In this document: piece after piece, positions 1-64,000 of the stretch
Layout: each line of letters starts with the position of its first letter
How positions within the stretch are numbered: the stretch's first letter is position 1
NCBI RefSeq assembly: GCF_001306135.1
Contig: NZ_LGKP01000040.1
Coordinates: 88,726-152,725, forward strand
Direction of reading: 5' to 3'
Source of the DNA: Herpetosiphon geysericola
GTDB lineage: Bacteria; Chloroflexota; Chloroflexia; Chloroflexales; Herpetosiphonaceae
DNA length: 64,000 nucleotides
Translations under genes and position numbers: made by a program
The notes under the pieces: generated by a model
What the model saw: only the letters and a program-made list of their open reading frames with translations
What the model was told of the DNA's origin: nothing
The model's database searches: none

Positions 1-137
1 CCACACGCCGAATAGGAAACATGGGCTTCGCGGCCATACACACAAATATCCAAATCCGGATTGGTACGCTTGGCCTTGGCCGCAGCACTCGTTCCGGCGG
101 CGACGGCTCCAATCACGATCACGCGCTCGCTAGCCAT
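1..137 (-). CDS. FAD-dependent pyridine nucleotide-disulfide oxidoreductase, N-terminal fragment (gene continues off the window)
   Basis: Reverse-strand translation MASERVIVIGAVAAGTSAAAKAKRTNPDLDICVYGREAHVSYSAC gives a Rossmann GxGxxG FAD-binding N-terminus. AAGGAG RBS lies just upstream of the ATG at 135-137 (minus strand). Confidence 0.6.
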   Translation of the reverse strand, partial: MASERVIVIGAVAAGTSAAAKAKRTNPDLDICVYGREAHVSYSAC

Positions 138-192
138 TGCAGGCTCCTTTAGCTATGCTACTATTTGGACAGATTGTCACTAGCATGAGACC

Positions 193-975
193 TTGATTAT
201 GCCACTAAGCTCAGCCAATAATCAACCACGTTTGCCAGCTCAACCAAATCGTTTGGGCGCATGGTTGGTCTATCGGGCACTCATTCGGCCAGCCTTGCGC
301 AAAACCTTCGATCAAGTATTGCTCAATGTTGGGTCAGCGGGTGACATTTTGCGCAGCCGCGAGCCAATTTTGTGCTATGTGACCCATACAAGCTGGTGGG
401 ATGGTCATCTTGCCTTTGAGCTATTTCGCAACAGCTACCCCCGCCGCCATTTTCTGATGATGGAAGAAGCGCAGCTCGCTCGTTATTTCTTCTTCCGCTG
501 GTGTGGTTGCTTCTCGGTTAACCGCCAAGAACCGCGTGAGGCCCTGCGCTCAATACGCTACGCCAGCACCCAGCTTCAACAATACAGCCACTCATTAGTT
601 TGGATTTTTCCGCAGGGCCAAATTATACCGCCAGATCGCCGTCCGCTCCAACTTTTTCGCGGTGTTGCCGATATTGCCACCCGCACTGGCAATGTGTGGT
701 GTTTGCCAGTTGCCCTACGCTATGAATTTAGCGGCGAACAACGCCCAGTTGCCCTAATTCGCTGTGGCGAGCCAACTTGGGTCGATGCTGGTACAACTCG
801 CGAGCAACTACAACCAACCTTAGAGCGCAATTTGACCAGCGCCGCCGACCAACTCCGTGACGAGTGGAATCAGCAAGATCTTGCCAATTTTCAATCAATT
901 TTGCAGGGCACAGCCTCAGTTAATCACCGCTTCGACCAAATTTTGGGGCCAATCGTGCGTTGGTGGCAACAATAA
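193..975 (+). CDS. lysophospholipid/glycerol-3-phosphate acyltransferase family protein (PlsC-like)
   Basis: HxxxxD acyltransferase block (VTHTSWWDG) and an FPQGQ block; 260-aa ORF. Confidence 0.55.
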   Translation: MIMPLSSANNQPRLPAQPNRLGAWLVYRALIRPALRKTFDQVLLNVGSAGDILRSREPILCYVTHTSWWDGHLAFELFRNSYPRRHFLMMEEAQLARYFFFRWCGCFSVNRQEPREALRSIRYASTQLQQYSHSLVWIFPQGQIIPPDRRPLQLFRGVADIATRTGNVWCLPVALRYEFSGEQRPVALIRCGEPTWVDAGTTREQLQPTLERNLTSAADQLRDEWNQQDLANFQSILQGTASVNHRFDQILGPIVRWWQQ

Positions 976-1520
976 TCAACATTTGGAGATCGGAACAAAC
1001 GAAACCGCGAAGAGCACGAAGACCGCAAAGGTTGGGAAGCGGGGAAATAAAAAATTAATCAAAACAATCCACAAACTAAATATTTGGGGGTGCTGGGGGC
1101 TGAAAACCCCCGGCGTTTCCCTCCGGCGGAGGGACGGAAGGGTGGCGAAACGATTGCTTGAAGATCGAGTGTTGGCGGTTAGGGATCAGGATTCAGCGAC
1201 AAGGGATTAGAGTTCAGCAACGGCGAAGAGCACGAATATTGTAGTTAAAGAAACATACCAATAATCCAACAAGATCACTTAACGCAGAGGCGCAAAGGAA
1301 ATGTGGCTATTGGCTATTGGCGTTGGGCTTGTGGGAACAGAATCCAAATAATCTGTAGCTACAAAAAATTATCATTCGTACAATTCGTGTAATTCGTGGC
1401 TAAAATAGAGATTTGGCTATAGGTTTTGGGCTAGCAGAAACCAAATCCTAAAAATCTGTGGCTAAAAAAATAATGCTTCGTGTAATTCGTGCAATTCGTG
1501 GCTAAAAAATCTTCGTGGGC
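976..1520. repeat. composite intergenic repeat region, locus A of a dispersed family
   Basis: Motifs gaagagcacgaa, ggctattggctattgg, aatctgtggctaaaaa and ttcgtgcaattcgtgg recur. Reverse-complement copies occur at 48540-48860 and related motifs at 55860-56113. Confidence 0.6.
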
Positions 1521-1523
1521 ACA

Positions 1524-2253
1524 TTAAAGCCACACAGCCTCAATCAATCGAGGCAACACCACATCAGCACTACCCGCCAACGAATAGCTCGCAATCCCAC
1601 GCAACGGCATATCAGGGTTAATTTCAATCACCGTCTTTTTGCGCCGCAACGCTCGATGCGGCAACGAAGCAATTGGCTCAACAATCGCTGATGTGCCAAT
1701 TACCAAAGCCACATCGCTGCGATCAAAGGCATCCTTTGCCGCTTGCAGCATCGCTGCATCCAAATAATTCGCCAAACCACACAATATCTGGGCGCAACGG
1801 CGCACCACAAGCAGGACAAATTGGTTGCTCAACATCCCACGTTTCAACCAAGCGCCGTTCACGCGCGCAAATTGTGCGCGCCAAACTGCCATGCACCTCA
1901 AAAACATTGCCTGAGCCAGCCCGTTGATGCAAACTATCAATATTTTGGGTAAACAGCTTAAAGTCTGGAACCAATTGTTCAAGCTGCGCCACTGCATAAT
2001 GGCCAGCATTTGGTTGCGCCGCTTCGCATTGACGCTTCATCGTTTGATACACCTGAAAAACGCCAAACGGATCGCGCTCAAAGCCCACCAAAGTTGCAAC
2101 CTTATCAGGATCATAGGCTGTCCAACGAGCATCAGCAGCAGCACTACGATAGGTCGGAATTCCGCTTGGTGCTGAAATTCCAGAGCCAGTTAATACAACC
2201 ATTGATTGGGCTTGACGCAAATGGTGGATTAAATCAGCAGCAAATTCACTCAT
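1524..2253 (-). pseudogene. Sir2/CobB-family NAD-dependent protein deacylase with an apparent +1 frameshift near 1765
   Basis: N-terminal part (frame of ORF 1723..2253) has GSGISAPSGIPTYRS, TQNIDSLH, HG, CxxC...CPAC and VWFGE. The C-terminal Sir2 part (DVALVIGTSAIVEPIASLP...) lies in the overlapping ORF 1524..2009, shifted by one nucleotide. Junction is at tggtttggcgaattatttgg. Confidence 0.55.
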
Positions 2254-2622
2254 TGATCAATATCCTCGCAACTCAATTAAAAGCACGCTTGTGCTATTTG
2301 CTACCACAGCGTGTGATAGGAAATAGCATCGAGATAATCAAATTTTATTAACAGTTTATTATTTGCATAATAATTTAGGCCAAAATCTATTGAAATTCGG
2401 CTACGAATGTTTTACTATCACTATGAGACAGATTTATGGATGTAGATGCTCTTTAGCAACGCTTCACTTTTGCATTCGACTACTTGAGCAAATGGGTTGA
2501 ATTTGTGTCTAGCTGTACGTGATTACGATTGCGTGCCGCTATTTTTATGATTTTGCCAATACCCACTGTGGTATTTGCCGATAAACGTCCTATCAATCCT
2601 TCATGCCAAAGGATCGCAGACC

Positions 2623-2931
2623 ATGCAAACCGAACGTGTTAAAAGCCGTGGGGTCTTGCTCAAAGTAGCAAGCCATATAGTCCAATTAGCCGTCATTGTC
2701 CGCGAAGCCGAAGGTATCAACGATAACGATGCCTACATGGTTGCTGAACAAATTATAGATCATGTGAGTGCCTCACATCACGTACCAAGCCAAGATTGCT
2801 GGCCGGTTCAGGTTGTCTGCCGCGCATGGCAGGTGGTTGTACAACATCAACCAAGCTGCCGTTGCCGTGGAGCCGATATGAATACGGTCGCCGATAAATT
2901 GGTTAAACTCGATTGGGTTGCCGTTAACTAA
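2623..2931 (+). CDS. hypothetical small protein, paralogue of island gene 60030..60341
   Basis: RBS aaaggatcg before ATG 2623. Shares IVQLAxIxxExEGIxDNxAYxxAEQ with the 103-aa island protein. AT-rich promoter-like region upstream. Confidence 0.4.
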   Translation: MQTERVKSRGVLLKVASHIVQLAVIVREAEGINDNDAYMVAEQIIDHVSASHHVPSQDCWPVQVVCRAWQVVVQHQPSCRCRGADMNTVADKLVKLDWVAVN

Positions 2932-3027
2932 CTTCGGCTAATTTCCTCAATTATTCCAACTCCATGCCAAAAATCGCCAACATGTGGCTCTATTTCCCGA
3001 TAGCGTTTTGTTACGGGAGGTATCATC

Positions 3028-4080
3028 ATGTTGGCGAAAGTTTGGAGTTGCGCCGTGGTTGGCCTCGATGGCGCGTTAGTCGAAGTCGAAGTTGATCTCA
3101 GTCGTGGTTTGCCGACCTTTACGATTGTAGGCTTGCCCGATACCGCCGTGCAAGAGGCCAAAGAGCGAGTCCGCGCCGCCGTACGCAATAGTGGCGGTTC
3201 CTTTCCGGATAAACGACTAACCGTCAATTTGGCTCCTGCTGATTTACGCAAAGCAGGCCCAGCCTACGATCTGCCAATTGCCGTGGGCATTTTATTGGCT
3301 TCAGGCCAAATCGCTGCCGATGTGAGCCAAGCACTGTTTGTCGGTGAGCTATCGCTTGATGGAGCTTTGCGCCACACCGATGGCATCTTGCCAATGGTCA
3401 CGATTGCCCGCCGCGAAGGCTTGCAAACTGTTTATGTACCACATTGCGATGCCGCTGAAGCCGCTTTGCTTGGCGATATTACGATTATTCCTGTGCGTTC
3501 CATCGTCGAGATTGCTGCCCATCTCAATGGCGAGCGCTATATCGCAGCCTACGAAGGCCAACCACCAGCCCCAGAAAGCCTCAGCTATAGCGTCGATTTT
3601 GCCGATGTCAAAGGCCAAGAACACGTCAAACGTGCTTTAGAAGTTGCTGCTGCTGGTGGTCATAATGTATTGATGAGCGGCCCACCTGGCTCTGGCAAAA
3701 CCTTACTAGCTCGTTGCGTACCTTCGATTTTGCCACCGCTAAGCCTCGACGAAGCCTTGGATGTCACCAAAATTTATTCGGTCAAAGGCCTGTTGCCCAG
3801 CGATCTGCCGTTTATTCGCACTCGCCCATTTCGCTCGCCGCACCATACAATTTCCAATGCTGGCCTCGTTGGTGGTGGCCGCACCCCGCAGCCAGGCGAG
3901 ATTTCGCTGGCCCATCGGGGCGTGCTGTTTCTCGACGAAATGCCGGAATTTAGCCAACAAGTGCTCGAAGTCTTGCGCCAACCACTTGAAGATCATACAG
4001 TGGTGCTCAGTCGCGCCGCAGGCACCTTGGCATTCCCGGCAAACTTTGTGCTAATAGGAGCCATGAACCCTTGTCCGTGT
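3028..4080 (+). pseudogene. comM: comM/yifB-like Mg-chelatase-type AAA+ ATPase, 5' portion truncated by prophage insertion
   Basis: YifB/ComM-like N-terminus, Walker A GPPGSGKT, and ...[26 protein letters not shown], then divergence after 4080. The reading frame runs on into phage DNA to 4179. Confidence 0.8.
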
Positions 4081-5710
4081 CTTGCTCATTCTCACAGAAT
4101 GCCACCGTGCGCATGGTTAGCGCAACCCGTAATTCCCCATCAACTCGCCGAAGTTCTGCATGTTTCACCAGCTTGGTAATAGGATTCCGTAACCGCTCAA
4201 TCACCGTTGGGTCATCAAGCTGCGCAAGAATCCGCGTGGTCAGCATGCCATCAAAGAAGGCGGCACGCAAACTGCGTGCCTGCTCATCAAGCGTCTCAAT
4301 CGCCCGAGTCAGGGTGGTGCGCTGGTCGTCCATCGTTGCCAGCTTCGCTTCCAAGGCCTCGGCTTGGGCATTGATTGCTTGGACCAATGAAGCGGTCAGG
4401 GCATGATGCAGCACCCGTTGGGTGAGGCTGGTAAATTCTGCCTGCACCACAGCGCGCTGGCGCTCGAGGGCTTCAATGCCATGCACGAGGGTTGCTCGGG
4501 TGCGATCAGCGGCAGCGGTCAACTGCTGATCAAAAGCGGCATGCTGGGCTGTTGCATACTGCACTACCGCTTTGACCACAGCCCCCTCAAGGCGATAGGC
4601 GCGAACGCGGGGCATGGTGCATTGTCCTGCATAGGCACCACGGCCATTGCATGCGTAAATCCGATAGTAGTAGCGCTTGCCCTTGCGGTGGGTTCCGCTG
4701 GTGTTGCCGTGAATGAGTAGCCCACATTCCCCACAATGCAGCTTCATCAAGAAAATCCCCCGCGCATTCAGGGCATAGTTAGGGATCGCAAACTCAGCAA
4801 CACGCACCCGCTCAATCAAGTCAGTTGGAATCAGCGGCCCACTGGGGAGTGCTACCTTCAGCACGGTCTTGGCCTGCCCATCGCTCACCTTATTGGTGCG
4901 GTTGTGTTCACGGCCCCATTGCAACTGGCCCGCGTAGATGCCATCAATCGCTTGGCGGCAGATATGGCGAATCGTGCTCATATTCCAAATATTGGTAGGC
5001 TGTGGTTTTACCACATCAATAATGGCCCCTGTGGTAGGGTCAACGCGCTCTTGGGTGGGCTTGGCAATCCATTGCAGCATACCAGGTGTATCAGGGCGGC
5101 CATAGGGTGTTTGCGCGGTATTCAGCAGGCGGGTAATTCGCAGGTAGCCCATCCCTAACCCGCGCTGCTCAAGAATCCACAACAGAATCGGGTAGGTGTC
5201 AGGATTCGGCTTGTAGCCGGTGCCATCAAAGGCAAGACCATAGGGCGCTGCACCACCATAGCGGTGGCCGCGTTCGATGCGGGTCTTCTGGCGGGCATAG
5301 GTGCGTTGCGAGGTGCGACGAATCTCATCAGCGGCTAAGGCCGCTTTGATGTCCCGCATAAAGGAACGGCTATCATCGGTCATGCCTGGCGATTCATCAT
5401 TGAACACAATATCAACGCCCAAGCGCTGCATATCGTGCTCAAATTGCTTCCATGCCATAACATCGCGATGACTGCGGTCAAGTGACTCACAACGAATCCG
5501 TTGAAAGAATCCTGCCGCCGCATCGGCCAGCATTTGCTGGTATTCACTGCGGCGGGTCGTGGTGCCACTCTCGGCTTGGTCAATATAGAGCTTGGTGACG
5601 GTCTCGCCATGCTGATCACTGGCACGGCGCAGGGCATCCAACTGCGATTGCAGCGATGCCCCACGAGTTTGCTGGTCACTACTGTACCGAATGTAGTGCG
5701 CTGTCTTCAT
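4007..5710 (-). CDS. large serine recombinase (phage integrase)
   Basis: N-terminal resolvase catalytic domain (YIRYSSDQQ), a large recombinase domain with a Cys cluster (HCGECG...CNGRG...C) and a C-terminal coiled coil. It sits at the prophage left junction. Confidence 0.85.
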
Positions 5711-5915
5711 AGGCTTGCTCCAGTGCGGCTATTTGGCGCTTGAGTTGTATTTGGCGCGCCGTTGTTAAGGTGGTGGTATGCAGCGCATTATGCGCAATCT
5801 GCATGGCTGCGTCAAGGCCAAGCGCCTGCACCACCAGCACCTCGGCAAGACACGCCAGCGCATCGCTTGGGGCTGGCTCGGGGTCGATAAGAATAGCAAC
5901 AGGTAATTCATCCAT
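5679..5915 (-). CDS. hypothetical small protein (possible recombination directionality factor)
   Basis: 78-aa ORF immediately upstream of the integrase on the same strand. Confidence 0.3.
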   Translation of the reverse strand: MDELPVAILIDPEPAPSDALACLAEVLVVQALGLDAAMQIAHNALHTTTLTTARQIQLKRQIAALEQAYEDSALHSVQ

Positions 5916-5978
5916 GGCAGCTCCTAAGAAACAACAAACCCGCCACGAGGGCGGGTAATCAATAGGTGATGGAAGGTT

Positions 5979-6224
5979 TCAATCAAGCACCCCCAAGCAC
6001 ATTGCAACGAACAATAAGCGCTCACGTCCGTCAAATCGCTCAATATCCATCGCAGCGGTCAAGGGTTGTTCTTCAATTAATTCTTTTGCAACACGATCCC
6101 AAATGGGCTGCCAAAAATCGGTATCGTAGCGCAAGCACCATTTACCGTGAATAATCTCGCGATCGTCATACCACAGGGTTGGCCATCGTGAATCTTGCTT
6201 AAGTTCCCACATGTTCAACCTCAC
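5979..6224 (-). CDS. hypothetical phage protein
   Basis: ORF co-oriented with the early leftward operon. Confidence 0.3.
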   Translation of the reverse strand: MRLNMWELKQDSRWPTLWYDDREIIHGKWCLRYDTDFWQPIWDRVAKELIEEQPLTAAMDIERFDGRERLLFVAMCLGVLD

Positions 6225-6519
6225 TCTCTATTGGCTGCACCTCAAGCAGAATGTCATCCTTGAAAACCTTATAGCAACGATGGACTGAGACTGCCACGAT
6301 AATCACAGGGCGTGCATTACCAAGCGCTGGTGGCCCTTCCTCGGTTGCTAAGCAATCGTAAACATTGCGATGGCCGATAATCATGCCCGTGCGAATCCTA
6401 CCCATGCTTTGGCGTGTGGGCTGTCCATTCAGGCGCGAAACAACCCACTTGAATTTGACCCATTCCCCCAACCCGTAGGGGTCATGTGGTTTGGGCTGTG
6501 CTTTTCTGCCGCGTGCCAT
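6199..6519 (-). CDS. hypothetical phage protein
   Basis: ORF in the leftward operon. Confidence 0.3.
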   Translation of the reverse strand: MARGRKAQPKPHDPYGLGEWVKFKWVVSRLNGQPTRQSMGRIRTGMIIGHRNVYDCLATEEGPPALGNARPVIIVAVSVHRCYKVFKDDILLEVQPIESEVEHVGT

Positions 6520-6528
6520 AGTTACTCC

Positions 6529-7113
6529 TTAGGAAATTCGTTCAAATTTCACAACCCAGACCCACGGGTTGCTATCCCATGATCCTTGGCCATTGATGCG
6601 AATCCAAAGTTCACGAAATGCCGCCGCTGATTCAACCCCTTCGGCTTTTGCGTCGTCGTCACTAATGGATTGCACTCGCTCAACATCAAAATCGACAACC
6701 TTCAAATGGATGCGGCATAGCGCCTTAGGCATATGGATTGAGGGCTTCCACCTTACACCATAAGCCAGTCGCGCCTCTTTGACCCATTCTTTTTCATCCC
6801 CATCTTCATCAACCGCATTGGCAAGGTACGTTGTACCACCATCCCAAACTGCAAACGATTCACGAACCCAGAGCGTATCACCGCGCATTCCATAGGGGCA
6901 TGGGTATTGGCACGCATAATCGCAGTAACTGGGGCAATCATTGGCGTGGACGTGAATAAACTCACCCGTTGGCTCGTAAAATTCAACCGCATCTTGGTCT
7001 TTGATAATGCGGCGGGTTTGCGTTTTCTTGCCATCGAGGATGGCCTTGGCCATCAGTGGGCTAAATAAAATCGGGCGGTCTTTTATTTCTCGCTCATAGT
7101 GAAATTCAATCAT
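6529..7113 (-). CDS. hypothetical phage protein (Cys-rich)
   Basis: 194-aa ORF with CPSYCDYACQYPCPY. Confidence 0.35.
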   Translation of the reverse strand: MIEFHYEREIKDRPILFSPLMAKAILDGKKTQTRRIIKDQDAVEFYEPTGEFIHVHANDCPSYCDYACQYPCPYGMRGDTLWVRESFAVWDGGTTYLANAVDEDGDEKEWVKEARLAYGVRWKPSIHMPKALCRIHLKVVDFDVERVQSISDDDAKAEGVESAAAFRELWIRINGQGSWDSNPWVWVVKFERIS

Positions 7114-7136
7114 CGGTTGCTCCTGTCAGGGTGTTA

Positions 7137-7406
7137 CTAGTGGCCTCGCAATGTTTCAAGCAGCACGCGGGTTTTGCGGCTGCTGTGGTAGGTCATTCGC
7201 CACAGGGTTTGTTGTTGTTCTCCGGTCAGGCGTAGTTGCTTGACCGCGTTGGCCAACAGTTTGGCGGTGATTTTGCATGGTGAGCAATAATGATCCGATG
7301 GCATGGCCTGCTCACCACAGTGCGAACATTGTGTGCCTTTCATAACTACTCCTAGGTTGGTTGGTTGTCGTTCTATTTGGGGCTTGCGCAGTGCTGGCAG
7401 AGCCAA
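7137..7406 (-). CDS. zinc-ribbon small protein
   Basis: CSHCGEQ...CSPC. Confidence 0.3.
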   Translation of the reverse strand: MALPALRKPQIERQPTNLGVVMKGTQCSHCGEQAMPSDHYCSPCKITAKLLANAVKQLRLTGEQQQTLWRMTYHSSRKTRVLLETLRGH

Positions 7407-7594
7407 CGCTGGCGATCGATATTAAAGGTATTGGCTGGCTGACCGCAGGTGCAATGCGGTTGTTTTGGTTGCCCTGGGCGTGGTTGATATAAGGCAGCAA
7501 CGCGCTTCGCTTGCAATTGTTCACGTGGCATCAAGCGCAGCTCACGATCAAACTGGGCTTGGCGTAGCATTGGGGTGTAATCAGGATCGTTCAT
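7373..7594 (-). CDS. zinc-ribbon small protein
   Basis: CTCGQP...CQHC. Confidence 0.3.
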   Translation of the reverse strand: MNDPDYTPMLRQAQFDRELRLMPREQLQAKRVAALYQPRPGQPKQPHCTCGQPANTFNIDRQRWLCQHCASPK

Positions 7595-7597
7595 TGG

Positions 7598-7951
7598 TTA
7601 GACCTCTAGGGCTAGTTGGAATGCCGGTTGCTTAGTGGTTGATTGCTTAACTTTCTTCACGGACACAGGCTTGGTTATCATGAGATGACAACAGGTGCAG
7701 TAGCCATTGAAGCGCTCAAGTACATCTTGGTGATCAATTGGGCAGACCGTTTGTGCTTCAAGTGGGGCGGCTGTGCGCAATTCACTCCACCAGTGCCAAT
7801 AGAGTTTGTGGCCATGCGCATCTCGTAGCATGCGGTCGATTTTGACGATATGCTCAGGTGGTAGATGTTTTTGGCACAGCGCACGAAATTGCATTGCCGG
7901 CTCACGATGCAATTCACGCCATGCCTGATAGCGTTCATGGAAGCTGCTCAT
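7598..7951 (-). CDS. hypothetical phage protein
   Basis: 117-aa ORF with CxxC-like CTCCH. Confidence 0.3.
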   Translation of the reverse strand: MSSFHERYQAWRELHREPAMQFRALCQKHLPPEHIVKIDRMLRDAHGHKLYWHWWSELRTAAPLEAQTVCPIDHQDVLERFNGYCTCCHLMITKPVSVKKVKQSTTKQPAFQLALEV

Positions 7952-7959
7952 CGCTACTC

Positions 7960-8175
7960 CTAGGTTGGTTGGTGCTTATCGCTCAGGCGTTTGCTGATGT
8001 CGATGGCGGCTTGCCGCTCGGTTTCGGTTGCGGGTCTGGTGAGGAGTGTATAGACCAACTTGTTGAGGTATTGTTCCGCTTCAACATAGGTTGGCTTGCG
8101 GTCTCGCAATTCGCCATCAAGGTAGCACAGGAAGTCTTGTGCCGTGCGGTCATAGACAATCATTTTGCGGTACAA
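7960..8175 (-). CDS. hypothetical phage protein
   Basis: 71-aa ORF. Confidence 0.3.
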   Translation of the reverse strand: MYRKMIVYDRTAQDFLCYLDGELRDRKPTYVEAEQYLNKLVYTLLTRPATETERQAAIDISKRLSDKHQPT

Positions 8176-8192
8176 CGGTTGCTCCTCTTAGA

Positions 8193-8564
8193 TTAGATAA
8201 CTTCCAAGACAATCTCCGTGCGGGGCCACGCCACATCAACGCCGCCACGCTTGCTTGAGACCTCATCCACAGCACGATCATTGAAGCCGAGCGCTTCAAA
8301 CAGCGCATCTTCAGCAACCTTGATGCGATTCGACATATCGCTTACGGTGCAGCTGCGCTTGTCTTTGAAGTAGTGGGTCAAGCGCAGGCTATAGCGGGCA
8401 TTGGCTGGCGGCGTAAACGCAGTGGCCGCATCGCGAATCAGCGGCACGGCGCGGTTTTTGAAGGCCGTCAATTCCTTGCTTGGGAAGCGACGGCCTGTTT
8501 TGCGGTTGGTGGCGTAGGCGTTGTTCAGGCTTGGGCTAAGGGGAATAACAATCATTAGTTTCAT
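8193..8564 (-). CDS. rusA: RusA-family Holliday junction resolvase
   Basis: IVIPLSPSLNNAY and DMSNRIKVAEDAL match the RusA signatures (PxxNxxY; DxDNxxKxxxDAL). Start taken at MKLMIV. Confidence 0.65.
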   Translation of the reverse strand: MKLMIVIPLSPSLNNAYATNRKTGRRFPSKELTAFKNRAVPLIRDAATAFTPPANARYSLRLTHYFKDKRSCTVSDMSNRIKVAEDALFEALGFNDRAVDEVSSKRGGVDVAWPRTEIVLEVI

Positions 8565-9547
8565 GCAGCACCTTGTAAGCACCAACCCAAGTCAGCCTTG
8601 GGCGGCGCACTCATTGGCCATTGATAGAGCGTCACGGGTTGATGCAGGGCAAGCAGTTGGTTGGCAATCTTTGGCCCTGCTGGCTCGGGTGGTGTTGGGA
8701 TACGGGGTATCTTGCCCTCAGCAACGCGCTGGTGCATCGTCGTGCGCCATTGGCCAAGCAGGGTGCGGTACATCGCTCCGCTGGCCTGCCCTGCTAAATC
8801 GTTATCAAGCCACACAATCACGCGCTTGGGCTGTGAGGCGGCGATCAATTCACACCAGCGGGTCAGATTCTCACCAGCCCACGCCACACCACCCGAGGCA
8901 ACCGCAACCACATCAGGGCGGTCTTGCATCGCAATGATGGCATCGACTAGGTTTTCACCGATGATCACGGTCTTGCCAGGTGCGAGGTATTCGGCGTTGT
9001 ATAAGACATCCTTGCGGCTGCCGCCACTGGTGAGCCACTTCGCATCGGTATCCTCGGGTAAGTAAGCCCGCCCATGCAGCGCCACCAGCTGGCCGGATTC
9101 AAACACGGGCACAATCAAGCGCGGCATCTGGCAGCGGCTCGCTGGCAACACGCCCACGCCTAAGCGCCACTGGGCGATACTGCGTAGGTTGAGCGGTTTG
9201 TAGGCCTGCCACAGCGGTACACGGTTCAGGTCTGCCCCAAAGCGCCCAAGGTAGAAATCGGCATGCTTGAGCCAATTGGCATGCTTGTGCTTGGGCTGCA
9301 TCGCCTTGGCTTGCTGCCGTTCGGTTGTGGGCCCAGTAGCAACGCCAAGGTAACGGGCAAGGTGGGCGATACTGCCCGTGTGTTGGCAGACGAAACATTT
9401 GTAGCGCCATTCGCCATCCGCGTTGTAGCAGGAAAAATGGGTTTGCCCGCGCTTGGTGTCCTTGCCGCAAAACGGGCAGCAGGCATGCCATTCATTGCGC
9501 TGCCAGTGGCCGATGGGTAACAGATCAGGTGGGGTGATCATCGCCAC
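8561..9547 (-). CDS. phage DNA primase (CHC2 zinc finger plus Toprim)
   Basis: CPFCGKDTKRGQTHFSCYNADGEWRYKCFVC zinc finger, and a Toprim-like acidic region (GENLVDAI...WLDNDLAGQ). Confidence 0.7.
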   Translation of the reverse strand: MAMITPPDLLPIGHWQRNEWHACCPFCGKDTKRGQTHFSCYNADGEWRYKCFVCQHTGSIAHLARYLGVATGPTTERQQAKAMQPKHKHANWLKHADFYLGRFGADLNRVPLWQAYKPLNLRSIAQWRLGVGVLPASRCQMPRLIVPVFESGQLVALHGRAYLPEDTDAKWLTSGGSRKDVLYNAEYLAPGKTVIIGENLVDAIIAMQDRPDVVAVASGGVAWAGENLTRWCELIAASQPKRVIVWLDNDLAGQASGAMYRTLLGQWRTTMHQRVAEGKIPRIPTPPEPAGPKIANQLLALHQPVTLYQWPMSAPPKADLGWCLQGAA

Positions 9548-11223
9548 ATCCCAACGCGCTCAAGCGCTTCTCGGGTTTGGTAGTAGGTGATCAGCGTAGC
9601 CGCATCACCTTTTGATAGGAGTTGCCACTTGATCTTGTCGCCACTGCCTCGGGCCAAACGGCGTAGGTATTTGATTTGGCCTTCACTCGCCGGCTGATGC
9701 TTCCAACTCGCCGTCTTCAGCATGAGGTTTCGCGCCCCACGTTCTTCGGCATACTGGTTGGCAACCTCGGCTAACTCGCCAAAGTTTTCAGCACTGGCCA
9801 ACTGCTTGGCTGACCAGTCCCACGTGCCCTTGGGTTTCATCAAGCCAAACAGTTTGAAGGGATCGGTCATCATCGGCGGCGTGATTGCCAAGATGCGTTC
9901 ATACCCATCGCCACCCTCACCCAAGCCAAGAATCATCCACCCGTCGCGCCGTTCCCAGTGTAATGCTGTGCCCTTCAAGTAATCAATTTGGCGGGCGACG
10001 AGTTCGAGCGGATTACCTTCAAGGCCGTGGACATCTTGGCCATCAAAGGACATGCCGCCAATAACATCGCCCTCTTCGGCTTCGTCAGCGGCTTGACGTG
10101 ATGCTTCAATCACCTCGCGTGGTAAGCCAAGCACATCGCCCAGGCTGGCCAAGTTATGGCCGCTACTTGGTGCAAATTCCAAGACTAGGCAATCATCTTT
10201 GCCAGGCGCGGTGCGCAGCCCACGACCCACACACTGCACAAACAGCGAACGATTCACGGTAGGCCGCACCATCATGACACAGCCAATGTCTGGCTGGTCG
10301 AAGCCTTCAGTCAAGACTGCGCAATTCGTCAGCACCATGTATTCGCCGCGGCTAAACGCTGCCAAGATGCGGCGGCGTTCCTCTTTTGGGGTGGTGCCAT
10401 CGATCGCGATCGCGGTGATCCCGCGTTTGGTGAACGCTGCGGCTAAGTCGTGCGCCCCTTCAACAGACACCGTAAAGGCAATCGACTTGCGTCCCTGGGC
10501 GTATTTGATATAGCTATCGACCACCAGCTCAAACACGTTGGATAGTTCAAACACATGCTTGAGTTGACCAGCATTCAGGTCGTTGCCCGTTTTCCGCACG
10601 CCCTTCAAGCTCGTGCGGGTGGCAAGCTCTAAGCTTTTGAAGGGGACTAAATACCCTTCACGCACCAAATAGCCAATGTCGATGGCAAAGCTATTTTTCT
10701 GGTACACGGTAATCAGGCCGATGTCATCAGCCCGCTGCGGGGTTGCCGTCACCCCCATGTGGCGCAGGTTGGGATTCGCTTTCTTCAGCGCTTGGTACAA
10801 TTCCATGTAGCTGTCAGCGGTGGCATGGTGGCATTCGTCGATCGCAAGATAATCAATCGGGCCATAGTGGAGTAAGGTTTGCAGCCGCTTGGCGTGCAAC
10901 GATTGCACCGTGGCGATCACCATTTGCCGATGCGGTTGGTTTTCCTCAGCCTTCACGATGCCAACATTGGGCAGCCAATGCTTCCAATAGCTGGCAATCC
11001 GTTCATAGGGCTGGCGGATTAACTCTTCACGGTGGGCAATGAGTAAACCGCGCTTGCCATCGACCAGCACGGGGGGAATATCTGCATGGCCCAACATCGT
11101 GCTGAGCATGATTTGGGTTTTGCCTGCACCCGTGGCCGCAACCCCAAGCACATCGGTTGCACCGTCTTGCCAGTCCTTCTGCACTGAGGTGACGGATTCA
11201 ATTTGATAGAGTCGTAATTGCAT
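9538..11223 (-). CDS. superfamily-2 DEAD/DEAH-box DNA helicase
   Basis: Walker A ATGAGKTQ, DECHH, TATP and QCVGRGLR motifs. Confidence 0.7.
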   Translation of the reverse strand: MQLRLYQIESVTSVQKDWQDGATDVLGVAATGAGKTQIMLSTMLGHADIPPVLVDGKRGLLIAHREELIRQPYERIASYWKHWLPNVGIVKAEENQPHRQMVIATVQSLHAKRLQTLLHYGPIDYLAIDECHHATADSYMELYQALKKANPNLRHMGVTATPQRADDIGLITVYQKNSFAIDIGYLVREGYLVPFKSLELATRTSLKGVRKTGNDLNAGQLKHVFELSNVFELVVDSYIKYAQGRKSIAFTVSVEGAHDLAAAFTKRGITAIAIDGTTPKEERRRILAAFSRGEYMVLTNCAVLTEGFDQPDIGCVMMVRPTVNRSLFVQCVGRGLRTAPGKDDCLVLEFAPSSGHNLASLGDVLGLPREVIEASRQAADEAEEGDVIGGMSFDGQDVHGLEGNPLELVARQIDYLKGTALHWERRDGWMILGLGEGGDGYERILAITPPMMTDPFKLFGLMKPKGTWDWSAKQLASAENFGELAEVANQYAEERGARNLMLKTASWKHQPASEGQIKYLRRLARGSGDKIKWQLLSKGDAATLITYYQTREALERVGMWR

Positions 11224-11232
11224 CGCTTCTCC

Positions 11233-11520
11233 TTAGTGCAAGAGCTGACCGCAATCACCACAAACAGGCTTGCCGTCCTGTCCATCGTGCGGGCATTCAA
11301 CAGGGTCAGCAGGTTCAACGAAGGTCAAGATCAATTCTTTGGCAACGATCAGATCGCCAGGTGAGGCTGATGAATCACGATAAAACCGCATCACCTCGTC
11401 AAGGGTGGCAGCACGTTCGATCATCTTCTCGCTGCCGTAGGTGGTTATGAGTAAATACATCGCTTCTCCTTTAAATGAGCAACCCCGCCAAAAGGCAGGG
11501 TTTTGGGGTAATAACCGCAT
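11233..11520 (-). CDS. hypothetical phage protein
   Basis: 95-aa ORF with a CPHDG...CGDCG zinc ribbon. Confidence 0.3.
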   Translation of the reverse strand: MRLLPQNPAFWRGCSFKGEAMYLLITTYGSEKMIERAATLDEVMRFYRDSSASPGDLIVAKELILTFVEPADPVECPHDGQDGKPVCGDCGQLLH

Positions 11521-11592
11521 TGAAACCTAAAGAAACCTATTTAAGTTCCTATGCGGAAATAGAAGGGGTAATAACCGCATTGAAACCTAAAG
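11505..11592. repeat. two perfect 28-bp direct repeats (ggggtaataaccgcattgaaacctaaag) at 60-bp spacing; candidate iterons/origin or operators
   Basis: Exact copies at 11505-11532 and 11565-11592, between the helicase gene end and the next gene start. An imperfect hairpin precedes them at 11479-11504. Confidence 0.5.
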
Positions 11593-13611
11593 CGGGCTTC
11601 GTGCTTTTATGCCACGTAAAGCCCTTCCCGCTCTTCCGGTATTGTTTGGCACTAGCGCCTGTTCCCATTGGTCAGGGTGTAATTCTCGCAATAGGGTTAT
11701 ATATTTTTGCGCGGTTCGCTCCGCACAATCGAGCAGGGTCATAATGTCTTTGCTGGTCAGCGGCTCACCTGATTCATACGCCACGCTGGCGATGTCCATA
11801 AAGTCACGCCACTGATACACATCAACCCCATCCGGCGCATCGAACAGGTCACGCACGTTCACCAGTTCATCGGGCGGCAATTCGGCAATGGGAATGTTGG
11901 TCAGCAACCAGACATCAACCGCATGGCGCACGGGGCGCACACGGTGGGCTGCTTGAATAACCTCAGCCTCACGGCCTTGCCAGAGCAGGGCTTGTAAATC
12001 CGCATCAGCATAGAAGCCACTGACTAAGTAACTGTGTGGGTGATTCACAAAGGGCAAGTCTTTTTCTTGCCACTCAGTGTTGAACGGGGTCATGCGCTCG
12101 TGGTAGATCATCGTTGCCGTGATGGCAATATCATCAACGCTTGGTTGTTGTGCGCCGATGATAAAGGCCACATCGCAGCCCTCGTATTTGTTGGTCCCAC
12201 GTTCACCACCAAAGTGCCCAACCATGCCGAGGTCACGAAACGAATCGACCAGCGGTAGGTGGGTGATAATCACCGGGTTGTGATAGTTGTGTTTGGCGAT
12301 GATCGCGTGCAGCTGCTCGCGCAACTGGGTCACTTTGGCCTTGTCGATTTCACCAGCCTTGATCAACTTGCTGCGATTATTCAGTGATTCATAGACCTGA
12401 TAGACCTTGCCTTTGAGTTCGATGGCAGGCTCTACTACTTCCACAGGCCGCTGAAACACGGTGTGGTAGAGATGGGCATTGGCCGTAGCATCAAACCAGA
12501 TGATGTGCGGTGGCGCGTGGTCATTGATCACGTTACGCTTGAGCAGGTGCAGTTTGCCATTGACCAACCGCACGCGGCTGACGTAGCTCTTGCCCGTTTG
12601 TGCTGCCTCACATTCACGCTCGAGCAACTGCACCAAATCGGGCAAGTGCCAGAACGGTGCATCTTCGGCATCCGATGGATACCAGATGCGCGGCAGCAGT
12701 TTTTCGTAGACCTCAGGCAAATCGAGCATAGCGCAGGCTTGGGCCACCGATTCGGCACCACCAAGCTTGTCTAATAGCTCTTTGCCAAGAATGGGCTTGC
12801 GGCTGGTCTCGCTTTGGCTGGCCAAGCCTTGCATCTTCAGCAACAACTCGGTGAGTGGCTCATCATAGGGCATGCCATCCGGCATGATCCACCGTTGGGG
12901 GATCACCCAGTTATCAGGAAATGCACCAAGCGGCGATTCGTCGCCGATGATGAGCTTGCAATGCTTGAGTAATGGATGGCCTGCGGTGAGGTGCTGGTGT
13001 TGGATATATAAGATGGGCGTGGCCTTGGCCTCGCGTTGCTGCTCGTAGTAAGGACAGCCATCTTTGATGTAATCCCAGCCGCAGACCTTTTGGCAAAAGT
13101 CCATCGCTTCATAGCCACGGTGCAACCACGTGGCCATGTGTGGCTCATGACGGCAGGTTTCCTCTTTGCCGTTATCATCGCCCCGCTGTCTAGGCAGCCA
13201 GTGAAACCATTGGTCAGGGTCGCCGCCCTGCTTTGCCACTTCGTTCATCACATCATCAAAGAAGTTGTGCCGTGGGCCAATGTAGGCCACGCGCCACCCC
13301 AGTTCATTGGCTGCATATAAAGCAAGCTTGACTCCTAAATAGGTTTTACCCGTGCCTGGAGGCATGCGCCCAAGGATGAAATGCGCGGGTTTTTCAAGCC
13401 CAAGATAATCGATCGCTTTGTTCCAAAAGAGGGCTTGGGCGGTATGGGATGAGACGGTTGTTTGGGTAACCGTGATGCGTTGGTGGCTCTCCAGTTTGCG
13501 ACGGCCACGCCTGCCACTGGGTGAGGCGGGTAGCTCGCCGCTGCTTAGCTCTGGTGGCGGCTCGGGTGGCTGATCGATCGAGGCCAACGCCACATCAAAA
13601 ATGGTTGCCAT
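11587..13611 (-). CDS. P-loop NTPase, SF1 (RecD/Dda-like) helicase-like replication protein with a 4-Cys insert and C-terminal HTH-like tail
   Basis: Walker A PPGTGKTY followed by RVAYIGPRHNF, motif II-like IIGDESP and motif VI-like IQAAHRVRP. Cys cluster CRHEPH...FCQKVCGWDY...GCPYY. Confidence 0.45.
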   Translation of the reverse strand: MATIFDVALASIDQPPEPPPELSSGELPASPSGRRGRRKLESHQRITVTQTTVSSHTAQALFWNKAIDYLGLEKPAHFILGRMPPGTGKTYLGVKLALYAANELGWRVAYIGPRHNFFDDVMNEVAKQGGDPDQWFHWLPRQRGDDNGKEETCRHEPHMATWLHRGYEAMDFCQKVCGWDYIKDGCPYYEQQREAKATPILYIQHQHLTAGHPLLKHCKLIIGDESPLGAFPDNWVIPQRWIMPDGMPYDEPLTELLLKMQGLASQSETSRKPILGKELLDKLGGAESVAQACAMLDLPEVYEKLLPRIWYPSDAEDAPFWHLPDLVQLLERECEAAQTGKSYVSRVRLVNGKLHLLKRNVINDHAPPHIIWFDATANAHLYHTVFQRPVEVVEPAIELKGKVYQVYESLNNRSKLIKAGEIDKAKVTQLREQLHAIIAKHNYHNPVIITHLPLVDSFRDLGMVGHFGGERGTNKYEGCDVAFIIGAQQPSVDDIAITATMIYHERMTPFNTEWQEKDLPFVNHPHSYLVSGFYADADLQALLWQGREAEVIQAAHRVRPVRHAVDVWLLTNIPIAELPPDELVNVRDLFDAPDGVDVYQWRDFMDIASVAYESGEPLTSKDIMTLLDCAERTAQKYITLLRELHPDQWEQALVPNNTGRAGRALRGIKARSPL

Positions 13612-13632
13612 GGTGGGTTGACCTCGTGACTA

Positions 13633-14619
13633 TTAGGCGGCAGGATTACTGACAAGGATGTCAACGGCATCAAATGCTGAAACGGATTTGACCTGTGCAG
13701 CGCGTTCAATCTTTTCATCGTGACGCATGCGCAGCACTGCACCAAACTCGGTCAAGCCATCCATGCTGTATTCATCAAGGTTAATAGTTAGCTCATCGGG
13801 TGTGCCAACCTCGCGGAGCAGCTCGCGAATACGGGCAATGTATTTGACACGGGTTGCATCAACGGGTGGCGCATCATCAACAGGGGTTACGGTACCCGTC
13901 TTGGGTTTGCGATGGTCGTCAGCATTCGGGCAGGTTTGGAAGTGAATCACATCGGTGCGAATTCCGTTGATCACATCGAACGGCGCATTCTTGCCATTTG
14001 GCGTTTTGGCCCATGCGATGGTTGCGCCACAGGATTGACACTCAGCTAAGTCTTTGGCGGCGCGTGGTTGCCGCTGCTCGGCTGGCGCTTGGAGTTGTGG
14101 CCGCGTTGATACCGCTTCGCTGGTGTTTTCAATCTCGCCATGAGCATTAACTTTTACTTCATAGGCGCTTGGAATGCTGCTGGTCTCAGTTTCATCGAGC
14201 ATGCCCAAACCTGCAAAACTCAGGGTCACGCGGCGTTTGGCTTTGGTCTCAGCCTTCATAATGGCATTGGCTCGTGCATCGCCTTTCAAGTTGCCCAGTG
14301 GCACGGCCCCGATGGATTCATCACAGCGCCCATTGGGGTCAACGGCGCGGGCAGTCACGACATAGACCTCTTCAACCACCTCACGGCTCACGATGCTAAT
14401 ACTAATGCCGTCACGCTTCCGCAGCTGCTCGGCACAATCCTTGGTGGCATAGAGTTGCAATTTGCCATTCAACTGCAAGTAGTGAAACGGGCGGGTGAGA
14501 GGATTCAGGTTCAAGCTTTCACAAACCCGATTGTAATATTCCACCCGCTGCGGTGGACTCAGTTTGACCAGATCGCCTTGCACCAACACATGTTCAATCA
14601 CCGATAGTTCTGTACTCAT
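13633..14619 (-). CDS. recT: RecT-family ssDNA annealing protein
   Basis: LNLNPLTRPFHYLQLNGKLQLYATKDCAEQL and AIMKAETKAKRRVTLSFAG match RecT conserved blocks. C-terminal CQSCG...HFQTCPN zinc ribbon. Confidence 0.6.
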   Translation of the reverse strand: MSTELSVIEHVLVQGDLVKLSPPQRVEYYNRVCESLNLNPLTRPFHYLQLNGKLQLYATKDCAEQLRKRDGISISIVSREVVEEVYVVTARAVDPNGRCDESIGAVPLGNLKGDARANAIMKAETKAKRRVTLSFAGLGMLDETETSSIPSAYEVKVNAHGEIENTSEAVSTRPQLQAPAEQRQPRAAKDLAECQSCGATIAWAKTPNGKNAPFDVINGIRTDVIHFQTCPNADDHRKPKTGTVTPVDDAPPVDATRVKYIARIRELLREVGTPDELTINLDEYSMDGLTEFGAVLRMRHDEKIERAAQVKSVSAFDAVDILVSNPAA

Positions 14620-14707
14620 ACAACCTCACTGTGGTATACTAAAGGCGGGTGACCTATCGTAACTAAGTCACCCGCAATAACCTCTAAAGACAAGCCCGCA
14701 AGCACCA

Positions 14708-14998
14708 CTATGCTGCGGGTTTTTTCGTAGGCCGCACATGGCGGGCAACCGCACGCAAGGCCTCTTCGTTCTGGGCGATTTCAATCCATGCCCGCACTTC
14801 GGGGTCATTCTGTGATGCAATAAATGCTGCTCGCTGCTCGGCTTCCTCAGCCAGGCGTTGGCGCATCCGCCATGCTGCAATCACCTCGCCCAGGTCGGTC
14901 GATTCGCCATCAGGGGTGTAGATTTTCGCCATCCTGATCTCCTTGTGTAACGTGGTAGGTTGGCATGCAGGCGCATGTGGTTGCTTCCATATCCGCAA
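14708..14998 (-). CDS. hypothetical phage protein
   Basis: 96-aa ORF. Confidence 0.3.
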   Translation of the reverse strand: MRIWKQPHAPACQPTTLHKEIRMAKIYTPDGESTDLGEVIAAWRMRQRLAEEAEQRAAFIASQNDPEVRAWIEIAQNEEALRAVARHVRPTKKPAA

Positions 14999-15112
14999 AC
15001 ACCGCCCGCACGGCCTTGGTCAATTGGCGCTGAATAATCAGCGCTTCATCGTGGTCAAGCTGGCCGATTTGCAGCGGTGTTTGAACTGCACCATAGTTCA
15101 AAATAATTTGAA

Positions 15113-15421
15113 TCATTGCTTATCAATATCCTCTTGAGTCAACGGGGTGCTAATCATTGGTCGTTGATGCTCGTGTTTGAGCGCTGCAAGGTGCTTAGCC
15201 ATTCCCATGAAGAGACTGCTTAGGCCAACCACGAGGGTAAGCCATCCGGCAAAGACCGCAAACAATAGGTACATCGGCTCAATCAAGACACACCAGACGG
15301 CAAACCAGAACAATGAGGCAATGACAACAACAATAAGTTGATGTGTCCGGTTGCGAATGATGAACGATGCTGCAACCGCACTAGCGGCGGCGGCGATGGT
15401 GCATAAAAGAGATTCAATCAT
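15113..15421 (-). CDS. small membrane protein
   Basis: Three predicted hydrophobic helices. Confidence 0.3.
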   Translation of the reverse strand: MIESLLCTIAAAASAVAASFIIRNRTHQLIVVVIASLFWFAVWCVLIEPMYLLFAVFAGWLTLVVGLSSLFMGMAKHLAALKHEHQRPMISTPLTQEDIDKQ

Positions 15422-15636
15422 GCTGTTGCCTGCTTTCGTGCATAGGCTTCGAGGAAAGCGGCATCATCGGGTGATGTTGCGCCATCTTGAATGGCTTGCA
15501 CCCATATCGCTTGAGCTTCGCAGGCGATGCATGGGCGATCTGCCGCATCTATCTCTGCACATAAACAATCCAGTTCCATATCAATCCTCATGAATAAAAA
15601 ACAATTCAATGTGTTTGTTGCAATTCCATCATTCAA
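15418..15636 (-). CDS. hypothetical phage protein
   Basis: 72-aa ORF overlapping the downstream gene by 4 nt. Confidence 0.25.
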   Translation of the reverse strand: MNDGIATNTLNCFLFMRIDMELDCLCAEIDAADRPCIACEAQAIWVQAIQDGATSPDDAAFLEAYARKQATA

Positions 15637-16090
15637 CTGCGCTGCGCCTAGCGCGGTTCGCTCGTGTGGTCATGGCAAACCGTTGGCTCTGCGGCGGTAT
15701 TTGAGTAGGGACGGCTAGGCCATTCCTTGAAGGCGAACCCGAAAGTTTGCCCCGCTGCGCTGGTTGATTGATAGTGCCTTGAAATCCTTGCCCAGTGGGT
15801 AGGGGTCAGGCTTGGTAAGGTGCGGGTGGTCATCGCTTAGGTTCATCGGGCTAGCGGCGATGAACTGCTAGCCCTGTCTAGATCATTTAGGTATCGTTGC
15901 CCTGCATCGCTGCGATAAAACACTGCTTTAGAACCTTCTAGATTTCATCGAACGATGGGCTTTTATGTGGCGGTAGGCCTATTAGGAACGGCCCATAGAG
16001 CACCTCACTTTCTGCATGCATTCCAAACTGCCAAATCGTTGCGCCATCGTGGGCACTGGTGAGCAGGTAGGACTGCTCAGGCCATGTCCA

Positions 16091-16318
16091 TCAAAACGGG
16101 AGTTCATCATCGGGATAGGGCGCATCCGCTTCAATTTCAATTGAATCTTCAATCATCGTGGTTTCAAGGTCGGCCAAATAATCACCGTCAAGCTCATGGC
16201 CACAATGCGGGCATGGCTCAGCGGTTATCCAGCTTTCGCATTCGTCACTATCGCGATCAATCTGTGGATCGAATTCTTGCCCGCATTCAGGGTTCGGGCA
16301 GGTAATTTCACGGCTCAT
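16091..16318 (-). CDS. acidic zinc-ribbon protein
   Basis: CPNPECGQ...CPHCGHEL; very acidic. Confidence 0.3.
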   Translation of the reverse strand: MSREITCPNPECGQEFDPQIDRDSDECESWITAEPCPHCGHELDGDYLADLETTMIEDSIEIEADAPYPDDELPF

Positions 16319-16408
16319 CTTGGCTCCTCTTGGTGATGTTGATACTTGGGTGCCGGTGACGCTTCCGGCGTTGCCGTTGAGGCCTGCAACCGCTTGGCCT
16401 TGTTGGGA

Positions 16409-16630
16409 TTAGTGGGTTGGTGTGAAATCAATCGGCTCGAGCGCTTGCCAGTAGCTGACTTGGCCAAAGCCCATCAGCACGGCGGTCACGGTCATGCCTG
16501 GTGCGAAGGTCTTGGAATAATCGCGAACGGTGTGGCGATCATCAGCAGTGGTGACAATCAAGGTGTTGTGGTCAACAGCGCCATACAGGGTTGAGACTGT
16601 TCCGGTAATGGTTGGCAGTGGTTGGCTCAT
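16409..16630 (-). CDS. hypothetical phage protein
   Basis: 73-aa ORF. Confidence 0.25.
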   Translation of the reverse strand: MSQPLPTITGTVSTLYGAVDHNTLIVTTADDRHTVRDYSKTFAPGMTVTAVLMGFGQVSYWQALEPIDFTPTH

Positions 16631-16651
16631 CGGGATTACTCCTTGGGTTGG

Positions 16652-16867
16652 TTAGGCGGCGGTTTTATCGCGTCCCGCTGCATCAGCAGCGAGGGCTTCG
16701 TAGTACCCTGGGGGGTACTTTGGCTTTCTCTTGATCAAATTGGTAAGCGTTCGCGGTGCAACACCGAGTGCATTAGCTTGTTGTTCACGGGTTGCACCGA
16801 GCGTGGATAAATAGATCTCAAAATGGGAGCGGCGTTTCGCCAAAGAATTCTTTTGCGGCATGTTCAA
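16652..16867 (-). CDS. small HTH DNA-binding protein
   Basis: LGVAPRTLTNLIKRK helix-turn-helix-like segment. Confidence 0.35.
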   Translation of the reverse strand: MNMPQKNSLAKRRSHFEIYLSTLGATREQQANALGVAPRTLTNLIKRKPKYPPGYYEALAADAAGRDKTAA

Positions 16868-17294
16868 CCTCTAAATAGCTACCCCGTGCCAGCAATGGTT
16901 CAGGATTGCCAGCGAGGTAGAGGCCAAATTGATCAGTACAAGGAATGAGGGTAATGACCCGCCGAGTAGCACGGGTTTCGTTGATTTCTTGGATAGCCTC
17001 AGGAACGCCGGCAGCGGCCTCCATTTCAACTAAGGTGCGGTGGATTTGAATCTCTTCAATGGTGTTCATGGCTGCATCGCGTAGGGTTGTTTCAGCATCC
17101 ATGCGATCTGGTTTGGTGCAGATGAGGGTTTTTGAATCGCCATCGATCAGGTAGGCAGCGTGATCAACATCACGGCCTACAATGGTTGTGTGAATTTCAA
17201 GGCGCAGGCCATAATCTTTGTGCAGTTCTGTGGTAATGTCTGAGATGAAGGGCTTGAGGGTTTTGGCTTTCTTGGTTGCTTTACGGGTAGTCAT
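16818..17294 (-). CDS. hypothetical protein, first gene of the leftward early operon (candidate lysogeny-maintenance gene)
   Basis: GGAGA RBS before MTTRK at 17292-17294. Operator-like repeats lie immediately upstream. Confidence 0.35.
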   Translation of the reverse strand: MTTRKATKKAKTLKPFISDITTELHKDYGLRLEIHTTIVGRDVDHAAYLIDGDSKTLICTKPDRMDAETTLRDAAMNTIEEIQIHRTLVEMEAAAGVPEAIQEINETRATRRVITLIPCTDQFGLYLAGNPEPLLARGSYLEVEHAAKEFFGETPLPF

Positions 17295-17317
17295 TGCAAT
17301 TAGTCTCCGTAAATTTA

Positions 17318-17380
17318 TTGACGGTAATTTATTTCCTGTACTATTTATAACAGGTAATTTATTTCCTATCAATAGCCATA
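17318..17380. promoter_or_regulatory. operator-like repeats in the divergent switch region
   Basis: Direct repeat ggtaatttatttcct x2 (17325-17339, 17353-17367) flanking the inverted repeat cctgt-N10-acagg. Located between divergent early operons. Confidence 0.45.
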
Positions 17381-17439
17381 CAGTACTAATAGCATACTAG
17401 TACTCATTTTTAGTACACATGTTTGTCTAGGCAATTTTT

Positions 17440-17456
17440 TGCCGATTGTGTATAAT
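17440..17456 (+). promoter_or_regulatory. candidate rightward promoter with a perfect -10 (TATAAT at 17451-17456, TG-extended)
   Basis: ttgtgtataat upstream of the first Cro-like gene; -35 not clear. Confidence 0.35.
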
Positions 17457-17515
17457 GCTTAATGCCAAACGATGTAGTTTAGTAGCGAGGTGAAGGCGCG
17501 CTTTTTAATTATCAG

Positions 17516-17770
17516 TTGAGGCTAATTGCAATGAGTTTTCAAGACGTAAGACCGTTTACCTTTGGTGAGTTCATCAAGTTCCGCCGTGAGCAACTTGGGA
17601 TTAGTCAATCACAGATTGCGCGTAAATTAGAGGTGTCAGAGCGTCAGTACCGAAACTGGGAGTCTGATAAATTCAAACCAAACCTTGATAGTTTATTGCC
17701 ATTATTGCGTGCTCTTAATTTGCGACTACAGGATATAGAATCGGTTCTCGAATCAGAATCGACAAGTTAG
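17516..17770 (+). CDS. XRE-family HTH regulator (Cro/CI-like), paralogue 1 of 3
   Basis: FGEFIKFRREQLGISQSQIARKLEVSERQYRNWES. Confidence 0.7.
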   Translation: MRLIAMSFQDVRPFTFGEFIKFRREQLGISQSQIARKLEVSERQYRNWESDKFKPNLDSLLPLLRALNLRLQDIESVLESESTS

Positions 17771-17848
17771 GTATTGACATATGTGCTACACTAACGGCGC
17801 AATTAGTCTTGAAAACGTCCTACTGGCTGGCGCTGGTGGGGCGTTTTC

Positions 17849-18097
17849 GTGTATCTAGGGGATGGTATGAAAACATTTGGGGAACAATTGCGCTATCGTC
17901 GCCAACAACTTGGCTTTACCCAAGAACAAATAGCACGTAAATTAGATGTTACGGTGCGACAATATTGCCGATGGGAGACCGGAGAAACAAAAATATCAGT
18001 GTATTACCTTGCTAAATGGATTGAATTATCTGGCACGGCTTACGAAGACATTCATGAATCCCTTTTGCTTTATGGCGAAAGTGAGAAGCTGCAATGA
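17849..18097 (+). CDS. XRE-family HTH regulator, paralogue 2 of 3
   Basis: FGEQLRYRRQQLGFTQEQIARKLDVTVRQYCRWETG. Confidence 0.7.
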   Translation: MYLGDGMKTFGEQLRYRRQQLGFTQEQIARKLDVTVRQYCRWETGETKISVYYLAKWIELSGTAYEDIHESLLLYGESEKLQ

Positions 18098-18318
18098 AAG
18101 AACTAGGACTCTATATGCGGCAACGGCGTGAATTATTAGGGTTTACCCAAGAGCAGGTTTCACGACGCATTGACATTTCACTACGACAGATAGCCAAATG
18201 GGAAACTGGCAATGCAGCGCCAAGTATTGAAAATTTCGCCCGTTGGCTCATTGCGCTTGGAGTGGACTATACCGAGATAGAGCATTTTCTACTTGCAAAA
18301 CCAGAAACCACTAATTAA
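18094..18318 (+). CDS. XRE-family HTH regulator, paralogue 3 of 3
   Basis: LGLYMRQRRELLGFTQEQVSRRIDISLRQIAKWETG; 4-nt overlap with the previous gene. Confidence 0.7.
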   Translation: MKELGLYMRQRRELLGFTQEQVSRRIDISLRQIAKWETGNAAPSIENFARWLIALGVDYTEIEHFLLAKPETTN

Positions 18319-18381
18319 TCTACAAAATTCACCCGATTATTGTATCTAAGATCAAGAGAAGCCTTTATTTAGGAGATTCGT

Positions 18382-19095
18382 ATGTCTAGCTACACTGCCA
18401 CGATGATCGCCCGTGCCAAGCAGGCGATTGCCGAGGATCGCAAAGCCGATGCCTATGCGATTATCAAGCCCATTGTTGATGCTGAGCCAACGAATGCTGA
18501 TGCATGGCGGGTGCTGGCCAATGCGACGAGCGATCCGCAAGAGGCTGAAATTGCCCGCGCTCGTGAGGCACAAGCTCGACCACTGCACACCCCACGCCCA
18601 ACCCCGCAATCCGCTCGATCAGCATCACCTACCCTCGCACCTGCGCTACCCAAGAAACCTGCCATTGCTAGTGGGTTGATTCTTGGCGGTGCTTTACTTA
18701 TTGGCCTTGGTAGCATCATGCCGTGGCAAGAAATCACCAGTGGCATTTTCAATAAAACGGTGGTTGGTACCGATAAGTTGGGGTTTTATACACTAGCGTG
18801 CGCTGCACTACTATTTATCGCTGGCCTTGTTGTATTGTTTCGCGATGGCACACCAGCTCGTGGCGGTGCTGCTCTTGCCGGTCTTGCGGCATTAGGCATC
18901 GGTGGCTATACCGCCTATGATATTTTGAGCCGTGCTGCTGATGTGGATAAATTGCGCCAAGTTGAATCAGCTTTAGGTGGCAAATCAACCGTACCAGCGG
19001 TTTTTAGTAGCGTGCCTGGCATTGGTATTTACGCAATCTTGCTTGGCGCACTGCTGGCCATTGCTGGTGCGTTGGTTCAGAATCAATCCTCATAA
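18382..19095 (+). CDS. membrane protein: TPR-like N-domain, Pro-rich linker and 4 TM helices
   Basis: RBS aggagattcgt before ATG. Linker PTPQSARSASPTLAPALPKKP, then four hydrophobic segments. Confidence 0.5.
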   Translation: MSSYTATMIARAKQAIAEDRKADAYAIIKPIVDAEPTNADAWRVLANATSDPQEAEIARAREAQARPLHTPRPTPQSARSASPTLAPALPKKPAIASGLILGGALLIGLGSIMPWQEITSGIFNKTVVGTDKLGFYTLACAALLFIAGLVVLFRDGTPARGGAALAGLAALGIGGYTAYDILSRAADVDKLRQVESALGGKSTVPAVFSSVPGIGIYAILLGALLAIAGALVQNQSS

Positions 19096-19135
19096 TTCAA
19101 GCCAAGTGCAGCCAATAGGCAAAAGGATAGTCATC

Positions 19136-19606
19136 GTGCCACGAAAGCAGCGATCCTCGAAAACAATAACCCGCGTGACGATTAAGCCACCATCAACGCC
19201 TGGACAGATCACCATATCACCAGGTCGCACCCCGATTAATACCGAAGATTCAAAACCTGTAGCATCGAAGTCTGTACCACAAGTGTCCGCACCGCTTACC
19301 GAGGAACAGGCTATTTATCGAAGAATAAAACTTGATTTTCTCGGGATGATTGAGAAATGCAGCCACGTTGTTTTTACTACATTACCCTACCTTCTTGCCA
19401 TGCTTGCAGGTCATTTCGCGAATGAATTTTATGGCTTTCTTGCAGAAGGAGCCCTTGAAAAATTATCAGAATTTCGGAATTATGGTAACATGGTGGAAGG
19501 CGGATTATTACTAATCGGTGGGGCAGGTATCGTTATTCATAATATTTTTGACTTGTTGACGCAAGCAAAAGCCGATTATGATATCTTCAAAAAAGGTGGG
19601 AAATGA
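19136..19606 (+). CDS. hypothetical protein (start uncertain; GTG at 19136)
   Basis: In-frame ORF downstream of the previous gene; aaggatag RBS before GTG. Lower-GC patch. Confidence 0.35.
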   Translation: MPRKQRSSKTITRVTIKPPSTPGQITISPGRTPINTEDSKPVASKSVPQVSAPLTEEQAIYRRIKLDFLGMIEKCSHVVFTTLPYLLAMLAGHFANEFYGFLAEGALEKLSEFRNYGNMVEGGLLLIGGAGIVIHNIFDLLTQAKADYDIFKKGGK

Positions 19607-19607
19607 T

Positions 19608-20267
19608 ATGAAGCGCTTTCTTCCGATCACTTGGCGAACGCGCAAAACATTCCTTCGGACTATGGCATATACCTTCGGAACGCTTTTCGCATCATGGGCA
19701 ACATTTATTTTTACTGGCTTGTTATTGATTCGCTACACAACGTTTACCACAAGCCATAGCTTCCTTATCAGCCTTATCTTGGGTATCATTGTTATGGTGC
19801 TTGGTCAGATCAATCGAGTCTACCCATTCACCTATGTGGTTACTGTGTTTAGCTCGGTAGCGGACAAGCTCAAGAAGAATCGGGTAATGCTGGACGAAAC
19901 AGAAGGTCGTATTCTTCGATTGTATGCACGCATAGAAGAAACCGAAAAACTAGCGTTCGACCATCTTTCAACGAAGTCTATACGTCCAAGCTATGCTTCT
20001 CGCAGTAATCCAAAAGCATTCAAAAAAGGTGTTCAGTCCAGTCTTGAACGAACACAAGGATATAAGGCTGAATTAGACGATTTTTTGAAAACTCTTGATC
20101 GTATGCGTAATGACTTAAGCACGCATGAAGCATTTGTGGCGAATATTGATTCTTTTCTAGAACACCCTACTACTCCTATCCCAAATGTATCTGATGTTTC
20201 ACTACAAATCCAAAAACAGGTTAGTATTATTCAAAAAGAACTTGATAGCCACTTCGCATTCGCCTGA
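19608..20267 (+). CDS. membrane protein with 2 TM helices and a C-terminal coiled-coil domain
   Basis: RBS aaaaggtggg before ATG 19608. Hydrophobic N-terminal helices, then a charged coiled-coil-like C-terminus. Lower G+C than the surrounding phage DNA. Confidence 0.45.
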   Translation: MKRFLPITWRTRKTFLRTMAYTFGTLFASWATFIFTGLLLIRYTTFTTSHSFLISLILGIIVMVLGQINRVYPFTYVVTVFSSVADKLKKNRVMLDETEGRILRLYARIEETEKLAFDHLSTKSIRPSYASRSNPKAFKKGVQSSLERTQGYKAELDDFLKTLDRMRNDLSTHEAFVANIDSFLEHPTTPIPNVSDVSLQIQKQVSIIQKELDSHFAFA

Positions 20268-20290
20268 TCAATGGTAGAACCACAATCAAA

Positions 20291-20316
20291 GCCACCCCAG
20301 TTGGGGTGGCTTTTTT
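20291..20316 (+). terminator. rho-independent terminator
   Basis: gccacccc-agtt-ggggtggc followed by TTTTTT. Confidence 0.65.
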
Positions 20317-20584
20317 GTATCCAACTATCCATGATCGCATGCTCTCACTGGCACATCTGTGTGTTAATGTGGGATATGTGGGATAACTCTGTATCTATTT
20401 GTTGACAATAAGCACGGGTGTGCTATACTCACCGCAGGCAACAGGGGTCGCACAGACCAATTTAACCTGTTGCCTTTTTGATCTCTTCTGTGCGTCCTCT
20501 GCTGCGGTTGCTCCTTACTCCTTGGGCGGTTGGTTGGTTATCGGGGCACATTGAACCTGCCCCGATTCATCCTGAAAGCGCAGT

Positions 20585-20902
20585 ATGACTGAAATCGAAT
20601 CCCTCTTTAAATTATTCGGGACACCTGGGGCCATCCTTGGCGGCATTATCTACGTCGCCAAACTGTTTGCGCCCATGGTGCAAAAGTACCTCAATAACAA
20701 CGAGGTCACCCTGAAAAGCATTGCCACCTCTTTGTCTGAGAGTGTTGTTTGGCAACGGATGGCAGATCTTCGCTTGGAGCGCCTCGAGCAGCAAGGTGAG
20801 GAAAATACCAACGTTCTGATGCGGTTGGCCAATGCCAATGGCGTGGCGCATCCTCGTCCGACCAAACCCAAAAGACTGGTGGGAACCAATGAAGACCGCT
20901 GA
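20585..20902 (+). CDS. holin-like small membrane protein
   Basis: One N-terminal TM (AILGGIIYVAKLFAPMV); positioned just before the endolysin. Confidence 0.35.
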   Translation: MTEIESLFKLFGTPGAILGGIIYVAKLFAPMVQKYLNNNEVTLKSIATSLSESVVWQRMADLRLERLEQQGEENTNVLMRLANANGVAHPRPTKPKRLVGTNEDR

Positions 20903-20985
20903 TAAGGCCAAGCTTGCGCTTGGATTTTTGTTATTGATTGCGATCTGCATGTTGATCGTGGTCTACACCATGAGCTGAGGTTGGT

Positions 20986-21699
20986 ATGGCTCTCGTGATT
21001 CAAGATTTCCGCGCATCCTTGCCCCGCGCTACCTGGTCAATTGGGACGCGCATTGGCAAACCATGGTATGTGACGTTGCACTACAACGGGCCAATGGTCA
21101 AAAACCGCACACCAGCTGGTGAACGCGCGCAGTTGATTTTTGATGCCGAGTATCACATGGGGCCATACCTGAATGCTGACGGTCTTCAATATCACGGCGC
21201 TGGCTTGAGTGATGGTGCTGTTTTGCAATGTCGATCGTGGGATGACATCCTGTGGCACTGTGGTCATCGGCTTGGCAATGCCCAGTCACTTGCCTATCAC
21301 CTGCCACTTGGTGGCAACCAAGACGCAACAGATGCCCAATGGACAAGCGCGATTGCCTTCTTTGAATGGTCAATGGCGATGTGGGGCATTCCGCGCAGCA
21401 ATGTACGCGGCCATTGGGAATGGAATGGCAGCGCTTGCCCAGGCCCACACTTGAAACGTCGCTTGTTAGCGTGGCGCAATAACCGGCTCGGTCGCTATGA
21501 AGTTATTACGAGTGATGGGGCTAATGTTCGCCAAGCACCCACGACTGCCGCCAAAATCGCCGTGGTCTATCCACGCGGTCATCAATTCGATGTTGATTCT
21601 ATTACGCGGGGTCAAACCATCGCTGGCCAAAATGAATGGCTACATAGTGCCGATGGTCGTGGCTTCGTTCATCCTACAACCGTGCGAAAGGTAACCTAG
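20986..21699 (+). CDS. endolysin: N-acetylmuramoyl-L-alanine amidase (amidase_2/PGRP) with a C-terminal SH3-like binding domain
   Basis: TLHYNG, HCGH and HWEWNGSACPG are PGRP-type zinc-amidase signatures. C-terminal YEVITSDGANVRQAPTTAAKIAVVYPRGHQFDV is an SH3b-like segment. Confidence 0.75.
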   Translation: MALVIQDFRASLPRATWSIGTRIGKPWYVTLHYNGPMVKNRTPAGERAQLIFDAEYHMGPYLNADGLQYHGAGLSDGAVLQCRSWDDILWHCGHRLGNAQSLAYHLPLGGNQDATDAQWTSAIAFFEWSMAMWGIPRSNVRGHWEWNGSACPGPHLKRRLLAWRNNRLGRYEVITSDGANVRQAPTTAAKIAVVYPRGHQFDVDSITRGQTIAGQNEWLHSADGRGFVHPTTVRKVT

Positions 21700-21701
21700 C
21701 T

Positions 21702-22031
21702 ATGAGTATTGTTCAACTTGCTGGTGTGTTGGCGTTGGTCGTGGTGATTGTGGTGGCGGTGGCGTTAGTCAATGCGTTTGCCCCAAAGGCTGCCGAGGCT
21801 TTCAAGGGTTGGGCTGATGCGCATTTGGGTGCTGAACAGCGTGAGGCGATTTATGGTGCGGTCAAGGCTGGCCTTCGGGCTGCCGAGCAGCATGGTTTTC
21901 GTGCTGATGAGTTGTTTGCTAAGGCGGCCAAAGTGGCCAGTGAGTATCTCAAGACCTATGGCCTTCCAATCAGCGAAGAGCTGTTGAGTGAATTGGTGCG
22001 AGCTGAAAAGCAGAAGAAATTAACTGAGTGA
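21702..22031 (+). CDS. lysis-associated membrane protein (holin/spanin-like)
   Basis: N-terminal TM LAGVLALVVVIVVAVALV and a basic C-terminus; follows the endolysin. Confidence 0.35.
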   Translation: MSIVQLAGVLALVVVIVVAVALVNAFAPKAAEAFKGWADAHLGAEQREAIYGAVKAGLRAAEQHGFRADELFAKAAKVASEYLKTYGLPISEELLSELVRAEKQKKLTE

Positions 22032-22144
22032 TTTGGATTGCGCTCGTCTACATGGGCTTTGTCTACGTTTGGTTTATCGGTGCGTGTCTTGACCTCAGTG
22101 GTGATTTTTGATTGTTTTGATTTCTTGATGGCTTTTTTTCAAAC

Positions 22145-22546
22145 GTGCAAGGGTGGCAGGGTATGGCAGCAACACGTGGTGGTCGTCGCCCAGGGGCAGG
22201 CCGCAAAACAAAAACAGAGAAATATGCACGTCCGATCAATAAGGCTGAAAAGCAAATTGTTGATCACCTGCCACAACTCATCACCAATATGTTGACGCTG
22301 GCCAGCGGGGTCACGGTCGAAGAGGTTGATATCACCGATGGCACCGTGCTGGTGTACAAGAAGCCCCCCGATCGCAAGGCCAATGAATATCTCATTGATC
22401 GAATCCTTGGCAAGCCTACGGTGCATGTGGAGGACAACACCGAGCACGAGCGACGGCTCCCACCTGACCTTGATGCCATGATTGACCAGGTGTATGGAGC
22501 TGGCGATGGTGATACCACCGAAGGCGAGTCACAAACGGTTTGTTGA
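22145..22546 (+). CDS. putative terminase small subunit / DNA-binding protein
   Basis: Basic RGGRRPGAGRKTK N-terminus; directly upstream of TerL. Confidence 0.45.
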   Translation: MQGWQGMAATRGGRRPGAGRKTKTEKYARPINKAEKQIVDHLPQLITNMLTLASGVTVEEVDITDGTVLVYKKPPDRKANEYLIDRILGKPTVHVEDNTEHERRLPPDLDAMIDQVYGAGDGDTTEGESQTVC

Positions 22547-23888
22547 AGCAGCAAAGTGCGCGGGTGTGCCGCGTGATCAACTCACCAACTTCTTACGCCT
22601 TGGCTGCATTATGCAGCCCCGCCAGCTTGCTGCCAGCGCTGCGGCTCGACGCTGTGATGCGCCTGATGGCCCAACCGAGCTTGGCTATGGTGGCGCACGG
22701 GGTGGTGGCAAAAGTCACTGGTTGCTTGGCCAATTAGCAGAAGACTGTTTACGGTACCCGGGACTCAAGTGTCTGTTGTTACGCAAGGTCGGGAAAGCCC
22801 TTGCTGAAGCATTCTTCGATTTACTGCCCAAGGTCATGGGTGGCATTCATGGGCAATACACCTATGTACCGTCCAACAGCACCCTGACCTTTGCCAACGG
22901 GTCGCGCATCATTATTGGCCACTTCCAAAAGGAAAGCGATATTGATGCCTACCTTGGGCTTGAGTATGACGTGATTGGCGTTGAAGAAGCCACCACGTTG
23001 ACCGCCCAAAAGTATGTTGATATTCGCACCTGCTGCCGCTCCAGTAAACCCAATTGGCGGCCACGGACATACTCAACAACGAATCCGGGCAACATCGGGC
23101 ACGCGTGGTACAAGGAACGATTCATTACCAATCGGGATGCAGATCGCGTTTTTATTCCGGCCACGGCTGATGATAATGCCTTCAATAATCCTGAGTATCG
23201 CGCAATCTTGGACAGTCTTACGGGGTGGCGGTTACGGGCATGGCGCTATGGCGATTGGGATATTGCCGCTGGCCAATTCTTTACCAACTTTCGCCGTGAG
23301 CTGCACGTTATCAAACCGTTTGTTATCCCTGATGACTGGACGGTCTGGGGTGCAATGGACTATGGGTTTCATCACTACACCATGGCCTACCTACTTGCCG
23401 AAGATGGCGATGGCAACATCTATCACGTTGCTGAGCATGGGGAGCGTGGGTGGTTGATTCCCGACAATGCTGCCAGTATCAATGCCATGTTCGAACGGCA
23501 TGGGGTGACTGCAAATCGGTTGAAAACGTTTGTTGCTGGGACGGATGTGTTTGCCAAGAAAGAAGATGGCATCACCATCGCTGACAAATATCGCGCTCAT
23601 AGCATTGTGCTGAAGCCAGCAACAACCAATCGGATCAATGGCGCAGCGGAGTATCTGGCACGACTAGGCAACCCTGATGCAGGCCGAGCACCACGCATGT
23701 TTATGTTCGATACCTGCACACGATTGATTAACTGTATTCCATCGCTGCAAGTTGATCCCAATCGCCCAGAGGATGTGCGCAAGGTCAATGTTGATGATGA
23801 TGGCCGGGGTGGTGATGACCCGTATGACGCATCACGGTACGGAATTATGGCGGCCACAACGGCCAACTTAATGTGGAGCTTCGGCTAA
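22482..23888 (+). CDS. terL: terminase large subunit
   Basis: Walker A GYGGARGGGKSHW, ATPase domain, and a C-terminal RNaseH-like nuclease region (DYGFHHYTMAYLLAEDGDGNIYHVAEH). Start may be internal (for example 22611). Confidence 0.85.
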   Translation: MTRCMELAMVIPPKASHKRFVEAAKCAGVPRDQLTNFLRLGCIMQPRQLAASAAARRCDAPDGPTELGYGGARGGGKSHWLLGQLAEDCLRYPGLKCLLLRKVGKALAEAFFDLLPKVMGGIHGQYTYVPSNSTLTFANGSRIIIGHFQKESDIDAYLGLEYDVIGVEEATTLTAQKYVDIRTCCRSSKPNWRPRTYSTTNPGNIGHAWYKERFITNRDADRVFIPATADDNAFNNPEYRAILDSLTGWRLRAWRYGDWDIAAGQFFTNFRRELHVIKPFVIPDDWTVWGAMDYGFHHYTMAYLLAEDGDGNIYHVAEHGERGWLIPDNAASINAMFERHGVTANRLKTFVAGTDVFAKKEDGITIADKYRAHSIVLKPATTNRINGAAEYLARLGNPDAGRAPRMFMFDTCTRLINCIPSLQVDPNRPEDVRKVNVDDDGRGGDDPYDASRYGIMAATTANLMWSFG

Positions 23889-25921
23889 TGGGATTACTAG
23901 ACCAACTGCGCAACTTACTTGGCATCAAGGCTACACCAGCCGTGGGGGAGTTTTACCCCATGGAGCGGAGCAGTGGCGGTGGCATGATCCCAACCTATCC
24001 CATGACCTTCCCAGGCTGGACGGATATGGGCGCGGATGGTGCGAATCCGCCCAAGCTTACGCCGGAGGCCCGTGCTCGGCTGGCCATGCAATCAGCCTGG
24101 GTGTTTAGCAATGTGCAAGTGATTGCGCAGGAATTGACCACCGCAACGCTGCGGGTTAGTGAAGCGTTGAGCAATACCGAAGAGCCACAACAGGTCATCA
24201 ATCATGCGTTCGAGTTGCTGTGGAATACTCCCAATCCGTTCTTTAGCCGATCGCTCTTGATGCAAGTTTGGGCATGGTTTCTGTGCCTCAAAGGTGAAGC
24301 CTATCTTTACTTTGCGCCCGATGCCAGCAATGGCGATCTGATTGAAATCTGGCCCTTGCCAGCGTGGGCATGCCGTCCCGTGCCACACCCAACCAACTTC
24401 ATCGAAAAATATGCCTTGCAACTGCGACCAGATGCCAAGCCCATCTACATTGATGCGGCCTACATCTGTTATAGCCGGCTGCCCAATCCGTTTGATCTGC
24501 GCCGTGGCTTATCCCCACTCGAAGCAGCCAGCTTGGCCCTGCAAACCGACGATGCGCAGAAGCGATGGAATTGGCGGTTTTTTGACAAAGAAAATGCCAT
24601 GCCAACCAACGTCGTGAGCTTGCCACAGGAGACCAGCAACACCGACTTTGAACGCTTCCGTGCTGAGTTGTTCGACTTCTATGGGTCAGGCCAACGGCGC
24701 ACGATGGTGGCGCGGGGTGGGCAGATTGATTTCAAGGCCTTAGCGGTGAGCCAGCGGGAAATGGATTTCATCACTTCACGCAGCTTTACCCGTGATGAGA
24801 TTGACCGTGCGTTTGGCTTTCCCGGTGGCTACTGGACAGCCAACGCCACTGAGGCTAACCAACGCGGTGCGAAGGCCGTGGTCATTGAAAACGCGGTCTG
24901 GCCCAAGGCTGTGCTGCTGGCTGAAGACTTGACCACGCAGATTGTGCGCTTGTGGTATGGGCCAACGTATCGCGCCAGCTTCGATGATATCCGGCCACGC
25001 AATATTGAGTTGGATATTCGCGAGCGCCAAGCAAACGAAAGCACATGGACAGTCAACGAACTGCGCGAAGCCCAAGGTAAAGCGCCGCTCGACGACAACC
25101 CACTATGGGACACCGTGCCTGCGAAGGTCGCCTTGCAAAGCTATACCGTGAAGTCTGCCGAGCCTGCTGAACCTGAAGAGCAAGCCGAGCCAGTAGCACG
25201 AGAAGACAGCCTTGAGGATACCGATGAGGTTGAAGACCAGCAGGAGCCAGAGGAAGCCAAGGCCTATAAGAGCCGCTTGCTGCCCTATGAAGAGGCCTTA
25301 GCCAAGGCGTTGCACCCGTTGTTTGGCGCAATGACCAAGCAGATCGTCACGGCGATCACGGCAGGCGAAACCATGAACTGGGATCTGCTGTCGCTCCAAC
25401 TGGGCACTGCGATGCATCCCGAATTGGTAAAGCATGCTATCTCAGGAATTATGGCGCTCACCGAGGAATTTGGCATTGCCATTGACCTACCCCAGGTCAC
25501 GATCGGGCTGAATGCATGGGCTGATTCTGAAGTGCCGCAATTACTCGAGCGGATTCTCAAGCCAGCCAAAGACTTGGTAGAGCAAGTGACGCGGCGCTAT
25601 CAGGTCACGCCGGGCATGACCCGTGGGCAACTTGAAACGGCCTTGAGCAGCTTAGCAGCACCTTATCGGGTTGAAATGGTAACCGTGAACGCAATCACGA
25701 AATCAGCATCACGGGCCACGCTGGAGTATCAATCGATCTTGGCTGGCTTTGAAATCAAGACCAAGCGCATTTGGCGCACGAGCAATGATGACAAGGTATG
25801 CAGAGTTTGCAGCCCGATGAACGGTAAGCCGGAAGAAGACTGGAAGGATCGCTTTCCTGCTGGCCCAGGCGCACACGACTTCTGCCGTTGCTTCACGACG
25901 CTGAAGGTGGTGCAGGAATGA
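23873..25921 (+). CDS. portal protein fused to a C-terminal Mu-F/SPP1-gp7-like head-morphogenesis domain
   Basis: HK97-type portal blocks (LSPLEAASLALQTDDAQKRWNWRFF...ISQREMDFITSRSFTRDEIDRAFGFP). Acidic linker, then VCRVCSP...HDFCRC, characteristic of Mu-F-like domains. Confidence 0.7.
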   Translation: MELRLMGLLDQLRNLLGIKATPAVGEFYPMERSSGGGMIPTYPMTFPGWTDMGADGANPPKLTPEARARLAMQSAWVFSNVQVIAQELTTATLRVSEALSNTEEPQQVINHAFELLWNTPNPFFSRSLLMQVWAWFLCLKGEAYLYFAPDASNGDLIEIWPLPAWACRPVPHPTNFIEKYALQLRPDAKPIYIDAAYICYSRLPNPFDLRRGLSPLEAASLALQTDDAQKRWNWRFFDKENAMPTNVVSLPQETSNTDFERFRAELFDFYGSGQRRTMVARGGQIDFKALAVSQREMDFITSRSFTRDEIDRAFGFPGGYWTANATEANQRGAKAVVIENAVWPKAVLLAEDLTTQIVRLWYGPTYRASFDDIRPRNIELDIRERQANESTWTVNELREAQGKAPLDDNPLWDTVPAKVALQSYTVKSAEPAEPEEQAEPVAREDSLEDTDEVEDQQEPEEAKAYKSRLLPYEEALAKALHPLFGAMTKQIVTAITAGETMNWDLLSLQLGTAMHPELVKHAISGIMALTEEFGIAIDLPQVTIGLNAWADSEVPQLLERILKPAKDLVEQVTRRYQVTPGMTRGQLETALSSLAAPYRVEMVTVNAITKSASRATLEYQSILAGFEIKTKRIWRTSNDDKVCRVCSPMNGKPEEDWKDRFPAGPGAHDFCRCFTTLKVVQE

Positions 25922-26364
25922 GCTATACGATCAATTGCAATGCGAACGATGTAGCCCAGTGGCTGCGCAGCGACATTACACCAGCCTTCCAAGCCATTGG
26001 CTTGGGCGTGACTGAGGCCATTCGCAATGAGATTAGCCCCTATCCGGCACAGCCCGCAAAGCCCGTTGATCACTGGTATGAGCGCGGCTATGGGCAGCGA
26101 TGGAAGCGCAAAGACGGCTCAATCGGTGGGCGCAAAACATCGCAGACATTAGGGCGGCGATGGATGATTGCGAGCCGTGGGCGCATGGTCATGGTGCTCA
26201 TGAACACCAGCACCTACTCACCGTTTGTGCATCGGGCTGAAGACCAGACGGCGGCTCATGCCAATACGGGCTGGGTTACGGATACCGAAGCAATCAGCCG
26301 CGTGGTTGATTCGCCCTTGATTGATGGCCTTGTGGGCACGGCCTTAGGAACGATTTTACGCTAG
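25918..26364 (+). CDS. hypothetical head-associated protein
   Basis: ORF between portal and capsid; start taken at MSYTINC. Confidence 0.35.
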   Translation: MSYTINCNANDVAQWLRSDITPAFQAIGLGVTEAIRNEISPYPAQPAKPVDHWYERGYGQRWKRKDGSIGGRKTSQTLGRRWMIASRGRMVMVLMNTSTYSPFVHRAEDQTAAHANTGWVTDTEAISRVVDSPLIDGLVGTALGTILR

Positions 26365-26373
26365 GAGTAGCCA

Positions 26374-28500
26374 ATGGCTTTAGCCCTTGATCAACAAGTA
26401 GAAGCAGTGCGGAGTGCCTTGTGGCGTTGCCGCGTTGCACTGCGCCCAAGCCGTGATGACGATTATGACGGTCGCATCTTCAGCATTGAAGCCGTGTATG
26501 CCACGCATGCGGTGATTCGATTGGGTAACACGTTCTACGAAATCGACTACACCGTTGATGCTGACTGTGTGACCTTAGCCGAGCGTGCCCAGTGGCGCGC
26601 TGTGGAGCTGACGTGGACACCAAGCCTTGAAGTGAAGTCACTCGGTGATGGTCGCGTGGGAGCCTACCTCGTGTTGTTTGGCTCAGCTGAGCAGCACGAC
26701 TTGAGCGATGCTCGTGATTATTTCACCAAGTCTACCGACTTCTGGCTTGATCGATGGCCCACGATTCCCATGCTCTATGACCACACCCTTGGCCTACCCG
26801 CTGATTTTGAGCCAGTGGTTGGAGCATGGACAACCAAAACGATCGATAGCATCGGCGTTTGGGCTGAAGGTGAGCTTGAGAAAGCCCACAAATACAAGGC
26901 CATGATTCAGCGATTGATTGATGAGGGCAAACTCAAAACGTCCTCGGATAGTGCACCGCATCTGGTTCGCCGGAAACGTGCTGCCAAGAATACTCATGAA
27001 GTTGTTCGCTGGCCCTTGCTTGCAGGATCGTTGACCACAACGCCTGCTGAGCCACGGCTGCTGCCGGTTGCCACCATCAAGAGCGCCTACAAAGCGCTTG
27101 GCCTACCCGAACCATTAAAGGAGACTACCCCGATGACCCTACAAGAATTACTCGCTGCGGCCAAAACGGCAATCGCGAAAGGCGATCTTGACGAGGCTGC
27201 GCAACTGACCGCCCAAGCCGAAGCGTTGGAAAAAGTTCAAGCCTTGGAAGTGAAGAGCGCTGGCAACGTGCCTGCTGCTCAGCCAGTTCGGCCACCCTTC
27301 GCTGGTGATCAGCCAACAGGTGATGAGCCAGCTGAATTAAGTGCCAGCGTGAAAATGTTCGCCATCAAGCGCTTTGGCGAAATTGATAGCGCCTGCAAGC
27401 AAGTTTCACGCGAGTTATACGGCCAAGACTATGAACAAATCGCCTACGACAAAAATCGCGACTTCCGACGCTATATCAAAACAGGCCAATGCGATGCCAA
27501 GCTCTCACGCACGCTGTTGTTGACCCCTGCCCAAATCGCTGAAGGTGCCGAAGACTATACGGTATCTGAAGTCAAAGCCACGATGGTAGAAGCCTCGGAT
27601 GAACTGGGCGGCTACTTAGTCCCTGAAGACCGTCGCCAAGAAATGATTGAGCGCTTGCCTGGTATGACGGCAATTCGGCCAAAAGCCACGGTGATTAATA
27701 CCGTGCGTGATCGGGTGACCGCAATTCGCCCAACGGGTGGCAATACCCGCTATAAGGGCGCAACCCGCGTGAAGTGGGTCAATGAAAAACCAACTGCTGG
27801 CACTGCTCAAAGCAACATGACCTTTGAAGAAATTGGCATTCCCATTCACACCGTGATGGTCGAAGTCTTCTTGAGCCGCAACCTCTTGGAAGATGCCGGA
27901 GCCAATTTAACTGAGATGTTGATGAGCGAAATCACCACCGCCAACGCGCTCGATGAAGATGAGCAATTCTTGACTGGGAATGGCGTGGGCAAGCCTCGCG
28001 GGATTTTGAATGGCACGGGTGCGAATGGTGCACCATTCGATAGCGATATTGCCATCGTCAATAGTGGCAATGCAACCGTGCTCACCGCTGATGGCTTGGT
28101 CAATGTGCCATTTCAAATTGCCGCCCAATATCGCCAATCGGGCTGTAGCTGGATTTTCAACCGTTTAACCTTGAAAGATATTGCCTTGTTGAAGGATAGC
28201 CAAAACCGTTACCTCTTCACCGATAACAATAACCAACTTGCCAGTTCCCACGGCAGCAAGCTGCTCGGCTATGACTATGACGAAGTGGAAGTCATGCCCA
28301 GCATTGCCGCCAACAAATACCCTGTCTTGTTTGGCAATTGGAAGGGTTACACCATCGCTGATCGCATCGGCTTAGCCATTGAACGCTACTTGGATAGCTC
28401 AACCGCCCGCGAAAACACTGTACTGTTTATTGCCCGCCGCCGCTTGGGTGGTGATGTGACCGCTGGCTGGCAAATCGCTGCGCAAAAAGTCGCTGCCTAA
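26374..28500 (+). CDS. HK97-fold major capsid protein with a long N-terminal extension (candidate protease/scaffold delta domain)
   Basis: C-terminal half has capsid blocks (LTGNGVGKPRGILNG, NVPFQIAAQYRQSG, FGNWKGYTIADR). The 708-aa length and coiled-coil middle suggest a fusion. Confidence 0.7.
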   Translation: MALALDQQVEAVRSALWRCRVALRPSRDDDYDGRIFSIEAVYATHAVIRLGNTFYEIDYTVDADCVTLAERAQWRAVELTWTPSLEVKSLGDGRVGAYLVLFGSAEQHDLSDARDYFTKSTDFWLDRWPTIPMLYDHTLGLPADFEPVVGAWTTKTIDSIGVWAEGELEKAHKYKAMIQRLIDEGKLKTSSDSAPHLVRRKRAAKNTHEVVRWPLLAGSLTTTPAEPRLLPVATIKSAYKALGLPEPLKETTPMTLQELLAAAKTAIAKGDLDEAAQLTAQAEALEKVQALEVKSAGNVPAAQPVRPPFAGDQPTGDEPAELSASVKMFAIKRFGEIDSACKQVSRELYGQDYEQIAYDKNRDFRRYIKTGQCDAKLSRTLLLTPAQIAEGAEDYTVSEVKATMVEASDELGGYLVPEDRRQEMIERLPGMTAIRPKATVINTVRDRVTAIRPTGGNTRYKGATRVKWVNEKPTAGTAQSNMTFEEIGIPIHTVMVEVFLSRNLLEDAGANLTEMLMSEITTANALDEDEQFLTGNGVGKPRGILNGTGANGAPFDSDIAIVNSGNATVLTADGLVNVPFQIAAQYRQSGCSWIFNRLTLKDIALLKDSQNRYLFTDNNNQLASSHGSKLLGYDYDEVEVMPSIAANKYPVLFGNWKGYTIADRIGLAIERYLDSSTARENTVLFIARRRLGGDVTAGWQIAAQKVAA

Positions 28501-28561
28501 TTAATGTTGTTGCATGGGCCTAGACTTCACTAGGCCCATCCTGAAATAAAGGAATGCACCC

Positions 28562-29002
28562 ATGCTTCATAACCTAACCCAAGATGTTCGCATCGATCAA
28601 GCCTTACCACCTGCTAGCCGTGCTGCTGGCACCGTCACCAGCACCTACCTCAGTATGGATGGTCACGAGATGGTTACCGCATTGTTGAGTGTTGGGGCCA
28701 TCACAGCCTCTGGCACCATTGACATGAAACTGGTTCAGGCCACTGATACCAGTGGCACTGGCTCGAAGGATATTGCTGGCGCATCACTGGTACAAATCGC
28801 TGATACGGGTGGGGCCAAGATGTATGCAATTGATTTCCGCGGTGACTTGCTCGACCACACCAATGGCTTCACCTGCGTGGCGGTGGTGCTGACCACGGCA
28901 GCAGCGGCCAACGTGAGTAGCGTTACCTTCTTGCGCTATCGGGGTCGCCGTGGCAGTAATGCCAGTGGCTTGACCCAACGTGTGCTCAAAGTTACCCAAT
29001 AA
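28562..29002 (+). CDS. hypothetical head/connector protein
   Basis: Position after the capsid gene. Confidence 0.35.
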   Translation: MLHNLTQDVRIDQALPPASRAAGTVTSTYLSMDGHEMVTALLSVGAITASGTIDMKLVQATDTSGTGSKDIAGASLVQIADTGGAKMYAIDFRGDLLDHTNGFTCVAVVLTTAAAANVSSVTFLRYRGRRGSNASGLTQRVLKVTQ

Positions 29003-29017
29003 GCTGAGGTACTGGTC

Positions 29018-29599
29018 ATGGCCTACGCAACAAAAGATGAGTTTCGCGCTTATAAGCTTCAACCCAATGGTGGCACAACACCGATTCCAACCACCGATGA
29101 CCTGCTGATCACGCGTTTGCTTGGCGTGGCCCAAGCAGAGATTGATCTGTATTGTCACCGTTCGTTTGAGGCCGTGACCACCACGCGCTTTTATGATGAA
29201 GCCAATGCGCGGATGGTGGGCCAGCGCTTATACCTTGATACCGAGTTGTTGACCGTGACCAGCCTCATGAATGGTGATGGGCGGGAGATCCCGTTGACTG
29301 GCTTCCGATTGGAGCCGCGCAACGAACCGCCCTACACCATGATCACGCTCAAATCATCGTGGGTCTGGTTTCTGAACCTTGATGCTGAAATCGCGATCAC
29401 GGGTACTTGGGGCTACAGCGCGACAGCACCAGCGCCGATTCAACAGGCCACGCTTGAGTTGACTGCCTACTTGTATGACCTGCGCAAGCAGCAAAACTAC
29501 GATGTCACGGCGATGCCAGAGCTGGGCCAAGTCGTGATTCCAGGGGGCATGCCCAAGCACGTCAAGAACTTGATGGCTGAATACCGGAGGAAATGGTAG
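29018..29599 (+). CDS. putative head-tail connector/adaptor protein
   Basis: Synteny only. Confidence 0.35.
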   Translation: MAYATKDEFRAYKLQPNGGTTPIPTTDDLLITRLLGVAQAEIDLYCHRSFEAVTTTRFYDEANARMVGQRLYLDTELLTVTSLMNGDGREIPLTGFRLEPRNEPPYTMITLKSSWVWFLNLDAEIAITGTWGYSATAPAPIQQATLELTAYLYDLRKQQNYDVTAMPELGQVVIPGGMPKHVKNLMAEYRRKW

Positions 29600-30040
29600 A
29601 TGCTGACCGACATCATTGATGCCATGCAAACCATTCATCGGGCTGTAACGGGGGTGGTTACCGCGCCACCCTTAGCCGAATACCCCGATAGTCTTGAGCC
29701 AATGCAATGTCCGTTTGTTATGACGTGGGTTGGTGGTGGCTCGTGGGATGAAGCGGCCATGGGCTTACATAAAGACGAAACCACGTTCCGCGTGCTTGTG
29801 CTGATTGCGCCCGTTGCGCTTGGCATTATCGGGTCATTGCTCAGTAGTAGCACCCAGTTGCTTGATGCGTTTCGCCATCTCTATTTGGACTATGAAAACA
29901 TTCAAACGCTTGGCGGCACGGTGGAGCAATGCGGAACCATCACGCACGAAGGCTTGCAAATCATCACCTATGCGGGTGTGGAGTGGCGTGGGTTTATGCT
30001 CACGATCCCCACGATCCTGAAGGAAATCAAAACACCATGA
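29600..30040 (+). CDS. putative tail completion/head closure protein
   Basis: Synteny; ATGA overlap with the next gene. Confidence 0.35.
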   Translation: MLTDIIDAMQTIHRAVTGVVTAPPLAEYPDSLEPMQCPFVMTWVGGGSWDEAAMGLHKDETTFRVLVLIAPVALGIIGSLLSSSTQLLDAFRHLYLDYENIQTLGGTVEQCGTITHEGLQIITYAGVEWRGFMLTIPTILKEIKTP

Positions 30041-30384
30041 TTGAATTTATTGGCGGTGATCACTCCTATTGGCGTGTTCCAGCCCGCGACTTAACGCCTG
30101 AGGAATATGCACAGGCAACTGAAGGTTTGAATGAAGAGGAATTGGCGTTAGTGGCAACGCTCTATGCAGCAACTGACGATCAATCCGAGCCAGAGCCAGA
30201 ACCGGAACCAGAAGAGCCTGCGCCGGAGCCAGAGCCAGAAGAGCCTGCGCCGGAGCCAGAGCCAGAAGAGCCTGCGCCGGAGCCAGAGCCAGAACCGGAG
30301 CCAGAGCCAGAACCGGAGCCGATTGACCCTGAGCCTAGCCCTGAACCAGACCCTGATCCTGAAGAACCAGAACCGGAGGGATAA
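30037..30384 (+). CDS. Pro/Glu tandem-repeat structural protein
   Basis: Start ATG overlaps the upstream stop (ATGA). C-terminus is EPEPEPEEPAPEPEPEEPAPEPEPEEPAPEPEPEPEPEPEP, encoded by 27-bp tandem repeats at 30189-30320. Confidence 0.45.
   Translation: MIEFIGGDHSYWRVPARDLTPEEYAQATEGLNEEELALVATLYAATDDQSEPEPEPEPEEPAPEPEPEEPAPEPEPEEPAPEPEPEPEPEPEPEPIDPEPSPEPDPDPEEPEPEG
30189..30330. repeat. in-gene tandem repeat (27-bp unit gagccagaagagcctgcgccggagcca, about 3 copies, plus gagccagaaccg hexapeptide-coding units)
   Basis: Direct reading of the sequence; it produces GSGSGS-type spurious ORFs on the other strand. Confidence 0.7.
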
Positions 30385-30387
30385 CCA

Positions 30388-31374
30388 ATGGCAATTACTC
30401 CAACAGGCAAAGCCTATAAATTGCGCCAGCTGCAAGCTGGCAAACAAACCGCATGGGATACCGCTGTTGCGGCCACCATTAAGTTGATGGAACTCACCGA
30501 TGCAACCTTGACCATTGAAGCGGAAACTGAGATGCAGCAAGCCATGGGCACGTTAGCCCCTGCTACCTCTGCTGATATTGTGGGCGTTTCTGGGAAGGTC
30601 ACCATTGAAGGCAGTTGGACATTTGAAGATGCGCCAATCTATTTGCAAGCCTTGTTTGGTGCCGTCGCGCCAAGCGGCGCTGGCCCCTATGTCCGCGCCT
30701 ACACCAGCCCACACCAAGCCGCTTACAGTGCCGAGGCTTATACCTTCGAGTTTGGGATGGCTGGTGGCTTGTACCAAGCAATTAATTGCGTGCTGAGCAT
30801 GCTTGAAATCAAGATCGTCAAGAAGAAAACCACCACCTTCAAGGCGGAATTCTTGTGCTCAAACATCCAAGTCTTGCCGAGCTTGACGGTGCTATCCGAT
30901 CGCAATGTAACTCGTGTGCGCGCACGCGATACCGTCATCAGTCTGGACCCATGGGGCGGCACGATTGGCACCACTCCACTCACTGGCACCGTGCTAGAAG
31001 CAACGATCAAGATTCAATCTAATGCCCACTTGAAGGAATTTGTCGGGGCCTTATATGCCACTGGCTACGGTATTGATGCATGGTCAGGTGATATTGAAGT
31101 CAAAGCCGAATTTACTACGGTAATTAAAGCCGAAATTGATGCCATCTTGGCAGCCAATACCGTGCAACGCTTGCTGCAATTCAAGTCCACGCGTGGCACC
31201 CAGATCGACCAGTCCAATATCACAGCAGTGCTTGATGGCAGCGGCCAAGTGCTCTATGACGATAACGATGGCAACGTGGGTGTGACGATGAAATACAAGC
31301 CCATGCACAACATCGCGCTGGCCTATTGGCTTCAAATGACCAACACTAATACGGTTGCGGTCTTAGCGGTATAA
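30388..31374 (+). CDS. putative major tail (tube) protein
   Basis: 328-aa ORF at the canonical position before the chaperone/TMP; beta-rich composition. Confidence 0.45.
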   Translation: MAITPTGKAYKLRQLQAGKQTAWDTAVAATIKLMELTDATLTIEAETEMQQAMGTLAPATSADIVGVSGKVTIEGSWTFEDAPIYLQALFGAVAPSGAGPYVRAYTSPHQAAYSAEAYTFEFGMAGGLYQAINCVLSMLEIKIVKKKTTTFKAEFLCSNIQVLPSLTVLSDRNVTRVRARDTVISLDPWGGTIGTTPLTGTVLEATIKIQSNAHLKEFVGALYATGYGIDAWSGDIEVKAEFTTVIKAEIDAILAANTVQRLLQFKSTRGTQIDQSNITAVLDGSGQVLYDDNDGNVGVTMKYKPMHNIALAYWLQMTNTNTVAVLAV

Positions 31375-31387
31375 GGATGATTTTCTG

Positions 31388-31888
31388 ATGACCAAGATTT
31401 TGTTTCCAGACATCGACCCCAATGCACGTGGGTCATACACCAAAGACGCTGAGCGCCAAGCCATCCGCGCTGCCTACCAAGAAGCCGTGACCGAATTTAA
31501 TGAAGCCGTGGATAGCTTCAATGCAGCTCGTGAAGCTGCTTCTATCAGTGCTGTGCAAGATGCTCAAGCTTTGCTTGAGCGGGCCATAGCCGCCAACGAT
31601 GAAGAGGTCATTGCATCGGCCAAGCAATCCTTGATCGACTTGAACGAAGCGATTACCGCCGAGGCCGTGACGGCGCTGCAAGAGGCAACCAATGCCCTTG
31701 GTTTCGCGCGCAAAGACTTGAATGCCAAGCGTGCTGCATGGGAAGCCTATGTGCATGCCCATCTTGTCACTGATGATGGCAGTGACTTGAGCGCAGCGCT
31801 GAACGAGATCACGATCAACGAAATGAATGATCTGATTTATGGCGCTGCCAAAGAGGTAACAATCCCAAACTTGAACGGCGGCAACTGA
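31388..31888 (+). CDS. tail assembly chaperone (gpG-like)
   Basis: Acidic 166-aa protein directly upstream of the tape measure; slippery site near its 3' end. Confidence 0.45.
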   Translation: MTKILFPDIDPNARGSYTKDAERQAIRAAYQEAVTEFNEAVDSFNAAREAASISAVQDAQALLERAIAANDEEVIASAKQSLIDLNEAITAEAVTALQEATNALGFARKDLNAKRAAWEAYVHAHLVTDDGSDLSAALNEITINEMNDLIYGAAKEVTIPNLNGGN

Positions 31889-32073
31889 TTGGCTGGTTAG
31901 AAGGCTATGAAGATGAGCCGCCGCTCTGGGTGATTTATGCGCTGATGGCGGAGGACTATCACACCACGCCATGGCAGATTGAAGCAGAGGCTTCAGCGCT
32001 GTGGGTTGCACGCTGGCGCACGTTGAATTTTGAGCGATCACAGTATCGGAAACGGCAGGCAGGCGATGAGTGA
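31864..32073 (+). CDS. -1 frameshift extension of the tail assembly chaperone (gpGT-like product)
   Basis: Heptamer C_CCA_AAC (31864-31870) sits in the 0 frame of the chaperone. The -1 frame is open from 31831 to the stop at 32071-32073 and overlaps the TMP start. Confidence 0.4.
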   Translation, partial: PKLERRQLIGWLEGYEDEPPLWVIYALMAEDYHTTPWQIEAEASALWVARWRTLNFERSQYRKRQAGDE

Positions 32074-35000
32074 CAAAATTGTAACCGTCACAATTAAAGG
32101 GGACGATCAGCTCACGCCTGCAATGCGCGACGGCGCTGATGGTTTAGAGGCATTGCAAAAGGCTGCTGATGAGGCAGCCAAAGCCCAGCGCGAGCTTGAG
32201 CAAGAATCTAATAAGCAACGGCAGCAGCAGGAAAAAAGTACGGCAGCGGTGCGTTATACCCGTGGGGAGCTAGAGCAAGCAGGCGCTTCGACACTCAAAT
32301 TTGAGGGGTCGGTCACCAAACTCTCGGATAAGTTGCAACGTGAAGTGCGCGAACTGGGCATCTTGACCAAAGAGTTAAACCAGCTGCAACAGGCCGAGAA
32401 TGCTAGTGCTTCTGCCGTTGCGCGCAAGGAATTAGCCGTTGATAAAATGACGGCTGAATTGCAACAGGCGATTCAAAAAGAACGCGAATTAGCAACCGTT
32501 ACTAAAGACACAGCAACGGCAACCCAAGATTCAGCCAGTAAGCTCGATGGCTTAGTTGATGGTATCAATAAGCTCAGCGGTGCAATGGCTGCTGTGCAAA
32601 CAGGCAAACAAATCTTAGACTTTACCAAGGAAGGGGCTGCGGCGCTTGGCATATCGAAGTCCTTCGATGGCTTGTCCGCATCCGTGGGCAAGACCAGTGA
32701 TACCTTCCTGAATGAATTGCGCACGGCCAGCAACGGCTATATCAAGGATACCCAGCTGATGCAGACCGCTAACAAGGCGGTGCTGCTCGGTGGGCAAGAT
32801 ATGGCCACGGCGCTGCCAACGTTGCTCAAGATTGCAGGTGCTTCAGCGCGTGCTACGGGCGAAGACTTTCAGTTTATCTTCGATAGCTTGGTCACTGGGA
32901 TTAGTCGTGGCAGTGTTGAAATCTTAGATAACGCAGGCCTCACGATTAACCTAGCCAAGGTACAAGATGACTATGCCAAGTCACTGGGTAAAACTACTGA
33001 TCAACTCACCGATGTAGAGAAGAAGCAAGCGCTGTTGAATGAGGTGATTGGCAAGGGCGAAGGATTCGTTGAGAAGATTGGCCCGAGCAGCGATGCTGCT
33101 GGTGGCGCATTGCAACGGCTTGAAACGCGTTTCCAAAACCTTGGCGATAAGATCAAGGCTCTCTCAGCGATTGGGCTAGAGAATTTCCTAACCGGTGGGC
33201 AGTTTGAGCGCGATCAAACTCAAAAAATCCTAGCTACTGGCCAAACCTACGAAAAATACATGCAAGGGGTTGATGCTGCTAACAAGGCGGCCAAACCTGG
33301 GCTTGTTGAAAATATGGCCCTTACCGGGCAATTTGGTGAGGCAGTTCGACAACTCACCATGACATATGGTGGTTTAGGCCAACAAGTTACGGCGTTAACT
33401 CCTCAGCAATGGGAGCTTAGCCAAACCTTCCAAGCCAATGGCATGAGCACCTTACAGGCTGATGCTGCTGCGCGCCAATTGGCAAGTGGTTCATCAGAGT
33501 TGAGTGGCGTGCTTAATCAATTGGTGGCTGAAGGCGACTTGACCAAGCAAACCATGGAAGTCATGGAGGAACGCATTACAGGGCTTGCTGTTGCGCACCC
33601 AGAACTGATTGACCAAATAAGCAATCTTATTACTCAGTTTCAGGATGGCACAATCTCAAGTGATGAATTTCGTATCAAGCTTGATGAGCTAACCAACAGC
33701 AATATGACGGCAGCGCCTGCAACGCAAGAGCAAGCTCTGGCAATGGGCTTCCTCAAGAGTGAAACCGATGCAGTAACAGCCAGTGTCTTTTTGCTTGATA
33801 GTGCCACCTATGAAAATACTGAACGCCAGTTTGCAGCTGCTGTTGCAGCCCAAGAGCAAGCAATGTGGCAACGCGATTTGCAATATGCGCTTGACCTTGC
33901 AGCAGAAAGTAGCGATGGACAGTCAGCAGCGGTTGCCTATCTCGTGAATGCCTATGGGATTGAAGAGTCTAAAGTTATTAGTCTCATCAATCTCTATGGT
34001 CGCCTGAACCAACTTAAAGGTGGCAAGGTTGCACGCGATATGGCTGACGTGCCGCGTGCTGAACAAAAAGTCTATGTACCACCACCCAAGAAAGTCAGCG
34101 GCGGTTCAGGCCGGAGCAAAGGCGCTGGCAGCAACGGCAAATCCGAGGCGGTGCGCGAAGCCGAGCGCGAAGCCAAAGAGCTAGAGAAAGTCCAAGATCG
34201 ACTTAACAAGGAATTCGACAAGGCTAACAAGCAACGCGAGAAGATGGATCAATCGCACGTTGCTGAAGTCAAGAAGATTTGGGATCGCTGGCGTGCCGAG
34301 GAATTGGCCGCAACCGAGAAATTCAACACTGACAAGTTTCAAGATCGCGTGGCTAATGCCAAGTCATTGGTTGATGTTGACCAAGACCTCTGGGACGAAG
34401 CCCAGAAAATGCAAGTGGAATTCTGGGATAAGTCACAAAAGATTGCCCAAGAAGGTGATGCCCAAAAGGCTGACGAATTCCTAAAAGCTGCCAATGAGTA
34501 CACGGCGATGAAAACGCAGCATGCCCAAGAGCTACGCGATCTCGATGCCAAGATTGCCGCTGAAGAGGATGCTGCCGAGAAGCAAAAGCTGCAACAAAAG
34601 CAACAACGGCTCAAGGACATCTACGCCGAAGAGGAAAAACTGGCAGGCGAAAATCTCGACAAGATTCTCCTTGGCCAAGAAGAGATCGACAAGGCGCGTG
34701 ATGATGCGTTGGCCAAGGAGAATGCCGATTACACCAAGGCCCAACAAGACTTAGCAACTTCATTTGCTGAGAATGTGCAAGAGGTTGTGAAGTCAAGTGA
34801 TAAGGTCAAAGACTCGATTAGCGGCTTAGCCGATCATTTGATTAGCGAGTTTGCTCGCATCAGCGCAGCGGCGGCAATGCCCGTGGCTGGCCCTGCTGCT
34901 GAGCCAGCGGTTGATGGGTCGCATGCCTTGGGCTTGAAGCGCGTGCCGTTCGATAACTACATTGCACGACTGCACAAAGATGAACGCATCTTGACCCGTG

Positions 35001-35251
35001 ATGAGGCCAAGGCTCACGATCAGATGGTAGCAGGCAATCAGCAAAGCAAGCGCGTGCCGCTGACACCGAGCCGCTCGTCAATGCCAGTTGGCTCGTCAGT
35101 CAACATGAGCATGCCGCTGATCTTCAATGGCAATAAGCCAGCAGCGGCACCAGCGTTGACCACGATGCAACGGGAGCTTGAAGCTGCCGTGAAACCAATC
35201 GTTGATCGCTATATCGAACAAGACCGAAAACGCAAGATTATGCGAGGATAA
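32030..35251 (+). CDS. tail tape measure protein
   Basis: 1073 aa, highly alpha-helical and coiled-coil rich, canonical position. Alternative start at 32066. Confidence 0.8.
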   Translation: MSDHSIGNGRQAMSDKIVTVTIKGDDQLTPAMRDGADGLEALQKAADEAAKAQRELEQESNKQRQQQEKSTAAVRYTRGELEQAGASTLKFEGSVTKLSDKLQREVRELGILTKELNQLQQAENASASAVARKELAVDKMTAELQQAIQKERELATVTKDTATATQDSASKLDGLVDGINKLSGAMAAVQTGKQILDFTKEGAAALGISKSFDGLSASVGKTSDTFLNELRTASNGYIKDTQLMQTANKAVLLGGQDMATALPTLLKIAGASARATGEDFQFIFDSLVTGISRGSVEILDNAGLTINLAKVQDDYAKSLGKTTDQLTDVEKKQALLNEVIGKGEGFVEKIGPSSDAAGGALQRLETRFQNLGDKIKALSAIGLENFLTGGQFERDQTQKILATGQTYEKYMQGVDAANKAAKPGLVENMALTGQFGEAVRQLTMTYGGLGQQVTALTPQQWELSQTFQANGMSTLQADAAARQLASGSSELSGVLNQLVAEGDLTKQTMEVMEERITGLAVAHPELIDQISNLITQFQDGTISSDEFRIKLDELTNSNMTAAPATQEQALAMGFLKSETDAVTASVFLLDSATYENTERQFAAAVAAQEQAMWQRDLQYALDLAAESSDGQSAAVAYLVNAYGIEESKVISLINLYGRLNQLKGGKVARDMADVPRAEQKVYVPPPKKVSGGSGRSKGAGSNGKSEAVREAEREAKELEKVQDRLNKEFDKANKQREKMDQSHVAEVKKIWDRWRAEELAATEKFNTDKFQDRVANAKSLVDVDQDLWDEAQKMQVEFWDKSQKIAQEGDAQKADEFLKAANEYTAMKTQHAQELRDLDAKIAAEEDAAEKQKLQQKQQRLKDIYAEEEKLAGENLDKILLGQEEIDKARDDALAKENADYTKAQQDLATSFAENVQEVVKSSDKVKDSISGLADHLISEFARISAAAAMPVAGPAAEPAVDGSHALGLKRVPFDNYIARLHKDERILTRDEAKAHDQMVAGNQQSKRVPLTPSRSSMPVGSSVNMSMPLIFNGNKPAAAPALTTMQRELEAAVKPIVDRYIEQDRKRKIMRG

Positions 35252-35253
35252 CC

Positions 35254-37143
35254 ATGGGAGCAAGCGAACCCTTATACGTTGCGTTGCGCACGGCTGATAA
35301 TCTCAAGAGCGTCAACCTAACGGATTCAACCAAATACTTCTGGCCCAAAGAGGGAGAATGGATACCTATGGTTGGGCTATCCAATAGCGACGGCTACAGC
35401 GATGTTACCGAGTCAATCCCGTTGCAGGCGATTGGCGCGACTGGCGCCATTGTGGCAGCGAACGTGCGCGCCGTGGTAGAGTTGCTGCATCAGGCCCAGC
35501 GTTGGAAGGATGGCGATGATGTAAGCCCCGTGATTATGGACATCATCATGCCTGGCTCGAACCCAGCGAAAATCTTGAGTCAGATCATCAAAGACTGGGA
35601 TGGCAGTCTCTTTGGTGATACAACCTTTGATCATATCAACGTGCGCAAACAAGCCAACATGACCTTGAATCTCACACGAGCTGGTGTGTGGTATCACACC
35701 AGCTACCGCTATTCAAACCTGTGGACAGAAACCGATTTTGGCACCGTGGCACCAACCACGGTTAATAATGGCGTAACGGCTTCAGTAATCGCTATGTCTG
35801 GCTTCTATGGTGGCCGTGCCTACTTGCAGCTGACCAAAGCAAGCGTGGCAGCAGCCAATAGTTATCCCAGTAGTCTTGGCTATCCCGTTACCGCTGGCCA
35901 AACCTATACCTTGGTGTTTAGTCATAGCCATACCAATATCACGAGCGCAGACGTACAACTCGTGCGTGCTGGCCCTGTTGGCGTTTCTGGCGCACCAGTA
36001 ACGATTAGTTTATCGACGACTGCCATTGATACTGATCCCCGGCGATTTGCGGCCACCTTTGTGAGCAGTTTTACGGGCACGGTCTACCCCTATTTTCAGT
36101 TTTCAGGGCCAAGTGGAGCAACCTTTCGCATTGCGGAAATAATGCTCTTGACTGGCTCACAACTCACTGAGCTGTGGCATCCCCAATATGGTGAATTGGT
36201 TAATGCAATCGCCTCAGCATCAAGCACGTCGCCAGACCTTGGGAATTTGCAATGGCGTTGGTCACATGCTGCTTATTCGCCCGTAGAAATGACCATACAG
36301 CGCACAAACGGACAGCTTGATTATCGTCACCCTGCCCAATTCCTAATATTTAGTGATAAGCAAACAGGGCTTACGCCTGGCTACAGTGTTGAATACACCT
36401 CATATACTGGCACCTATGGCGCGCCATTTACGCAGGCCTTAGAAGGTGATGCATTTGGCGGTGCCGTTTTGCGCTATACCCCAGTTGGGACAGCGGTGGC
36501 CAAGTCAGCATGGGCATGGCTACCCAATGCCTCTGGTGGATTCTCGGCATGGAATGGCCTGCTGAATATCCTTGCTGGCCTTCGCAACAATTCACCAAGC
36601 ACCACCTTCACAGTATGGATAGAAATTGCAGACTATACCGATATTGTGATTGCAGAAACGCCCAAGCGCGTCATTGCTGCCAACGCAACAACCCCAACGT
36701 GGTACCTGCTCGGCGTGGCAAGTGTGGCACGGCGACGCACGGCGGCCAAATGGCGCTGGTGTGTACAAGCAAGCGCAGCAAGCGGCACGATTGATCTGAA
36801 TCCAGCATTGTTTGCGAAGATTCAGCCAGGTGCAAAAGTCGTTCAAACCGATGTGCTTGACCTTGGATCAACCAAAAACTTTACCAAGATCGTCATCGAT
36901 CACCAGCTGCTGGCTGATCGTGGGCCATCAGTCAGTACGTACAACGATGGCGTATCGCCTGTTATCGATACGCCATTTAGCTGGTGGACAAATCCAATGA
37001 TTCAGATGACGGGCGATAAGCTCTATGGCTATATGTTGGCCATGAACGGCGCGAAGTGGAAGACCTATCTGACTGGCGGCTCAACCGTGCAAACATGGCA
37101 GATGACCGCGCGCCGCCTGCCAGCCTATCCAACAGCGGAGTAA
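35254..37143 (+). CDS. tail tip protein (distal tail / baseplate-like)
   Basis: 629-aa ORF directly after the TMP. Confidence 0.45.
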   Translation: MGASEPLYVALRTADNLKSVNLTDSTKYFWPKEGEWIPMVGLSNSDGYSDVTESIPLQAIGATGAIVAANVRAVVELLHQAQRWKDGDDVSPVIMDIIMPGSNPAKILSQIIKDWDGSLFGDTTFDHINVRKQANMTLNLTRAGVWYHTSYRYSNLWTETDFGTVAPTTVNNGVTASVIAMSGFYGGRAYLQLTKASVAAANSYPSSLGYPVTAGQTYTLVFSHSHTNITSADVQLVRAGPVGVSGAPVTISLSTTAIDTDPRRFAATFVSSFTGTVYPYFQFSGPSGATFRIAEIMLLTGSQLTELWHPQYGELVNAIASASSTSPDLGNLQWRWSHAAYSPVEMTIQRTNGQLDYRHPAQFLIFSDKQTGLTPGYSVEYTSYTGTYGAPFTQALEGDAFGGAVLRYTPVGTAVAKSAWAWLPNASGGFSAWNGLLNILAGLRNNSPSTTFTVWIEIADYTDIVIAETPKRVIAANATTPTWYLLGVASVARRRTAAKWRWCVQASAASGTIDLNPALFAKIQPGAKVVQTDVLDLGSTKNFTKIVIDHQLLADRGPSVSTYNDGVSPVIDTPFSWWTNPMIQMTGDKLYGYMLAMNGAKWKTYLTGGSTVQTWQMTARRLPAYPTAE

Positions 37144-37148
37144 GCGCC

Positions 37149-38873
37149 ATGCAGCATTTTTCAGTTTTGATTTTCGATTTGCCAACATCCAAAGGTGGGC
37201 GCTTACTTGCTGATTATTCAAGTCGCTGTCAGCCAGTCTTTACCACGTCAGAAAAAGGCTTCGAGACCTGTACCTTCGAGCTGTCGATCGCTGAAGATGA
37301 GCAGTTGTTTTGGTATCGCCGCCGCCTGGCATGGTTGCGGATTGAAGCATTTGGGCTGGTCGTGTGGGAGGGGCAAATACGCGAGCCAAATGTTTCTCGG
37401 CGCTATCTCTCAGTTACCGCCTATGGCAGCGCCATTAGCTATACCGATATTCCATACACCGCACTGTGGAGCAGCACACGGTATAGTGATTGGCAACCAG
37501 TCACGCGGCAAATGGTTAATTCGCGCAACGATACGCGGTATAGCATTGATACCACCGATCGGCTCTACATTGCTGCCAATGGTGGCGATGGGATTGATTC
37601 ATCGAATATTGGATCGCTGTATTTGAAAACACCTGATGGTGGCTCAAAGCCAATCATCGCTATCACAGCCGATTATGAAGTGCTCGGCAAGACCAACATA
37701 TGGACAGCATCACTGTCTCGGTTTGATGCCAACTTCAATTTTCTATCAACGATCTGGACAGTCACCGGAACCGGAGCAGTAGCCACTGGCAACATCAACT
37801 TGTCTGGCCTTACACCATGTGACATGCTGATGTTTAATTTCTACTTGAATCGGCCAAGCACAACGCTTGGCACGACCATCATTGCAGGCACGCGCACGGT
37901 CACGCCGGGCAGTATGACTGGGATTGTGGTTGGCTCAAAACTCTCGATCGGTGGGGCTAATCCTGAGGAGGTCACCGTTACAGCGATAACAGGCACGACC
38001 TTCACCGCTATCTTCCAGTATGCCCATGCCAATACTGATGGCGTTTCGTTTATCTGGGAAGGTGAAACCGATGATTGCTATCTCAAGCTGACCAACGTGC
38101 GCGTGAAGACCACGAGTAGCACCAACTTGTACCCAGACGAGATCATCAGGGATATGATCGCCGCAACCGCAGCGCTGAACCCAAATTGGTGCAACACCAA
38201 TGCCATGCTGATTAGCAGCTCGGCAATTGAAATGCGGGACGTGCTCTATGAAGATCAATATCCACTCGACATTGCAGACCAACTGATTGGCCTTGGTGAT
38301 ACAACCGGCAACAGTTGGGAATTCGCTGTGTGGGAGGACATGCAGGTTACGTATGGGCGGCGTGGGGTGAGAGGCCGGATTTGGTATGTTGATCAAACAC
38401 CGGAGATTAGCAGAGCACTTGATCGGCTGTATAACTCTGCCTATGCCACCTATACCGATAGCGCGGGCATCGTTCGTCGCACAGCGATCAGCACCAACGC
38501 TGGTAACGTGGCAGCTTATGGCATCACACGGCGGGCAGCGGTACAGGCTGATACTGATAATAGTGTGGTTGCGGGACAAATTCGCGATACTGCGCTTGGG
38601 GATACGCTCGATGCAGGGGCGTATGGCGATGTGCCGATCATGGGGTTGTTTGATATTTATGGCAGCTATTATCCGCTCTGGATGTGCCGAGCTGGCGATA
38701 CTGTGGTTATGAGAGGTGGGCCATTCGGCTACACATCAGCCAGCGACAAATCACGGGCCTTCATCATTGCGGCTACCAGCTATGATGCTGCTAGTGGGGA
38801 GCTGCATGTATCACCCGAAGCACGTGGGCCGAGGCTAGCGGGGTATGAGGCGCGGCGGCAGTTGGTTAAATGA
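37149..38873 (+). CDS. tail protein (tail-associated / receptor-binding candidate)
   Basis: About 575 aa with RBS ggag before MQHFSV. Last gene of the structural operon. Confidence 0.45.
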   Translation: MQHFSVLIFDLPTSKGGRLLADYSSRCQPVFTTSEKGFETCTFELSIAEDEQLFWYRRRLAWLRIEAFGLVVWEGQIREPNVSRRYLSVTAYGSAISYTDIPYTALWSSTRYSDWQPVTRQMVNSRNDTRYSIDTTDRLYIAANGGDGIDSSNIGSLYLKTPDGGSKPIIAITADYEVLGKTNIWTASLSRFDANFNFLSTIWTVTGTGAVATGNINLSGLTPCDMLMFNFYLNRPSTTLGTTIIAGTRTVTPGSMTGIVVGSKLSIGGANPEEVTVTAITGTTFTAIFQYAHANTDGVSFIWEGETDDCYLKLTNVRVKTTSSTNLYPDEIIRDMIAATAALNPNWCNTNAMLISSSAIEMRDVLYEDQYPLDIADQLIGLGDTTGNSWEFAVWEDMQVTYGRRGVRGRIWYVDQTPEISRALDRLYNSAYATYTDSAGIVRRTAISTNAGNVAAYGITRRAAVQADTDNSVVAGQIRDTALGDTLDAGAYGDVPIMGLFDIYGSYYPLWMCRAGDTVVMRGGPFGYTSASDKSRAFIIAATSYDAASGELHVSPEARGPRLAGYEARRQLVK

Positions 38874-38874
38874 C

Positions 38875-38911
38875 AAAAAAGATAGCTTGATCTGATCAAG
38901 CTATCTTTTTT
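38875..38911. terminator. bidirectional intrinsic terminator
   Basis: AAAAAA-gatagcttgatc-t-gatcaagctatc-TTTTTT perfect palindrome between convergent genes. Confidence 0.65.
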
Positions 38912-38934
38912 GTACAAATTCTAGCTATAAATAA

Positions 38935-39360
38935 CTAGAAAAACATAGTCAAAATAAAATCTATAATTGGAGCTACAAATAGTCTTACTATCCAAAAACC
39001 TACCATCCCAAAGCCAAATCCCAGAATCACCGATAAAGGAAACTCAATATCTTTTGAACCCGTGCCATTTCCATAGTTTAATAAGCTAACAATAATAACA
39101 AACGCCCAATAAACTATGAATATAAATCCATCAATTTTATCTTCTCTCGTCCAAGAACTCGATGAAACAGAATTTCCCGTACTAAAGGATTCATAAGAAG
39201 TTGGTTTAGAATTTGATGACCCACTGCTATTTCTGCGCTCGTTCATTCCTTCCTGCAATCCCTCATAATATGCCTTTGAGTGAACAAAAGGAATTCCTGA
39301 TTTACCATCTCGACCTGCAATTCTTCCTTCAATTCGATCTTGTTCTGTAAACTTTGACAT
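38935..39360 (-). CDS. AT-rich moron: membrane protein with Ser-rich middle and 2-3 C-terminal TM helices
   Basis: Markedly lower G+C than its neighbours. Bracketed by a strong terminator and a 22-bp perfect hairpin. SGSSNSKPTSYESFSTGNSVSSSS low-complexity region, then hydrophobic helices. Confidence 0.45.
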   Translation of the reverse strand: MSKFTEQDRIEGRIAGRDGKSGIPFVHSKAYYEGLQEGMNERRNSSGSSNSKPTSYESFSTGNSVSSSSWTREDKIDGFIFIVYWAFVIIVSLLNYGNGTGSKDIEFPLSVILGFGFGMVGFWIVRLFVAPIIDFILTMFF

Positions 39361-39417
39361 AATTCCTCCAGGGGCGAGGTGAAGATTGGTAATCTATCCT
39401 ATCATGCACGTCAAGCT

Positions 39418-39467
39418 AAATAGTGATGCAGCCCTAGCCAATCACGGCTAGGGCTGCATCACTATTT
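39418..39467. promoter_or_regulatory. 22-bp perfect inverted repeat with a 6-nt loop
   Basis: aaatagtgatgcagccctagcc-aatcac-ggctagggctgcatcactattt overlaps the MTase stop codon. No T-tract follows, so it may be a protein-binding or recombination site rather than a simple terminator. Confidence 0.5.
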
Positions 39468-41007
39468 AGCTTAACGATGCCATCACCTGCCCAACCAGCC
39501 ACTGCATGACTGGCGGCGTGACGGCATTACCGTATTGCTTCACCTGCTCACGCGCATTGCCCAGCACCACATACTCGCGCGGGAATGCCATTGCTGCGCC
39601 CACTTCATGCGGCTGCAACATGCGGAATCCACAATCATCAACACTAGGCGTTTGCGGCTGCGCCAAGTAATGCACGGCCATGCCAGGTACTGTTGGCAGC
39701 GCTTTGCCCAAGTCATTGGTACGATGATCGCCATCACCACCATAGTATGAAACCGTGAAGGGTGGCACCACAACAGCATGGCGATCGCGGGTTGTCACCG
39801 TGCCAAGGGCATCGCTCTGATGATTGGTTGTATCGTTGCCATAGTAACTGGTGATGAAGGGCATGACTAAACCCCGATTCCACCCTGCTGTCTGCGTGGG
39901 CATGGCATCAAGCACATTGGTTGCGCGTAAATCGCTGTGATTCGGACTCACCATAAACGGCGGGATACACAAGCCAAGCTCCTGCCGTGTGCTCTGCGTT
40001 GGCAATGGCTCGCCACTGGTTGTACTGCGCCGATCATGGGCTTCATGGGTGTAGCCCATCGGAATAAGCAAACTATGGTGGTCGCTCGTGGTGATTGCGC
40101 CTGTTGGCTCGGTCACTGGTTTGCAATAGCCTGGCGAATAGTTCATCATCAACAGGGCGTTTGGTGCAAAAGGATGATTGGCATATTTCTCTAACCCATA
40201 GCGAATACGCGCCATGGTCTTCTCTTTGAGTGGGCGCTTCCGATCCGCAATGCGCGTGATGGGCAATGACCAATCAATGGCGTTGGCTGCGCAGAAATAA
40301 AAGGGCTGCACGGCACTGGCACACTGTGGGCACAAGTAGCGATATTGGGCTTTGTATTTGCCAAAAGGCTTGGCCGGATTCTTCCACACTTGCACCGCTC
40401 GCACGTTCGTGACGCATTTTTCACAGCGTGCCACAGGGTGATAATCAAGCACCGGCGCTCGGTTGCCTTTGCGCCAAAACACCACGTACATACGATCCCG
40501 CGATTGCGGCGTGGGCCACACAAACATCGAATTCAAAAAGACTTCTTTGTGCGCATAGCCAAGGTCGTGCATGGCCTTGAGCCACGCATCATAGAGAATC
40601 CATGAGCGCGCATCGGGCACGTTCTCAACAATCACCACCTTATATTGATGATGCTCGGTGAAGCGCACTACGTCCCACATGGTGGCCCTGCTTCGCTCTG
40701 CCGATGGGTCAGGCTGGCCATTATCAAGCAATGAAATCTGGCGCGTTGGGCGCTTCACACCCTTGGCCAACGAATGATTGGTACATTCCGGCGATGCAAT
40801 TAAGATGGTGGTTCGTGGGTAGCGGCGTGGATCGCAAGCCTGAATATCAGTGCAATCGTGGTCGGTGTCAGGGTGATTGGTGTTATGGGTTTCGATTGCG
40901 AGTTTCCAATGGTTCAACGCCATGCGCACGTTGGCCCCAGCGTTGACTGCGCCAGTTGAACTACCACCAGCTCCACAAAACAAGTCCGTAACAGTAATAT
41001 CACTCAT
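39466..41007 (-). CDS. DNA (cytosine-5)-methyltransferase, orphan
   Basis: Motif I LFCGAGGSSTGA, PC motif ASPECTNHS, ENV motif VIVENVP. 513 aa; no adjacent restriction endonuclease candidate. Confidence 0.85.
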   Translation of the reverse strand: MSDITVTDLFCGAGGSSTGAVNAGANVRMALNHWKLAIETHNTNHPDTDHDCTDIQACDPRRYPRTTILIASPECTNHSLAKGVKRPTRQISLLDNGQPDPSAERSRATMWDVVRFTEHHQYKVVIVENVPDARSWILYDAWLKAMHDLGYAHKEVFLNSMFVWPTPQSRDRMYVVFWRKGNRAPVLDYHPVARCEKCVTNVRAVQVWKNPAKPFGKYKAQYRYLCPQCASAVQPFYFCAANAIDWSLPITRIADRKRPLKEKTMARIRYGLEKYANHPFAPNALLMMNYSPGYCKPVTEPTGAITTSDHHSLLIPMGYTHEAHDRRSTTSGEPLPTQSTRQELGLCIPPFMVSPNHSDLRATNVLDAMPTQTAGWNRGLVMPFITSYYGNDTTNHQSDALGTVTTRDRHAVVVPPFTVSYYGGDGDHRTNDLGKALPTVPGMAVHYLAQPQTPSVDDCGFRMLQPHEVGAAMAFPREYVVLGNAREQVKQYGNAVTPPVMQWLVGQVMASLS

Positions 41008-41092
41008 TGGCTGATTACTCCTAAAAACAAAACCGCGCCTCTGAGTGAAGCGCGGTTGCCACTAATTTATTGAGTGTTGCCACCAAGTGCCA

Positions 41093-41449
41093 CTAGAGTT
41101 CTAGTAGATCATCAGGGGTATCAATTCCATCGAAGTGATGCCCAAGCTCGTGGCGTAGGTGGATAAACACATCGGCAATTGATGGTGGCGGGGTGGGTGT
41201 GCCATCCTCGAGGATTTCAATCCACCATAGCATCAAGGCAAAGTTGGCAATATCGGCCATTTGCTTAGCGCTCTGCGTATCTTTGGATAAATGCTCTTGC
41301 AGCAGGTTGCGAAACAGGATCTTGTTTTCGGGATTATTCCACCCACGAAAACCAGCGACTGCCTTGGCATGCAGCTTCTCGCGCATCGCAGCAACAAATC
41401 GAATAAGCGCAGCATCGATAGCAATGAGTTCTGTTGATAAATCACTCAT
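41093..41449 (-). CDS. hypothetical phage protein
   Basis: 118-aa ORF. Confidence 0.35.
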   Translation of the reverse strand: MSDLSTELIAIDAALIRFVAAMREKLHAKAVAGFRGWNNPENKILFRNLLQEHLSKDTQSAKQMADIANFALMLWWIEILEDGTPTPPPSIADVFIHLRHELGHHFDGIDTPDDLLEL

Positions 41450-41685
41450 GCCACCACCTCACGCCGTTGATTGTCCAATGGTGGTACATCATCAATTGGT
41501 GGCACTTCGTTGTGCCGTGTGTTGAATCGTTCAGCCGCTGATACAGACGACCCCACAAAGGTAAAGCTTGCGCTACACGGTGGGTTAGTACAATTGAATT
41601 GGGTGTAGTAGTAGCATATAAATTCTTGTACCACGCCACCACAAAACGGGCAGGGTTTAAGCTTCATATCGAAATGCCTCATCAA
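41446..41685 (-). CDS. zinc-ribbon small protein
   Basis: CPFCGG...CTNPPC. Confidence 0.3.
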   Translation of the reverse strand: MMRHFDMKLKPCPFCGGVVQEFICYYYTQFNCTNPPCSASFTFVGSSVSAAERFNTRHNEVPPIDDVPPLDNQRREVVA

Positions 41686-41887
41686 TTAATAATTTGTAGC
41701 CAAGTCCAAGCCCTGCTAATCCAATCCATAACTGACCCAGTGCAGAGCCGATCATCAACGTTGCGAGGGCGATACTAGGGGCAATGAATCCAATGGGCTT
41801 AGGTGCCGTGAAGCGATCAACGTGCGCAACCCATGCCGATAAAATCGCCAGCACCACATAGAGAAAGATGCAGAGTTCAAGCATCAT
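41657..41887 (-). CDS. small membrane protein
   Basis: Two hydrophobic helices. Confidence 0.3.
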   Translation of the reverse strand: MMLELCIFLYVVLAILSAWVAHVDRFTAPKPIGFIAPSIALATLMIGSALGQLWIGLAGLGLGYKLLIDEAFRYEA

Positions 41888-41943
41888 TCGCCGCCTTCAC
41901 AACATCGCGCACGGCAAACCGCACGCCATCTAAATACACCCCA

Positions 41944-42333
41944 TCAAGCTGAAGCAGTAAGCCCGCCTTGCTCATGCGGTAGTGCGCTTGCACTCCGCTC
42001 AGTTGCAGGTAGGCTAGGGCTGATCGCAGCATCTCCAACGCCTCGGTTTGCGTCACGGGTTTGAGTTGTCGTGCGCTTGCGTTTGTTCGCTTCGTAGGCC
42101 GCTTTGCGCTCGGTGCTGAGCTGGTCGAAGGTTCCACCGTAGCGGCTGGTGCGGTTGCTGCCGCTGCCTTTGCGCCATTGCCAATACTGCCCATTTTCTT
42201 TCACCTCGGTGCGCCAATCGAGGGGATTGAACGCATCTACTAAAAGAGGAAGTTGTAGGAACGTGCCACCATCATCAAGGTCATCTGCCACCAGTGGTGG
42301 CACCGTGTCCGCCAAGTCGTGCGTTGGTGGCAA
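41944..42333 (-). CDS. hypothetical phage protein (overlaps alternative-frame ORF 41877..42194; boundaries uncertain)
   Basis: N-terminal two-thirds looks protein-like (YWQWRKGSGSNRTSRYGGTFDQL); the C-terminus is low complexity. Confidence 0.25.
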   Translation of the reverse strand: MPPTHDLADTVPPLVADDLDDGGTFLQLPLLVDAFNPLDWRTEVKENGQYWQWRKGSGSNRTSRYGGTFDQLSTERKAAYEANKRKRTTTQTRDANRGVGDAAISPSLPATERSASALPHEQGGLTASA

Positions 42334-42374
42334 CGGTGGTAGCTCGGCACTACCACCAGTTGCACTGCTTGGCG

Positions 42375-43133
42375 TTAGGGGTTTGGGTTGGTAGCCGGTG
42401 GTGGTGTGATTGGTGGCAACACGGTGGGCAGCGCTGGTGGCACACTTGGTTGCTCATTGCCAAGGCGCATGGTTTCAAACGTCGCTTTCAACATGGCGAT
42501 GGTTTGCCGTTGAATCTCAGCATCCACCAGTTCCTTGTATGCGGGACTATCAATGTTGCGCCGCACACCTTCTAAAGTGCTGAGCCGTAGCTCGGTTTCA
42601 ATCTCCGCTTTCGTGATAGCCTCGGCAGTTCTGGCCTCATGCTTAGCCCGCTCCGCTTGGTCAATCGGGTCAAATAACCAAATGAGCAGGAAGCCCGCTG
42701 CCACGATGATCGGCGTAGCAGGGGCGATGTAGGTGGCATACACGGTTAGGAATTGGTCAGCCGCTGCCATATCACCAGCAGCCTCAGCAAACGCCACCAC
42801 GGTATTCAAGATCATCAGGCCAAATTCGACCATCAGCACCGCGATCGCGATGCTTCGTTGCTGGCCATCTTTGATGTCGCCATTCTTGAGCTTGAGCGGC
42901 AGCATAATCACGCTGGCCCCAAGGGCGAATGCACCGCCCAAGGCCAGCAACGCAAGTAGGCCATCCACCACATTCCACACGAGCTGCACATACATCACAT
43001 CGGCGAACAGCACCGCCAATACAAACACAAGCCATGTGACCTTGCTGGTGAGCGATGGCCCAGTGGTAAGAAATCGTTTCATGCTGCCACCTTCTTCAAT
43101 TTCATCGTCACAATGGTGGTGGCACGCTGCCAC
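42375..43133 (-). CDS. membrane protein (4-5 TM) with a Pro-rich C-terminus
   Basis: Hydrophobic helices; C-terminal PPALPTVLPPITPPPATNPNP. Confidence 0.4.
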   Translation of the reverse strand: MAACHHHCDDEIEEGGSMKRFLTTGPSLTSKVTWLVFVLAVLFADVMYVQLVWNVVDGLLALLALGGAFALGASVIMLPLKLKNGDIKDGQQRSIAIAVLMVEFGLMILNTVVAFAEAAGDMAAADQFLTVYATYIAPATPIIVAAGFLLIWLFDPIDQAERAKHEARTAEAITKAEIETELRLSTLEGVRRNIDSPAYKELVDAEIQRQTIAMLKATFETMRLGNEQPSVPPALPTVLPPITPPPATNPNP

Positions 43134-43339
43134 ATCGCAACGATGGGCAATTCAATCAACGCACCTGGGCGTGCCTGCGGGTAATGCGTTTCACCGGTAG
43201 TAGCATGAGTGGCCTTATGCGCTTTGTAATCCTCAATGGTGGCAGCGATATAACAGCAGTTGCTGCAATACCATTTGGCGGTTTTTTCTTTCATCGGTTG
43301 GTTGCTCCTAAACTGAACAGTGCCACCAATTGGTGGCAC
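43079..43339 (-). CDS. hypothetical small protein
   Basis: 86-aa ORF with CSNCC; last gene before the right junction. Confidence 0.3.
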   Translation of the reverse strand: MPPIGGTVQFRSNQPMKEKTAKWYCSNCCYIAATIEDYKAHKATHATTGETHYPQARPGALIELPIVAMWQRATTIVTMKLKKVAA

Positions 43340-43428
43340 TGGGTTGATGGTTGGTCTATTCCTTGCTAACTAGGTTGATCGTCCCACAGGTATTTTGTCT
43401 GTGAGAATTAGGGTATACACGTCCTTGT

Positions 43429-43890
43429 GGCTATTTTAGCGACCCAACCCGCCAATGCGTCTGCCCACCAGCCGCAATTGCCCGCTATCAAAAACGCATC
43501 TCTGGGCCATTACTCGATCGCATCGATATTCATATTGAGGTGCCACGGCTTGAATATGAAAAGCTTGCGAGTGTGCGTAGTAGCGAATCATCGGAGCAAA
43601 TTCGCGAGCGCGTCGTGTTAGCACGTCAACGGCAAGCAGAACGCTTTTGCAAGCAGCCAATTTTGACCAATAGCGATATGGGGCCAGCCCAATTGCGCCA
43701 AGCCTGCGAGCTTGATGCTGCCAGCCAAAGCCTGATGAAGGCGGCCATGCGCCAATTACAGCTTTCAGCCCGTAGTTATCATCGGGTGCTCAAATTGGCC
43801 CGTACCATTGCCGATTTGGCCAATCTTGAGCAAATTCAACCAGCGCATTTGGCTGAAGCGCTGCAATATCGACCCCGCAGAACCGAATAA
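43429..43890 (+). pseudogene. comM: comM 3' portion (C-terminal Mg-chelatase-like domain), separated from the 5' part by the prophage
   Basis: In-frame translation GYFSDPTRQCVCPPAAIARYQKRISGPLLDRIDIHIEVPRLEYEKL...LSARSYHRVLKLARTIADL is the conserved ComM/YifB C-terminal region. Confidence 0.8.
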
Positions 43891-44047
43891 CGGCTGGTGG
43901 TAACATCTGCTAACCAACACAGCGATTGACATCACCCATCAGCCACGTACAATCATCATGAAACCGATCGATTGATCAATACGGCGCTTGCTGGTTGCTG
44001 GGCAAGCGTGTATATACGTGCCAATGATGCTATTTGTTGGCTGAAGG

Positions 44048-45853
44048 ATGGACACGATGCTGGCACAAGCCCCGAAACAATTAAGTAACTTGCGTCATTT
44101 AGAATTACGACGCATGTTTCAGTATGTATATCCCTATCGCTGGCGCTTAGCCGTGGCGCTGCTCTGTTTGGCAATTTCAAGTGGCATCGGCCTGATTATG
44201 CCGCTGGCAATTCGCAATTTGGTCGAAACAGTCAAAGATGCTTCTAGCACCAGCGCCTTGGATAAGGTTGCGCTGGGCTTAATGGGTGTGTTTATCGCCC
44301 AAATGGTCTTTAACTATATTCAAGGCTATTTTCTGACCTACGTTGGCGAACGGGCGGTTGCTGATTTGCGCATTGAGGTTTATTCGCACTTACAGCGGCT
44401 CTCGTTGGCCTTTTTTAGCGAACGCCGCGTTGGCGAATTAACCTCGCGCGTCACCAACGATGTAACGGTGATTCAAGGCATCGGCACGAATGCGGTCGCA
44501 GCCTTTCTGCAAAATGGCATTACCTTCATCGGCAGCTTCATTATGATGATCAATCTCAGTTGGCAGCTGACCGCAATCACGCTGCTGCTGATTCCATTAA
44601 TGATTGTGCTGGCGATTATTTATGGTCGCCGGATTCGCAATATGTCAACTGAAGTACAAGATCGCATGGCTGAAGCCTCGTCAGTGCTTGAAGAAACCAT
44701 CTCCGGCGTGCGGATTGTGCAATCATTTGCCCGCGAACCCTATGAAGTTGAGCGATTTAGCGGCGCAATTGAACATGCCTTTTCAGCATCGATGCGGCGC
44801 ACCAAAACTCGCGCTCAGTTTGTGCCAATTGTTTCATTTTCGGGCTTTGGAGCCTTAGTGTTTGTGCTGTGGTTTGGTGGCCGCCAAGTCTTAAATGGCA
44901 CGATGCAGCTTGGCGATTTGATCGCCTTCTTGTTGTATGCTGCCGTGATTGCTGGCTCACTCGGCACGTTTACCAGCCTGTATAGCCAATTGCAAGAGGC
45001 GCTTGGCTCGACCGCGCGAGTATTTGGCATTTTGGATACCGCGCCTTCAATCGCCAGCAAAACCAACGCCATCACTTTGCCACCAATCGAAGGTGAGATT
45101 TATTTAGAGGATGTATCATTTAACTATGGTGAGAGTAATACTCCGGTTTTAAGCAATATCACTCTCAAAGTTGAACCAGGCGAAGTGATGGCGATTGTCG
45201 GGCCAAGTGGCTCTGGCAAATCGACCTTGGTCAACTTAATTCCGCGTTTTTATGATGTTACCAAAGGGCGAATTACGGTTGATGGCTTTGACATTCGCGA
45301 TGTTGATTTGCCATCATTGCGCTCGCAAATTGGGATTGTGCCCCAAGAAACCTTGCTATTTAGCGGCACGATTGCCGATAATATTCGTTATGGCAACCTC
45401 GATGCGCCGATGGAAGCAGTCATCGAAGCGGCCAAAGCAGCCAATGCTCACGACTTTATCAGCAATTTCGAGGGTGGCTACGAATCAATCGTTGGCGAAC
45501 GCGGGATCAAACTCTCCGGTGGTCAACGCCAGCGGGTTGCGATTGCCCGCGCCTTGCTCAAAAACCCACGCATCCTTATTTTGGATGAAGCGACCTCGGC
45601 AATGGATAGCGAATCGGAAGGCTTGGTACAAGAAGCCTTAGAACGCTTGATGCAAGACCGCACGACCTTCGTGATTGCCCATCGGCTTTCGACCGTCAAA
45701 AATGCCACCAGAATTGCCGTGATTGAGCATGGCCGCGTGACTGAACTTGGCAGCCATAGCGAACTTTTAGCTAAAGCAGGGACCTACGCTCGGTTGTATC
45801 ATTTGCAATTTGAAACCAACGAAGCAGCCGCAACTGTGCTAACAGAGTATTAA
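44048..45853 (+). CDS. ABC transporter, fused permease/ATP-binding protein (MsbA-like exporter)
   Basis: Six-TM N-domain; Walker A GPSGSGKST, signature LSGGQRQR, Walker B ILILDEATSAMD. Confidence 0.85.
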   Translation: MDTMLAQAPKQLSNLRHLELRRMFQYVYPYRWRLAVALLCLAISSGIGLIMPLAIRNLVETVKDASSTSALDKVALGLMGVFIAQMVFNYIQGYFLTYVGERAVADLRIEVYSHLQRLSLAFFSERRVGELTSRVTNDVTVIQGIGTNAVAAFLQNGITFIGSFIMMINLSWQLTAITLLLIPLMIVLAIIYGRRIRNMSTEVQDRMAEASSVLEETISGVRIVQSFAREPYEVERFSGAIEHAFSASMRRTKTRAQFVPIVSFSGFGALVFVLWFGGRQVLNGTMQLGDLIAFLLYAAVIAGSLGTFTSLYSQLQEALGSTARVFGILDTAPSIASKTNAITLPPIEGEIYLEDVSFNYGESNTPVLSNITLKVEPGEVMAIVGPSGSGKSTLVNLIPRFYDVTKGRITVDGFDIRDVDLPSLRSQIGIVPQETLLFSGTIADNIRYGNLDAPMEAVIEAAKAANAHDFISNFEGGYESIVGERGIKLSGGQRQRVAIARALLKNPRILILDEATSAMDSESEGLVQEALERLMQDRTTFVIAHRLSTVKNATRIAVIEHGRVTELGSHSELLAKAGTYARLYHLQFETNEAAATVLTEY

Positions 45854-45992
45854 AATTAAAAGGATTAGCGTAAAACAGGACGATCGAGGCTTGCCGTTAA
45901 GATAAGTTAGCGTATACTATAAAGACGTATTATGCTGCTTTTAACCCACTCTGTGTGGCCATTCTGCCACAGCGAAATGAGGGATTTTTGAT

Positions 45993-48425
45993 ATGACCCG
46001 AGAAAAAGACCGCCCTCGTACAGGAACCGAGCGCACTTTACCACTGGTGGTATTGGGCGAAATTGTGATCATGCCGCACATGACTGTGCCGCTCCAGGTT
46101 GGGCAGGGCAAGTCTTATCGGGCCATGGAACAAGCGATGGAAGATGATCAACACGTTTTGTTGATCTTTGTTTCCGAGGCCGAAATTGAAGCCTACAAAG
46201 GCCACGAACCCCAACAATTACCCAAAGTTGGCGTGGTCGCGCGCTTGGAAGATTTCTCCCAATTGCCCGATGGCACGGTAAAAATTGTCCTCGAAGGGAT
46301 TACCCGCGCTGAGATTGTTGATTGTGTTCAGAGCGATCCCTTCTATCGCGTAGCCTGCCGCTACTTGCCAGACCAAGAACCAAAAGGCATCGAAGTCGAT
46401 GCATTAATGGATACAGTCAAACAGCAAATTACTGAATTTGTCGATTATTTAGGCGAAATTCCCCAAGAAGCTGTTGCTTTTGTGCATCGCATTAACACGC
46501 CTGGCCACTTGGCCGACCTTGTGACCTACGGCCCTGCCTTCTCGTTCCAAGATCGCTTGGAATTGTTGAATGAGGCCGAGCCATTGGCTCGCTTGAATCG
46601 AGTCCAAGTTATTTTGGCCCGTCAATTAGAACTCTTGCGCCTGCGCGCCAAAATTCAATCCGACACCAAAGAAGTGCTCGATCAAGGCCAAAAAGAGTAT
46701 TTCTTGCGCGAACAAATGCGCGTTATCCGCCGTGAACTCGGCGAAGATGACGATGGCGATGATCCAATTGATGAATTGCGCCGCAAAGTCAATGAACTGA
46801 ATGCACCGCAATATGTCAAAGATCAAGCCTTGCACGAAATTAAGCGCTTGGCCCAACAAGGTATGAATTCGCCAGAAGCAGGCGTGATTCGCACCTATCT
46901 CGATTGGATTATTGCCCTGCCTTGGAATGCCGATCAAGTTGCGGCAATTTCATTGGTGCAATCGCGCCAAGTGCTCGACGAAGATCATTATGGCTTGGAA
47001 AAAGTCAAAGAGCGGATTTTGGAATATCTGGCGGTGCGCAAGCTCGCTGGGAGCAAAATGCGTTCGCCAATCTTGTGCTTCGTTGGCCCTCCAGGCGTTG
47101 GTAAAACCAGCCTTGGCCGCTCAATTGCCCGCGCCTTGGATCGGCCATTCGTGCGCCAATCATTGGGTGGCGTGCACGATGAAGCCGAAATTCGCGGCCA
47201 CCGTCGCACATACATTGGCGCAATGCCAGGGCGAATTATTCAGGGCATGAAAACCGCCAAATCGCGCCAAGCTGTCTTTATGCTGGACGAAATCGACAAG
47301 ATTGGCAATGACTTCCGTGGCGACCCAACTTCGGCCTTGCTAGAAGTGCTTGATCCTGAGCAAAACAACACCTTCTCAGATCACTATTTGGAAATTCCGT
47401 TTGATCTGAGCCAAGTGGTGTTTGTGGCAACCGCCAACCAACTTGAGCCAATTCCAGCACCGCTACGCGACCGCATGGAAATTATCGAGATTGGCGGCTA
47501 TACCGAGGATGAAAAACTGGCGATTGCCCAAGGCTTCTTGTTGCCGAAGCAACGCGAGTTCCATGGCCTCGAAACCAGCCAATTAGAAGTGACCGATGCT
47601 GCAATCTTGAAGCTGATTCGCGAATATACCCGCGAAGCTGGCGTGCGTAACCTTGAGCGCGAAGTTGCAGCGTTATGTCGCAAAATTGCCCGCAAGGTTG
47701 CCGAATCGCAGGACGAGGAAGCACCACAAGAAGGTAAGAAACGGCGTAAGAAGGCTAAAAAAGCTGAGCCAATTAAATTCTTAATTGATGCTGCCGACGT
47801 GCCAACCTACCTTGGCCCCGAACACTTTAGCTTTGGCATGGCCGAAGCTGCAGATCAAGTTGGGGTTGCGACTGGGGTTGCTTGGACACCAACCGGTGGC
47901 GATATTCTCTCATTCGAAGTCCTGCCATTGACTGGAAAAGGCGAATTACGCCTAACTGGTCAATTGGGCGATGTGATGAAAGAATCGGCGCAAGCAGCAA
48001 TGTCGTATGTGCGCTATCGAGCCAAAGAATTGGGTATTGAGCCAAATTACTTTGACGAGCACTCAATTCACATTCACGTTCCCGAAGGTGCAGTGCCCAA
48101 GGATGGCCCATCGGCAGGGATCACCTTAACGATCGCATTGATTTCGGCCATGACTGGGCGAGCGGTACGCCGTGATGTTGCCATGACTGGCGAAGTTACG
48201 CTGCGTGGCCGAGTTCTGCCAATTGGTGGCTTGAAAGAAAAAACCTTGGCAGCTCATCGGGCTGGGATCAAAACCTTCATTTTGCCCAAGGAAAATGCCA
48301 AAGATATTGTTGATCTGCCAGAAAAAGTGCGCCAAGATCTGCAATTGATTCCGGTCGAAACCATGGACGAAGTGCTAACAATTGCCCTAATGCCGTTTAT
48401 TCGCCAAGACGTGATCGCCAGCTAA
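45993..48425 (+). CDS. lon: ATP-dependent Lon protease
   Basis: Lon N-domain, AAA+ Walker [10 protein letters not shown], catalytic PKDGPSAG. Confidence 0.9.
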
Positions 48426-48448
48426 ATAGGTTGATGTTTCACTCAACG

Positions 48449-48483
48449 CCCCTTTCCTTATCCTGAGGAGAGGGGTGTTTTTT
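48449..48483 (+). terminator. intrinsic terminator after lon
   Basis: cccctttcc...ggagagggg hairpin (one mismatch) followed by TTTTTT. Confidence 0.5.
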
Positions 48484-48960
48484 GTAAAGTCAAAAATCAA
48501 AAGTCAAAAGTCAAAATAGCCGCTGAAACCACGAAGAACGCGAAGGGCACGAAAGTTCAGTTTTTAGCCACAGATTGCACAGATTGTTTGGATTCTGTTC
48601 CCACAAGCCCAGAGCCAATAGCCATATCTTCTCTGCGCCTCTGCGTTAAATGCCGATCCACGAAACATACAAAGGCTTTTATTTTTTCGCCACAGATTAC
48701 CCAGATTAGCTAGATTATATTCTCCAATAGCCCAACGCCTAGAGCCAATAGCAATATCTTCTCTGCGCCTCTGCGTTAAATGCCGATCCACGAAACATAC
48801 GAAGGCTTTTATTTTTTAGCCACAGATTGCACAGATTGTTTTGATTCTCTTCCCATAGCCTAATCCCTTTTTTGCCTTCTGCCTTTTAATTTTTGACCTC
48901 ATCCCTATGTTCTATGCTCTTCGCTCTATGTTCTTCTTCATCCTTCATCCCTCATATTTC
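48470..48960. repeat. composite intergenic repeat region, locus B (two tandem about 130-bp units, inverted relative to locus A)
   Basis: Units at about 48556-48680 and about 48690-48810 are near-identical. They are the reverse complement of 1270-1380. Ends carry aaagtcaaaag and ggatgaagg motifs. Confidence 0.65.
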
Positions 48961-49028
48961 ATCCTTTAAAAAACGCTTCCCCCACAAACCGATAGGTTCA
49001 TGAGGGAAGCAAAACCAAGCAATAAACG

Positions 49029-50504
49029 TTATTGGGCGACGGTCAAGACCAAAGCTTTGGCCAAATCGGTGAAGATGTTTGGCAACAAGCCAACCGCGAC
49101 GATCCCAATCACTGCGACGAGTACGCCCAAGGAGAGCGAGGCCGTGGCATAGGTTGGTTGTGGCTCAGTGGCTTCTGCATCGCGCATCCACATCGTCACA
49201 ATCACCCGCAAGTAGAAGAAGGCTGAAACGACGCTGGTGATCACCCCGATAATCGCCAGATAATCGAGGTTCGCATCCCAGGCAGCGCGGAAAATGCCAA
49301 ACTTGCTGGCAAAGCCTGCTGTTGGTGGCACGCCAGCCAACGAGAACATAAACACGGTCATCGCCAGCGCCAAGAGTGGGCTACGTTTGCCCAAGCCACG
49401 CAGATCCTTCAGTTCAAATACGGGCATGCCGCGATTTTCCAAAGCAATCAACACAGCAAACGCGCCGAGGTTGGTCAAGGTATAGGCCAAAAGATAAACC
49501 GTGAAGGCGCTGATGCCTTTTTCGCTGGCAGCCAACACGCCAAGCAACATATAGCCAGCGTGCGCAATCGACGAATAGGCCAACATGCGCTTGAGGTTGC
49601 TTTGGGCAACTGCCACGATATTGCCATACACCATGGTTGCCGCTGCAAACAAACCAAATAGCAATTGCCACTCTGGCTTGAGCGCAGGGAAGGCCACGTT
49701 CAAGAAGCGCAACATGGCGGCGAACGCAGCACCCTTGGTGGCAACCGACATATAGGCGGTTACTGGCGTGGGCGCGCCTTCATACACGTCAGGCGTCCAA
49801 GCGTGGAAGGGAAACATTGAAACCTTGAAGCCCAAGGCAATCAAGACAAAGCCCACTCCAGCCAACAAAATTGGATCATCAAGTGCTTTGCCTGTGCTTT
49901 GCCAGGTGCTCAATTCGGTGGCAATTTGGGCTAAGTTGGTTTTGCCAGTCATGCCATAGATTAAGGCGATGCCATAGACCAAAAAGCCCGCCGCAAAACC
50001 GCCAAGCAACAGATATTTAATCGCTGCTTCGCCCGATTTGAACTGGGGTACGGCAAAGCCGGTCAGCACATACAAGGCAATCGAAAGCGTTTCAACCCCA
50101 ATAAAGATCGTTACAAGGTCGGTTGCTTGAACCAAGAACAACATCCCAGAGGTTGCAAACAACACCAAGGGATAAAACTCGCCTTGGTTGAGATTTTGGC
50201 GTGGCATGTAATCAAAGGCAATCAGCAAGGTCAATGCTGTACCTGCCAGCAAAATCCAATTTACTAACACCCCAAACTTATCAAACACCAACATGTCTGA
50301 AAAGCCTGAGACAGTTAAGCCATAATCCAGCGCACCAAGCGCCGCAGTCACGCCCAGCCCAATCAGGCATAGCGTGATCAGAACCCGCCGATCCGAGGTA
50401 AACATATCGACAATCAAGACCAACATCGCCCAAATCATCAGGAATGCTGGCATGCCTAAGACTGTCCAGTTAATCTCCGGCGTGATAAATGTTAAATCAT
50501 TCAT
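49029..50504 (-). CDS. nuoN: NADH-quinone oxidoreductase subunit N
   Basis: 491-aa polytopic antiporter-like subunit; last gene of the I-J-K-L-M-N order. Confidence 0.85.
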   Translation of the reverse strand: MNDLTFITPEINWTVLGMPAFLMIWAMLVLIVDMFTSDRRVLITLCLIGLGVTAALGALDYGLTVSGFSDMLVFDKFGVLVNWILLAGTALTLLIAFDYMPRQNLNQGEFYPLVLFATSGMLFLVQATDLVTIFIGVETLSIALYVLTGFAVPQFKSGEAAIKYLLLGGFAAGFLVYGIALIYGMTGKTNLAQIATELSTWQSTGKALDDPILLAGVGFVLIALGFKVSMFPFHAWTPDVYEGAPTPVTAYMSVATKGAAFAAMLRFLNVAFPALKPEWQLLFGLFAAATMVYGNIVAVAQSNLKRMLAYSSIAHAGYMLLGVLAASEKGISAFTVYLLAYTLTNLGAFAVLIALENRGMPVFELKDLRGLGKRSPLLALAMTVFMFSLAGVPPTAGFASKFGIFRAAWDANLDYLAIIGVITSVVSAFFYLRVIVTMWMRDAEATEPQPTYATASLSLGVLVAVIGIVAVGLLPNIFTDLAKALVLTVAQ

Positions 50505-50522
50505 TCGAACTCACGCTCCGTC

Positions 50523-52076
50523 TTATTGGCCAGCAATCAGTGGCGCAGCATTAGCAACGAAGGCTTCAAGCGCCTTGATCGTTGTTTCCATTGGGCGAGT
50601 AAAGTATGGCGAGTAGAGACCAATTACCAACATCAGGATACAGAGTGGCAACAAAATCGCTACTTCGCGGCGAGTCAAATCGCTCAGGTGCGGCGTGCGG
50701 CGTTCGCTAAATGGCCCCGAAGCAATGCCTTGGAACATTTTGAGCAAATAGACCGCTGCCAAAATTACGCCAACTGCGGCAAACGCGGTAAACGTCCAGC
50801 CGATTGGCGAATCGAATGCGCCGAGCATAATCAAGAATTCGCCAACGAAGCCGTTCAAGCCAGGCAAGCCGACCGAGGCCATGGTGGCAAACAACAGAAA
50901 GTAGACAAACACAGGCACAACTTTCCACAAACCGCCGTAATCGGCCAGCTCGCGGGTGTGAGTGCGTTCGTAAACCATCCCAATCAGCAAGAACAATGCG
51001 CCAGTGCTCAACCCGTGGTTGATCATTTGCAACACTGCACCTTGCAAACCAACTTCATTCAGCGCGAAAATCCCCAACACGATAAAGCCCATGTGGCTGA
51101 CTGATGAATAAGCCACCAGCTTTTTAATATCGCTTTGGGCATATGAAAGCACTGCGCCATAGATGATCCCAATCACTGCCAGCAAGGCAATTGGCCGTGC
51201 CCATTCTTGGGCAACTTGCGGGAACAACTGCACGCAGAAGCGAATCATGCCGTAGCCGCCCATTTTCAGCAGCACCGCTGCCAGAATTACCGAGCCAGCG
51301 GTTGGGGCTTCAACGTGGGCATCGGGCAACCATGTGTGGACAGGCCACAATGGAACTTTGACCGCAAACGCCACGAAGAATGAGAGGAACAGCAGTTTCA
51401 ATTGGGTATCCGACAAGCCAAATTGATTAATATTGGCCATCAAGGTTTGCACTTGGAAGGCCGTATCAGTTGGCAAGCCTTGTTGCGCCAAATACTTGTA
51501 ATTGAGCAAGCCCAAGGCAATAATGCCGATCAACATAAACACCGAGGCAGCGAAGGTATACAAGAAGAACTTCACTGTGGCATAAATGCGGCGCTTGCCA
51601 CCCCAAATCCCAATCAAGAAATACATTGGAATCAGGGTAAATTCCCAGAAGATATAGAACAAGAACAGGTCTTGGGCGAGAAACACGCCCAACATGCCCG
51701 TTTCTTGCAACAGAATTAGCATCAAGAAGTTGTTGGTTTTGTCTTCAACATTCCAGGCACTCCAAATTGCCAATGGCGTGACGAAGGTTGTCAGCAGCAC
51801 CAACCACAAACTAATGCCATCAAGACCCAGCTCGTAGCGCACGCCCCAATCAGGAATCCAGTTGAAATATTCGTAGAACTGAAGACCAGCGGCATCGTGC
51901 TTGAAATTGAACAAAAGTGGCAATGACACGGCGAAAACGAGTGTGCTCCAGCCCAAGGCAAAAATTCGGGCTGCTCCGCGTTGGCCGCGCATAAACGCCA
52001 GGATGATCGCACCGACGGCGGGTAAAAACACCACCAGCGATAAGATCGTAAAACCTAAGTCGTTTGTATTCGTCAA
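50523..52076 (-). CDS. nuoM: NADH-quinone oxidoreductase subunit M
   Basis: 517-aa Mrp-antiporter-like subunit. Confidence 0.85.
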   Translation of the reverse strand: MTNTNDLGFTILSLVVFLPAVGAIILAFMRGQRGAARIFALGWSTLVFAVSLPLLFNFKHDAAGLQFYEYFNWIPDWGVRYELGLDGISLWLVLLTTFVTPLAIWSAWNVEDKTNNFLMLILLQETGMLGVFLAQDLFLFYIFWEFTLIPMYFLIGIWGGKRRIYATVKFFLYTFAASVFMLIGIIALGLLNYKYLAQQGLPTDTAFQVQTLMANINQFGLSDTQLKLLFLSFFVAFAVKVPLWPVHTWLPDAHVEAPTAGSVILAAVLLKMGGYGMIRFCVQLFPQVAQEWARPIALLAVIGIIYGAVLSYAQSDIKKLVAYSSVSHMGFIVLGIFALNEVGLQGAVLQMINHGLSTGALFLLIGMVYERTHTRELADYGGLWKVVPVFVYFLLFATMASVGLPGLNGFVGEFLIMLGAFDSPIGWTFTAFAAVGVILAAVYLLKMFQGIASGPFSERRTPHLSDLTRREVAILLPLCILMLVIGLYSPYFTRPMETTIKALEAFVANAAPLIAGQ

Positions 52077-52122
52077 GGGTTACTCCTTGTGAAGAAACAA
52101 GCCGGAGCCTGCGCTTCACGTC

Positions 52123-54207
52123 CTAGCGCAACGCAAAGAAGCCAAGCACGATCACCACACCGATCACAAACATCAGTGCATACGAGCGTACATAGCCCGA
52201 TTGGAACGTTCGCAAGCCGCGACCCGACAAGCCGACAAGCTCTGCCGTGCCATTAACGATGCCATCAATGATTTTGACATCGAAGAACTTACCAAAGAAG
52301 CTGGCCAAAGCCTTATATGGCTTGACTAACACCGCGTTATACAAGGCATCAAAGCCCCATTTTTCCTCAAGGATGGCGTAGAAATCGCCGCCCCAGTGGT
52401 GCAACAGGTCGCGTTGGTTGGGCTTGATGCGCTTGTGCTTGGCTGCCCAATTATAGAGATAGAAGCCAGCTGCAAAGGCAAGCAAACCTAAGATCGTCAC
52501 AATTGCGGCGATGTTGAGGTGGAACTTGGCAGCTTCTTCTTCGACGATTGGCTCAAGCCAAGTGGTCAGTGGATGCCAGCCAGGTACGTTGATCAAACCA
52601 CTGGCAAGCGTCAACAAGGCCAAGGCGATCAACGGGGCAGTCATCCAACGGCTGCTCTCGTGAGCGTGAATGTGTTGATCGCGTTGTTCGCCAAAGAAGA
52701 CCATTGAGATTTGGCGACCCATGTAGAACGAGGTCAAAACCGCGCCCACAATCAACAATATGCCAACCGTGCGATGATCGTGATCGAAGGCATGGCCAAT
52801 AATTTCATCTTTCGACCAGAAACCTGAAACCAACGGGAAGCCAATCAAGCCCATCGTCCCGACGATATACGTCCAGAAGGTGGTGGGCATTTTCTTGCGC
52901 AACCCACCCATTTTACGCATATCTTGCTCGTTGCCAAAGCCGTGAATCACCGAGCCAGAGCCAAGGAACAAGAGCGCTTTGAAAATCCCGTGGGTCAGCA
53001 GGTGGAACATCGCGGCAACGTATGCTCCCATACCCACTGCCGCCACCATAAAGCCCAATTGCGAAACAGTCGAGAAGGCCAACACCTTCTTGATGTCGTA
53101 TTGACCAAGCGCAATCGAAGCAGCGACCAACGCCGTTGCAACCCCAATAAAGGTTACGGTGCTTTGAACAGATGGCGCTAATTCAAAGATGGGGTGGGTG
53201 CGGATCATCAAGTACACGCCAGCAGTAACCATCGTTGCGGCGTGAATCAAGGCAGAAACCGGGGTTGGGCCAGCCATTGCATCGGGCAACCAGACAAACA
53301 GCGGAATTTGCGCCGATTTCCCAGTTACGCCAAGCAACAGCATAAAGGCAATCGCCCCAGCTGCCGTGTATTGCGTGCCCAGAAAGAAAGTGCTGTATTG
53401 TTGCAGCGAGAAGACCGTGCCTTGATCCAAGACTTCGCGGAAGATCAATGAATGCAAAAACGTGCCATCGGGCTTACGCGCCAAGGCATAAATTGCAAAC
53501 ATTGCCATCAACAAGCCAAAGTCGCCAACCCGGTTGGTAACAAACGCTTTGACCGAAGCCCATGGTGGGTCGCGTTGTTCAAACCAGAAGCCAATCAGCA
53601 AGAACGAACACAAGCCCACGCCTTCCCAACCCAAGAACAGCATCACAAAGTTGTTGCCCATCACGAGCATCAACATTGCCACAATAAACAGGTTGAGGTA
53701 GACGAAGAAACGGGTCGGGCGTTCGTCGTGGCTCATATAGCCAATCGCATAGAGGTGAATCAACGTCCCTACGCCAGTGACCAAGAGCATCATGGTGACT
53801 GAAAGTTGGTCGATCAAAAACCCGAAGGGGATTTTCAAATCGCCAAAAGCCATCCAGTTCCAATAAGTTACGTCAAACCAACGGTTATTTTCGCCCAACG
53901 TGGTTGGGGCAGGCATGCCCAGCAACTCAACGAGGGTTACGAGGGTCAGCACAAAGCCCAAACCAACCATCAGGCTCGCGATCAAGCCAGAGCGTTTTGC
54001 TCTTGGGTTATCGCTGTGGCCGTGGTGCGCGTCAGCGTGGCCATGCCCGTGATCATGCCCATGGTCGTGGTGAGCGTTGGCACGGCTACGCCGCAAATCG
54101 TTCAACCCCAACAGGGTATTGATCACGACACCGAGCAGTGGCAGCAACGGCACAAGCCAAATTAATTCCGCCATAAGTTCTCCAGTAGACACTTCGGCAA
54201 GGTGCAA
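52123..54207 (-). CDS. nuoL: NADH-quinone oxidoreductase subunit L, with a His-rich N-terminal insertion
   Basis: 694-aa antiporter-like subunit with a C-terminal long-helix region. Insert AHHDHGHDHGHGHADAHHGHSD after TM1. Confidence 0.85.
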   Translation of the reverse strand: MHLAEVSTGELMAELIWLVPLLPLLGVVINTLLGLNDLRRSRANAHHDHGHDHGHGHADAHHGHSDNPRAKRSGLIASLMVGLGFVLTLVTLVELLGMPAPTTLGENNRWFDVTYWNWMAFGDLKIPFGFLIDQLSVTMMLLVTGVGTLIHLYAIGYMSHDERPTRFFVYLNLFIVAMLMLVMGNNFVMLFLGWEGVGLCSFLLIGFWFEQRDPPWASVKAFVTNRVGDFGLLMAMFAIYALARKPDGTFLHSLIFREVLDQGTVFSLQQYSTFFLGTQYTAAGAIAFMLLLGVTGKSAQIPLFVWLPDAMAGPTPVSALIHAATMVTAGVYLMIRTHPIFELAPSVQSTVTFIGVATALVAASIALGQYDIKKVLAFSTVSQLGFMVAAVGMGAYVAAMFHLLTHGIFKALLFLGSGSVIHGFGNEQDMRKMGGLRKKMPTTFWTYIVGTMGLIGFPLVSGFWSKDEIIGHAFDHDHRTVGILLIVGAVLTSFYMGRQISMVFFGEQRDQHIHAHESSRWMTAPLIALALLTLASGLINVPGWHPLTTWLEPIVEEEAAKFHLNIAAIVTILGLLAFAAGFYLYNWAAKHKRIKPNQRDLLHHWGGDFYAILEEKWGFDALYNAVLVKPYKALASFFGKFFDVKIIDGIVNGTAELVGLSGRGLRTFQSGYVRSYALMFVIGVVIVLGFFALR

Positions 54208-54216
54208 GGCCGTTGC

Positions 54217-54519
54217 CTAGCCCTTGAGCGTATTCACGTCATCGATATTGGTGGTCTTTTTGGCACGGAAAATCGACACCAACAGCGCCAAACCAACTGC
54301 GACTTCTGCCGCAGCGACTGCAATCACGAAAAATGTCATAATTTGGCCATCGCTTTCAGCACGTGCACGGCTAAACGCAATTAACGCCAAATTGGCCGAA
54401 TTGAGCATCAACTCAACCGACATAAACATGATGATTACATTGCGGCGCACCAAGACCCCAACAACCCCAATCGTAAACAGAATTGCACTCAGCAATACAT
54501 AGGCATTGGTTGAAATCAC
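54217..54519 (-). CDS. nuoK: NADH-quinone oxidoreductase subunit K
   Basis: 100 aa with 3 TM helices; 4-nt overlap with nuoJ. Confidence 0.85.
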
Positions 54520-55040
54520 GATTGGCGCTCCTCGCGGGCAACCACCCGCCGACGGGTCAGCACAACTGTCCCGACTACTGCAATCAAGAGCAGAATAGAA
54601 ATGACTTCAAAGGGCAAGAGATAGGTGCTGAAAAGCTTGGCACTGATCGTGGTTGGCGCGCCAATATTGGTCGCATCGGCCACAGGGGCGTCGATCAACT
54701 TGGTGCCGCGATAGGCCACATAGCCAATCTCAGCCAACAATGCGACCCCAAGGATCAGGCCAGCTGGTTTTTGCCAACCAATCTTCTCCTCGCCGAGCTC
54801 AGCATTTTCAGCGCCCAAAAGCATGATCACGAACAGGAAGAGCACCATAATCGCGCCAGCATAAACCGTCACTTGAACTGCACCGAGAAACGGCGCGCGC
54901 AGCAAAAAATATAAAATGGCGACCGAGCAGAAATTCAAAATCAAAAACAGCGCACTATGCACTGCATTGCTGCTCAGCACCATTGCCAAGGCTGCCCCCA
55001 CCGCCACAATGGCCGTGGTGATAAACAAAAATGTTTCCAT
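54516..55040 (-). CDS. nuoJ: NADH-quinone oxidoreductase subunit J
   Basis: Start taken at METFLF (GGGAG RBS); the longer ORF would run into the repeat region. Confidence 0.8.
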
Positions 55041-55058
55041 GGACACTCCCAGATAAAG

Positions 55059-55215
55059 GATGAAGGATGAGGGATGAAATTCAAACCCCGTTGGCACGCC
55101 CTTCACACTTTGAACCGTTGGCTACCCTAAGCTATAAAGTAGAAGCTTGGGCCCAGAGGAAGCAAATTCAGCCTCAATTAGCCCATCCTTCATACTTCGT
55201 CCTTCATACTTCATA
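55059..55215. repeat. intergenic repeat, locus C
   Basis: ggatgaaggatgagggatgaa, and its inverted partner cccatccttcatacttcgtccttcatacttcat. Confidence 0.5.
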
Positions 55216-55219
55216 CCTT

Positions 55220-55726
55220 TTATAGGTCTATTTGGGCCGGTGGGTTAAGTTGTTTGCCAGTTTGTTGCAAGACTGGTGGCACTTCGCCGTGGCCTTTATC
55301 GACCGGCACCAACAACATATCTTGGGTATAGATCGAGGCGCGGCGATCGTAGAAGGCTAATTCATATTGGTGCTCAAGCACAATTGCGTTGGTCGGGCAT
55401 GCATCTTCGCAGTAGCCACAAAAAATACAGCGCAACATATTAATTTCATACACCGCCGCATGACGCTCGCCTGCTGAGCGTGGATTCGCCGGATCGTTCT
55501 GGCCAGGCACCACATAAATTGCATCTGCCGGACAAGCAGCAGCACACAGCGAACACCCAATACACCGCTCTAAACCATTAGCAAAACGCTTCAGTTCATG
55601 CCGCCCTCGGAAGCGCTCGCGGACAGGCCGTTTGACCTCAGGATATTCAACGGTCACAGGCTTTTTGAAGAGATATTTCGCCGTGGTTTTGAGACCCTTA
55701 AAATAGGCCATCGTTCCTTTCAGCAT
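55220..55726 (-). CDS. nuoI: NADH-quinone oxidoreductase subunit I (2x[4Fe-4S] ferredoxin)
   Basis: CIGCSLCAAACP and CIFCGYCEDACP. Confidence 0.85.
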   Translation of the reverse strand: MLKGTMAYFKGLKTTAKYLFKKPVTVEYPEVKRPVRERFRGRHELKRFANGLERCIGCSLCAAACPADAIYVVPGQNDPANPRSAGERHAAVYEINMLRCIFCGYCEDACPTNAIVLEHQYELAFYDRRASIYTQDMLLVPVDKGHGEVPPVLQQTGKQLNPPAQIDL

Positions 55727-55859
55727 TGGCGATTCCTTTCTCGGTGCGTGACTCCCATGGCGTTCACGCCAAAACCGCCACTGTGCGTCAAGCGGCGGTG
55801 CAATGTTTTTCGAATCGGTGCCGTCGCGGGCGTGTTTATTTTATCACAATCTCTTGATA

Positions 55860-56113
55860 AGCCAAACAGGATGAGAAAAGGATGAAAGATGAAGTATGAG
55901 GGAGGAAAAGAAGAACAAAGAGCATAGGAAAGGATGAGGGATGAAGGATGAAGAATGAAATACCAAATCAAAGGTCAAAGGTCAAAACTCAAAAGCGAGA
56001 TCAAAAGGCTACTGGCTATCGGAACGTTTTCTCGTATGACACTCATTCGCGATAGCCAAAAGCCTGTAGCCTGTAGCCTTTCGTCACAGCTTCGTGGCCC
56101 TTCGTGTCCTTCG
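55860..56113. repeat. composite intergenic repeat region, locus D
   Basis: ggatgagggatgaaggatgaagaatgaaat, aaaggtcaaaggtcaaaactcaaaag and ttcgtggcccttcgtgtccttcgtgg. These match motifs of loci A, B and C. Confidence 0.6.
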
Positions 56114-56124
56114 TGGATCAAAAC

Positions 56125-57333
56125 CTAGCCAACAACTTCTTGCTCATTCCAGCCTGCAAACGGATCATCGATGTGCCAACATTCAGCTGGTTGCTGCCAC
56201 TCTTGATCTGTCAGTAAACAAGCATCTAATTGCTGTTGCAACCAAGCCTGATCAAAAGCTTGGCCAATAAAGACTAATTCTTGGCGCCGATCGCCAACCT
56301 GTTCATTCCACAAGGCCTCGATTTCAGCCCGTTCCTCGGCGGTTTCCGGCCACTCGCTTTGATCGCTATCAGCCCACCATTCGCCAGCAGGCTCGACCCG
56401 ACAATTTTGTCCCGCCTGCGAAAGCAAACCAGCAGTTGTTGGCTGCGAAATCACCCAAAAGAAACCTTTGGCCCGAATCACGCCATGCCAATCGCTATTC
56501 ACAAATTCCCAAAAGCGTTGGGCAGAAAATGGTCGGCGTGCCCGATAAACCCAGCTACGAATGCCATATTCCTCAGTTTCGGGCGTGTGCTCGCCGCGTA
56601 ATTCGGCCAGCCAGCCAGGCGCAGCACTCGCTTGATCAAAATCAAACAAGCCAGTATGCAGAATTTCGCTGAGCGGCACTTGACCATGTTGAGCATGAAT
56701 AATCTTGGCCTGCGGGTTGAGTTTATTCAGCAATTCGTGTAAATGGGTTAATTGTTCGGCACTAACCAAATCAGTTTTATTAATGATCAACACATTGCAA
56801 AACTCAATCTGATCGATCAATAAATCGACCAGTGTCCGCTCATCGGCTTCGTCAATCGCCAAATCACGGTCGCGCAAATCGTGAGCAGCATTGAAATCGT
56901 GCAAAAAATTAAGTGCATCAACCACCGTCACTAGCGTATCGAGCTTGGCAATTTCAGCCAAACTAACGCCAGATTCATCCTCGAAGGTAAAGGTTTCAGC
57001 CACAGGCAAGGGTTCGGAGATGCCTGTTGATTCGATCAGCAGATAATCGAACCGCCCAGCGCGGGCCAATTTACCAACTTCAAGTAGCAAATCTTCGCGC
57101 AATGTACAGCAAATACAGCCATTGCTGAGTTCGATCAATTGTTCTTCAACCCGATTGAGCGCCAGATCGCCGTGGCCCACCAAGCGCGCATCGATATTTA
57201 CTTCGCTCATATCATTAACGATCACTGCGACCCGCAGCCCATCGCGATTGGCCAAAATATGATTGAGTAAGGTGGTTTTTCCAGCCCCGAGAAAGCCCGA
57301 AAGTACAGTAACCGGAAGCGGCAACTTCGCCAT
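56125..57333 (-). CDS. CobW/COG0523-family GTPase (putative metal chaperone)
   Basis: Walker [16 protein letters not shown], metal-binding GCICC, and a C-terminal CobW_C-like domain. Confidence 0.8.
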
Positions 57334-57481
57334 TGAGTATAATCCTTGCTTATTTATTGATACCATGTATCATTATAATCGATTTTCAAATTCGTCAAGC
57401 AGCATTTGACAAAAGCGCCAAATTAGGCTATACTTCAGCACTGTTGAACGGCAAAATTGCCGAAAGCAGACAAACAAATAA

Positions 57482-57557
57482 TCCCTGATAGCTCAGTTGG
57501 TAGAGCAATTGACTGTTAATCAATGGGTCCTAGGTTCGAGTCCTAGTCAGGGAGCCA
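57482..57557 (+). tRNA. tRNA-Asn (anticodon GTT), copy 1, CCA encoded
   Basis: Cloverleaf by hand: acceptor tccctga/tcaggga, D-arm gctc-agttggta-gagc, anticodon arm attga-ctGTTaa-tcaat, T-arm ctagg-ttcgagt-cctag, then gcca. Confidence 0.85.
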
Positions 57558-57578
57558 CTTTCTTTTACAAATTGATAA

Positions 57579-57654
57579 TCCCTGATAGCTCAGTTGGTAG
57601 AGCGGTTGACTGTTAATCAGCATGTCCTAGGTTCGAGTCCTAGTCAGGGAGCCA
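57579..57654 (+). tRNA. tRNA-Asn (anticodon GTT), copy 2, CCA encoded
   Basis: Same fold as copy 1; differs in anticodon stem and variable loop (gttga/tcagc, atgtc). Confidence 0.85.
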
Positions 57655-57986
57655 CAATCGACAAGCGTCCATCTGAGCAATCATTTGGGCGTTTGTCAAT
57701 TAAGCACAAAAAATAAAGCACTGCGTGAAACACAGTCGCTTGGTATCAATAAATAATCAGGGATAACCACCTTATTCCTGATTGGTGCAACTGGCAGCGG
57801 TAGCATGAATAGCTACCATTCATAAAACTGTCTCAGTTTGCCAAGAATCTTGTCCCCTTTATCTATTCAATTGGTAAGGTGCGTTGCTCTTATAGGGGTA
57901 ACTAGCTTATCGTGGTAAGACTGGTGAGCGTCGGCAAAACAACTTCAGTTTTTACCACAAATAGAACTAGCTCATCTTGCAGGTTT

Positions 57987-58250
57987 TTAGGCTGCTGTAA
58001 GATGAGCTAGTTCTATTTTAGATTCTGGATTTTCCTCAATTTCAACCAAGTCACCAAAATCGGCCAGCGAGATCCCTAAAGCCTCACAAAAACGAGCAAT
58101 CGTATCGCTTGTTAGATTGATATAGGGATTGTTTTTGATAGCCGATATTCGAGATTGAGAGATATTTGTAAGCTTGGACAAATCGGTGACTTGAATTTTT
58201 CTCCGCCACATAATTTCATCCAAGTTGTTGCGAAATATCCGTTTGCTCAT
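57987..58250 (-). CDS. XRE-family HTH protein (Cro/C1-type), array member 1
   Basis: LSKLTNISQSRISAIKN...ARFCEALGISLADF. The 3' end lies in a long hairpin (57962-58020). Confidence 0.65.
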   Translation of the reverse strand: MSKRIFRNNLDEIMWRRKIQVTDLSKLTNISQSRISAIKNNPYINLTSDTIARFCEALGISLADFGDLVEIEENPESKIELAHLTAA

Positions 58251-58324
58251 GGCTACCCCCTAATGGAATAGCTGAGATGATAGACTATAGTTGAGATATT
58301 GTCAATATAATGGATGAATAGTTA

Positions 58325-58546
58325 CTATGAAAGGCCGTCAATAACTTCTACAAGTTCATCAGGTTTCACACCTAAAACTCTACCAATAGCAAGCAAGGTT
58401 GAGTAATTTGCATCATGGCGATCATTGTTCCAGAGAGAGTACGCAGTTGCTTGGCCAATCTTTGCCTCGCGAGCCAGCTCGGCAGCCGTTTTGATACCTT
58501 GTTGCTGGGCTAATTCATGAATTTTAAATCGTAATAGCATTAGCAT
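58325..58546 (-). CDS. XRE-family HTH protein, array member 2
   Basis: IHELAQQQGIKTAAELAREAKIGQATAYSLWN. Confidence 0.65.
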   Translation of the reverse strand: MLMLLRFKIHELAQQQGIKTAAELAREAKIGQATAYSLWNNDRHDANYSTLLAIGRVLGVKPDELVEVIDGLS

Positions 58547-58579
58547 TCTTCTCGTATAAATAATGATGTAAACAATTTC

Positions 58580-59008
58580 TTATTCATAGATGATTAAATC
58601 ATCAATCTTAACACCTAATACATCAGCTATTGCTATTAAGGTATCGATATTTGGTTGATATGTTGATCCGTCCCATAACTTATACGCAGTTGTTTGACCT
58701 ATTTTAGCCTCACGGGCTAATTCTGCGGCAGTTGTTATGCCATGTTGCTGTGCAAGCTCTTTGATTCTCAACTTTGCCATAGTTTGATACCCTGCATGTA
58801 TGTCATCATCGGCTATCTGAGTTAATAGATCTCCTGGAGAAACCCCGAGGATTGTGCAAACCTTATCCAAAATAGGAAGATCTATGCGTGTTGTATAGCC
58901 ACGATAGAGACCTTTGGCAGTGTTATAGGAAATCTCAGCTTTATCCGCGAGATCTTGGATTGATAATCCCTTAGATTTAGCCAATATTCCTATATTCAAT
59001 ATAATCAT
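58580..59008 (-). CDS. tandem double-HTH XRE-family protein, array member 3
   Basis: Two consecutive HTH units: LAKSKGLSIQDLADKAEISYNTAKGLYRG... and IKELAQQHGITTAAELAREAKIGQTTAYKLWDG.... The second is near-identical to member 2. Confidence 0.65.
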   Translation of the reverse strand: MIILNIGILAKSKGLSIQDLADKAEISYNTAKGLYRGYTTRIDLPILDKVCTILGVSPGDLLTQIADDDIHAGYQTMAKLRIKELAQQHGITTAAELAREAKIGQTTAYKLWDGSTYQPNIDTLIAIADVLGVKIDDLIIYE

Positions 59009-59019
59009 TCAATCCTCCG

Positions 59020-59241
59020 CTACTCTACAGGCTCCTTCGTTCTTGGCTCGCGTACAAAAACTTCACCAGGCTCTATACCCAACGCTTCGCAAATACTATC
59101 AAGGGTTTTTAAGTCTATTCTGTTTATTCTACCTTTATATAAGCCATATGCTGTCGGATAAGATAGATGAGTTTCATCAGCAAATCGTTGTATATTCCAT
59201 CCTCGTTCATCAACAATCTCTCCAATACGCAAATAAATCAT
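59020..59241 (-). CDS. XRE-family HTH protein, array member 4
   Basis: IGEIVDERGWNIQRFADETHLSYPTAYGLYKG. Confidence 0.6.
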   Translation of the reverse strand: MIYLRIGEIVDERGWNIQRFADETHLSYPTAYGLYKGRINRIDLKTLDSICEALGIEPGEVFVREPRTKEPVE

Positions 59242-59328
59242 TGCTACTCCTGAATGTGTAAATCGTTATCTTGACTGTATAAAATATACCATATACTACG
59301 CAATCAATAAAAATAGTAATCTATTATA

Positions 59329-59357
59329 TTGACATTCTATAAAGCTAGATTTATAAT
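59329..59357 (+). promoter_or_regulatory. consensus sigma70-type promoter (TTGACA-17-TATAAT)
   Basis: Perfect hexamers at 59329-59334 and 59352-59357 with a 17-nt spacer. Followed by AGGAGG RBS and ATG 59388. Confidence 0.5.
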
Positions 59358-59387
59358 ATTATATAAATCATCAAGGAGGTTAAATCA

Positions 59388-59936
59388 ATGGCACACACAA
59401 AATCGGTCACCTACAACTTCAAGAATCGGGATTTCGATGCTTATGTGAACGGCGAATATGTTGGCTCATTCCCCACCGATCTGGATGCACGTATGGTCTG
59501 CAATCGCTTGGTATTGGAATTGATTGAACTGGATAATCGGGCCGTTGAGGAAGCTGAAGCAGTAATGGCCGTTACTGCTGTTCAATCAGCCACCGAAGCC
59601 AATGCTGATGCTGGTGAGGAATCGACTACCTTTTTAATGGATGAAGAAGCGCGCGCTGGAGTTGCTTCTTTCGAAGTCGTCGATTTGATTCCCATGCCTG
59701 TGGTCACGGCTACCACCTATGTGAATACGCCAATTGATGCACTTGCTCGCACCATGGTGATTTTGAGCCGCAACTGGCAACGCGCTATTCGCGCAGGCCG
59801 CTATGCTGATGCCGAACGTATCGAGGCCCATGAACAGGCCGTCCGCAGCCAATTCCGTTCCCTCTCCTGTCCCTCGCTCCCAATAACACTTGCTGCTCAG
59901 CAGCGGACAACGACCAGCCGCCGGATTAACTATTAA
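59388..59936 (+). CDS. hypothetical protein
   Basis: 182-aa ORF with a strong RBS, driven by the consensus promoter. Confidence 0.4.
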   Translation: MAHTKSVTYNFKNRDFDAYVNGEYVGSFPTDLDARMVCNRLVLELIELDNRAVEEAEAVMAVTAVQSATEANADAGEESTTFLMDEEARAGVASFEVVDLIPMPVVTATTYVNTPIDALARTMVILSRNWQRAIRAGRYADAERIEAHEQAVRSQFRSLSCPSLPITLAAQQRTTTSRRINY

Positions 59937-60029
59937 ACCCTTTACTGCTCGTCAAAGCAGCAAAGGGCCACATATGACCGAGGTACAGATTCGACCCCTA
60001 TGCCTCGGTCACGAAAAGGATGATAGCTG

Positions 60030-60341
60030 ATGGCACAGAACTATGTCAATTCCGATCGCTGCCAACGCTTGGCTCGCGCCAGCGCTATTGTGCAGCTCGC
60101 GACCATTATTCAGGAAGAAGAAGGCATCGACGATAACACAGCCTACACCTTGGCCGAGCAAGAGCTGGATGCAATCGTTGCCACCGAAGCAGCATGGCGT
60201 GAACCGCAAGCTGTCGCAACGCTCCGCATGCTACCAACGACCTGGGGTGTCGTGCTCGTGCGCAACTGCTCGCGCTTGGTTGTCCATCGTGCTGATGTTC
60301 CGGCTATTCTGGAAACCTTGACCCGTTGGGTTGCATCCTAA
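60030..60341 (+). CDS. hypothetical small protein, paralogue of 2623..2931
   Basis: ASAIVQLATIIQEEEGIDDNTAYTLAEQELDAIV versus VASHIVQLAVIVREAEGINDNDAYMVAEQIIDHV. Confidence 0.4.
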   Translation: MAQNYVNSDRCQRLARASAIVQLATIIQEEEGIDDNTAYTLAEQELDAIVATEAAWREPQAVATLRMLPTTWGVVLVRNCSRLVVHRADVPAILETLTRWVAS

Positions 60342-60362
60342 TTAATAGAGAGGATTATCGTT

Positions 60363-60713
60363 ATGGCTGATACCGCTCCAACCCAGGCAACCATTAAAGT
60401 TGAGCACCAGATTCACTTCACGCTTGATGGCTTTCCCTGCACAACCTCGGTCGCCGGTGCAACTGCCGATCAACTAAAGGTGGTTATTGATCGGTTAAAA
60501 GCGATCGGTGCGCAACCACCAACTGCGCATACGCTTCAACCAGCCACAGCCGCTGCGCAACCCAGTGCTCCTGCACAACGAACATGCCCAACGCATGGGA
60601 CAGCTTTGCAGCTGCGCCAAGGAACGCGGCGTGGCGGCAAGCCCTACAAATTTTGGAGCTGCAACCATACCGATGCTGATGGCAACTGGTGCGATCATAC
60701 TGAGAAGCCCTAG
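60363..60713 (+). CDS. small protein with a C-terminal topoisomerase-type C4 zinc ribbon
   Basis: CPTHGTALQLRQGTRRGGKPYKFWSCNHTDADGNWC resembles zf-C4_Topoisom (CPxCG...GKxGxFxGCsxyPxC). Confidence 0.45.
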   Translation: MADTAPTQATIKVEHQIHFTLDGFPCTTSVAGATADQLKVVIDRLKAIGAQPPTAHTLQPATAAAQPSAPAQRTCPTHGTALQLRQGTRRGGKPYKFWSCNHTDADGNWCDHTEKP

Positions 60714-60723
60714 CGGAGGATCT

Positions 60724-60954
60724 ATGGAATTAACCGCTGCGGCGATTCGTCGCTATGTGGCCACCCGCTTGGCCGCGCACATTGCTGACATACACGCGTT
60801 CCCTGGTCCACATCCTGAATGGGATGCTGGCTATCTTGATGGCTATGGGACGGCCTTGACCGATCTGACAGAATGGATACGAGAAACTCTTGGTGAAGTT
60901 CTCCCGCCACTCGTTGATCGCGAAGCCGATGGACTCGATATCGCGATTGACTGA
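60724..60954 (+). CDS. hypothetical small protein
   Basis: 76-aa ORF starting MELTAAAIRRY. Confidence 0.3.
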   Translation: MELTAAAIRRYVATRLAAHIADIHAFPGPHPEWDAGYLDGYGTALTDLTEWIRETLGEVLPPLVDREADGLDIAID

Positions 60955-61024
60955 CCGATGATGGATGACCCGCCAGCAGTTCAAATCAGGCTGTTGGCGG
61001 ATGTTTTTTTAGCGCGAAACGGTT

Positions 61025-62056
61025 ATGATAATGCACATTATACAAACCGCTGGAGAGTCGAGCATGAACGATGATTTTTCACTCGCCTTAACCACCCTTG
61101 CCACAACTACACCAACGGCAATCCAATCAACAACGAATCCTTTCATTGCCTATATTGCCAGTCTGCAAAGTGCCAATAGTCAACGCACCATGGAGAAGCA
61201 GCTGCATAGTTTGGCAACAATGATGGGCTTTACCGATGCGCATGTGGTTCCATGGGCGCAGCTGCGGGTTGAACATACCCAAGCCTTGTGGGCCAAGCTC
61301 GCCAGTAGCAAATCAGCAGCAACCGCCAACCTCATGCTCTCGGCATTACGCGGGGTGCTGAAAATGGCGTGGCGCATGGGTTTAATAAGTGGCGAGGACT
61401 ACACCCGAGCGGTCGATCTTAAAACGGTTAAAGGCAATACCCCTGATGCCGCAGCGGGCCGATCGCTGACCGCTGCCGAACTCCGTGCCTTGTTCGCAGC
61501 GTGTGCTGCTGATTCATCACCGGTTGGGCGGCGTGACGCAGCGATTCTAGCATTGGCCTATGCAGCTGGAGGTTTGCGGCGCGCCGAGATCGTCAATCTC
61601 GATCTGGCAGACTTCAATCCTGAAACGGCGATGCTGACTATTCGTGGCAAGGGGAACAAGGTTCGAACAGCATATGTACGCGGTGGTGCGCGTGATGCCC
61701 TCGACGAGTGGCTGGCAGTACGCGGCGATGAATCAGGGCCACTGTTTTGGCGCTTACAAGCTGGTGGTGTGGCAGGCCAGATGTATGAGCGCCTTAGTGA
61801 TCAGGCGATTTATATCTTGTGCCAGCGGCGGGGCAAGGAAGCGAATATCCGGCATTTCAGCCCACACGATATTCGGCGAACCTTTATTAGCGATCAACTC
61901 GATGCCGGAACCGATGTCTTGACCGTGGCTCGGCTCGCTGGCCATAGCAATGCCAACACCACCAGTCGCTATGATCGGCGGGGTGAGCGCGCAAAGCAAG
62001 CGGCGGCTGATGCATTGCATGTACCGTTTGTTTCCCTTATTGGTGATAATATATAA
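61025..62056 (+). CDS. tyrosine recombinase / phage-type integrase
   Basis: Catalytic R (GGLRRAEI), HDIRRTF and GHSNANTTSRY. The start is more likely at 61064 (GGAG RBS, MNDDFSL). Confidence 0.8.
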   Translation: MIMHIIQTAGESSMNDDFSLALTTLATTTPTAIQSTTNPFIAYIASLQSANSQRTMEKQLHSLATMMGFTDAHVVPWAQLRVEHTQALWAKLASSKSAATANLMLSALRGVLKMAWRMGLISGEDYTRAVDLKTVKGNTPDAAAGRSLTAAELRALFAACAADSSPVGRRDAAILALAYAAGGLRRAEIVNLDLADFNPETAMLTIRGKGNKVRTAYVRGGARDALDEWLAVRGDESGPLFWRLQAGGVAGQMYERLSDQAIYILCQRRGKEANIRHFSPHDIRRTFISDQLDAGTDVLTVARLAGHSNANTTSRYDRRGERAKQAAADALHVPFVSLIGDNI

Positions 62057-62128
62057 CTGATTAAAGTATGTCTATCTATTGAGAGTCACTGGATCTCGAG
62101 AAATTTGTATTTATTAGGAGATAACAAT

Positions 62129-63400
62129 ATGTCGGTATATATTACTCAAATCGAAGCATATAATATTCATGATAGATTTACAATTAAACAGTCTTTTCAA
62201 TCAGGGCTTAATATCATTTATGGAAATAATGGATCAGGAAAGACCACTTTATTGCATATAATAGCAAATATTCTTACAGGAGATCTTAGAAGATTGAAAT
62301 ATATTCAATTTTCTAGAATATTAATTGAATTCAGTAATTATAATCATATTATGATTTTGAATAATGAAAATTCTATTGATGTTTATATTAATAGCGATGA
62401 TTTTATTAAGTTATCAAAAAGAGGAAGCAATATTAATTCAGAATTAATAAATAAATTATTATTCAACAATCTATTATTTGATGTAGGGTATTTTCCTGCA
62501 TTTCGTACAATGATAGATGCATGGTTTTTTATGAATTTATCAGGAAATAATGAAAATAATAATAGTTCAAATTCAATAACAAAATTAGCAAGAGAAACTT
62601 TTAGCAATTTTATTCCCAATATAGATTATGTTTCTCCTATTGAAATCCAAGAAAAAATAAATGATGAAATAAAATCAGCAAGATTATCAATTTCTGATAT
62701 AGAAAATGAATTATTAGTAAATGCATTTTATAAAATGATTGATTTAGTGGCTAATAAAGATATAAAATCCTTGGAAGGTAAAAATAAAATAATTATGGAT
62801 ATACTTAGAATTATTAATCATGATAATAAATCCGTACTTAGAAGTTCTTTTTATCCAGAAAAAATCACTAATAAACTTCGTAATATATCAGATATAATTA
62901 ATTCAGAATATGATGAAAAAACGGATACAATAAATACAATTATACTTAGTATTTTCAGAGATATACTTAAGGATAGATCTAAGAAACAAACATTATTTTT
63001 ACGACACATAGAAAATTATTTAAGTTCTGTCAATGAATTCTTTGAAGATAAAAAGTTAGAATTTATCATATCAAGCAATAAAGATGGTCATGATGAGTAT
63101 AAGATATCTGTTACATCTAATAATAAAGTATATAATAATTTCCAATCTTTATCTTCAGGGGAGCGTCAAATTATTACTCTTCTATATACTGCAACATATA
63201 TGAGTTCTAAAGAAATAATACTAATAGATGAACCTGAGATATCCTTACATGTTGACTGGCAAAGACTTTTGCTAAAGAAATTAATGAGTCAAATAAAGGA
63301 TAAACGGCCAAAAAATAAACAGTTAATAGTATGTACACATTCTCCGTTTATATCTGCCGATCATATGGATCATATGAAAAAACTTGAAGTTGAAGGTTAA
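62129..63400 (+). CDS. ABC/SMC-like ATPase (AAA_15/AAA_21-type), AriA/AbiLi-like
   Basis: RBS AGGAG before ATG 62129. N-terminal ...GLNIIYGNNGSGKTTLLHIIANIL (Walker A), long helical insert, signature SSGERQ, Walker B ILIDEPE, D-loop SLH, H-loop CTHSP. Very AT-rich. Confidence 0.75.
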   Translation: MSVYITQIEAYNIHDRFTIKQSFQSGLNIIYGNNGSGKTTLLHIIANILTGDLRRLKYIQFSRILIEFSNYNHIMILNNENSIDVYINSDDFIKLSKRGSNINSELINKLLFNNLLFDVGYFPAFRTMIDAWFFMNLSGNNENNNSSNSITKLARETFSNFIPNIDYVSPIEIQEKINDEIKSARLSISDIENELLVNAFYKMIDLVANKDIKSLEGKNKIIMDILRIINHDNKSVLRSSFYPEKITNKLRNISDIINSEYDEKTDTINTIILSIFRDILKDRSKKQTLFLRHIENYLSSVNEFFEDKKLEFIISSNKDGHDEYKISVTSNNKVYNNFQSLSSGERQIITLLYTATYMSSKEIILIDEPEISLHVDWQRLLLKKLMSQIKDKRPKNKQLIVCTHSPFISADHMDHMKKLEVEG

Positions 63401-63405
63401 TTATA

Positions 63406-64000
63406 TGCAAAGAGATATAAGAATGGATATGGATGTATATTTAACGTATATTACAATGAGTAACAAGAAACATATCTTAGTTGAAGGAAATAGTGATCAA
63501 GAGATGATCTCTAAGTTTACCGAACGATTAGTTGAAAAATATAGTAATTTTTTAGGTAATATAGATATTGATATTGTTGGAGAACTTCTAAGGTCTTGTA
63601 TAGAAAATGTTAGAGAAAGAGTGTTATTTATAAGTGATTTTGTTAATTATAAAATAAAACCAAAAAATTTTTTAAGTTTTATTGATCGTGAATTTTGGGG
63701 GTTTATTATTGAACCAAATATAGTTGATATTATCTCAAATCATAATGTTGATGGATTAACGATTTGTTCTAGAGGACATTCCATAGAAAATTATTTATTC
63801 AATTCTACTATATTAGGAGAAGTATTTTACAATCTCTCAAGTCTTAATAATAATCAAAAAAACATGGCGATTATATTATTCAAGAAAATATTTATTGATT
63901 CATTAAAAACAGCTTGCGCTATAAGTATAACAGCATTTCTTTTTAATAAAATCAATAAAATTAACAAAGACCCATTTCATAAATATATAGAAATAAATGA
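63406..64000 (+). CDS. OLD/DUF4435-type Toprim-like putative nuclease (AriB/AbiLii-like), truncated by the window end
   Basis: Hand translation MQRDIRMDMDVYLTYITMSNKKHILVEGNSDQEMISKF...FIDREFWGF...RGHSIENYLF. The VEGxSD glutamate, the DRE acidic pair and HSxENY are the pattern I associate with OLD-family Toprim/DUF4435 proteins. Starts 5 nt after the ATPase stop. Confidence 0.55.

Follow-up and report, generated by a model that had tools for sequence, protein, structure and literature searches.

In Herpetosiphon geysericola a temperate tailed phage has very probably inserted into the comM (yifB) gene by means of its own large serine recombinase, in a conservative event whose reversal by excision would restore the gene. 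In the 64,000-nucleotide stretch of DNA analysed here (the window) the comM frame is found at 3028-4080 and again at 43429-43890, with prophage DNA in between.

The split comM gene and its restoration in silico

The 5′ fragment (3028..4080, forward strand) comprises codons 1-351 and encodes the ChlI domain together with the first half of the Mg_chelatase domain. Beyond base 4080 the frame runs into unrelated residues (LAHSHRMPP...*), the open reading frame (ORF) of the lysogen stopping at 4177-4179. At the right junction the frame reads ...RPC|GYFSDPTRQC and resumes at 43429. This 3′ fragment (43429..43890, forward strand), which contains codons 352-504 and the stop codon, carries the second cysteine pair, the LLDRID segment and the Mg_chelatase_C domain. 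When 3028-4080 and 43429-43890 are joined, a frame of 1515 nt results, with 504 codons and a stop. The rejoined protein matches the TIGR00368 profile over positions 1-499 of 499 (607.8 bits, cut-off 362.4), contains the three Pfam domains ChlI, Mg_chelatase and Mg_chelatase_C, and aligns continuously with the solved ComM 8rxd (E 9e-131). The Mg_chelatase match (residues 190-396 of the rejoined protein) is unbroken across the joint, where NPCPCGY is regained; NPCxCG is present in 120 of the 120 closest ComM homologues and NPCPCG in 109 of them. The sequence-only reading had placed a prophage inside a cleanly split comM and had held that joining 4080 to 43429 restores the conserved sequence exactly, and both statements are borne out by a full-length ComM in which no base is lost or gained.

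The same result was obtained from relatives that lack the prophage, a comparison already proposed in that reading. Intact and syntenic comM genes, which do not end at the position corresponding to 4080, exist in two sister species: the 504-aa orthologues of H. llansteffanensis (98 % identity) and H. gulosus (95 %) have the same flanking genes and no insert. In blastn both flanks of the window abut on the empty H. llansteffanensis site with base-level colinearity, at 92 % nucleotide identity up to base 4080 and 94 % from 43423 onward, and they overlap by just 6 nt (4075-4080, 43423-43428). Between the empty site and the two junctions zero bases were gained or lost. The codons at the site are TGC CCT TGT and TGC CCA TGT in the two sister species. 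Both comM halves are undecayed, with 98 % amino acid identity to the intact orthologue and 0 frameshifts. These close ComM relatives came from a protein search; a scan of genome contigs with the rejoined ComM was dominated by the universal MNPCPCGY pattern and gave only relatives of at most 65 % identity.

The prophage

The insert (4081..43428) has a length of 39,348 bp, is absent from the syntenic sites of both sister species and differs in GC content from its flanks (52.4 vs 50.1 %). It had been taken for a prophage from its letters, and matches to PHROG and Pfam families confirm structural, lysis, replication and regulator genes throughout. A replication and recombination module on the reverse strand (8193..11223) is composed of a RusA-like resolvase (8193-8585, phrog_34), a primase (8561-9547, phrog_47) and a helicase (9538-11223, phrog_16, E 3e-84). 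Two Cro/CI-type HTH regulators on the forward strand (17516-17770 and 17849-18097; Pfam HTH_3, E 2e-12 and 2e-10) mark the switch of transcription direction. They are followed on the same strand by an N-acetylmuramoyl-L-alanine amidase for lysis (20986-21699, Amidase_2, E 4e-11) and a weak holin-like ORF (21702-22031, Phage_holin_6_1, E 5.5e-3, below cut-off). The packaging, head and tail module (22482..35251, forward strand) encodes the terminase large subunit (22482-23888, 468 aa, phrog_2), the portal (23873-25921, 682 aa, phrog_2662), the major head protein or capsid (26374-28500, 708 aa, phrog_10), a head-tail adaptor (29018-29599, phrog_442), a minor tail protein (30388-31374, phrog_290) and the tape measure protein (32030-35251, 1073 aa, phrog_3779). 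A prophage-borne C-5 cytosine DNA methyltransferase is located at 39466..41007 on the reverse strand (DNA_methylase, E 1.7e-27). Terminase, portal, capsid, tail, lysis, regulator and integrase genes, the set of a temperate tailed phage (Caudoviricetes), are thus present in one insert bounded by attachment sites, and judged by its gene content this 39-kb genome looks complete.

The serine integrase and its gene

The left end of the prophage is occupied by a gene (4007..5710, reverse strand) for a large serine recombinase of 567 aa in its prophage form, and its assignment to the serine integrases by the sequence-only reading is upheld by the Resolvase and Zn-ribbon domains as well as by a predicted fold like that of full-length serine integrases. 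The Pfam Resolvase domain (PF00239) spans residues 4-149 (E 2.2e-23, 83 bits, cut-off 23.3) and contains the catalytic motif Y-I-R-Y-S10-S-D-Q-Q, the serine of which is kept in all full-length homologues of our alignment. A weak match to the Recombinase domain (PF07508, residues 170-300) reaches 17.5 bits and lies under the curated cut-off of 21.1. The Zn_ribbon_recom domain (PF13408) covers residues 323-382 (E 6e-9), and C326, C329, C354 and C364 are invariant in the same alignment. Long helices (coiled coil) are predicted at residues 390-435 and 440-486. The predicted structure could be aligned over about 590 columns with the full-length integrases 9dxd, 9y66 and 9rah, and also with the C-terminal domains of 4kis (E 2e-18 to 4e-10). 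The best NCBIfam matches, XisF and CcrB, are far under their cut-offs (XisF 69 vs 375 bits). With only 15 cluster representatives of 1.84 billion at E<=1e-30, the best of them 39 % identical, the protein is an outlier; a separate protein search gave as sole match the 100 % identical H. geysericola 'recombinase family protein'.

The integrase ORF crosses the left junction and converges on comM, so its last 24 codons (4007-4081) are antisense comM. In the reconstructed excised form the protein would have 562 aa and end with the native tail ...KDVYTLILTDKIPVGRST*, whose coding sequence now lies at the other end of the prophage (43370..43428, reverse strand). A terminator-like hairpin, a perfect 12-bp palindrome at 43318..43341 (reverse strand) detected by a consensus scan and a palindrome search, follows the stop codon of int in the circular form at a distance of 29 nt; around int in general, scans for promoters and terminators found no more candidates than shuffled sequence did. 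Integration therefore parts int from its own last 19 codons and its terminator. Just upstream of int and overlapping it is a 78-aa ORF (5679..5915, reverse strand) with 43 % identity (E 4e-10) to a 77-aa ORF at the same position in a related element on contig DAOTUS010000173.1 (L083), the only similarity outside int between these two elements. It is the only candidate for an accessory or directionality factor; it has no Pfam match, and no directionality factor was recognised in the prophage.

Attachment sites and position of the crossover

The two junctions share an imperfect core, GTCC(G/T)TGT, in the form GTCCGTGT at attL (4073..4080) and GTCCTTGT at attR (43421..43428). Seven of its eight bases are alike, and the empirical chance of such agreement at a fixed register is 5.6e-4; the similarity of 9 nt given previously has to be corrected to these 8 nt with 7 matches. 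From the junctions the sites were reconstructed as ...GCCATGAACCCTTGTCC(G/T)TGTGGCTATTTTAGC... for attB and ...GGGTATACACGTCC(G/T)TGTCTTGCTCATTCTCACAG... for attP. The attP site of 49 bp is delimited by perfect 11-bp inverted arms, the P arm TCTGTGAGAAT at 43398..43408 and its complement, the P' arm ATTCTCACAGA at 4088..4098, and the repeat forms only after the prophage ends are joined. Four loci with such a perfect 11-bp repeat spanning 49 bp exist in the 64 kb, vs 0.3 expected in shuffles. The centre of symmetry is T43422; the arms are 12 and 13 bp away from the GT centre, i.e. the symmetry is imperfect. Scored around the dinucleotide with 22-bp arms, a procedure uninformative for attB, no significant symmetry was found in attB. 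Two further candidates proved to be at chance level, namely a motif CAC-GA-T shared by the P' arms of the window and L083 (9/28 matches) and a 14-nt imperfect inverted repeat across attL (4022-4035/4097-4110).

The exact crossover is not fixed by the sequence, because any dinucleotide inside GTCC or TGT yields identical junctions and the identical NPCPCGY. A G in attP and a T in attB would mean a crossover within GTCC, a T in attP and a G in attB one within TGT; the attP reading ...ACACGTCCGTGTCTTGC... corresponds to the GT/TC placement and ...ACACGTCCTTGTCTTGC... to the placement in TGT. The most likely crossover dinucleotide appears to be GT (4073-4074) or TC (4074-4075), equivalent to 43421-43423, rather than one in TGT (4078-4080), since the centre of symmetry of attP and codon comparisons favour it. 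The latter start from the 8-mer TGTCCGTG, which all three inspected attL junctions (window, L083 and Acetoanaerobium) contain although just 6 of the 82 intact comM genes have TGT CCG TGN, and from the sister species with TGC as the first codon of the site; this argues for a crossover in GT/TC. An integrase that requires TGTCCGTG in the host site would also explain the codon pattern. The crossover immediately at the TGT, as drawn in the sequence-only reading, would thus have to be moved by about 6 bp to the left, while the restoration of NPCPCGY postulated there holds either way.

In the mechanism proposed here the phage integrase, encoded at the left prophage end, would have recombined the attP of about 49 bp with a site in comM where the Cys-Pro-Cys of the invariant NPCxCG is encoded, by a 2-bp staggered double-strand break, rotation of the half-sites and religation. 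Gain or loss of bases would not be expected, because serine recombinases cut with a 2-bp stagger, rotate and religate. Excision, which depends on a directionality factor of the phage, would regenerate the exact comM sequence. In the integrated state comM would be cut between the sensor-1 region and the half bearing the arginine finger and the lid, so that no functional ComM helicase should be made.

The same site in other elements

An integrase with 39 % identity splits the same codons in another Herpetosiphonaceae genome; it was found on three contigs (L083-L085), where it converges in each case on a comM 5′ fragment. This fragment is complete in L083 and L084; in L085 it is cut by the contig end, and the ComM homology stops at residue 350. 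The junction DNA of L083 reads ...AAC CCC TGT CCG TG|. A metagenome scan with the integrase alignment gave five loci, the three new ones (L090-L092) without a nearby comM. The integrases P0123 and P0125 (36-38 % identity) do not adjoin comM either, and within the integrase clade the window and the P0122 group are the sole cases in which targeting of comM was seen. The junction of P0334 resembles the attR of the window.

Outside this clade, the Acetoanaerobium phage ANDSL2_ph1 (PP197248.1) has a serine integrase converging on a comM 5′ fragment which ends at the same codon (...AAMNPCPC|) as in the window. Its junction reads ...CCA TGT CCG TGT|, with the core TGTCCGTGT common to both, and its int ORF likewise reads over the junction in the frame used in the window (Thr-Asp from ACG GAC). 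The host, however, belongs to the Bacillota with 32 % GC, the remainder of the phage is unrelated to the H. geysericola prophage, and the two integrases share just 20 % identity (E 2e-12), other phage serine integrases being at least as close. ANDSL2_ph1 is experimentally active, with spontaneous particle release and particle-protected DNA; the comM site is unmentioned in that report (PMC11253131). In IMG/VR, the relatives of the ANDSL2 integrase come from excerpts of prophages that end at int and hence lack attP.

Alternative explanations

The prophage could be defective or domesticated, with excision lost, comM permanently inactive in the lineage and the junctions a fossil of one event. Such decay would fit the occurrence in one genome only, where the single match of the protein search was the window's own protein, the missing free-phage relative in IMG/VR (integrase search and exact attP pattern search), an integrated int without its native 3′ end and terminator, and the fact that no directionality factor was recognised. 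Nevertheless none of the long phage ORFs is broken (terminase, portal, capsid, tape measure, integrase), both att half-sites are preserved and form the perfect 11-bp inverted repeat on joining, and the comM halves show neither decay nor frameshift at 98 % amino acid identity. In addition, the Acetoanaerobium prophage at the same codon releases particles spontaneously (PMC11253131). A defective prophage is thus possible and in our opinion unlikely.

Still less probable is a regulatory switch ('active lysogeny'), in which conditional excision restores comM and with it the recombination of incoming DNA while the cell survives. The exact restoration of the frame in silico, the XisF model of a developmental excision recombinase as best NCBIfam match and the recurrent targeting of the same codon by other elements could be read in this way. 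The XisF score, however, is far below cut-off, and natural competence is undocumented for Herpetosiphon in the literature found. Insertions in comM were published as an element protection that disables transformation and not as a switch serving the host (PMC4774983; PMC10083194), and a conserved, single-copy, dispensable gene may simply be a safe landing site. Insertion by another agent, i.e. a Tn7-like transposon, a tyrosine integrase or a mis-join of the assembly, can practically be dismissed. The best-known comM insertions are indeed Tn7-like AbaR islands (PMC11472951), and a tyrosine integrase gene does exist in the window at 61025-62056. But the latter is 17 kb outside the insert, there is neither a target-site duplication nor a transposase gene among the scanned insert ORFs, and the serine recombinase abuts the junction and crosses it with its ORF. 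The integrase-comM arrangement also recurs in independent assemblies, and both flanks are colinear to the base with two other genomes. Integration by the phage's own serine recombinase therefore remains by far the preferred explanation.

Significance

The prophage in the window shares with L083 and ANDSL2_ph1 an int ORF that extends over the junction in one common frame, and in the window the native int stop and the terminator-like hairpin lie on the far side of attP. In serine integrases that target comM, the location of attP inside the 3′ end of int might serve a function, namely control by the integration state, a suggestion which we regard as rather doubtful. If true, integration would swap the integrase tail and terminator for antisense comM facing the comM promoter, and integrase would be made properly from the circular form only. 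A comparable control is the integration-dependent immunity of some mycobacteriophages. Under the same reading, and with the crossover at the GT of the codon for the first Cys, hosts that have the synonymous TGC there, like the two sister species, would be refractory to the phage.

To our knowledge few phages of Chloroflexota are known. The only Herpetosiphon prophage that a literature search brought up was an 'incomplete prophage' in H. llansteffanensis, and the element described here seems to be the first prophage of the genus to be delimited and to look complete. Its divergent large serine integrase, for which attP and attB were predicted, could be developed into a tool for the genetics of these predators, which are poorly tractable. 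Moreover, the NPCPCG-coding stretch of comM serves as landing site in Chloroflexota and Bacillota alike.

Comparison with known systems

Several elements split a gene by means of a serine recombinase and restore it precisely on excision: the A118/phi10403S-like prophage of Listeria (comK), SPbeta (spsM), skin (sigK) and the fdxN element (XisF). These elements have been shown to act as regulated switches, be it in infection, in sporulation or in the formation of heterocysts. The H. geysericola element has in common with them the large serine recombinase and the splitting of a host coding sequence; the target gene is another one.

The landing site itself is shared with the AbaR/Tn7-like islands of Acinetobacter and with integrase-bearing elements of Aggregatibacter, Mannheimia, Francisella and Pseudomonas. 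The AbaR elements transpose, whereas the element in the window points to conservative site-specific recombination, and in the Acinetobacter records examined the break lies near ComM residue 283 instead of 351. Insertions in comM are considered to disable transformation and thereby to protect the element from curing (PMC4774983; PMC10083194, supplementary note); the function of ComM in transformation is known from diderm model species (PMC12378983).

Serine-integrase elements in comM were already presumed by the sequence-only reading to be known from other phyla, and this is the case. In the sr1WO group of Wolbachia phage WO the Mg chelatase gene is the integration target (PMC9203015). As in the window, a temperate tailed phage with a large serine recombinase is flanked by the halves of the host Mg chelatase gene, but the host is an alphaproteobacterial endosymbiont and no close relationship of the integrases is detectable. 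Homologues of Mg chelatase/comM are reported as the most enriched target, with 12.4 % of the predicted site-specific serine integrases in many distant clusters (Durrant et al. 2022; PMC10083194). These elements likewise have a large serine recombinase at their end and a split ComM/YifB-type gene, while the window differs by its host, a Chloroflexota isolate, and by its outlier integrase. The current understanding is unchanged by our data: site-specific serine integrases had already been reported to hit comM-type genes more often than any other target (PMC10083194), and the disruption had already been interpreted as a means of keeping the element from being lost by transformation. Because these genes are known as the commonest target, the prophage of H. 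geysericola is a clean but ordinary example of a serine-integrase element in comM.

Interruption of comM and the empty site in sister species

An open reading frame on the + strand (3028–4179) is colinear with ComM/YifB as far as base 4080 and continues in unrelated sequence to its stop. The comM frame (...GYFSDPTRQCVCPP...) restarts at 43429 and ends with the stop codon 43888–43890. Joining of 3028–4080 to 43429–43890 gives 1515 nt, that is 504 codons and a stop. Against the NCBIfam model TIGR00368 (YifB family) the rejoined ComM scores 607.8 bits (cut-off 362.4 bits), with model positions 1–499 of 499 covered. In addition, it contains the Pfam domains ChlI, Mg_chelatase and Mg_chelatase_C, of which Mg_chelatase (residues 190–396) is unbroken over the joint at residue 351/352, and its match to the solved ComM structure 8rxd (E 9e-131) is gapless there.

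A protein search with the rejoined sequence found 504-aa proteins in Herpetosiphon llansteffanensis (98 % identity) and in H. gulosus (95 %). In both sister species comM is intact and its neighbours are those of the window: SIR2 precedes it, and an ABC transporter and Lon follow. By blastn, positions 3379–6053 of the H. llansteffanensis locus align to window 1413–4080 and positions 6048–11113 to window 43423–48488, so that the two flanks adjoin on the empty site with an overlap of only 6 nt. The flank identity of 92–94 % is consistent with the average nucleotide identity of 91 % published for H. geysericola and H. llansteffanensis (PMC6210107). The 504-aa product, the full-length family match and the empty sites in the relatives thus confirm what the sequence-only reading had observed, a comM gene split in two by a prophage and precisely restored on joining; its interpretation is supported as well, except for the crossover position and the functional role.

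The break lies after the sensor-1 region (AMN) within a four-cysteine cluster (CPC...CVC), where NPCxCG is found in 120 of the 120 closest ComM homologues and NPCPCG in 109. Since the LLDRID segment and the C-terminal lid domain are encoded downstream of the break, the 383-aa read-through product should, judging from its sequence, be inactive as an AAA+ helicase. A modulation of transformation by the prophage via comM is speculation.

Gene content of the prophage and of a possible separate island

The insert comprises 39,348 bp with a GC content of 52.4 % compared to 50.1 % in the flanks, and all of its long open reading frames are intact. A search for tRNA genes within the insert found none. 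Its genes make up a complete set of temperate-phage functions, in agreement with its initial description as a prophage. For replication and regulation there are a RusA-like resolvase (8193–8585), a primase (8561–9547), a helicase (9538–11223) and two Cro/CI-type HTH regulators (17516–18097). Lysis, packaging, head and tail are represented by an amidase endolysin (20986–21699), the terminase large subunit (22482–23888), a portal (23873–25921), the major head protein (26374–28500, +), a head-tail adaptor (29018–29599) and a tape measure protein (32030–35251). The major head protein is unusually long (708 aa) and matches the capsid family only from residue 160, and may therefore carry an N-terminal fusion, e.g. 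a scaffold or protease-like segment. A C5 cytosine DNA methyltransferase (39466–41007, −, 513 aa) sits among the leftward-transcribed genes at the right end of the prophage, with a long perfect hairpin (39413–39472) directly downstream of it.

The right end of the window (58000–64000) resembles an integrated island of its own that may carry defence genes. Two tandem tRNA-Asn genes (57482–57654) are followed by a stretch of 36–43 % GC with a double-HTH regulator (58580–59008) and then by a tyrosine integrase (61025–62056). At about 62050 the GC content falls sharply from ~55 to ~25 % and stays low to the window end; this stretch contains an AAA_15/AAA_21 (OLD/AbiEii-like) ATPase (62105–63400).

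The integrase and its tail across attL

The int gene (4007–5710, −) encodes 567 aa with a resolvase catalytic domain (E 2e-23), a recombinase zinc-ribbon domain (E 6e-9) and a long coiled coil; a match to the Recombinase domain is below threshold (17.5 versus a cut-off of 21.1 bits). An AlphaFold model built on an alignment of eight homologues (mean pLDDT 76) has its best PDB matches among att-bound full-length serine integrases (9dxd, 9y66 and PhiC31 9rah; E down to 2e-18) and also matches the C-terminal domains of the Listeria integrase (4kis). Domains, coiled coil and modelled fold together mark the predicted product as a large serine recombinase, in support of the serine-recombinase reading made from the DNA. 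It is 100 % identical to a protein that NCBI assigns to H. geysericola, which places the window in this species. Within the large serine recombinases it is an outlier by sequence, being ~23 % identical to GenBank phage integrases; among 1.84 billion cluster representatives only 15 reach E<=1e-30 against it (best 39 % identical). Directly upstream, a 78-aa open reading frame (5679–5915, −) overlaps int; it has no Pfam match and may be a directionality factor or regulator.

The int frame runs over the left junction attL, and its final 24 codons read comM in antisense. On the circular phage int would instead end ...KDVYTLILTDKIPVGRST* after 562 aa (stop 43370–43372), and 29 nt beyond this stop lies a terminator-like hairpin (43318–43341, −), a perfect 12-bp palindrome followed by a T-rich tail, which makes sense as an int terminator only after excision. 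The swapped tail (residues 538–567) lacks conservation and has predicted disorder, so the protein itself is probably unaffected. Integration divides the int transcription unit, which in the lysogen faces the comM promoter. Crossing of the junction by int could be a regulatory device or a mere by-product of attP lying at the int end.

Attachment sites and position of the crossover

attL reads AACCCTTGTCCGTGT followed at the junction by CTTGCTC, and attR reads TATACACGTCCTTGT followed by GGCTATT. Common to both is the block GTCC(G/T)TGT with 7 of 8 bases matching (empirical chance 5.6e-4 at fixed register); the motif reported earlier is therefore present, its stated length of 9 nt being too long by one. 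On joining of the prophage ends a perfect 11-bp inverted repeat arises, TCTGTGAGAAT (43398–43408) and ATTCTCACAGA (4088–4098), which gives independent support for the prophage boundaries. With a span of 49 bp it has the length typical of a serine-integrase attP. Elsewhere in the 64 kb there are only four repeats of equal quality, each a local hairpin (0.3 in shuffled sequence).

A crossover anywhere in GTCC or TGT yields identical attL and attR, and the restored protein is also the same, as proline is specified by CCG and by CCT alike; sequence alone thus leaves its position unfixed. The earlier placement between TGT and C gives these same junctions, but the symmetry centre of attP (T43422, equivalent to T4074) lies within GTCC, 6 bp to the left, and codon comparison leans the same way. 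TGTCCGTG stands in all three attL-type junctions that are readable (window, contig L083 and the Acetoanaerobium prophage described below), although only 6 of 82 intact comM genes have TGT CCG TGN; the sister species have TGC CCT TGT and TGC CCA TGT, the T being as in attR, not the G of attL. Such a pattern would follow from a phage origin of CCGTG and leans to GT or TC at 4073–4075. An integrase that simply requires TGTCCGTG in the host site would account for it equally well. On balance the left-hand position, GT or TC at 4073–4075, seems somewhat the better supported. The first Cys codon of NPCPCG, aligned to window 4072–4074, is TGC and not TGT in both prophage-free sister loci, and if GT were the crossover dinucleotide, these sites would be incompatible with this phage.

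Interruption of the same codons in other genomes

The closest int homologue (P0122, 39 % identity) is present on three independent contigs, from an NCBI metagenome-assembled genome, a JGI metagenome and a Logan assembly, and is convergent and overlapping with a comM 5′ fragment on all three. L083 and L084 have this fragment in full (82 % identity to the window comM, residues 1–350), and in L085 it is truncated by the contig edge (89 %, residues 198–350); ComM homology ends at residue 350 in each. The L083 junction reads ...ATG AAC CCC TGT CCG TG followed by GACTGACC. Beyond int and the small frame upstream of it (5753–5986 in L083, 43 % identity, E 4e-10) the L083 element has nothing in common with the window prophage, and in remoter members of the int clade (36–38 % identity) comM is not adjacent.

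A tblastn search of ComM against GenBank phage records retrieved the Acetoanaerobium phage ANDSL2_ph1 (PP197248.1, locus at 15550–17710). Its comM fragment (residues 169–351) ends ...AAMNPCPC, encoded by CCA TGT CCG TGT and followed by GTGTAA, and is overlapped, as in the window, by a convergent serine integrase of 546 aa, which is only 20 % identical to int. In L083 and ANDSL2_ph1, too, int reads across the junction, and its frame there is that of the window (Thr-Asp from ACG GAC), the chance of three matching frames being ~1 in 9. The ANDSL2_ph1 record is the prophage region of the host chromosome to which DNA protected in particles mapped, cut out and rotated to the terminase start (PMC11253131), so the comM piece is host flank and the prophage active. 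The "complete genome" in GenBank holds a 186-aa host comM fragment and its left boundary is imprecise; the paper makes no mention of comM or of integration at the NPCPC codons (PMC11253131).

Furthermore, a search with the C-terminal 153 aa of ComM found many short frames (P0271–P0390; loci L093–L097). In about 26 of 120 a non-ComM N-terminus is fused immediately before PCPCG, e.g. MLPSGGNIKSSFCYYPCPCG (43 member sequences) and MLFGLYPCPCG (a Herpetosiphonaceae genome). The DNA near these junctions is alike between contigs (..GTTTTGTNNTTNT followed by CCCTGCCC). Their register differs from the YTR/PCG of the window, so other element families appear, by sequence, to split the motif across Chloroflexota. 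Genes upstream of the fusions are mixed: in one case metabolic genes accompany a response regulator, and others have transposases (IS66, ISL3, rve).

Comparison with known comM-targeting elements

Insertions into comM are well known from Proteobacteria, involve different kinds of element, and are read as preventing the element from being cured through transformation (PMC4774983, PMC12378983, PMC11472951). A survey by Durrant et al. (2022), with att sites predicted for thousands of large serine recombinases, found competence functions to be the most enriched pathway among the targets and Mg-chelatase/comM homologs to be hit by 12.4 % of the site-specific enzymes (PMC10083194). The Wolbachia sr1WO phages use a large serine recombinase to integrate into the Mg chelatase gene (PMC9203015). 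The initial statement that comM-targeting serine-integrase elements occur in other phyla is therefore correct, and the window prophage is a clean, fresh example within a common class.

What the first reader, a model, noticed from the sequence alone, without database searches (positions are those of the whole stretch)
62129..64000. Very AT-rich two-gene ABC-ATPase plus DUF4435/OLD-Toprim-like module (PARIS/AbiL-like architecture) in a tRNA-Asn island
The last 1.9 kb of the window falls from about 50% to roughly 25-30% G+C. It encodes a 423-aa SMC/RecF-like ABC ATPase (Walker A GSGKTTLL, signature SSGERQ, Walker B ILIDEPE, H-loop CTHSP). Five nt downstream is a protein whose N-terminus carries HILVEGNSDQE, IDREF and GHSIENY. 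I recognise these as the split form of OLD-family nucleases (ATPase plus Toprim/DUF4435), as in the PARIS AriA/AriB and AbiL abortive-infection pairs. The pair sits right after a tyrosine integrase in an island next to tRNA-Asn. The base composition implies recent acquisition from a low-GC donor, and a Chloroflexi-like host would be unusual for this family. The Toprim gene is truncated by the window, so further partner genes downstream cannot be excluded, and the complete system could be a new variant.
Basis: partly seen in the sequence, partly recalled or inferred. Interest (0 to 1): 0.75.

Follow-up and report, generated by a model that had tools for sequence, protein, structure and literature searches.

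The report
PARIS anti-phage pair in Herpetosiphon prophage
The very AT-rich last 1.9 kb of the window encodes a two-gene PARIS anti-phage system (AriA sensor ATPase plus AriB tRNA-cutting Toprim nuclease) sitting just after the integrase of a prophage in Herpetosiphon geysericola; it is a divergent new member of a well-characterised family, not a new kind of system.

Summary
G+C falls from about 0.51 to 0.24 at 62.0-64.0 kb (z about -7). The source is Herpetosiphon geysericola (Chloroflexota).

ORF A (423 aa) matches solved E. coli AriA over its full length (E 2e-63, 34% identity). Its predicted fold matches only AriA chains well (TM 0.74-0.87; next-best ABC ATPases 0.34-0.45). ORF B (316-322 aa in full; 198 aa lie in the window) matches solved AriB (E 4e-21; 2.8e-77 with a five-sequence profile). 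All five Toprim acidic residues are kept. So this is a PARIS system.

The syntenic H. gulosus locus has the same backbone (integrase 94% identical) and continues into endolysin, terminase, portal and scaffold genes. The element is therefore most likely a prophage. Its AriA/AriB pair is only 38%/34% identical to this one, which points to a defence hotspot with exchanged alleles.

Three side-claims fail:
- The low G+C is a family trait: 70 of 71 pairs are AT-richer than their flanks.
- Chloroflexota hosts are common: 17 of 76 loci.
- No third gene is seen in the syntenic locus.

Verdict: new member of a known kind, modest interest.

The parts
62129..63400 (+). ariA homologue: 423-aa ABC ATPase, the sensor/scaffold subunit of PARIS. 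Walker A is at 62222-62248 (K38 = E. coli K39). The AriA-specific YFPAFRTMIDAW motif is at 62489-62524. The ABC signature LSSGERQ is at 63149-63169. Walker B ILIDEPE is at 63218-63238 (E368 = E. coli E393). The H-loop VCTHSP is at 63329-63346.
   Evidence: PDB phmmer against AriA 8v45_A/8ux9_B gives E 2e-63, residues 5-418 against 6-438 of 464, at 34% identity. The best PADLOC model is AriA PDLC04164 at 9.7e-27. Pfam gives AAA_15 at 8.5e-19 and AAA_21 at 1.3e-18. The AF2 model has pLDDT 84.9 and pTM 0.82. The 16 best PDB fold matches are all AriA (TM 0.57-0.87; 0.74-0.87 for the 14 best), and the next matches are Rad50 and retron PtuA at TM 0.34-0.45. phrog_7507 matches at 9.5e-50.
63405..64000 (+). 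ariB homologue, N-terminal 198 of about 322 codons (alternative start at ATG 63423, which gives the 316-aa P0001). It is a DUF4435/Toprim nuclease, the effector. The Toprim acidic residues, in P0001 numbering, are E21 and D25 (63474-63497), D88 and E90 (63678-63695) and E122 (63774-63794). The gene is cut by the window end and should finish near coordinate 64373.
   Evidence: The full-length protein P0001 is 100% identical over the part seen. PDB phmmer against AriB 8ux9_A gives E 4.2e-21. A five-sequence profile gives E 2.8e-77 over 2-320 against 3-307 of 316. The PADLOC AriB model PDLC02983 gives 1.5e-10, 39.6 bits. The five acidic residues are invariant in alignment A1 and correspond to E26, D30, D88, E90 and E122 of E. 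coli AriB (PMC11464382).
62031..62128 (+). Left junction of the AT-rich cassette. Similarity to the H. gulosus backbone stops in the last codons of the integrase gene. A 72-nt AT-rich leader follows, with the ribosome-binding site AGGAG at 62116-62120. No terminator-like site separates int from ariA.
   Evidence: The blastn block at 88.6% identity ends at window 62031 / L001 7931. The junction is aligned. Sequence. The promoter and terminator scan found 0 terminators and no more promoter-like sites than in shuffles.
61025..62056 (+). Tyrosine integrase of the mobile element, immediately upstream of the pair. It is context and marks the hotspot.
   Evidence: Pfam Phage_integrase 4.6e-25 and Phage_int_SAM_1 4.8e-07. 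phrog_1 integrase 1.6e-38. 94% aa identity to the H. gulosus prophage integrase.
57987..59241 (-). Cluster of four cI/Cro-type HTH genes, one of them a double HTH. This is the putative immunity region of the same element (context).
   Evidence: HTH_26 at E 1e-09 to 7e-29; PHROG transcriptional repressor families.
57482..57654 (+). Two tandem tRNA-Asn(GUU) genes (57482-57557 and 57579-57654) next to which the element lies. They are the probable integration site (context).
   Evidence: ARAGORN. The same tandem pair lies at the same place in H. gulosus, and each copy is 100% identical to its orthologue.

Best explanation
The two genes are a PARIS (phage anti-restriction-induced system) defence module, ariA followed by ariB. 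They occupy a variable slot immediately 3' of the integrase gene of a temperate-phage-like element next to the tandem tRNA-Asn genes of Herpetosiphon geysericola.

By homology with the E. coli B185 system, the likely mechanism is as follows. AriA, an ABC ATPase, assembles into a hexameric scaffold that holds AriB monomers inactive. An incoming phage protein is detected in an ATP-dependent way through loops lining the pores of AriA. AriB is then released, dimerises, and uses its two-metal Toprim site to nick the anticodon stem-loop of particular host tRNAs. Translation stops and the infection aborts, which protects the lysogen population and the prophage.

What is shown here:
- both proteins are homologous to the solved proteins over their full length;
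- the ATPase and nuclease catalytic residues are conserved;
- the gene order matches;
- the syntenic H. gulosus locus is a prophage.

What is inferred:
- complex formation;
- the trigger, which is probably not Ocr, because the central-pore loop that carries R116/R119 in E. coli is largely deleted here;
- the tRNA targets, because the E. coli 'tweezer' lysines K60 and K64 and the arginines R28 and R31 are not conserved;
- that the unseen right-hand part of the H. geysericola element also encodes phage structural genes.

The pair was most likely placed in this slot by cassette exchange, not by divergence in place.
For: Sequence:
- ORF A against solved AriA: E 2e-63 over the full length, 34% identity.
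- ORF B (P0001) against solved AriB: E 4.2e-21; five-sequence profile E 2.8e-77 over the full length; 27% identity.

Fold: the AF2 model of ORF A (pLDDT 84.9) matches AriA chains at TM 0.74-0.87 (E down to 1e-33). The best non-AriA matches are at TM 0.34-0.45.

Catalytic residues: Walker A K38, Walker B E368, the signature and the H-loop in ORF A. E21, D25, D88, E90 and E122 in ORF B are invariant in A1 and equal E. coli E26, D30, D88, E90 and E122 (PMC11464382).

Operational definition of Rousset et al. 2022 (AAA_15 at 32 bits or more, or AAA_21 at 27 or more, next to DUF4435 at 27 or more; PMC9122126): met with the PADLOC copies of those profiles, at 78.1, 66.7 and 39.6 bits.

Family behaviour: an AriA-like gene lies upstream on the same strand in 70 of 72 AriB-like genome loci. 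ORF B has 354 representative relatives at E<=1e-3, one of them a 709-aa fusion.

Prophage and hotspot:
- The window and H. gulosus L001 share 79-95% nucleotide identity from cobW to the end of int, and the integrase is 94% identical in protein.
- The pairs themselves are only 38% and 34% identical.
- L001 continues into endolysin, large terminase, portal and scaffold genes.
- The window has a cI/Cro cluster.
- PARIS in prophage and satellite hotspots next to integrases is documented (PMC9122126) and was seen here in a Pantoea P4-like satellite.
Against: - No experiment bears on this particular pair.
- The current Pfam-A gives no DUF4435 hit for ORF B, and OLD-like_TOPRIM reaches only E 0.04-0.07. 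Canonical AriB also fails that scan.
- No NCBIfam model reaches its cut-off.
- Identity to the characterised system is low (34% and 27%).
- The trigger-sensing loop and several AriA-AriB and AriB-tRNA contact residues of E. coli are not conserved. Trigger, target and even stoichiometry could therefore differ.
- DNA beyond 64000 could not be retrieved. The end of ariB, the right junction of the cassette and the phage nature of the H. geysericola element rest on P0001 and on synteny with H. gulosus.
- No relative was found in 50,697 deposited phage genomes, apart from weak partial ATPase hits.
Confidence: 0.85

Rival explanations
1. The pair acts mainly as a toxin-antitoxin-like addiction module. 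AriB is the toxin and AriA the antitoxin. Its role would be to stabilise the prophage or the hotspot cassette, not to defend against phage.
For: PDB depositors label AriA 'antitoxin'. AriA sequesters a toxic nuclease (PMC11464382). The pair sits in a mobile element next to the integrase.
Against: The characterised homologues give phage-triggered abortive infection (PMC9122126, PMC11464382). The gene order and the conserved ATPase site argue for a sensor and not a labile antitoxin. The two roles do not exclude each other.
Confidence: 0.07
2. It is an AbiL-type system (AbiLi ATPase plus AbiLii) or another OLD-family relative (class 1 OLD, Gabija, Septu/retron PtuAB, MADS3-4), not PARIS.
For: ORF A also matches the AbiLi (7.4e-15), PtuA (about 1e-18), mad3 (3.1e-18) and GajA (about 1e-13) models, because all share the AAA_15/21 ATPase.
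Against: - The AriA models score best (9.7e-27). The PDB match to AriA is 2e-63 over the full length, against 3e-08 partial for PtuA.
- The fold match separates AriA (TM 0.74-0.87) from retron PtuA and Rad50 (0.45 or less).
- ORF B matches only the AriB and AriAB models, and no AbiLii, PtuB/HNH or GajB model at E<=10.
- ATPase and Toprim are separate proteins, unlike OLD and GajA.
- No helicase or HNH gene follows the pair in the syntenic locus.
Confidence: 0.03
3. The cassette is a decaying or silenced passenger: horizontally acquired AT-rich DNA that is poorly expressed or non-functional in a 51% G+C host.
For: It has the most extreme composition of 72 pairs: G+C 0.24, third-position G+C 0.15, and 42 of 87 Ile codons are ATA. 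No convincing promoter was found. ORF A is the shortest AriA among the top 120 relatives, and its pore loop is truncated.
Against: Both reading frames are intact over 423 and 316-322 codons, although AT-rich DNA is rich in stop codons. All catalytic residues are kept. Good ribosome-binding sites precede both genes. The AF2 model is confident. AT-richness is the norm for the family.
Confidence: 0.05

Closest known systems
PARIS of E. coli B185 (AriA/AriB; PDB 8UX9, 8V45-8V49; Rousset 2022, Burman 2024, Deep 2024, Belukhina 2025)
   Same: - Two adjacent co-oriented genes: an ABC ATPase of AAA_15/21 type, then a DUF4435/Toprim protein of about 316 aa.
- Full-length sequence homology of both proteins.
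- The same fold for AriA.
- The same catalytic residues in both.
- Carried by a mobile element next to an integrase.
   Different: - Only 34% (AriA) and 27% (AriB) identity.
- AriA is about 41 aa shorter, mostly through loss of the central-pore loop that holds the Ocr-binding R116/R119.
- AriB R28/R31 are N23/Q26 here, and K60/K64 are not conserved.
- The host is Chloroflexota, and the carrier is a siphovirus-like prophage with an SPP1-type portal, not a P4-like satellite.
- G+C is 0.24 in a 0.51 genome region.
H. gulosus prophage PARIS pair (locus L001, BAABRU010000004.1)
   Same: - The same chromosomal site (cobW, then two tRNA-Asn genes).
- The same element backbone (79-95% nucleotide identity; integrase 94% aa).
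- The same slot directly after int.
- The same two-gene architecture and similar AT-richness (G+C 0.27).
   Different: The proteins are only 38% (AriA) and 34% (AriB) identical. This is hardly closer than either is to E. coli PARIS, so they are different alleles in one hotspot. The H. gulosus element also carries a 577-aa OLD/GajA-like ATPase-Toprim gene in its immunity region, where the window has two HTH genes.
AbiL (AbiLi/AbiLii) and other OLD-family defence systems (P2 Old, Gabija GajA/GajB, Septu and retron PtuAB, MADS3-4)
   Same: They share the AAA_15/21 ABC ATPase. Old, GajA, AbiL and MADS also share a Toprim nuclease, and all act as an ATPase sensor plus nuclease effector (PMC11464382).
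   Different: Old and GajA fuse the ATPase and the Toprim domain. Gabija needs a UvrD-like helicase. Septu and retrons use an HNH protein. MADS is a multi-gene system. None of these partners is present here, and the models for these systems score far below the AriA and AriB models.

Membership tests
PARIS (AriA/AriB) | Two adjacent, co-oriented genes: the ATPase first, then the DUF4435 protein (or a fusion of the two) | tested here: met
   ORF A is 62129-63400 and ORF B starts at 63405, on the same strand with a 4-nt gap.
PARIS (AriA/AriB) | AriA: ABC ATPase that matches AAA_15 (32 bits or more) or AAA_21 (27 bits or more), with intact Walker A Lys and Walker B Glu | tested here: met
   AAA_15 scores 68.8 bits and AAA_21 68.6 bits. 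K38 and E368 align with E. coli K39 and E393.
PARIS (AriA/AriB) | AriA: full-length homology and fold of solved AriA, including the insertions that set it apart from Rad50 | tested here: met
   phmmer gives E 2e-63 over 5-418 against 6-438 of 464. The IS1 and IS2 regions align, with an invariant YFPAFRTM motif. Foldseek gives TM 0.74-0.87 to AriA and 0.45 or less to all others.
PARIS (AriA/AriB) | AriB: DUF4435 (PF14491) match at 27 bits or more, the rule of Rousset et al. 2022 | tested here: inconclusive
   Met with the PADLOC AriB profile PDLC02983: 39.6 bits and E 1.5e-10 for the full protein, 31.3 bits for the part in the window. NCBI names P0001 'DUF4435 domain-containing protein'. Not met with the current Pfam-A copy, which gives no hit at E<=10. 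Canonical E. coli AriB and three other partners also fail that copy, so the test does not discriminate.
PARIS (AriA/AriB) | AriB: Toprim two-metal acidic residues (E26, D30, D88, E90, E122 in E. coli) and full-length homology to solved AriB | tested here: met
   E21, D25, D88, E90 and E122 are conserved and invariant in A1. The profile against 8ux9_A gives E 2.8e-77 over 2-320 against 3-307 of 316.
PARIS (AriA/AriB) | AriA hexamer that sequesters AriB; trigger- and ATP-dependent release; AriB dimer cleaves tRNA; abortive-infection phenotype | not testable with these tools
   This needs biochemistry and phage assays. The E. coli interface residues R28/R31 and the pore residues R116/R119 are not conserved, as the literature expects for divergent clades.
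AbiL (AbiLi/AbiLii) | The second protein matches AbiLii models, and the ATPase matches AbiLi best | tested here: not met
   ORF B matches no AbiLii model at E<=10. AbiLi scores 7.4e-15 against 9.7e-27 for AriA.
Gabija / class 1 OLD | ATPase and Toprim in one polypeptide; Gabija also has a UvrD-like helicase GajB | tested here: not met
   A stop codon and a new start separate the two domains. No helicase lies downstream in the syntenic L001. The sequence downstream in the window's own genome was not seen.
Septu / retron PtuAB | PtuA ATPase paired with an HNH nuclease PtuB | tested here: not met
   ORF B has no HNH match. The PtuA match is partial only (NCBIfam 39.7 bits against a cut-off of 500; PDB 3e-08).
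Housekeeping RecF/SbcC/Rad50 ATPases | Match above the curated cut-off to RecF, SbcC or SMC models; fold closest to Rad50/SMC | tested here: not met
   recf TIGR00611 scores 23.3 bits against a cut-off of 172. SMC_N scores 28.1 against 40. Rad50 structures match at TM 0.34-0.40.

The most novel reading that the evidence does not exclude
This compact PARIS allele has a truncated central-pore loop and non-conserved AriB tRNA-contact residues. It may recognise a different class of phage trigger and cut a different tRNA set than E. coli PARIS. The slot 3' of int in Herpetosiphon prophages would then be a hotspot where deeply divergent PARIS alleles are exchanged to change that specificity.

A more speculative extension concerns codon use. 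The family-wide AT-richness is extreme here: Asn AAT 61 of 65 codons, Lys AAA 39 of 50, Ile ATA 42 of 87. This could make expression of the system itself depend on the very A/U-decoding tRNAs (Lys-UUU, Asn-GUU) that AriB destroys, which would give a built-in shut-off or dosage control. The adjacent tandem tRNA-Asn genes carry the E. coli AriB cleavage motif UAAUC|A.
Probability: 0.3. Interest if true: 0.4.

Novelty: new member of a known kind. Interest (0 to 1): 0.25.

Why it matters
The finding places a clear PARIS system in a cultivated Chloroflexota predator (Herpetosiphon), carried by a prophage. It gives a natural pair of very divergent alleles in one otherwise near-identical prophage backbone, which could serve to map what determines trigger and tRNA specificity in PARIS.

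It also documents two practical points. The current Pfam DUF4435 model misses bona fide AriB proteins, including the canonical one. Strong AT-bias relative to the host is a general property of PARIS cassettes, so low G+C alone should not be read as recent transfer from a low-G+C donor. None of this changes what is known about how PARIS works.

Tried and rejected
- Extending the contig. Exact-product look-ups for ORF A (both starts), the integrase and P0001 all returned nothing. A genome-contig scan with ORF A found no relative. The source genome is apparently not retrievable, so sequence past 64000 was not seen.
- Pfam-A DUF4435/OLD Toprim test on ORF B. It was negative. I rejected it as a discriminating test after the control with canonical AriB and other partners was also negative.
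- NCBIfam. Nothing reached its cut-off.
- Word-indexed protein search with ORF B. It found only the protein itself. The exhaustive HMMER search was needed to show the family.
- Deposited phage genomes. They gave only weak partial ATPase hits for ORF A and none for ORF B. No known phage relative exists.
- Promoter and terminator scan of 61900-64000. The number of promoter-like sites equals that in shuffles, and there are no terminators. It is uninformative in AT-rich DNA.
- Repeat search for att-like or cassette-flanking repeats in 57400-64000. Nothing flanks the cassette. The right end is outside the window.
- tblastn of the window integrase against the 81 loci, to count integrase neighbours. 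Only L001 matched. The search is too insensitive to say anything.
- AbiL, Gabija, Septu, class 1 OLD, MADS and RecF/SbcC were considered and rejected (see the membership tests).
- I did not predict an AriB structure. Only P0001 was eligible for the alignment, and the sequence evidence was already decisive. The third large protein search was not spent.
Full report
1. The observation

The last 2 kb of the window is by far its most AT-rich part. In 400-nt windows, G+C drops from 0.565-0.585 at 61200-61999 to 0.215-0.287 from 62000 to the end. In 1-kb bins, the first 62 bins average 0.513 (sd 0.038, minimum 0.39). The last two bins are 0.240 and 0.256, z about -7.

ORF A is 62129..63400 (+), 423 aa, with AGGAG 8 nt upstream of the ATG. 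ORF B starts at 63405, 4 nt after the stop of ORF A, and runs off the window after 198 codons. Upstream lie a tyrosine integrase (61025..62056), a cluster of four cI/Cro-type HTH genes (57987..59241, minus strand) and two tandem tRNA-Asn(GTT) genes.

2. Source and the missing end of ORF B

A search of the large protein collection returned a 423-aa protein identical to ORF A and a 316-aa protein identical to ORF B over the part seen. Both come from Herpetosiphon geysericola (Chloroflexota, Chloroflexia) on a 281,525-bp contig. NCBI starts ORF B at the in-frame ATG at 63423. The ATG at 63405 has the better Shine-Dalgarno sequence (GAAGG) and gives 322 aa. Either way the gene should end about 373 nt beyond the window.

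The genome itself could not be retrieved. What lies after ariB in this organism was therefore not seen.

3. What the two proteins are

ORF A:
- It matches Pfam AAA_15 and AAA_21 above their cut-offs.
- Its best anti-phage model is AriA (9.7e-27). PtuA, mad3, AbiLi and GajA score lower, because they share the ATPase class.
- Against solved structures it matches E. coli AriA over its whole length (E 2e-63; residues 5-418 against 6-438 of 464; 34% identity). The next match is retron PtuA at 3e-08 over about 100 residues.
- An AlphaFold2 model built on 66 homologues (pLDDT 84.9, pTM 0.82) matches AriA chains for its 16 best PDB hits (TM 0.57-0.87; 0.74-0.87 for the 14 best; E down to 1e-33). There is then a sharp drop to Rad50, SMC and retron PtuA (TM 0.34-0.45, E about 1e-11).
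- Walker A K38 and Walker B E368 align with E. coli K39 and E393, whose mutation abolishes trigger binding and ATPase activity.

ORF B (full-length P0001):
- It matches solved AriB at E 4.2e-21.
- A profile of P0001 with four partner proteins found next to AriA homologues matches AriB at E 2.8e-77 over essentially the whole protein.
- The five acidic Toprim residues of E. coli AriB (E26, D30, D88, E90, E122) are E21, D25, D88, E90 and E122 here. They are invariant in the alignment, and all five lie inside the window.
- The PADLOC AriB profile scores 39.6 bits.

With AAA_15 and AAA_21 at 78 and 67 bits in the PADLOC copies, the pair meets the operational definition used when PARIS was described.

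4. The Pfam discrepancy

The current Pfam-A gives ORF B no DUF4435 hit, and OLD-like_TOPRIM reaches only E 0.04-0.07. I ran a control. Residues 8-260 of canonical E. coli AriB, and the partners from H. gulosus, Pantoea and Microcoleus, also give no DUF4435 hit in this library. One Chloroflexia partner reaches 26.2 bits, just under the cut-off. The negative result reflects the model and not the protein.

5. Family behaviour

An exhaustive HMMER search finds 354 representative clusters related to ORF B at E<=1e-3, and 217 at <=1e-10. The closest is only 30-37% identical, and one is a 709-aa fusion protein.

A scan of species-representative genomes with the AriB profile gave 76 loci. 17 are from Chloroflexota (Chloroflexia, Chloroflexaceae, Anaerolineae, Dehalococcoidia, Caldilineaceae). 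Most of the others are cyanobacterial, and some are proteobacterial or from other phyla. In 70 of the 72 loci where I could confirm the AriB-like match, an AriA-like ORF lies upstream on the same strand, within 600 nt in 68 of them. The two exceptions are contigs that end just upstream of the match. A Chloroflexota host is therefore not unusual, and the two-gene unit is the conserved module.

6. Genomic setting: a prophage hotspot

The closest AriA relative (38% identity) is in Herpetosiphon gulosus. Its locus (L001) is syntenic with the window: cobW, two tRNA-Asn genes, HTH genes, small ORFs, integrase, AriA-like gene, then a 320-aa partner (34% identical to P0001; PADLOC AriB 1.6e-18).

Nucleotide identity between the two species is 79-95% from cobW to within the last codons of int, and the integrase is 94% identical in protein. 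Similarity then collapses. After its pair, L001 returns to G+C 0.56-0.63 and encodes an Amidase_2 endolysin, a large terminase, an SPP1-type portal, a scaffold protein and a capsid protein.

The element is therefore a prophage in H. gulosus and, by synteny, most likely in H. geysericola. A backbone about 88% identical that carries pairs about 35% identical is best explained by exchange of cassettes in a hotspot just 3' of int. This matches the defence hotspots described for P2/P4 and other prophages. A Pantoea homologue found here sits in the classical P4-satellite hotspot between psu/delta and int.

7. Base composition

The pair has G+C 0.24 (third-position G+C 0.15), against 0.51 for the rest of the window. 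Across 71 other AriA/AriB pairs, the pair is AT-richer than its flanks in 70 (median -0.107, range -0.253 to +0.002). The hosts' flanks range from 0.33 to 0.67 G+C. The very different H. gulosus allele is also at 0.27.

The window's pair is the most extreme case (-0.272), but the direction is a family property. 'Recent acquisition from a low-G+C donor' is possible, but the composition does not imply it.

8. Likely mechanism, and what differs

By homology with the E. coli system, the model is this. AriA forms a hexameric scaffold that holds AriB inactive. ATP-dependent recognition of a phage protein releases AriB. AriB then dimerises and nicks the anticodon stem-loop of selected tRNAs (Lys-UUU, Thr-UGU and, more weakly, Asn-GUU in E. 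coli). Translation stops. Only homology and residue conservation are shown here; the rest is inferred.

The differences are these:
- ORF A is the shortest AriA among its top 120 relatives.
- It lacks most of the central-pore loop that carries the Ocr-binding R116/R119 in E. coli. That region is hypervariable in length across homologues, as the literature reports for trigger-sensing pores.
- AriB R28/R31, which form salt bridges to AriA (R28 also contacts the tRNA D-loop), are N23/Q26 here.
- The 'tweezer' lysines K60 and K64 are not conserved.

Trigger and tRNA specificity are therefore probably different.

9. Rivals

AbiL, Gabija, class 1 OLD, Septu/retron PtuAB, MADS and housekeeping RecF/SbcC were each tested and fail on partner identity, domain fusion, model scores or fold. 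A toxin-antitoxin or addiction role and a silenced-passenger state cannot be excluded without experiments. They are compatible with the same molecular identity.

10. Verdict

This is a genuine and apparently intact PARIS system. It is a divergent new member of a known and mechanistically understood family, in a setting (a prophage hotspot next to an integrase) that is itself a known theme. Interest is modest. The most useful aspects are the pair of deeply divergent alleles in one prophage backbone and the two methodological notes (the Pfam false negative, and AT-bias as a family trait).

Noticed in passing
window 57482-57557 and 57579-57654: The two tandem tRNA-Asn(GUU) genes differ only by compensatory changes at the top of the anticodon stem and in the variable loop (positions 26-27 and 42-45). 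Each copy is 100% identical to its H. gulosus orthologue. Both carry U36AAUC|A41 and U16U17, the determinants reported for cleavage by E. coli AriB. I could not test whether copy 2 is chromosomal or brought by the prophage, or whether either copy is a target.
   Followed up: partly
window 58019-58984 against L001 2326-4413: This is a second variable slot in the same element backbone. The window has two HTH_26 genes (one a double HTH). H. gulosus has an AT-rich 577-aa ATPase-Toprim protein of OLD/GajA type (PADLOC GajA 9.8e-25, ATPase-Toprim_I-B 9.3e-22, Old 3.6e-17). The H. gulosus prophage thus carries two OLD-family systems.
   Followed up: partly
window 57959-58018: A near-perfect palindrome (24-nt arms, 96% complementary, 12-nt loop) sits exactly where similarity to H. 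gulosus breaks at the edge of the second variable slot. It is also present in L001 at 2266-2325. It could be a terminator or a recombination site.
   Followed up: no
window 58291-58323 and 59311-59343: A 33-nt inverted repeat (76% complementary) with a TTGACA...TATAAT-like core lies in the two intergenic regions that flank the HTH genes. These are candidate operator/promoter sites of the immunity region.
   Followed up: no
L002 6001-8483 (same locus as L008), Microcoleus asticus: An AriA/AriB-like pair lies inside a type III-A CRISPR-Cas operon, between the last csm RAMP gene and cas6, in the same orientation.
   Followed up: no
L003 6001-8312, Pantoea ananatis: An AriA homologue 35% identical to ORF A, with its partner, sits in a P4-like satellite between psu/ogr-delta and the integrase, next to smpB. 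This is the classical PARIS hotspot.
   Followed up: no
ORF B; L001, L002, L003 and L010 partners; E. coli AriB: The Pfam-A DUF4435 (PF14491.11) model in the current library gives no hit to canonical E. coli AriB residues 8-260 or to three of four other AriB-like partners. An older copy of the profile in PADLOC does detect them. Pipelines that rely on current Pfam will miss PARIS.
   Followed up: yes
window 62129-64000 and 71 other loci: AriA/AriB pairs are AT-richer than their flanks in 70 of 71 loci (median -0.107). In the window pair, Asn is AAT in 61 of 65 codons, Lys is AAA in 39 of 50, and Ile is ATA in 42 of 87. The system's own translation therefore leans on the A/U-decoding tRNAs that E. 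coli AriB cleaves. The reason for this bias is unexplained.
   Followed up: partly
window 60363-60713: A 116-aa ORF in the element's early region has a C-terminal Cys/His-rich stretch (CPTHG...WSCNH...WCDH). It gives only a weak PHROG hit (phrog_364, 5.4e-4). It is conserved in H. gulosus. Its function is unknown.
   Followed up: no
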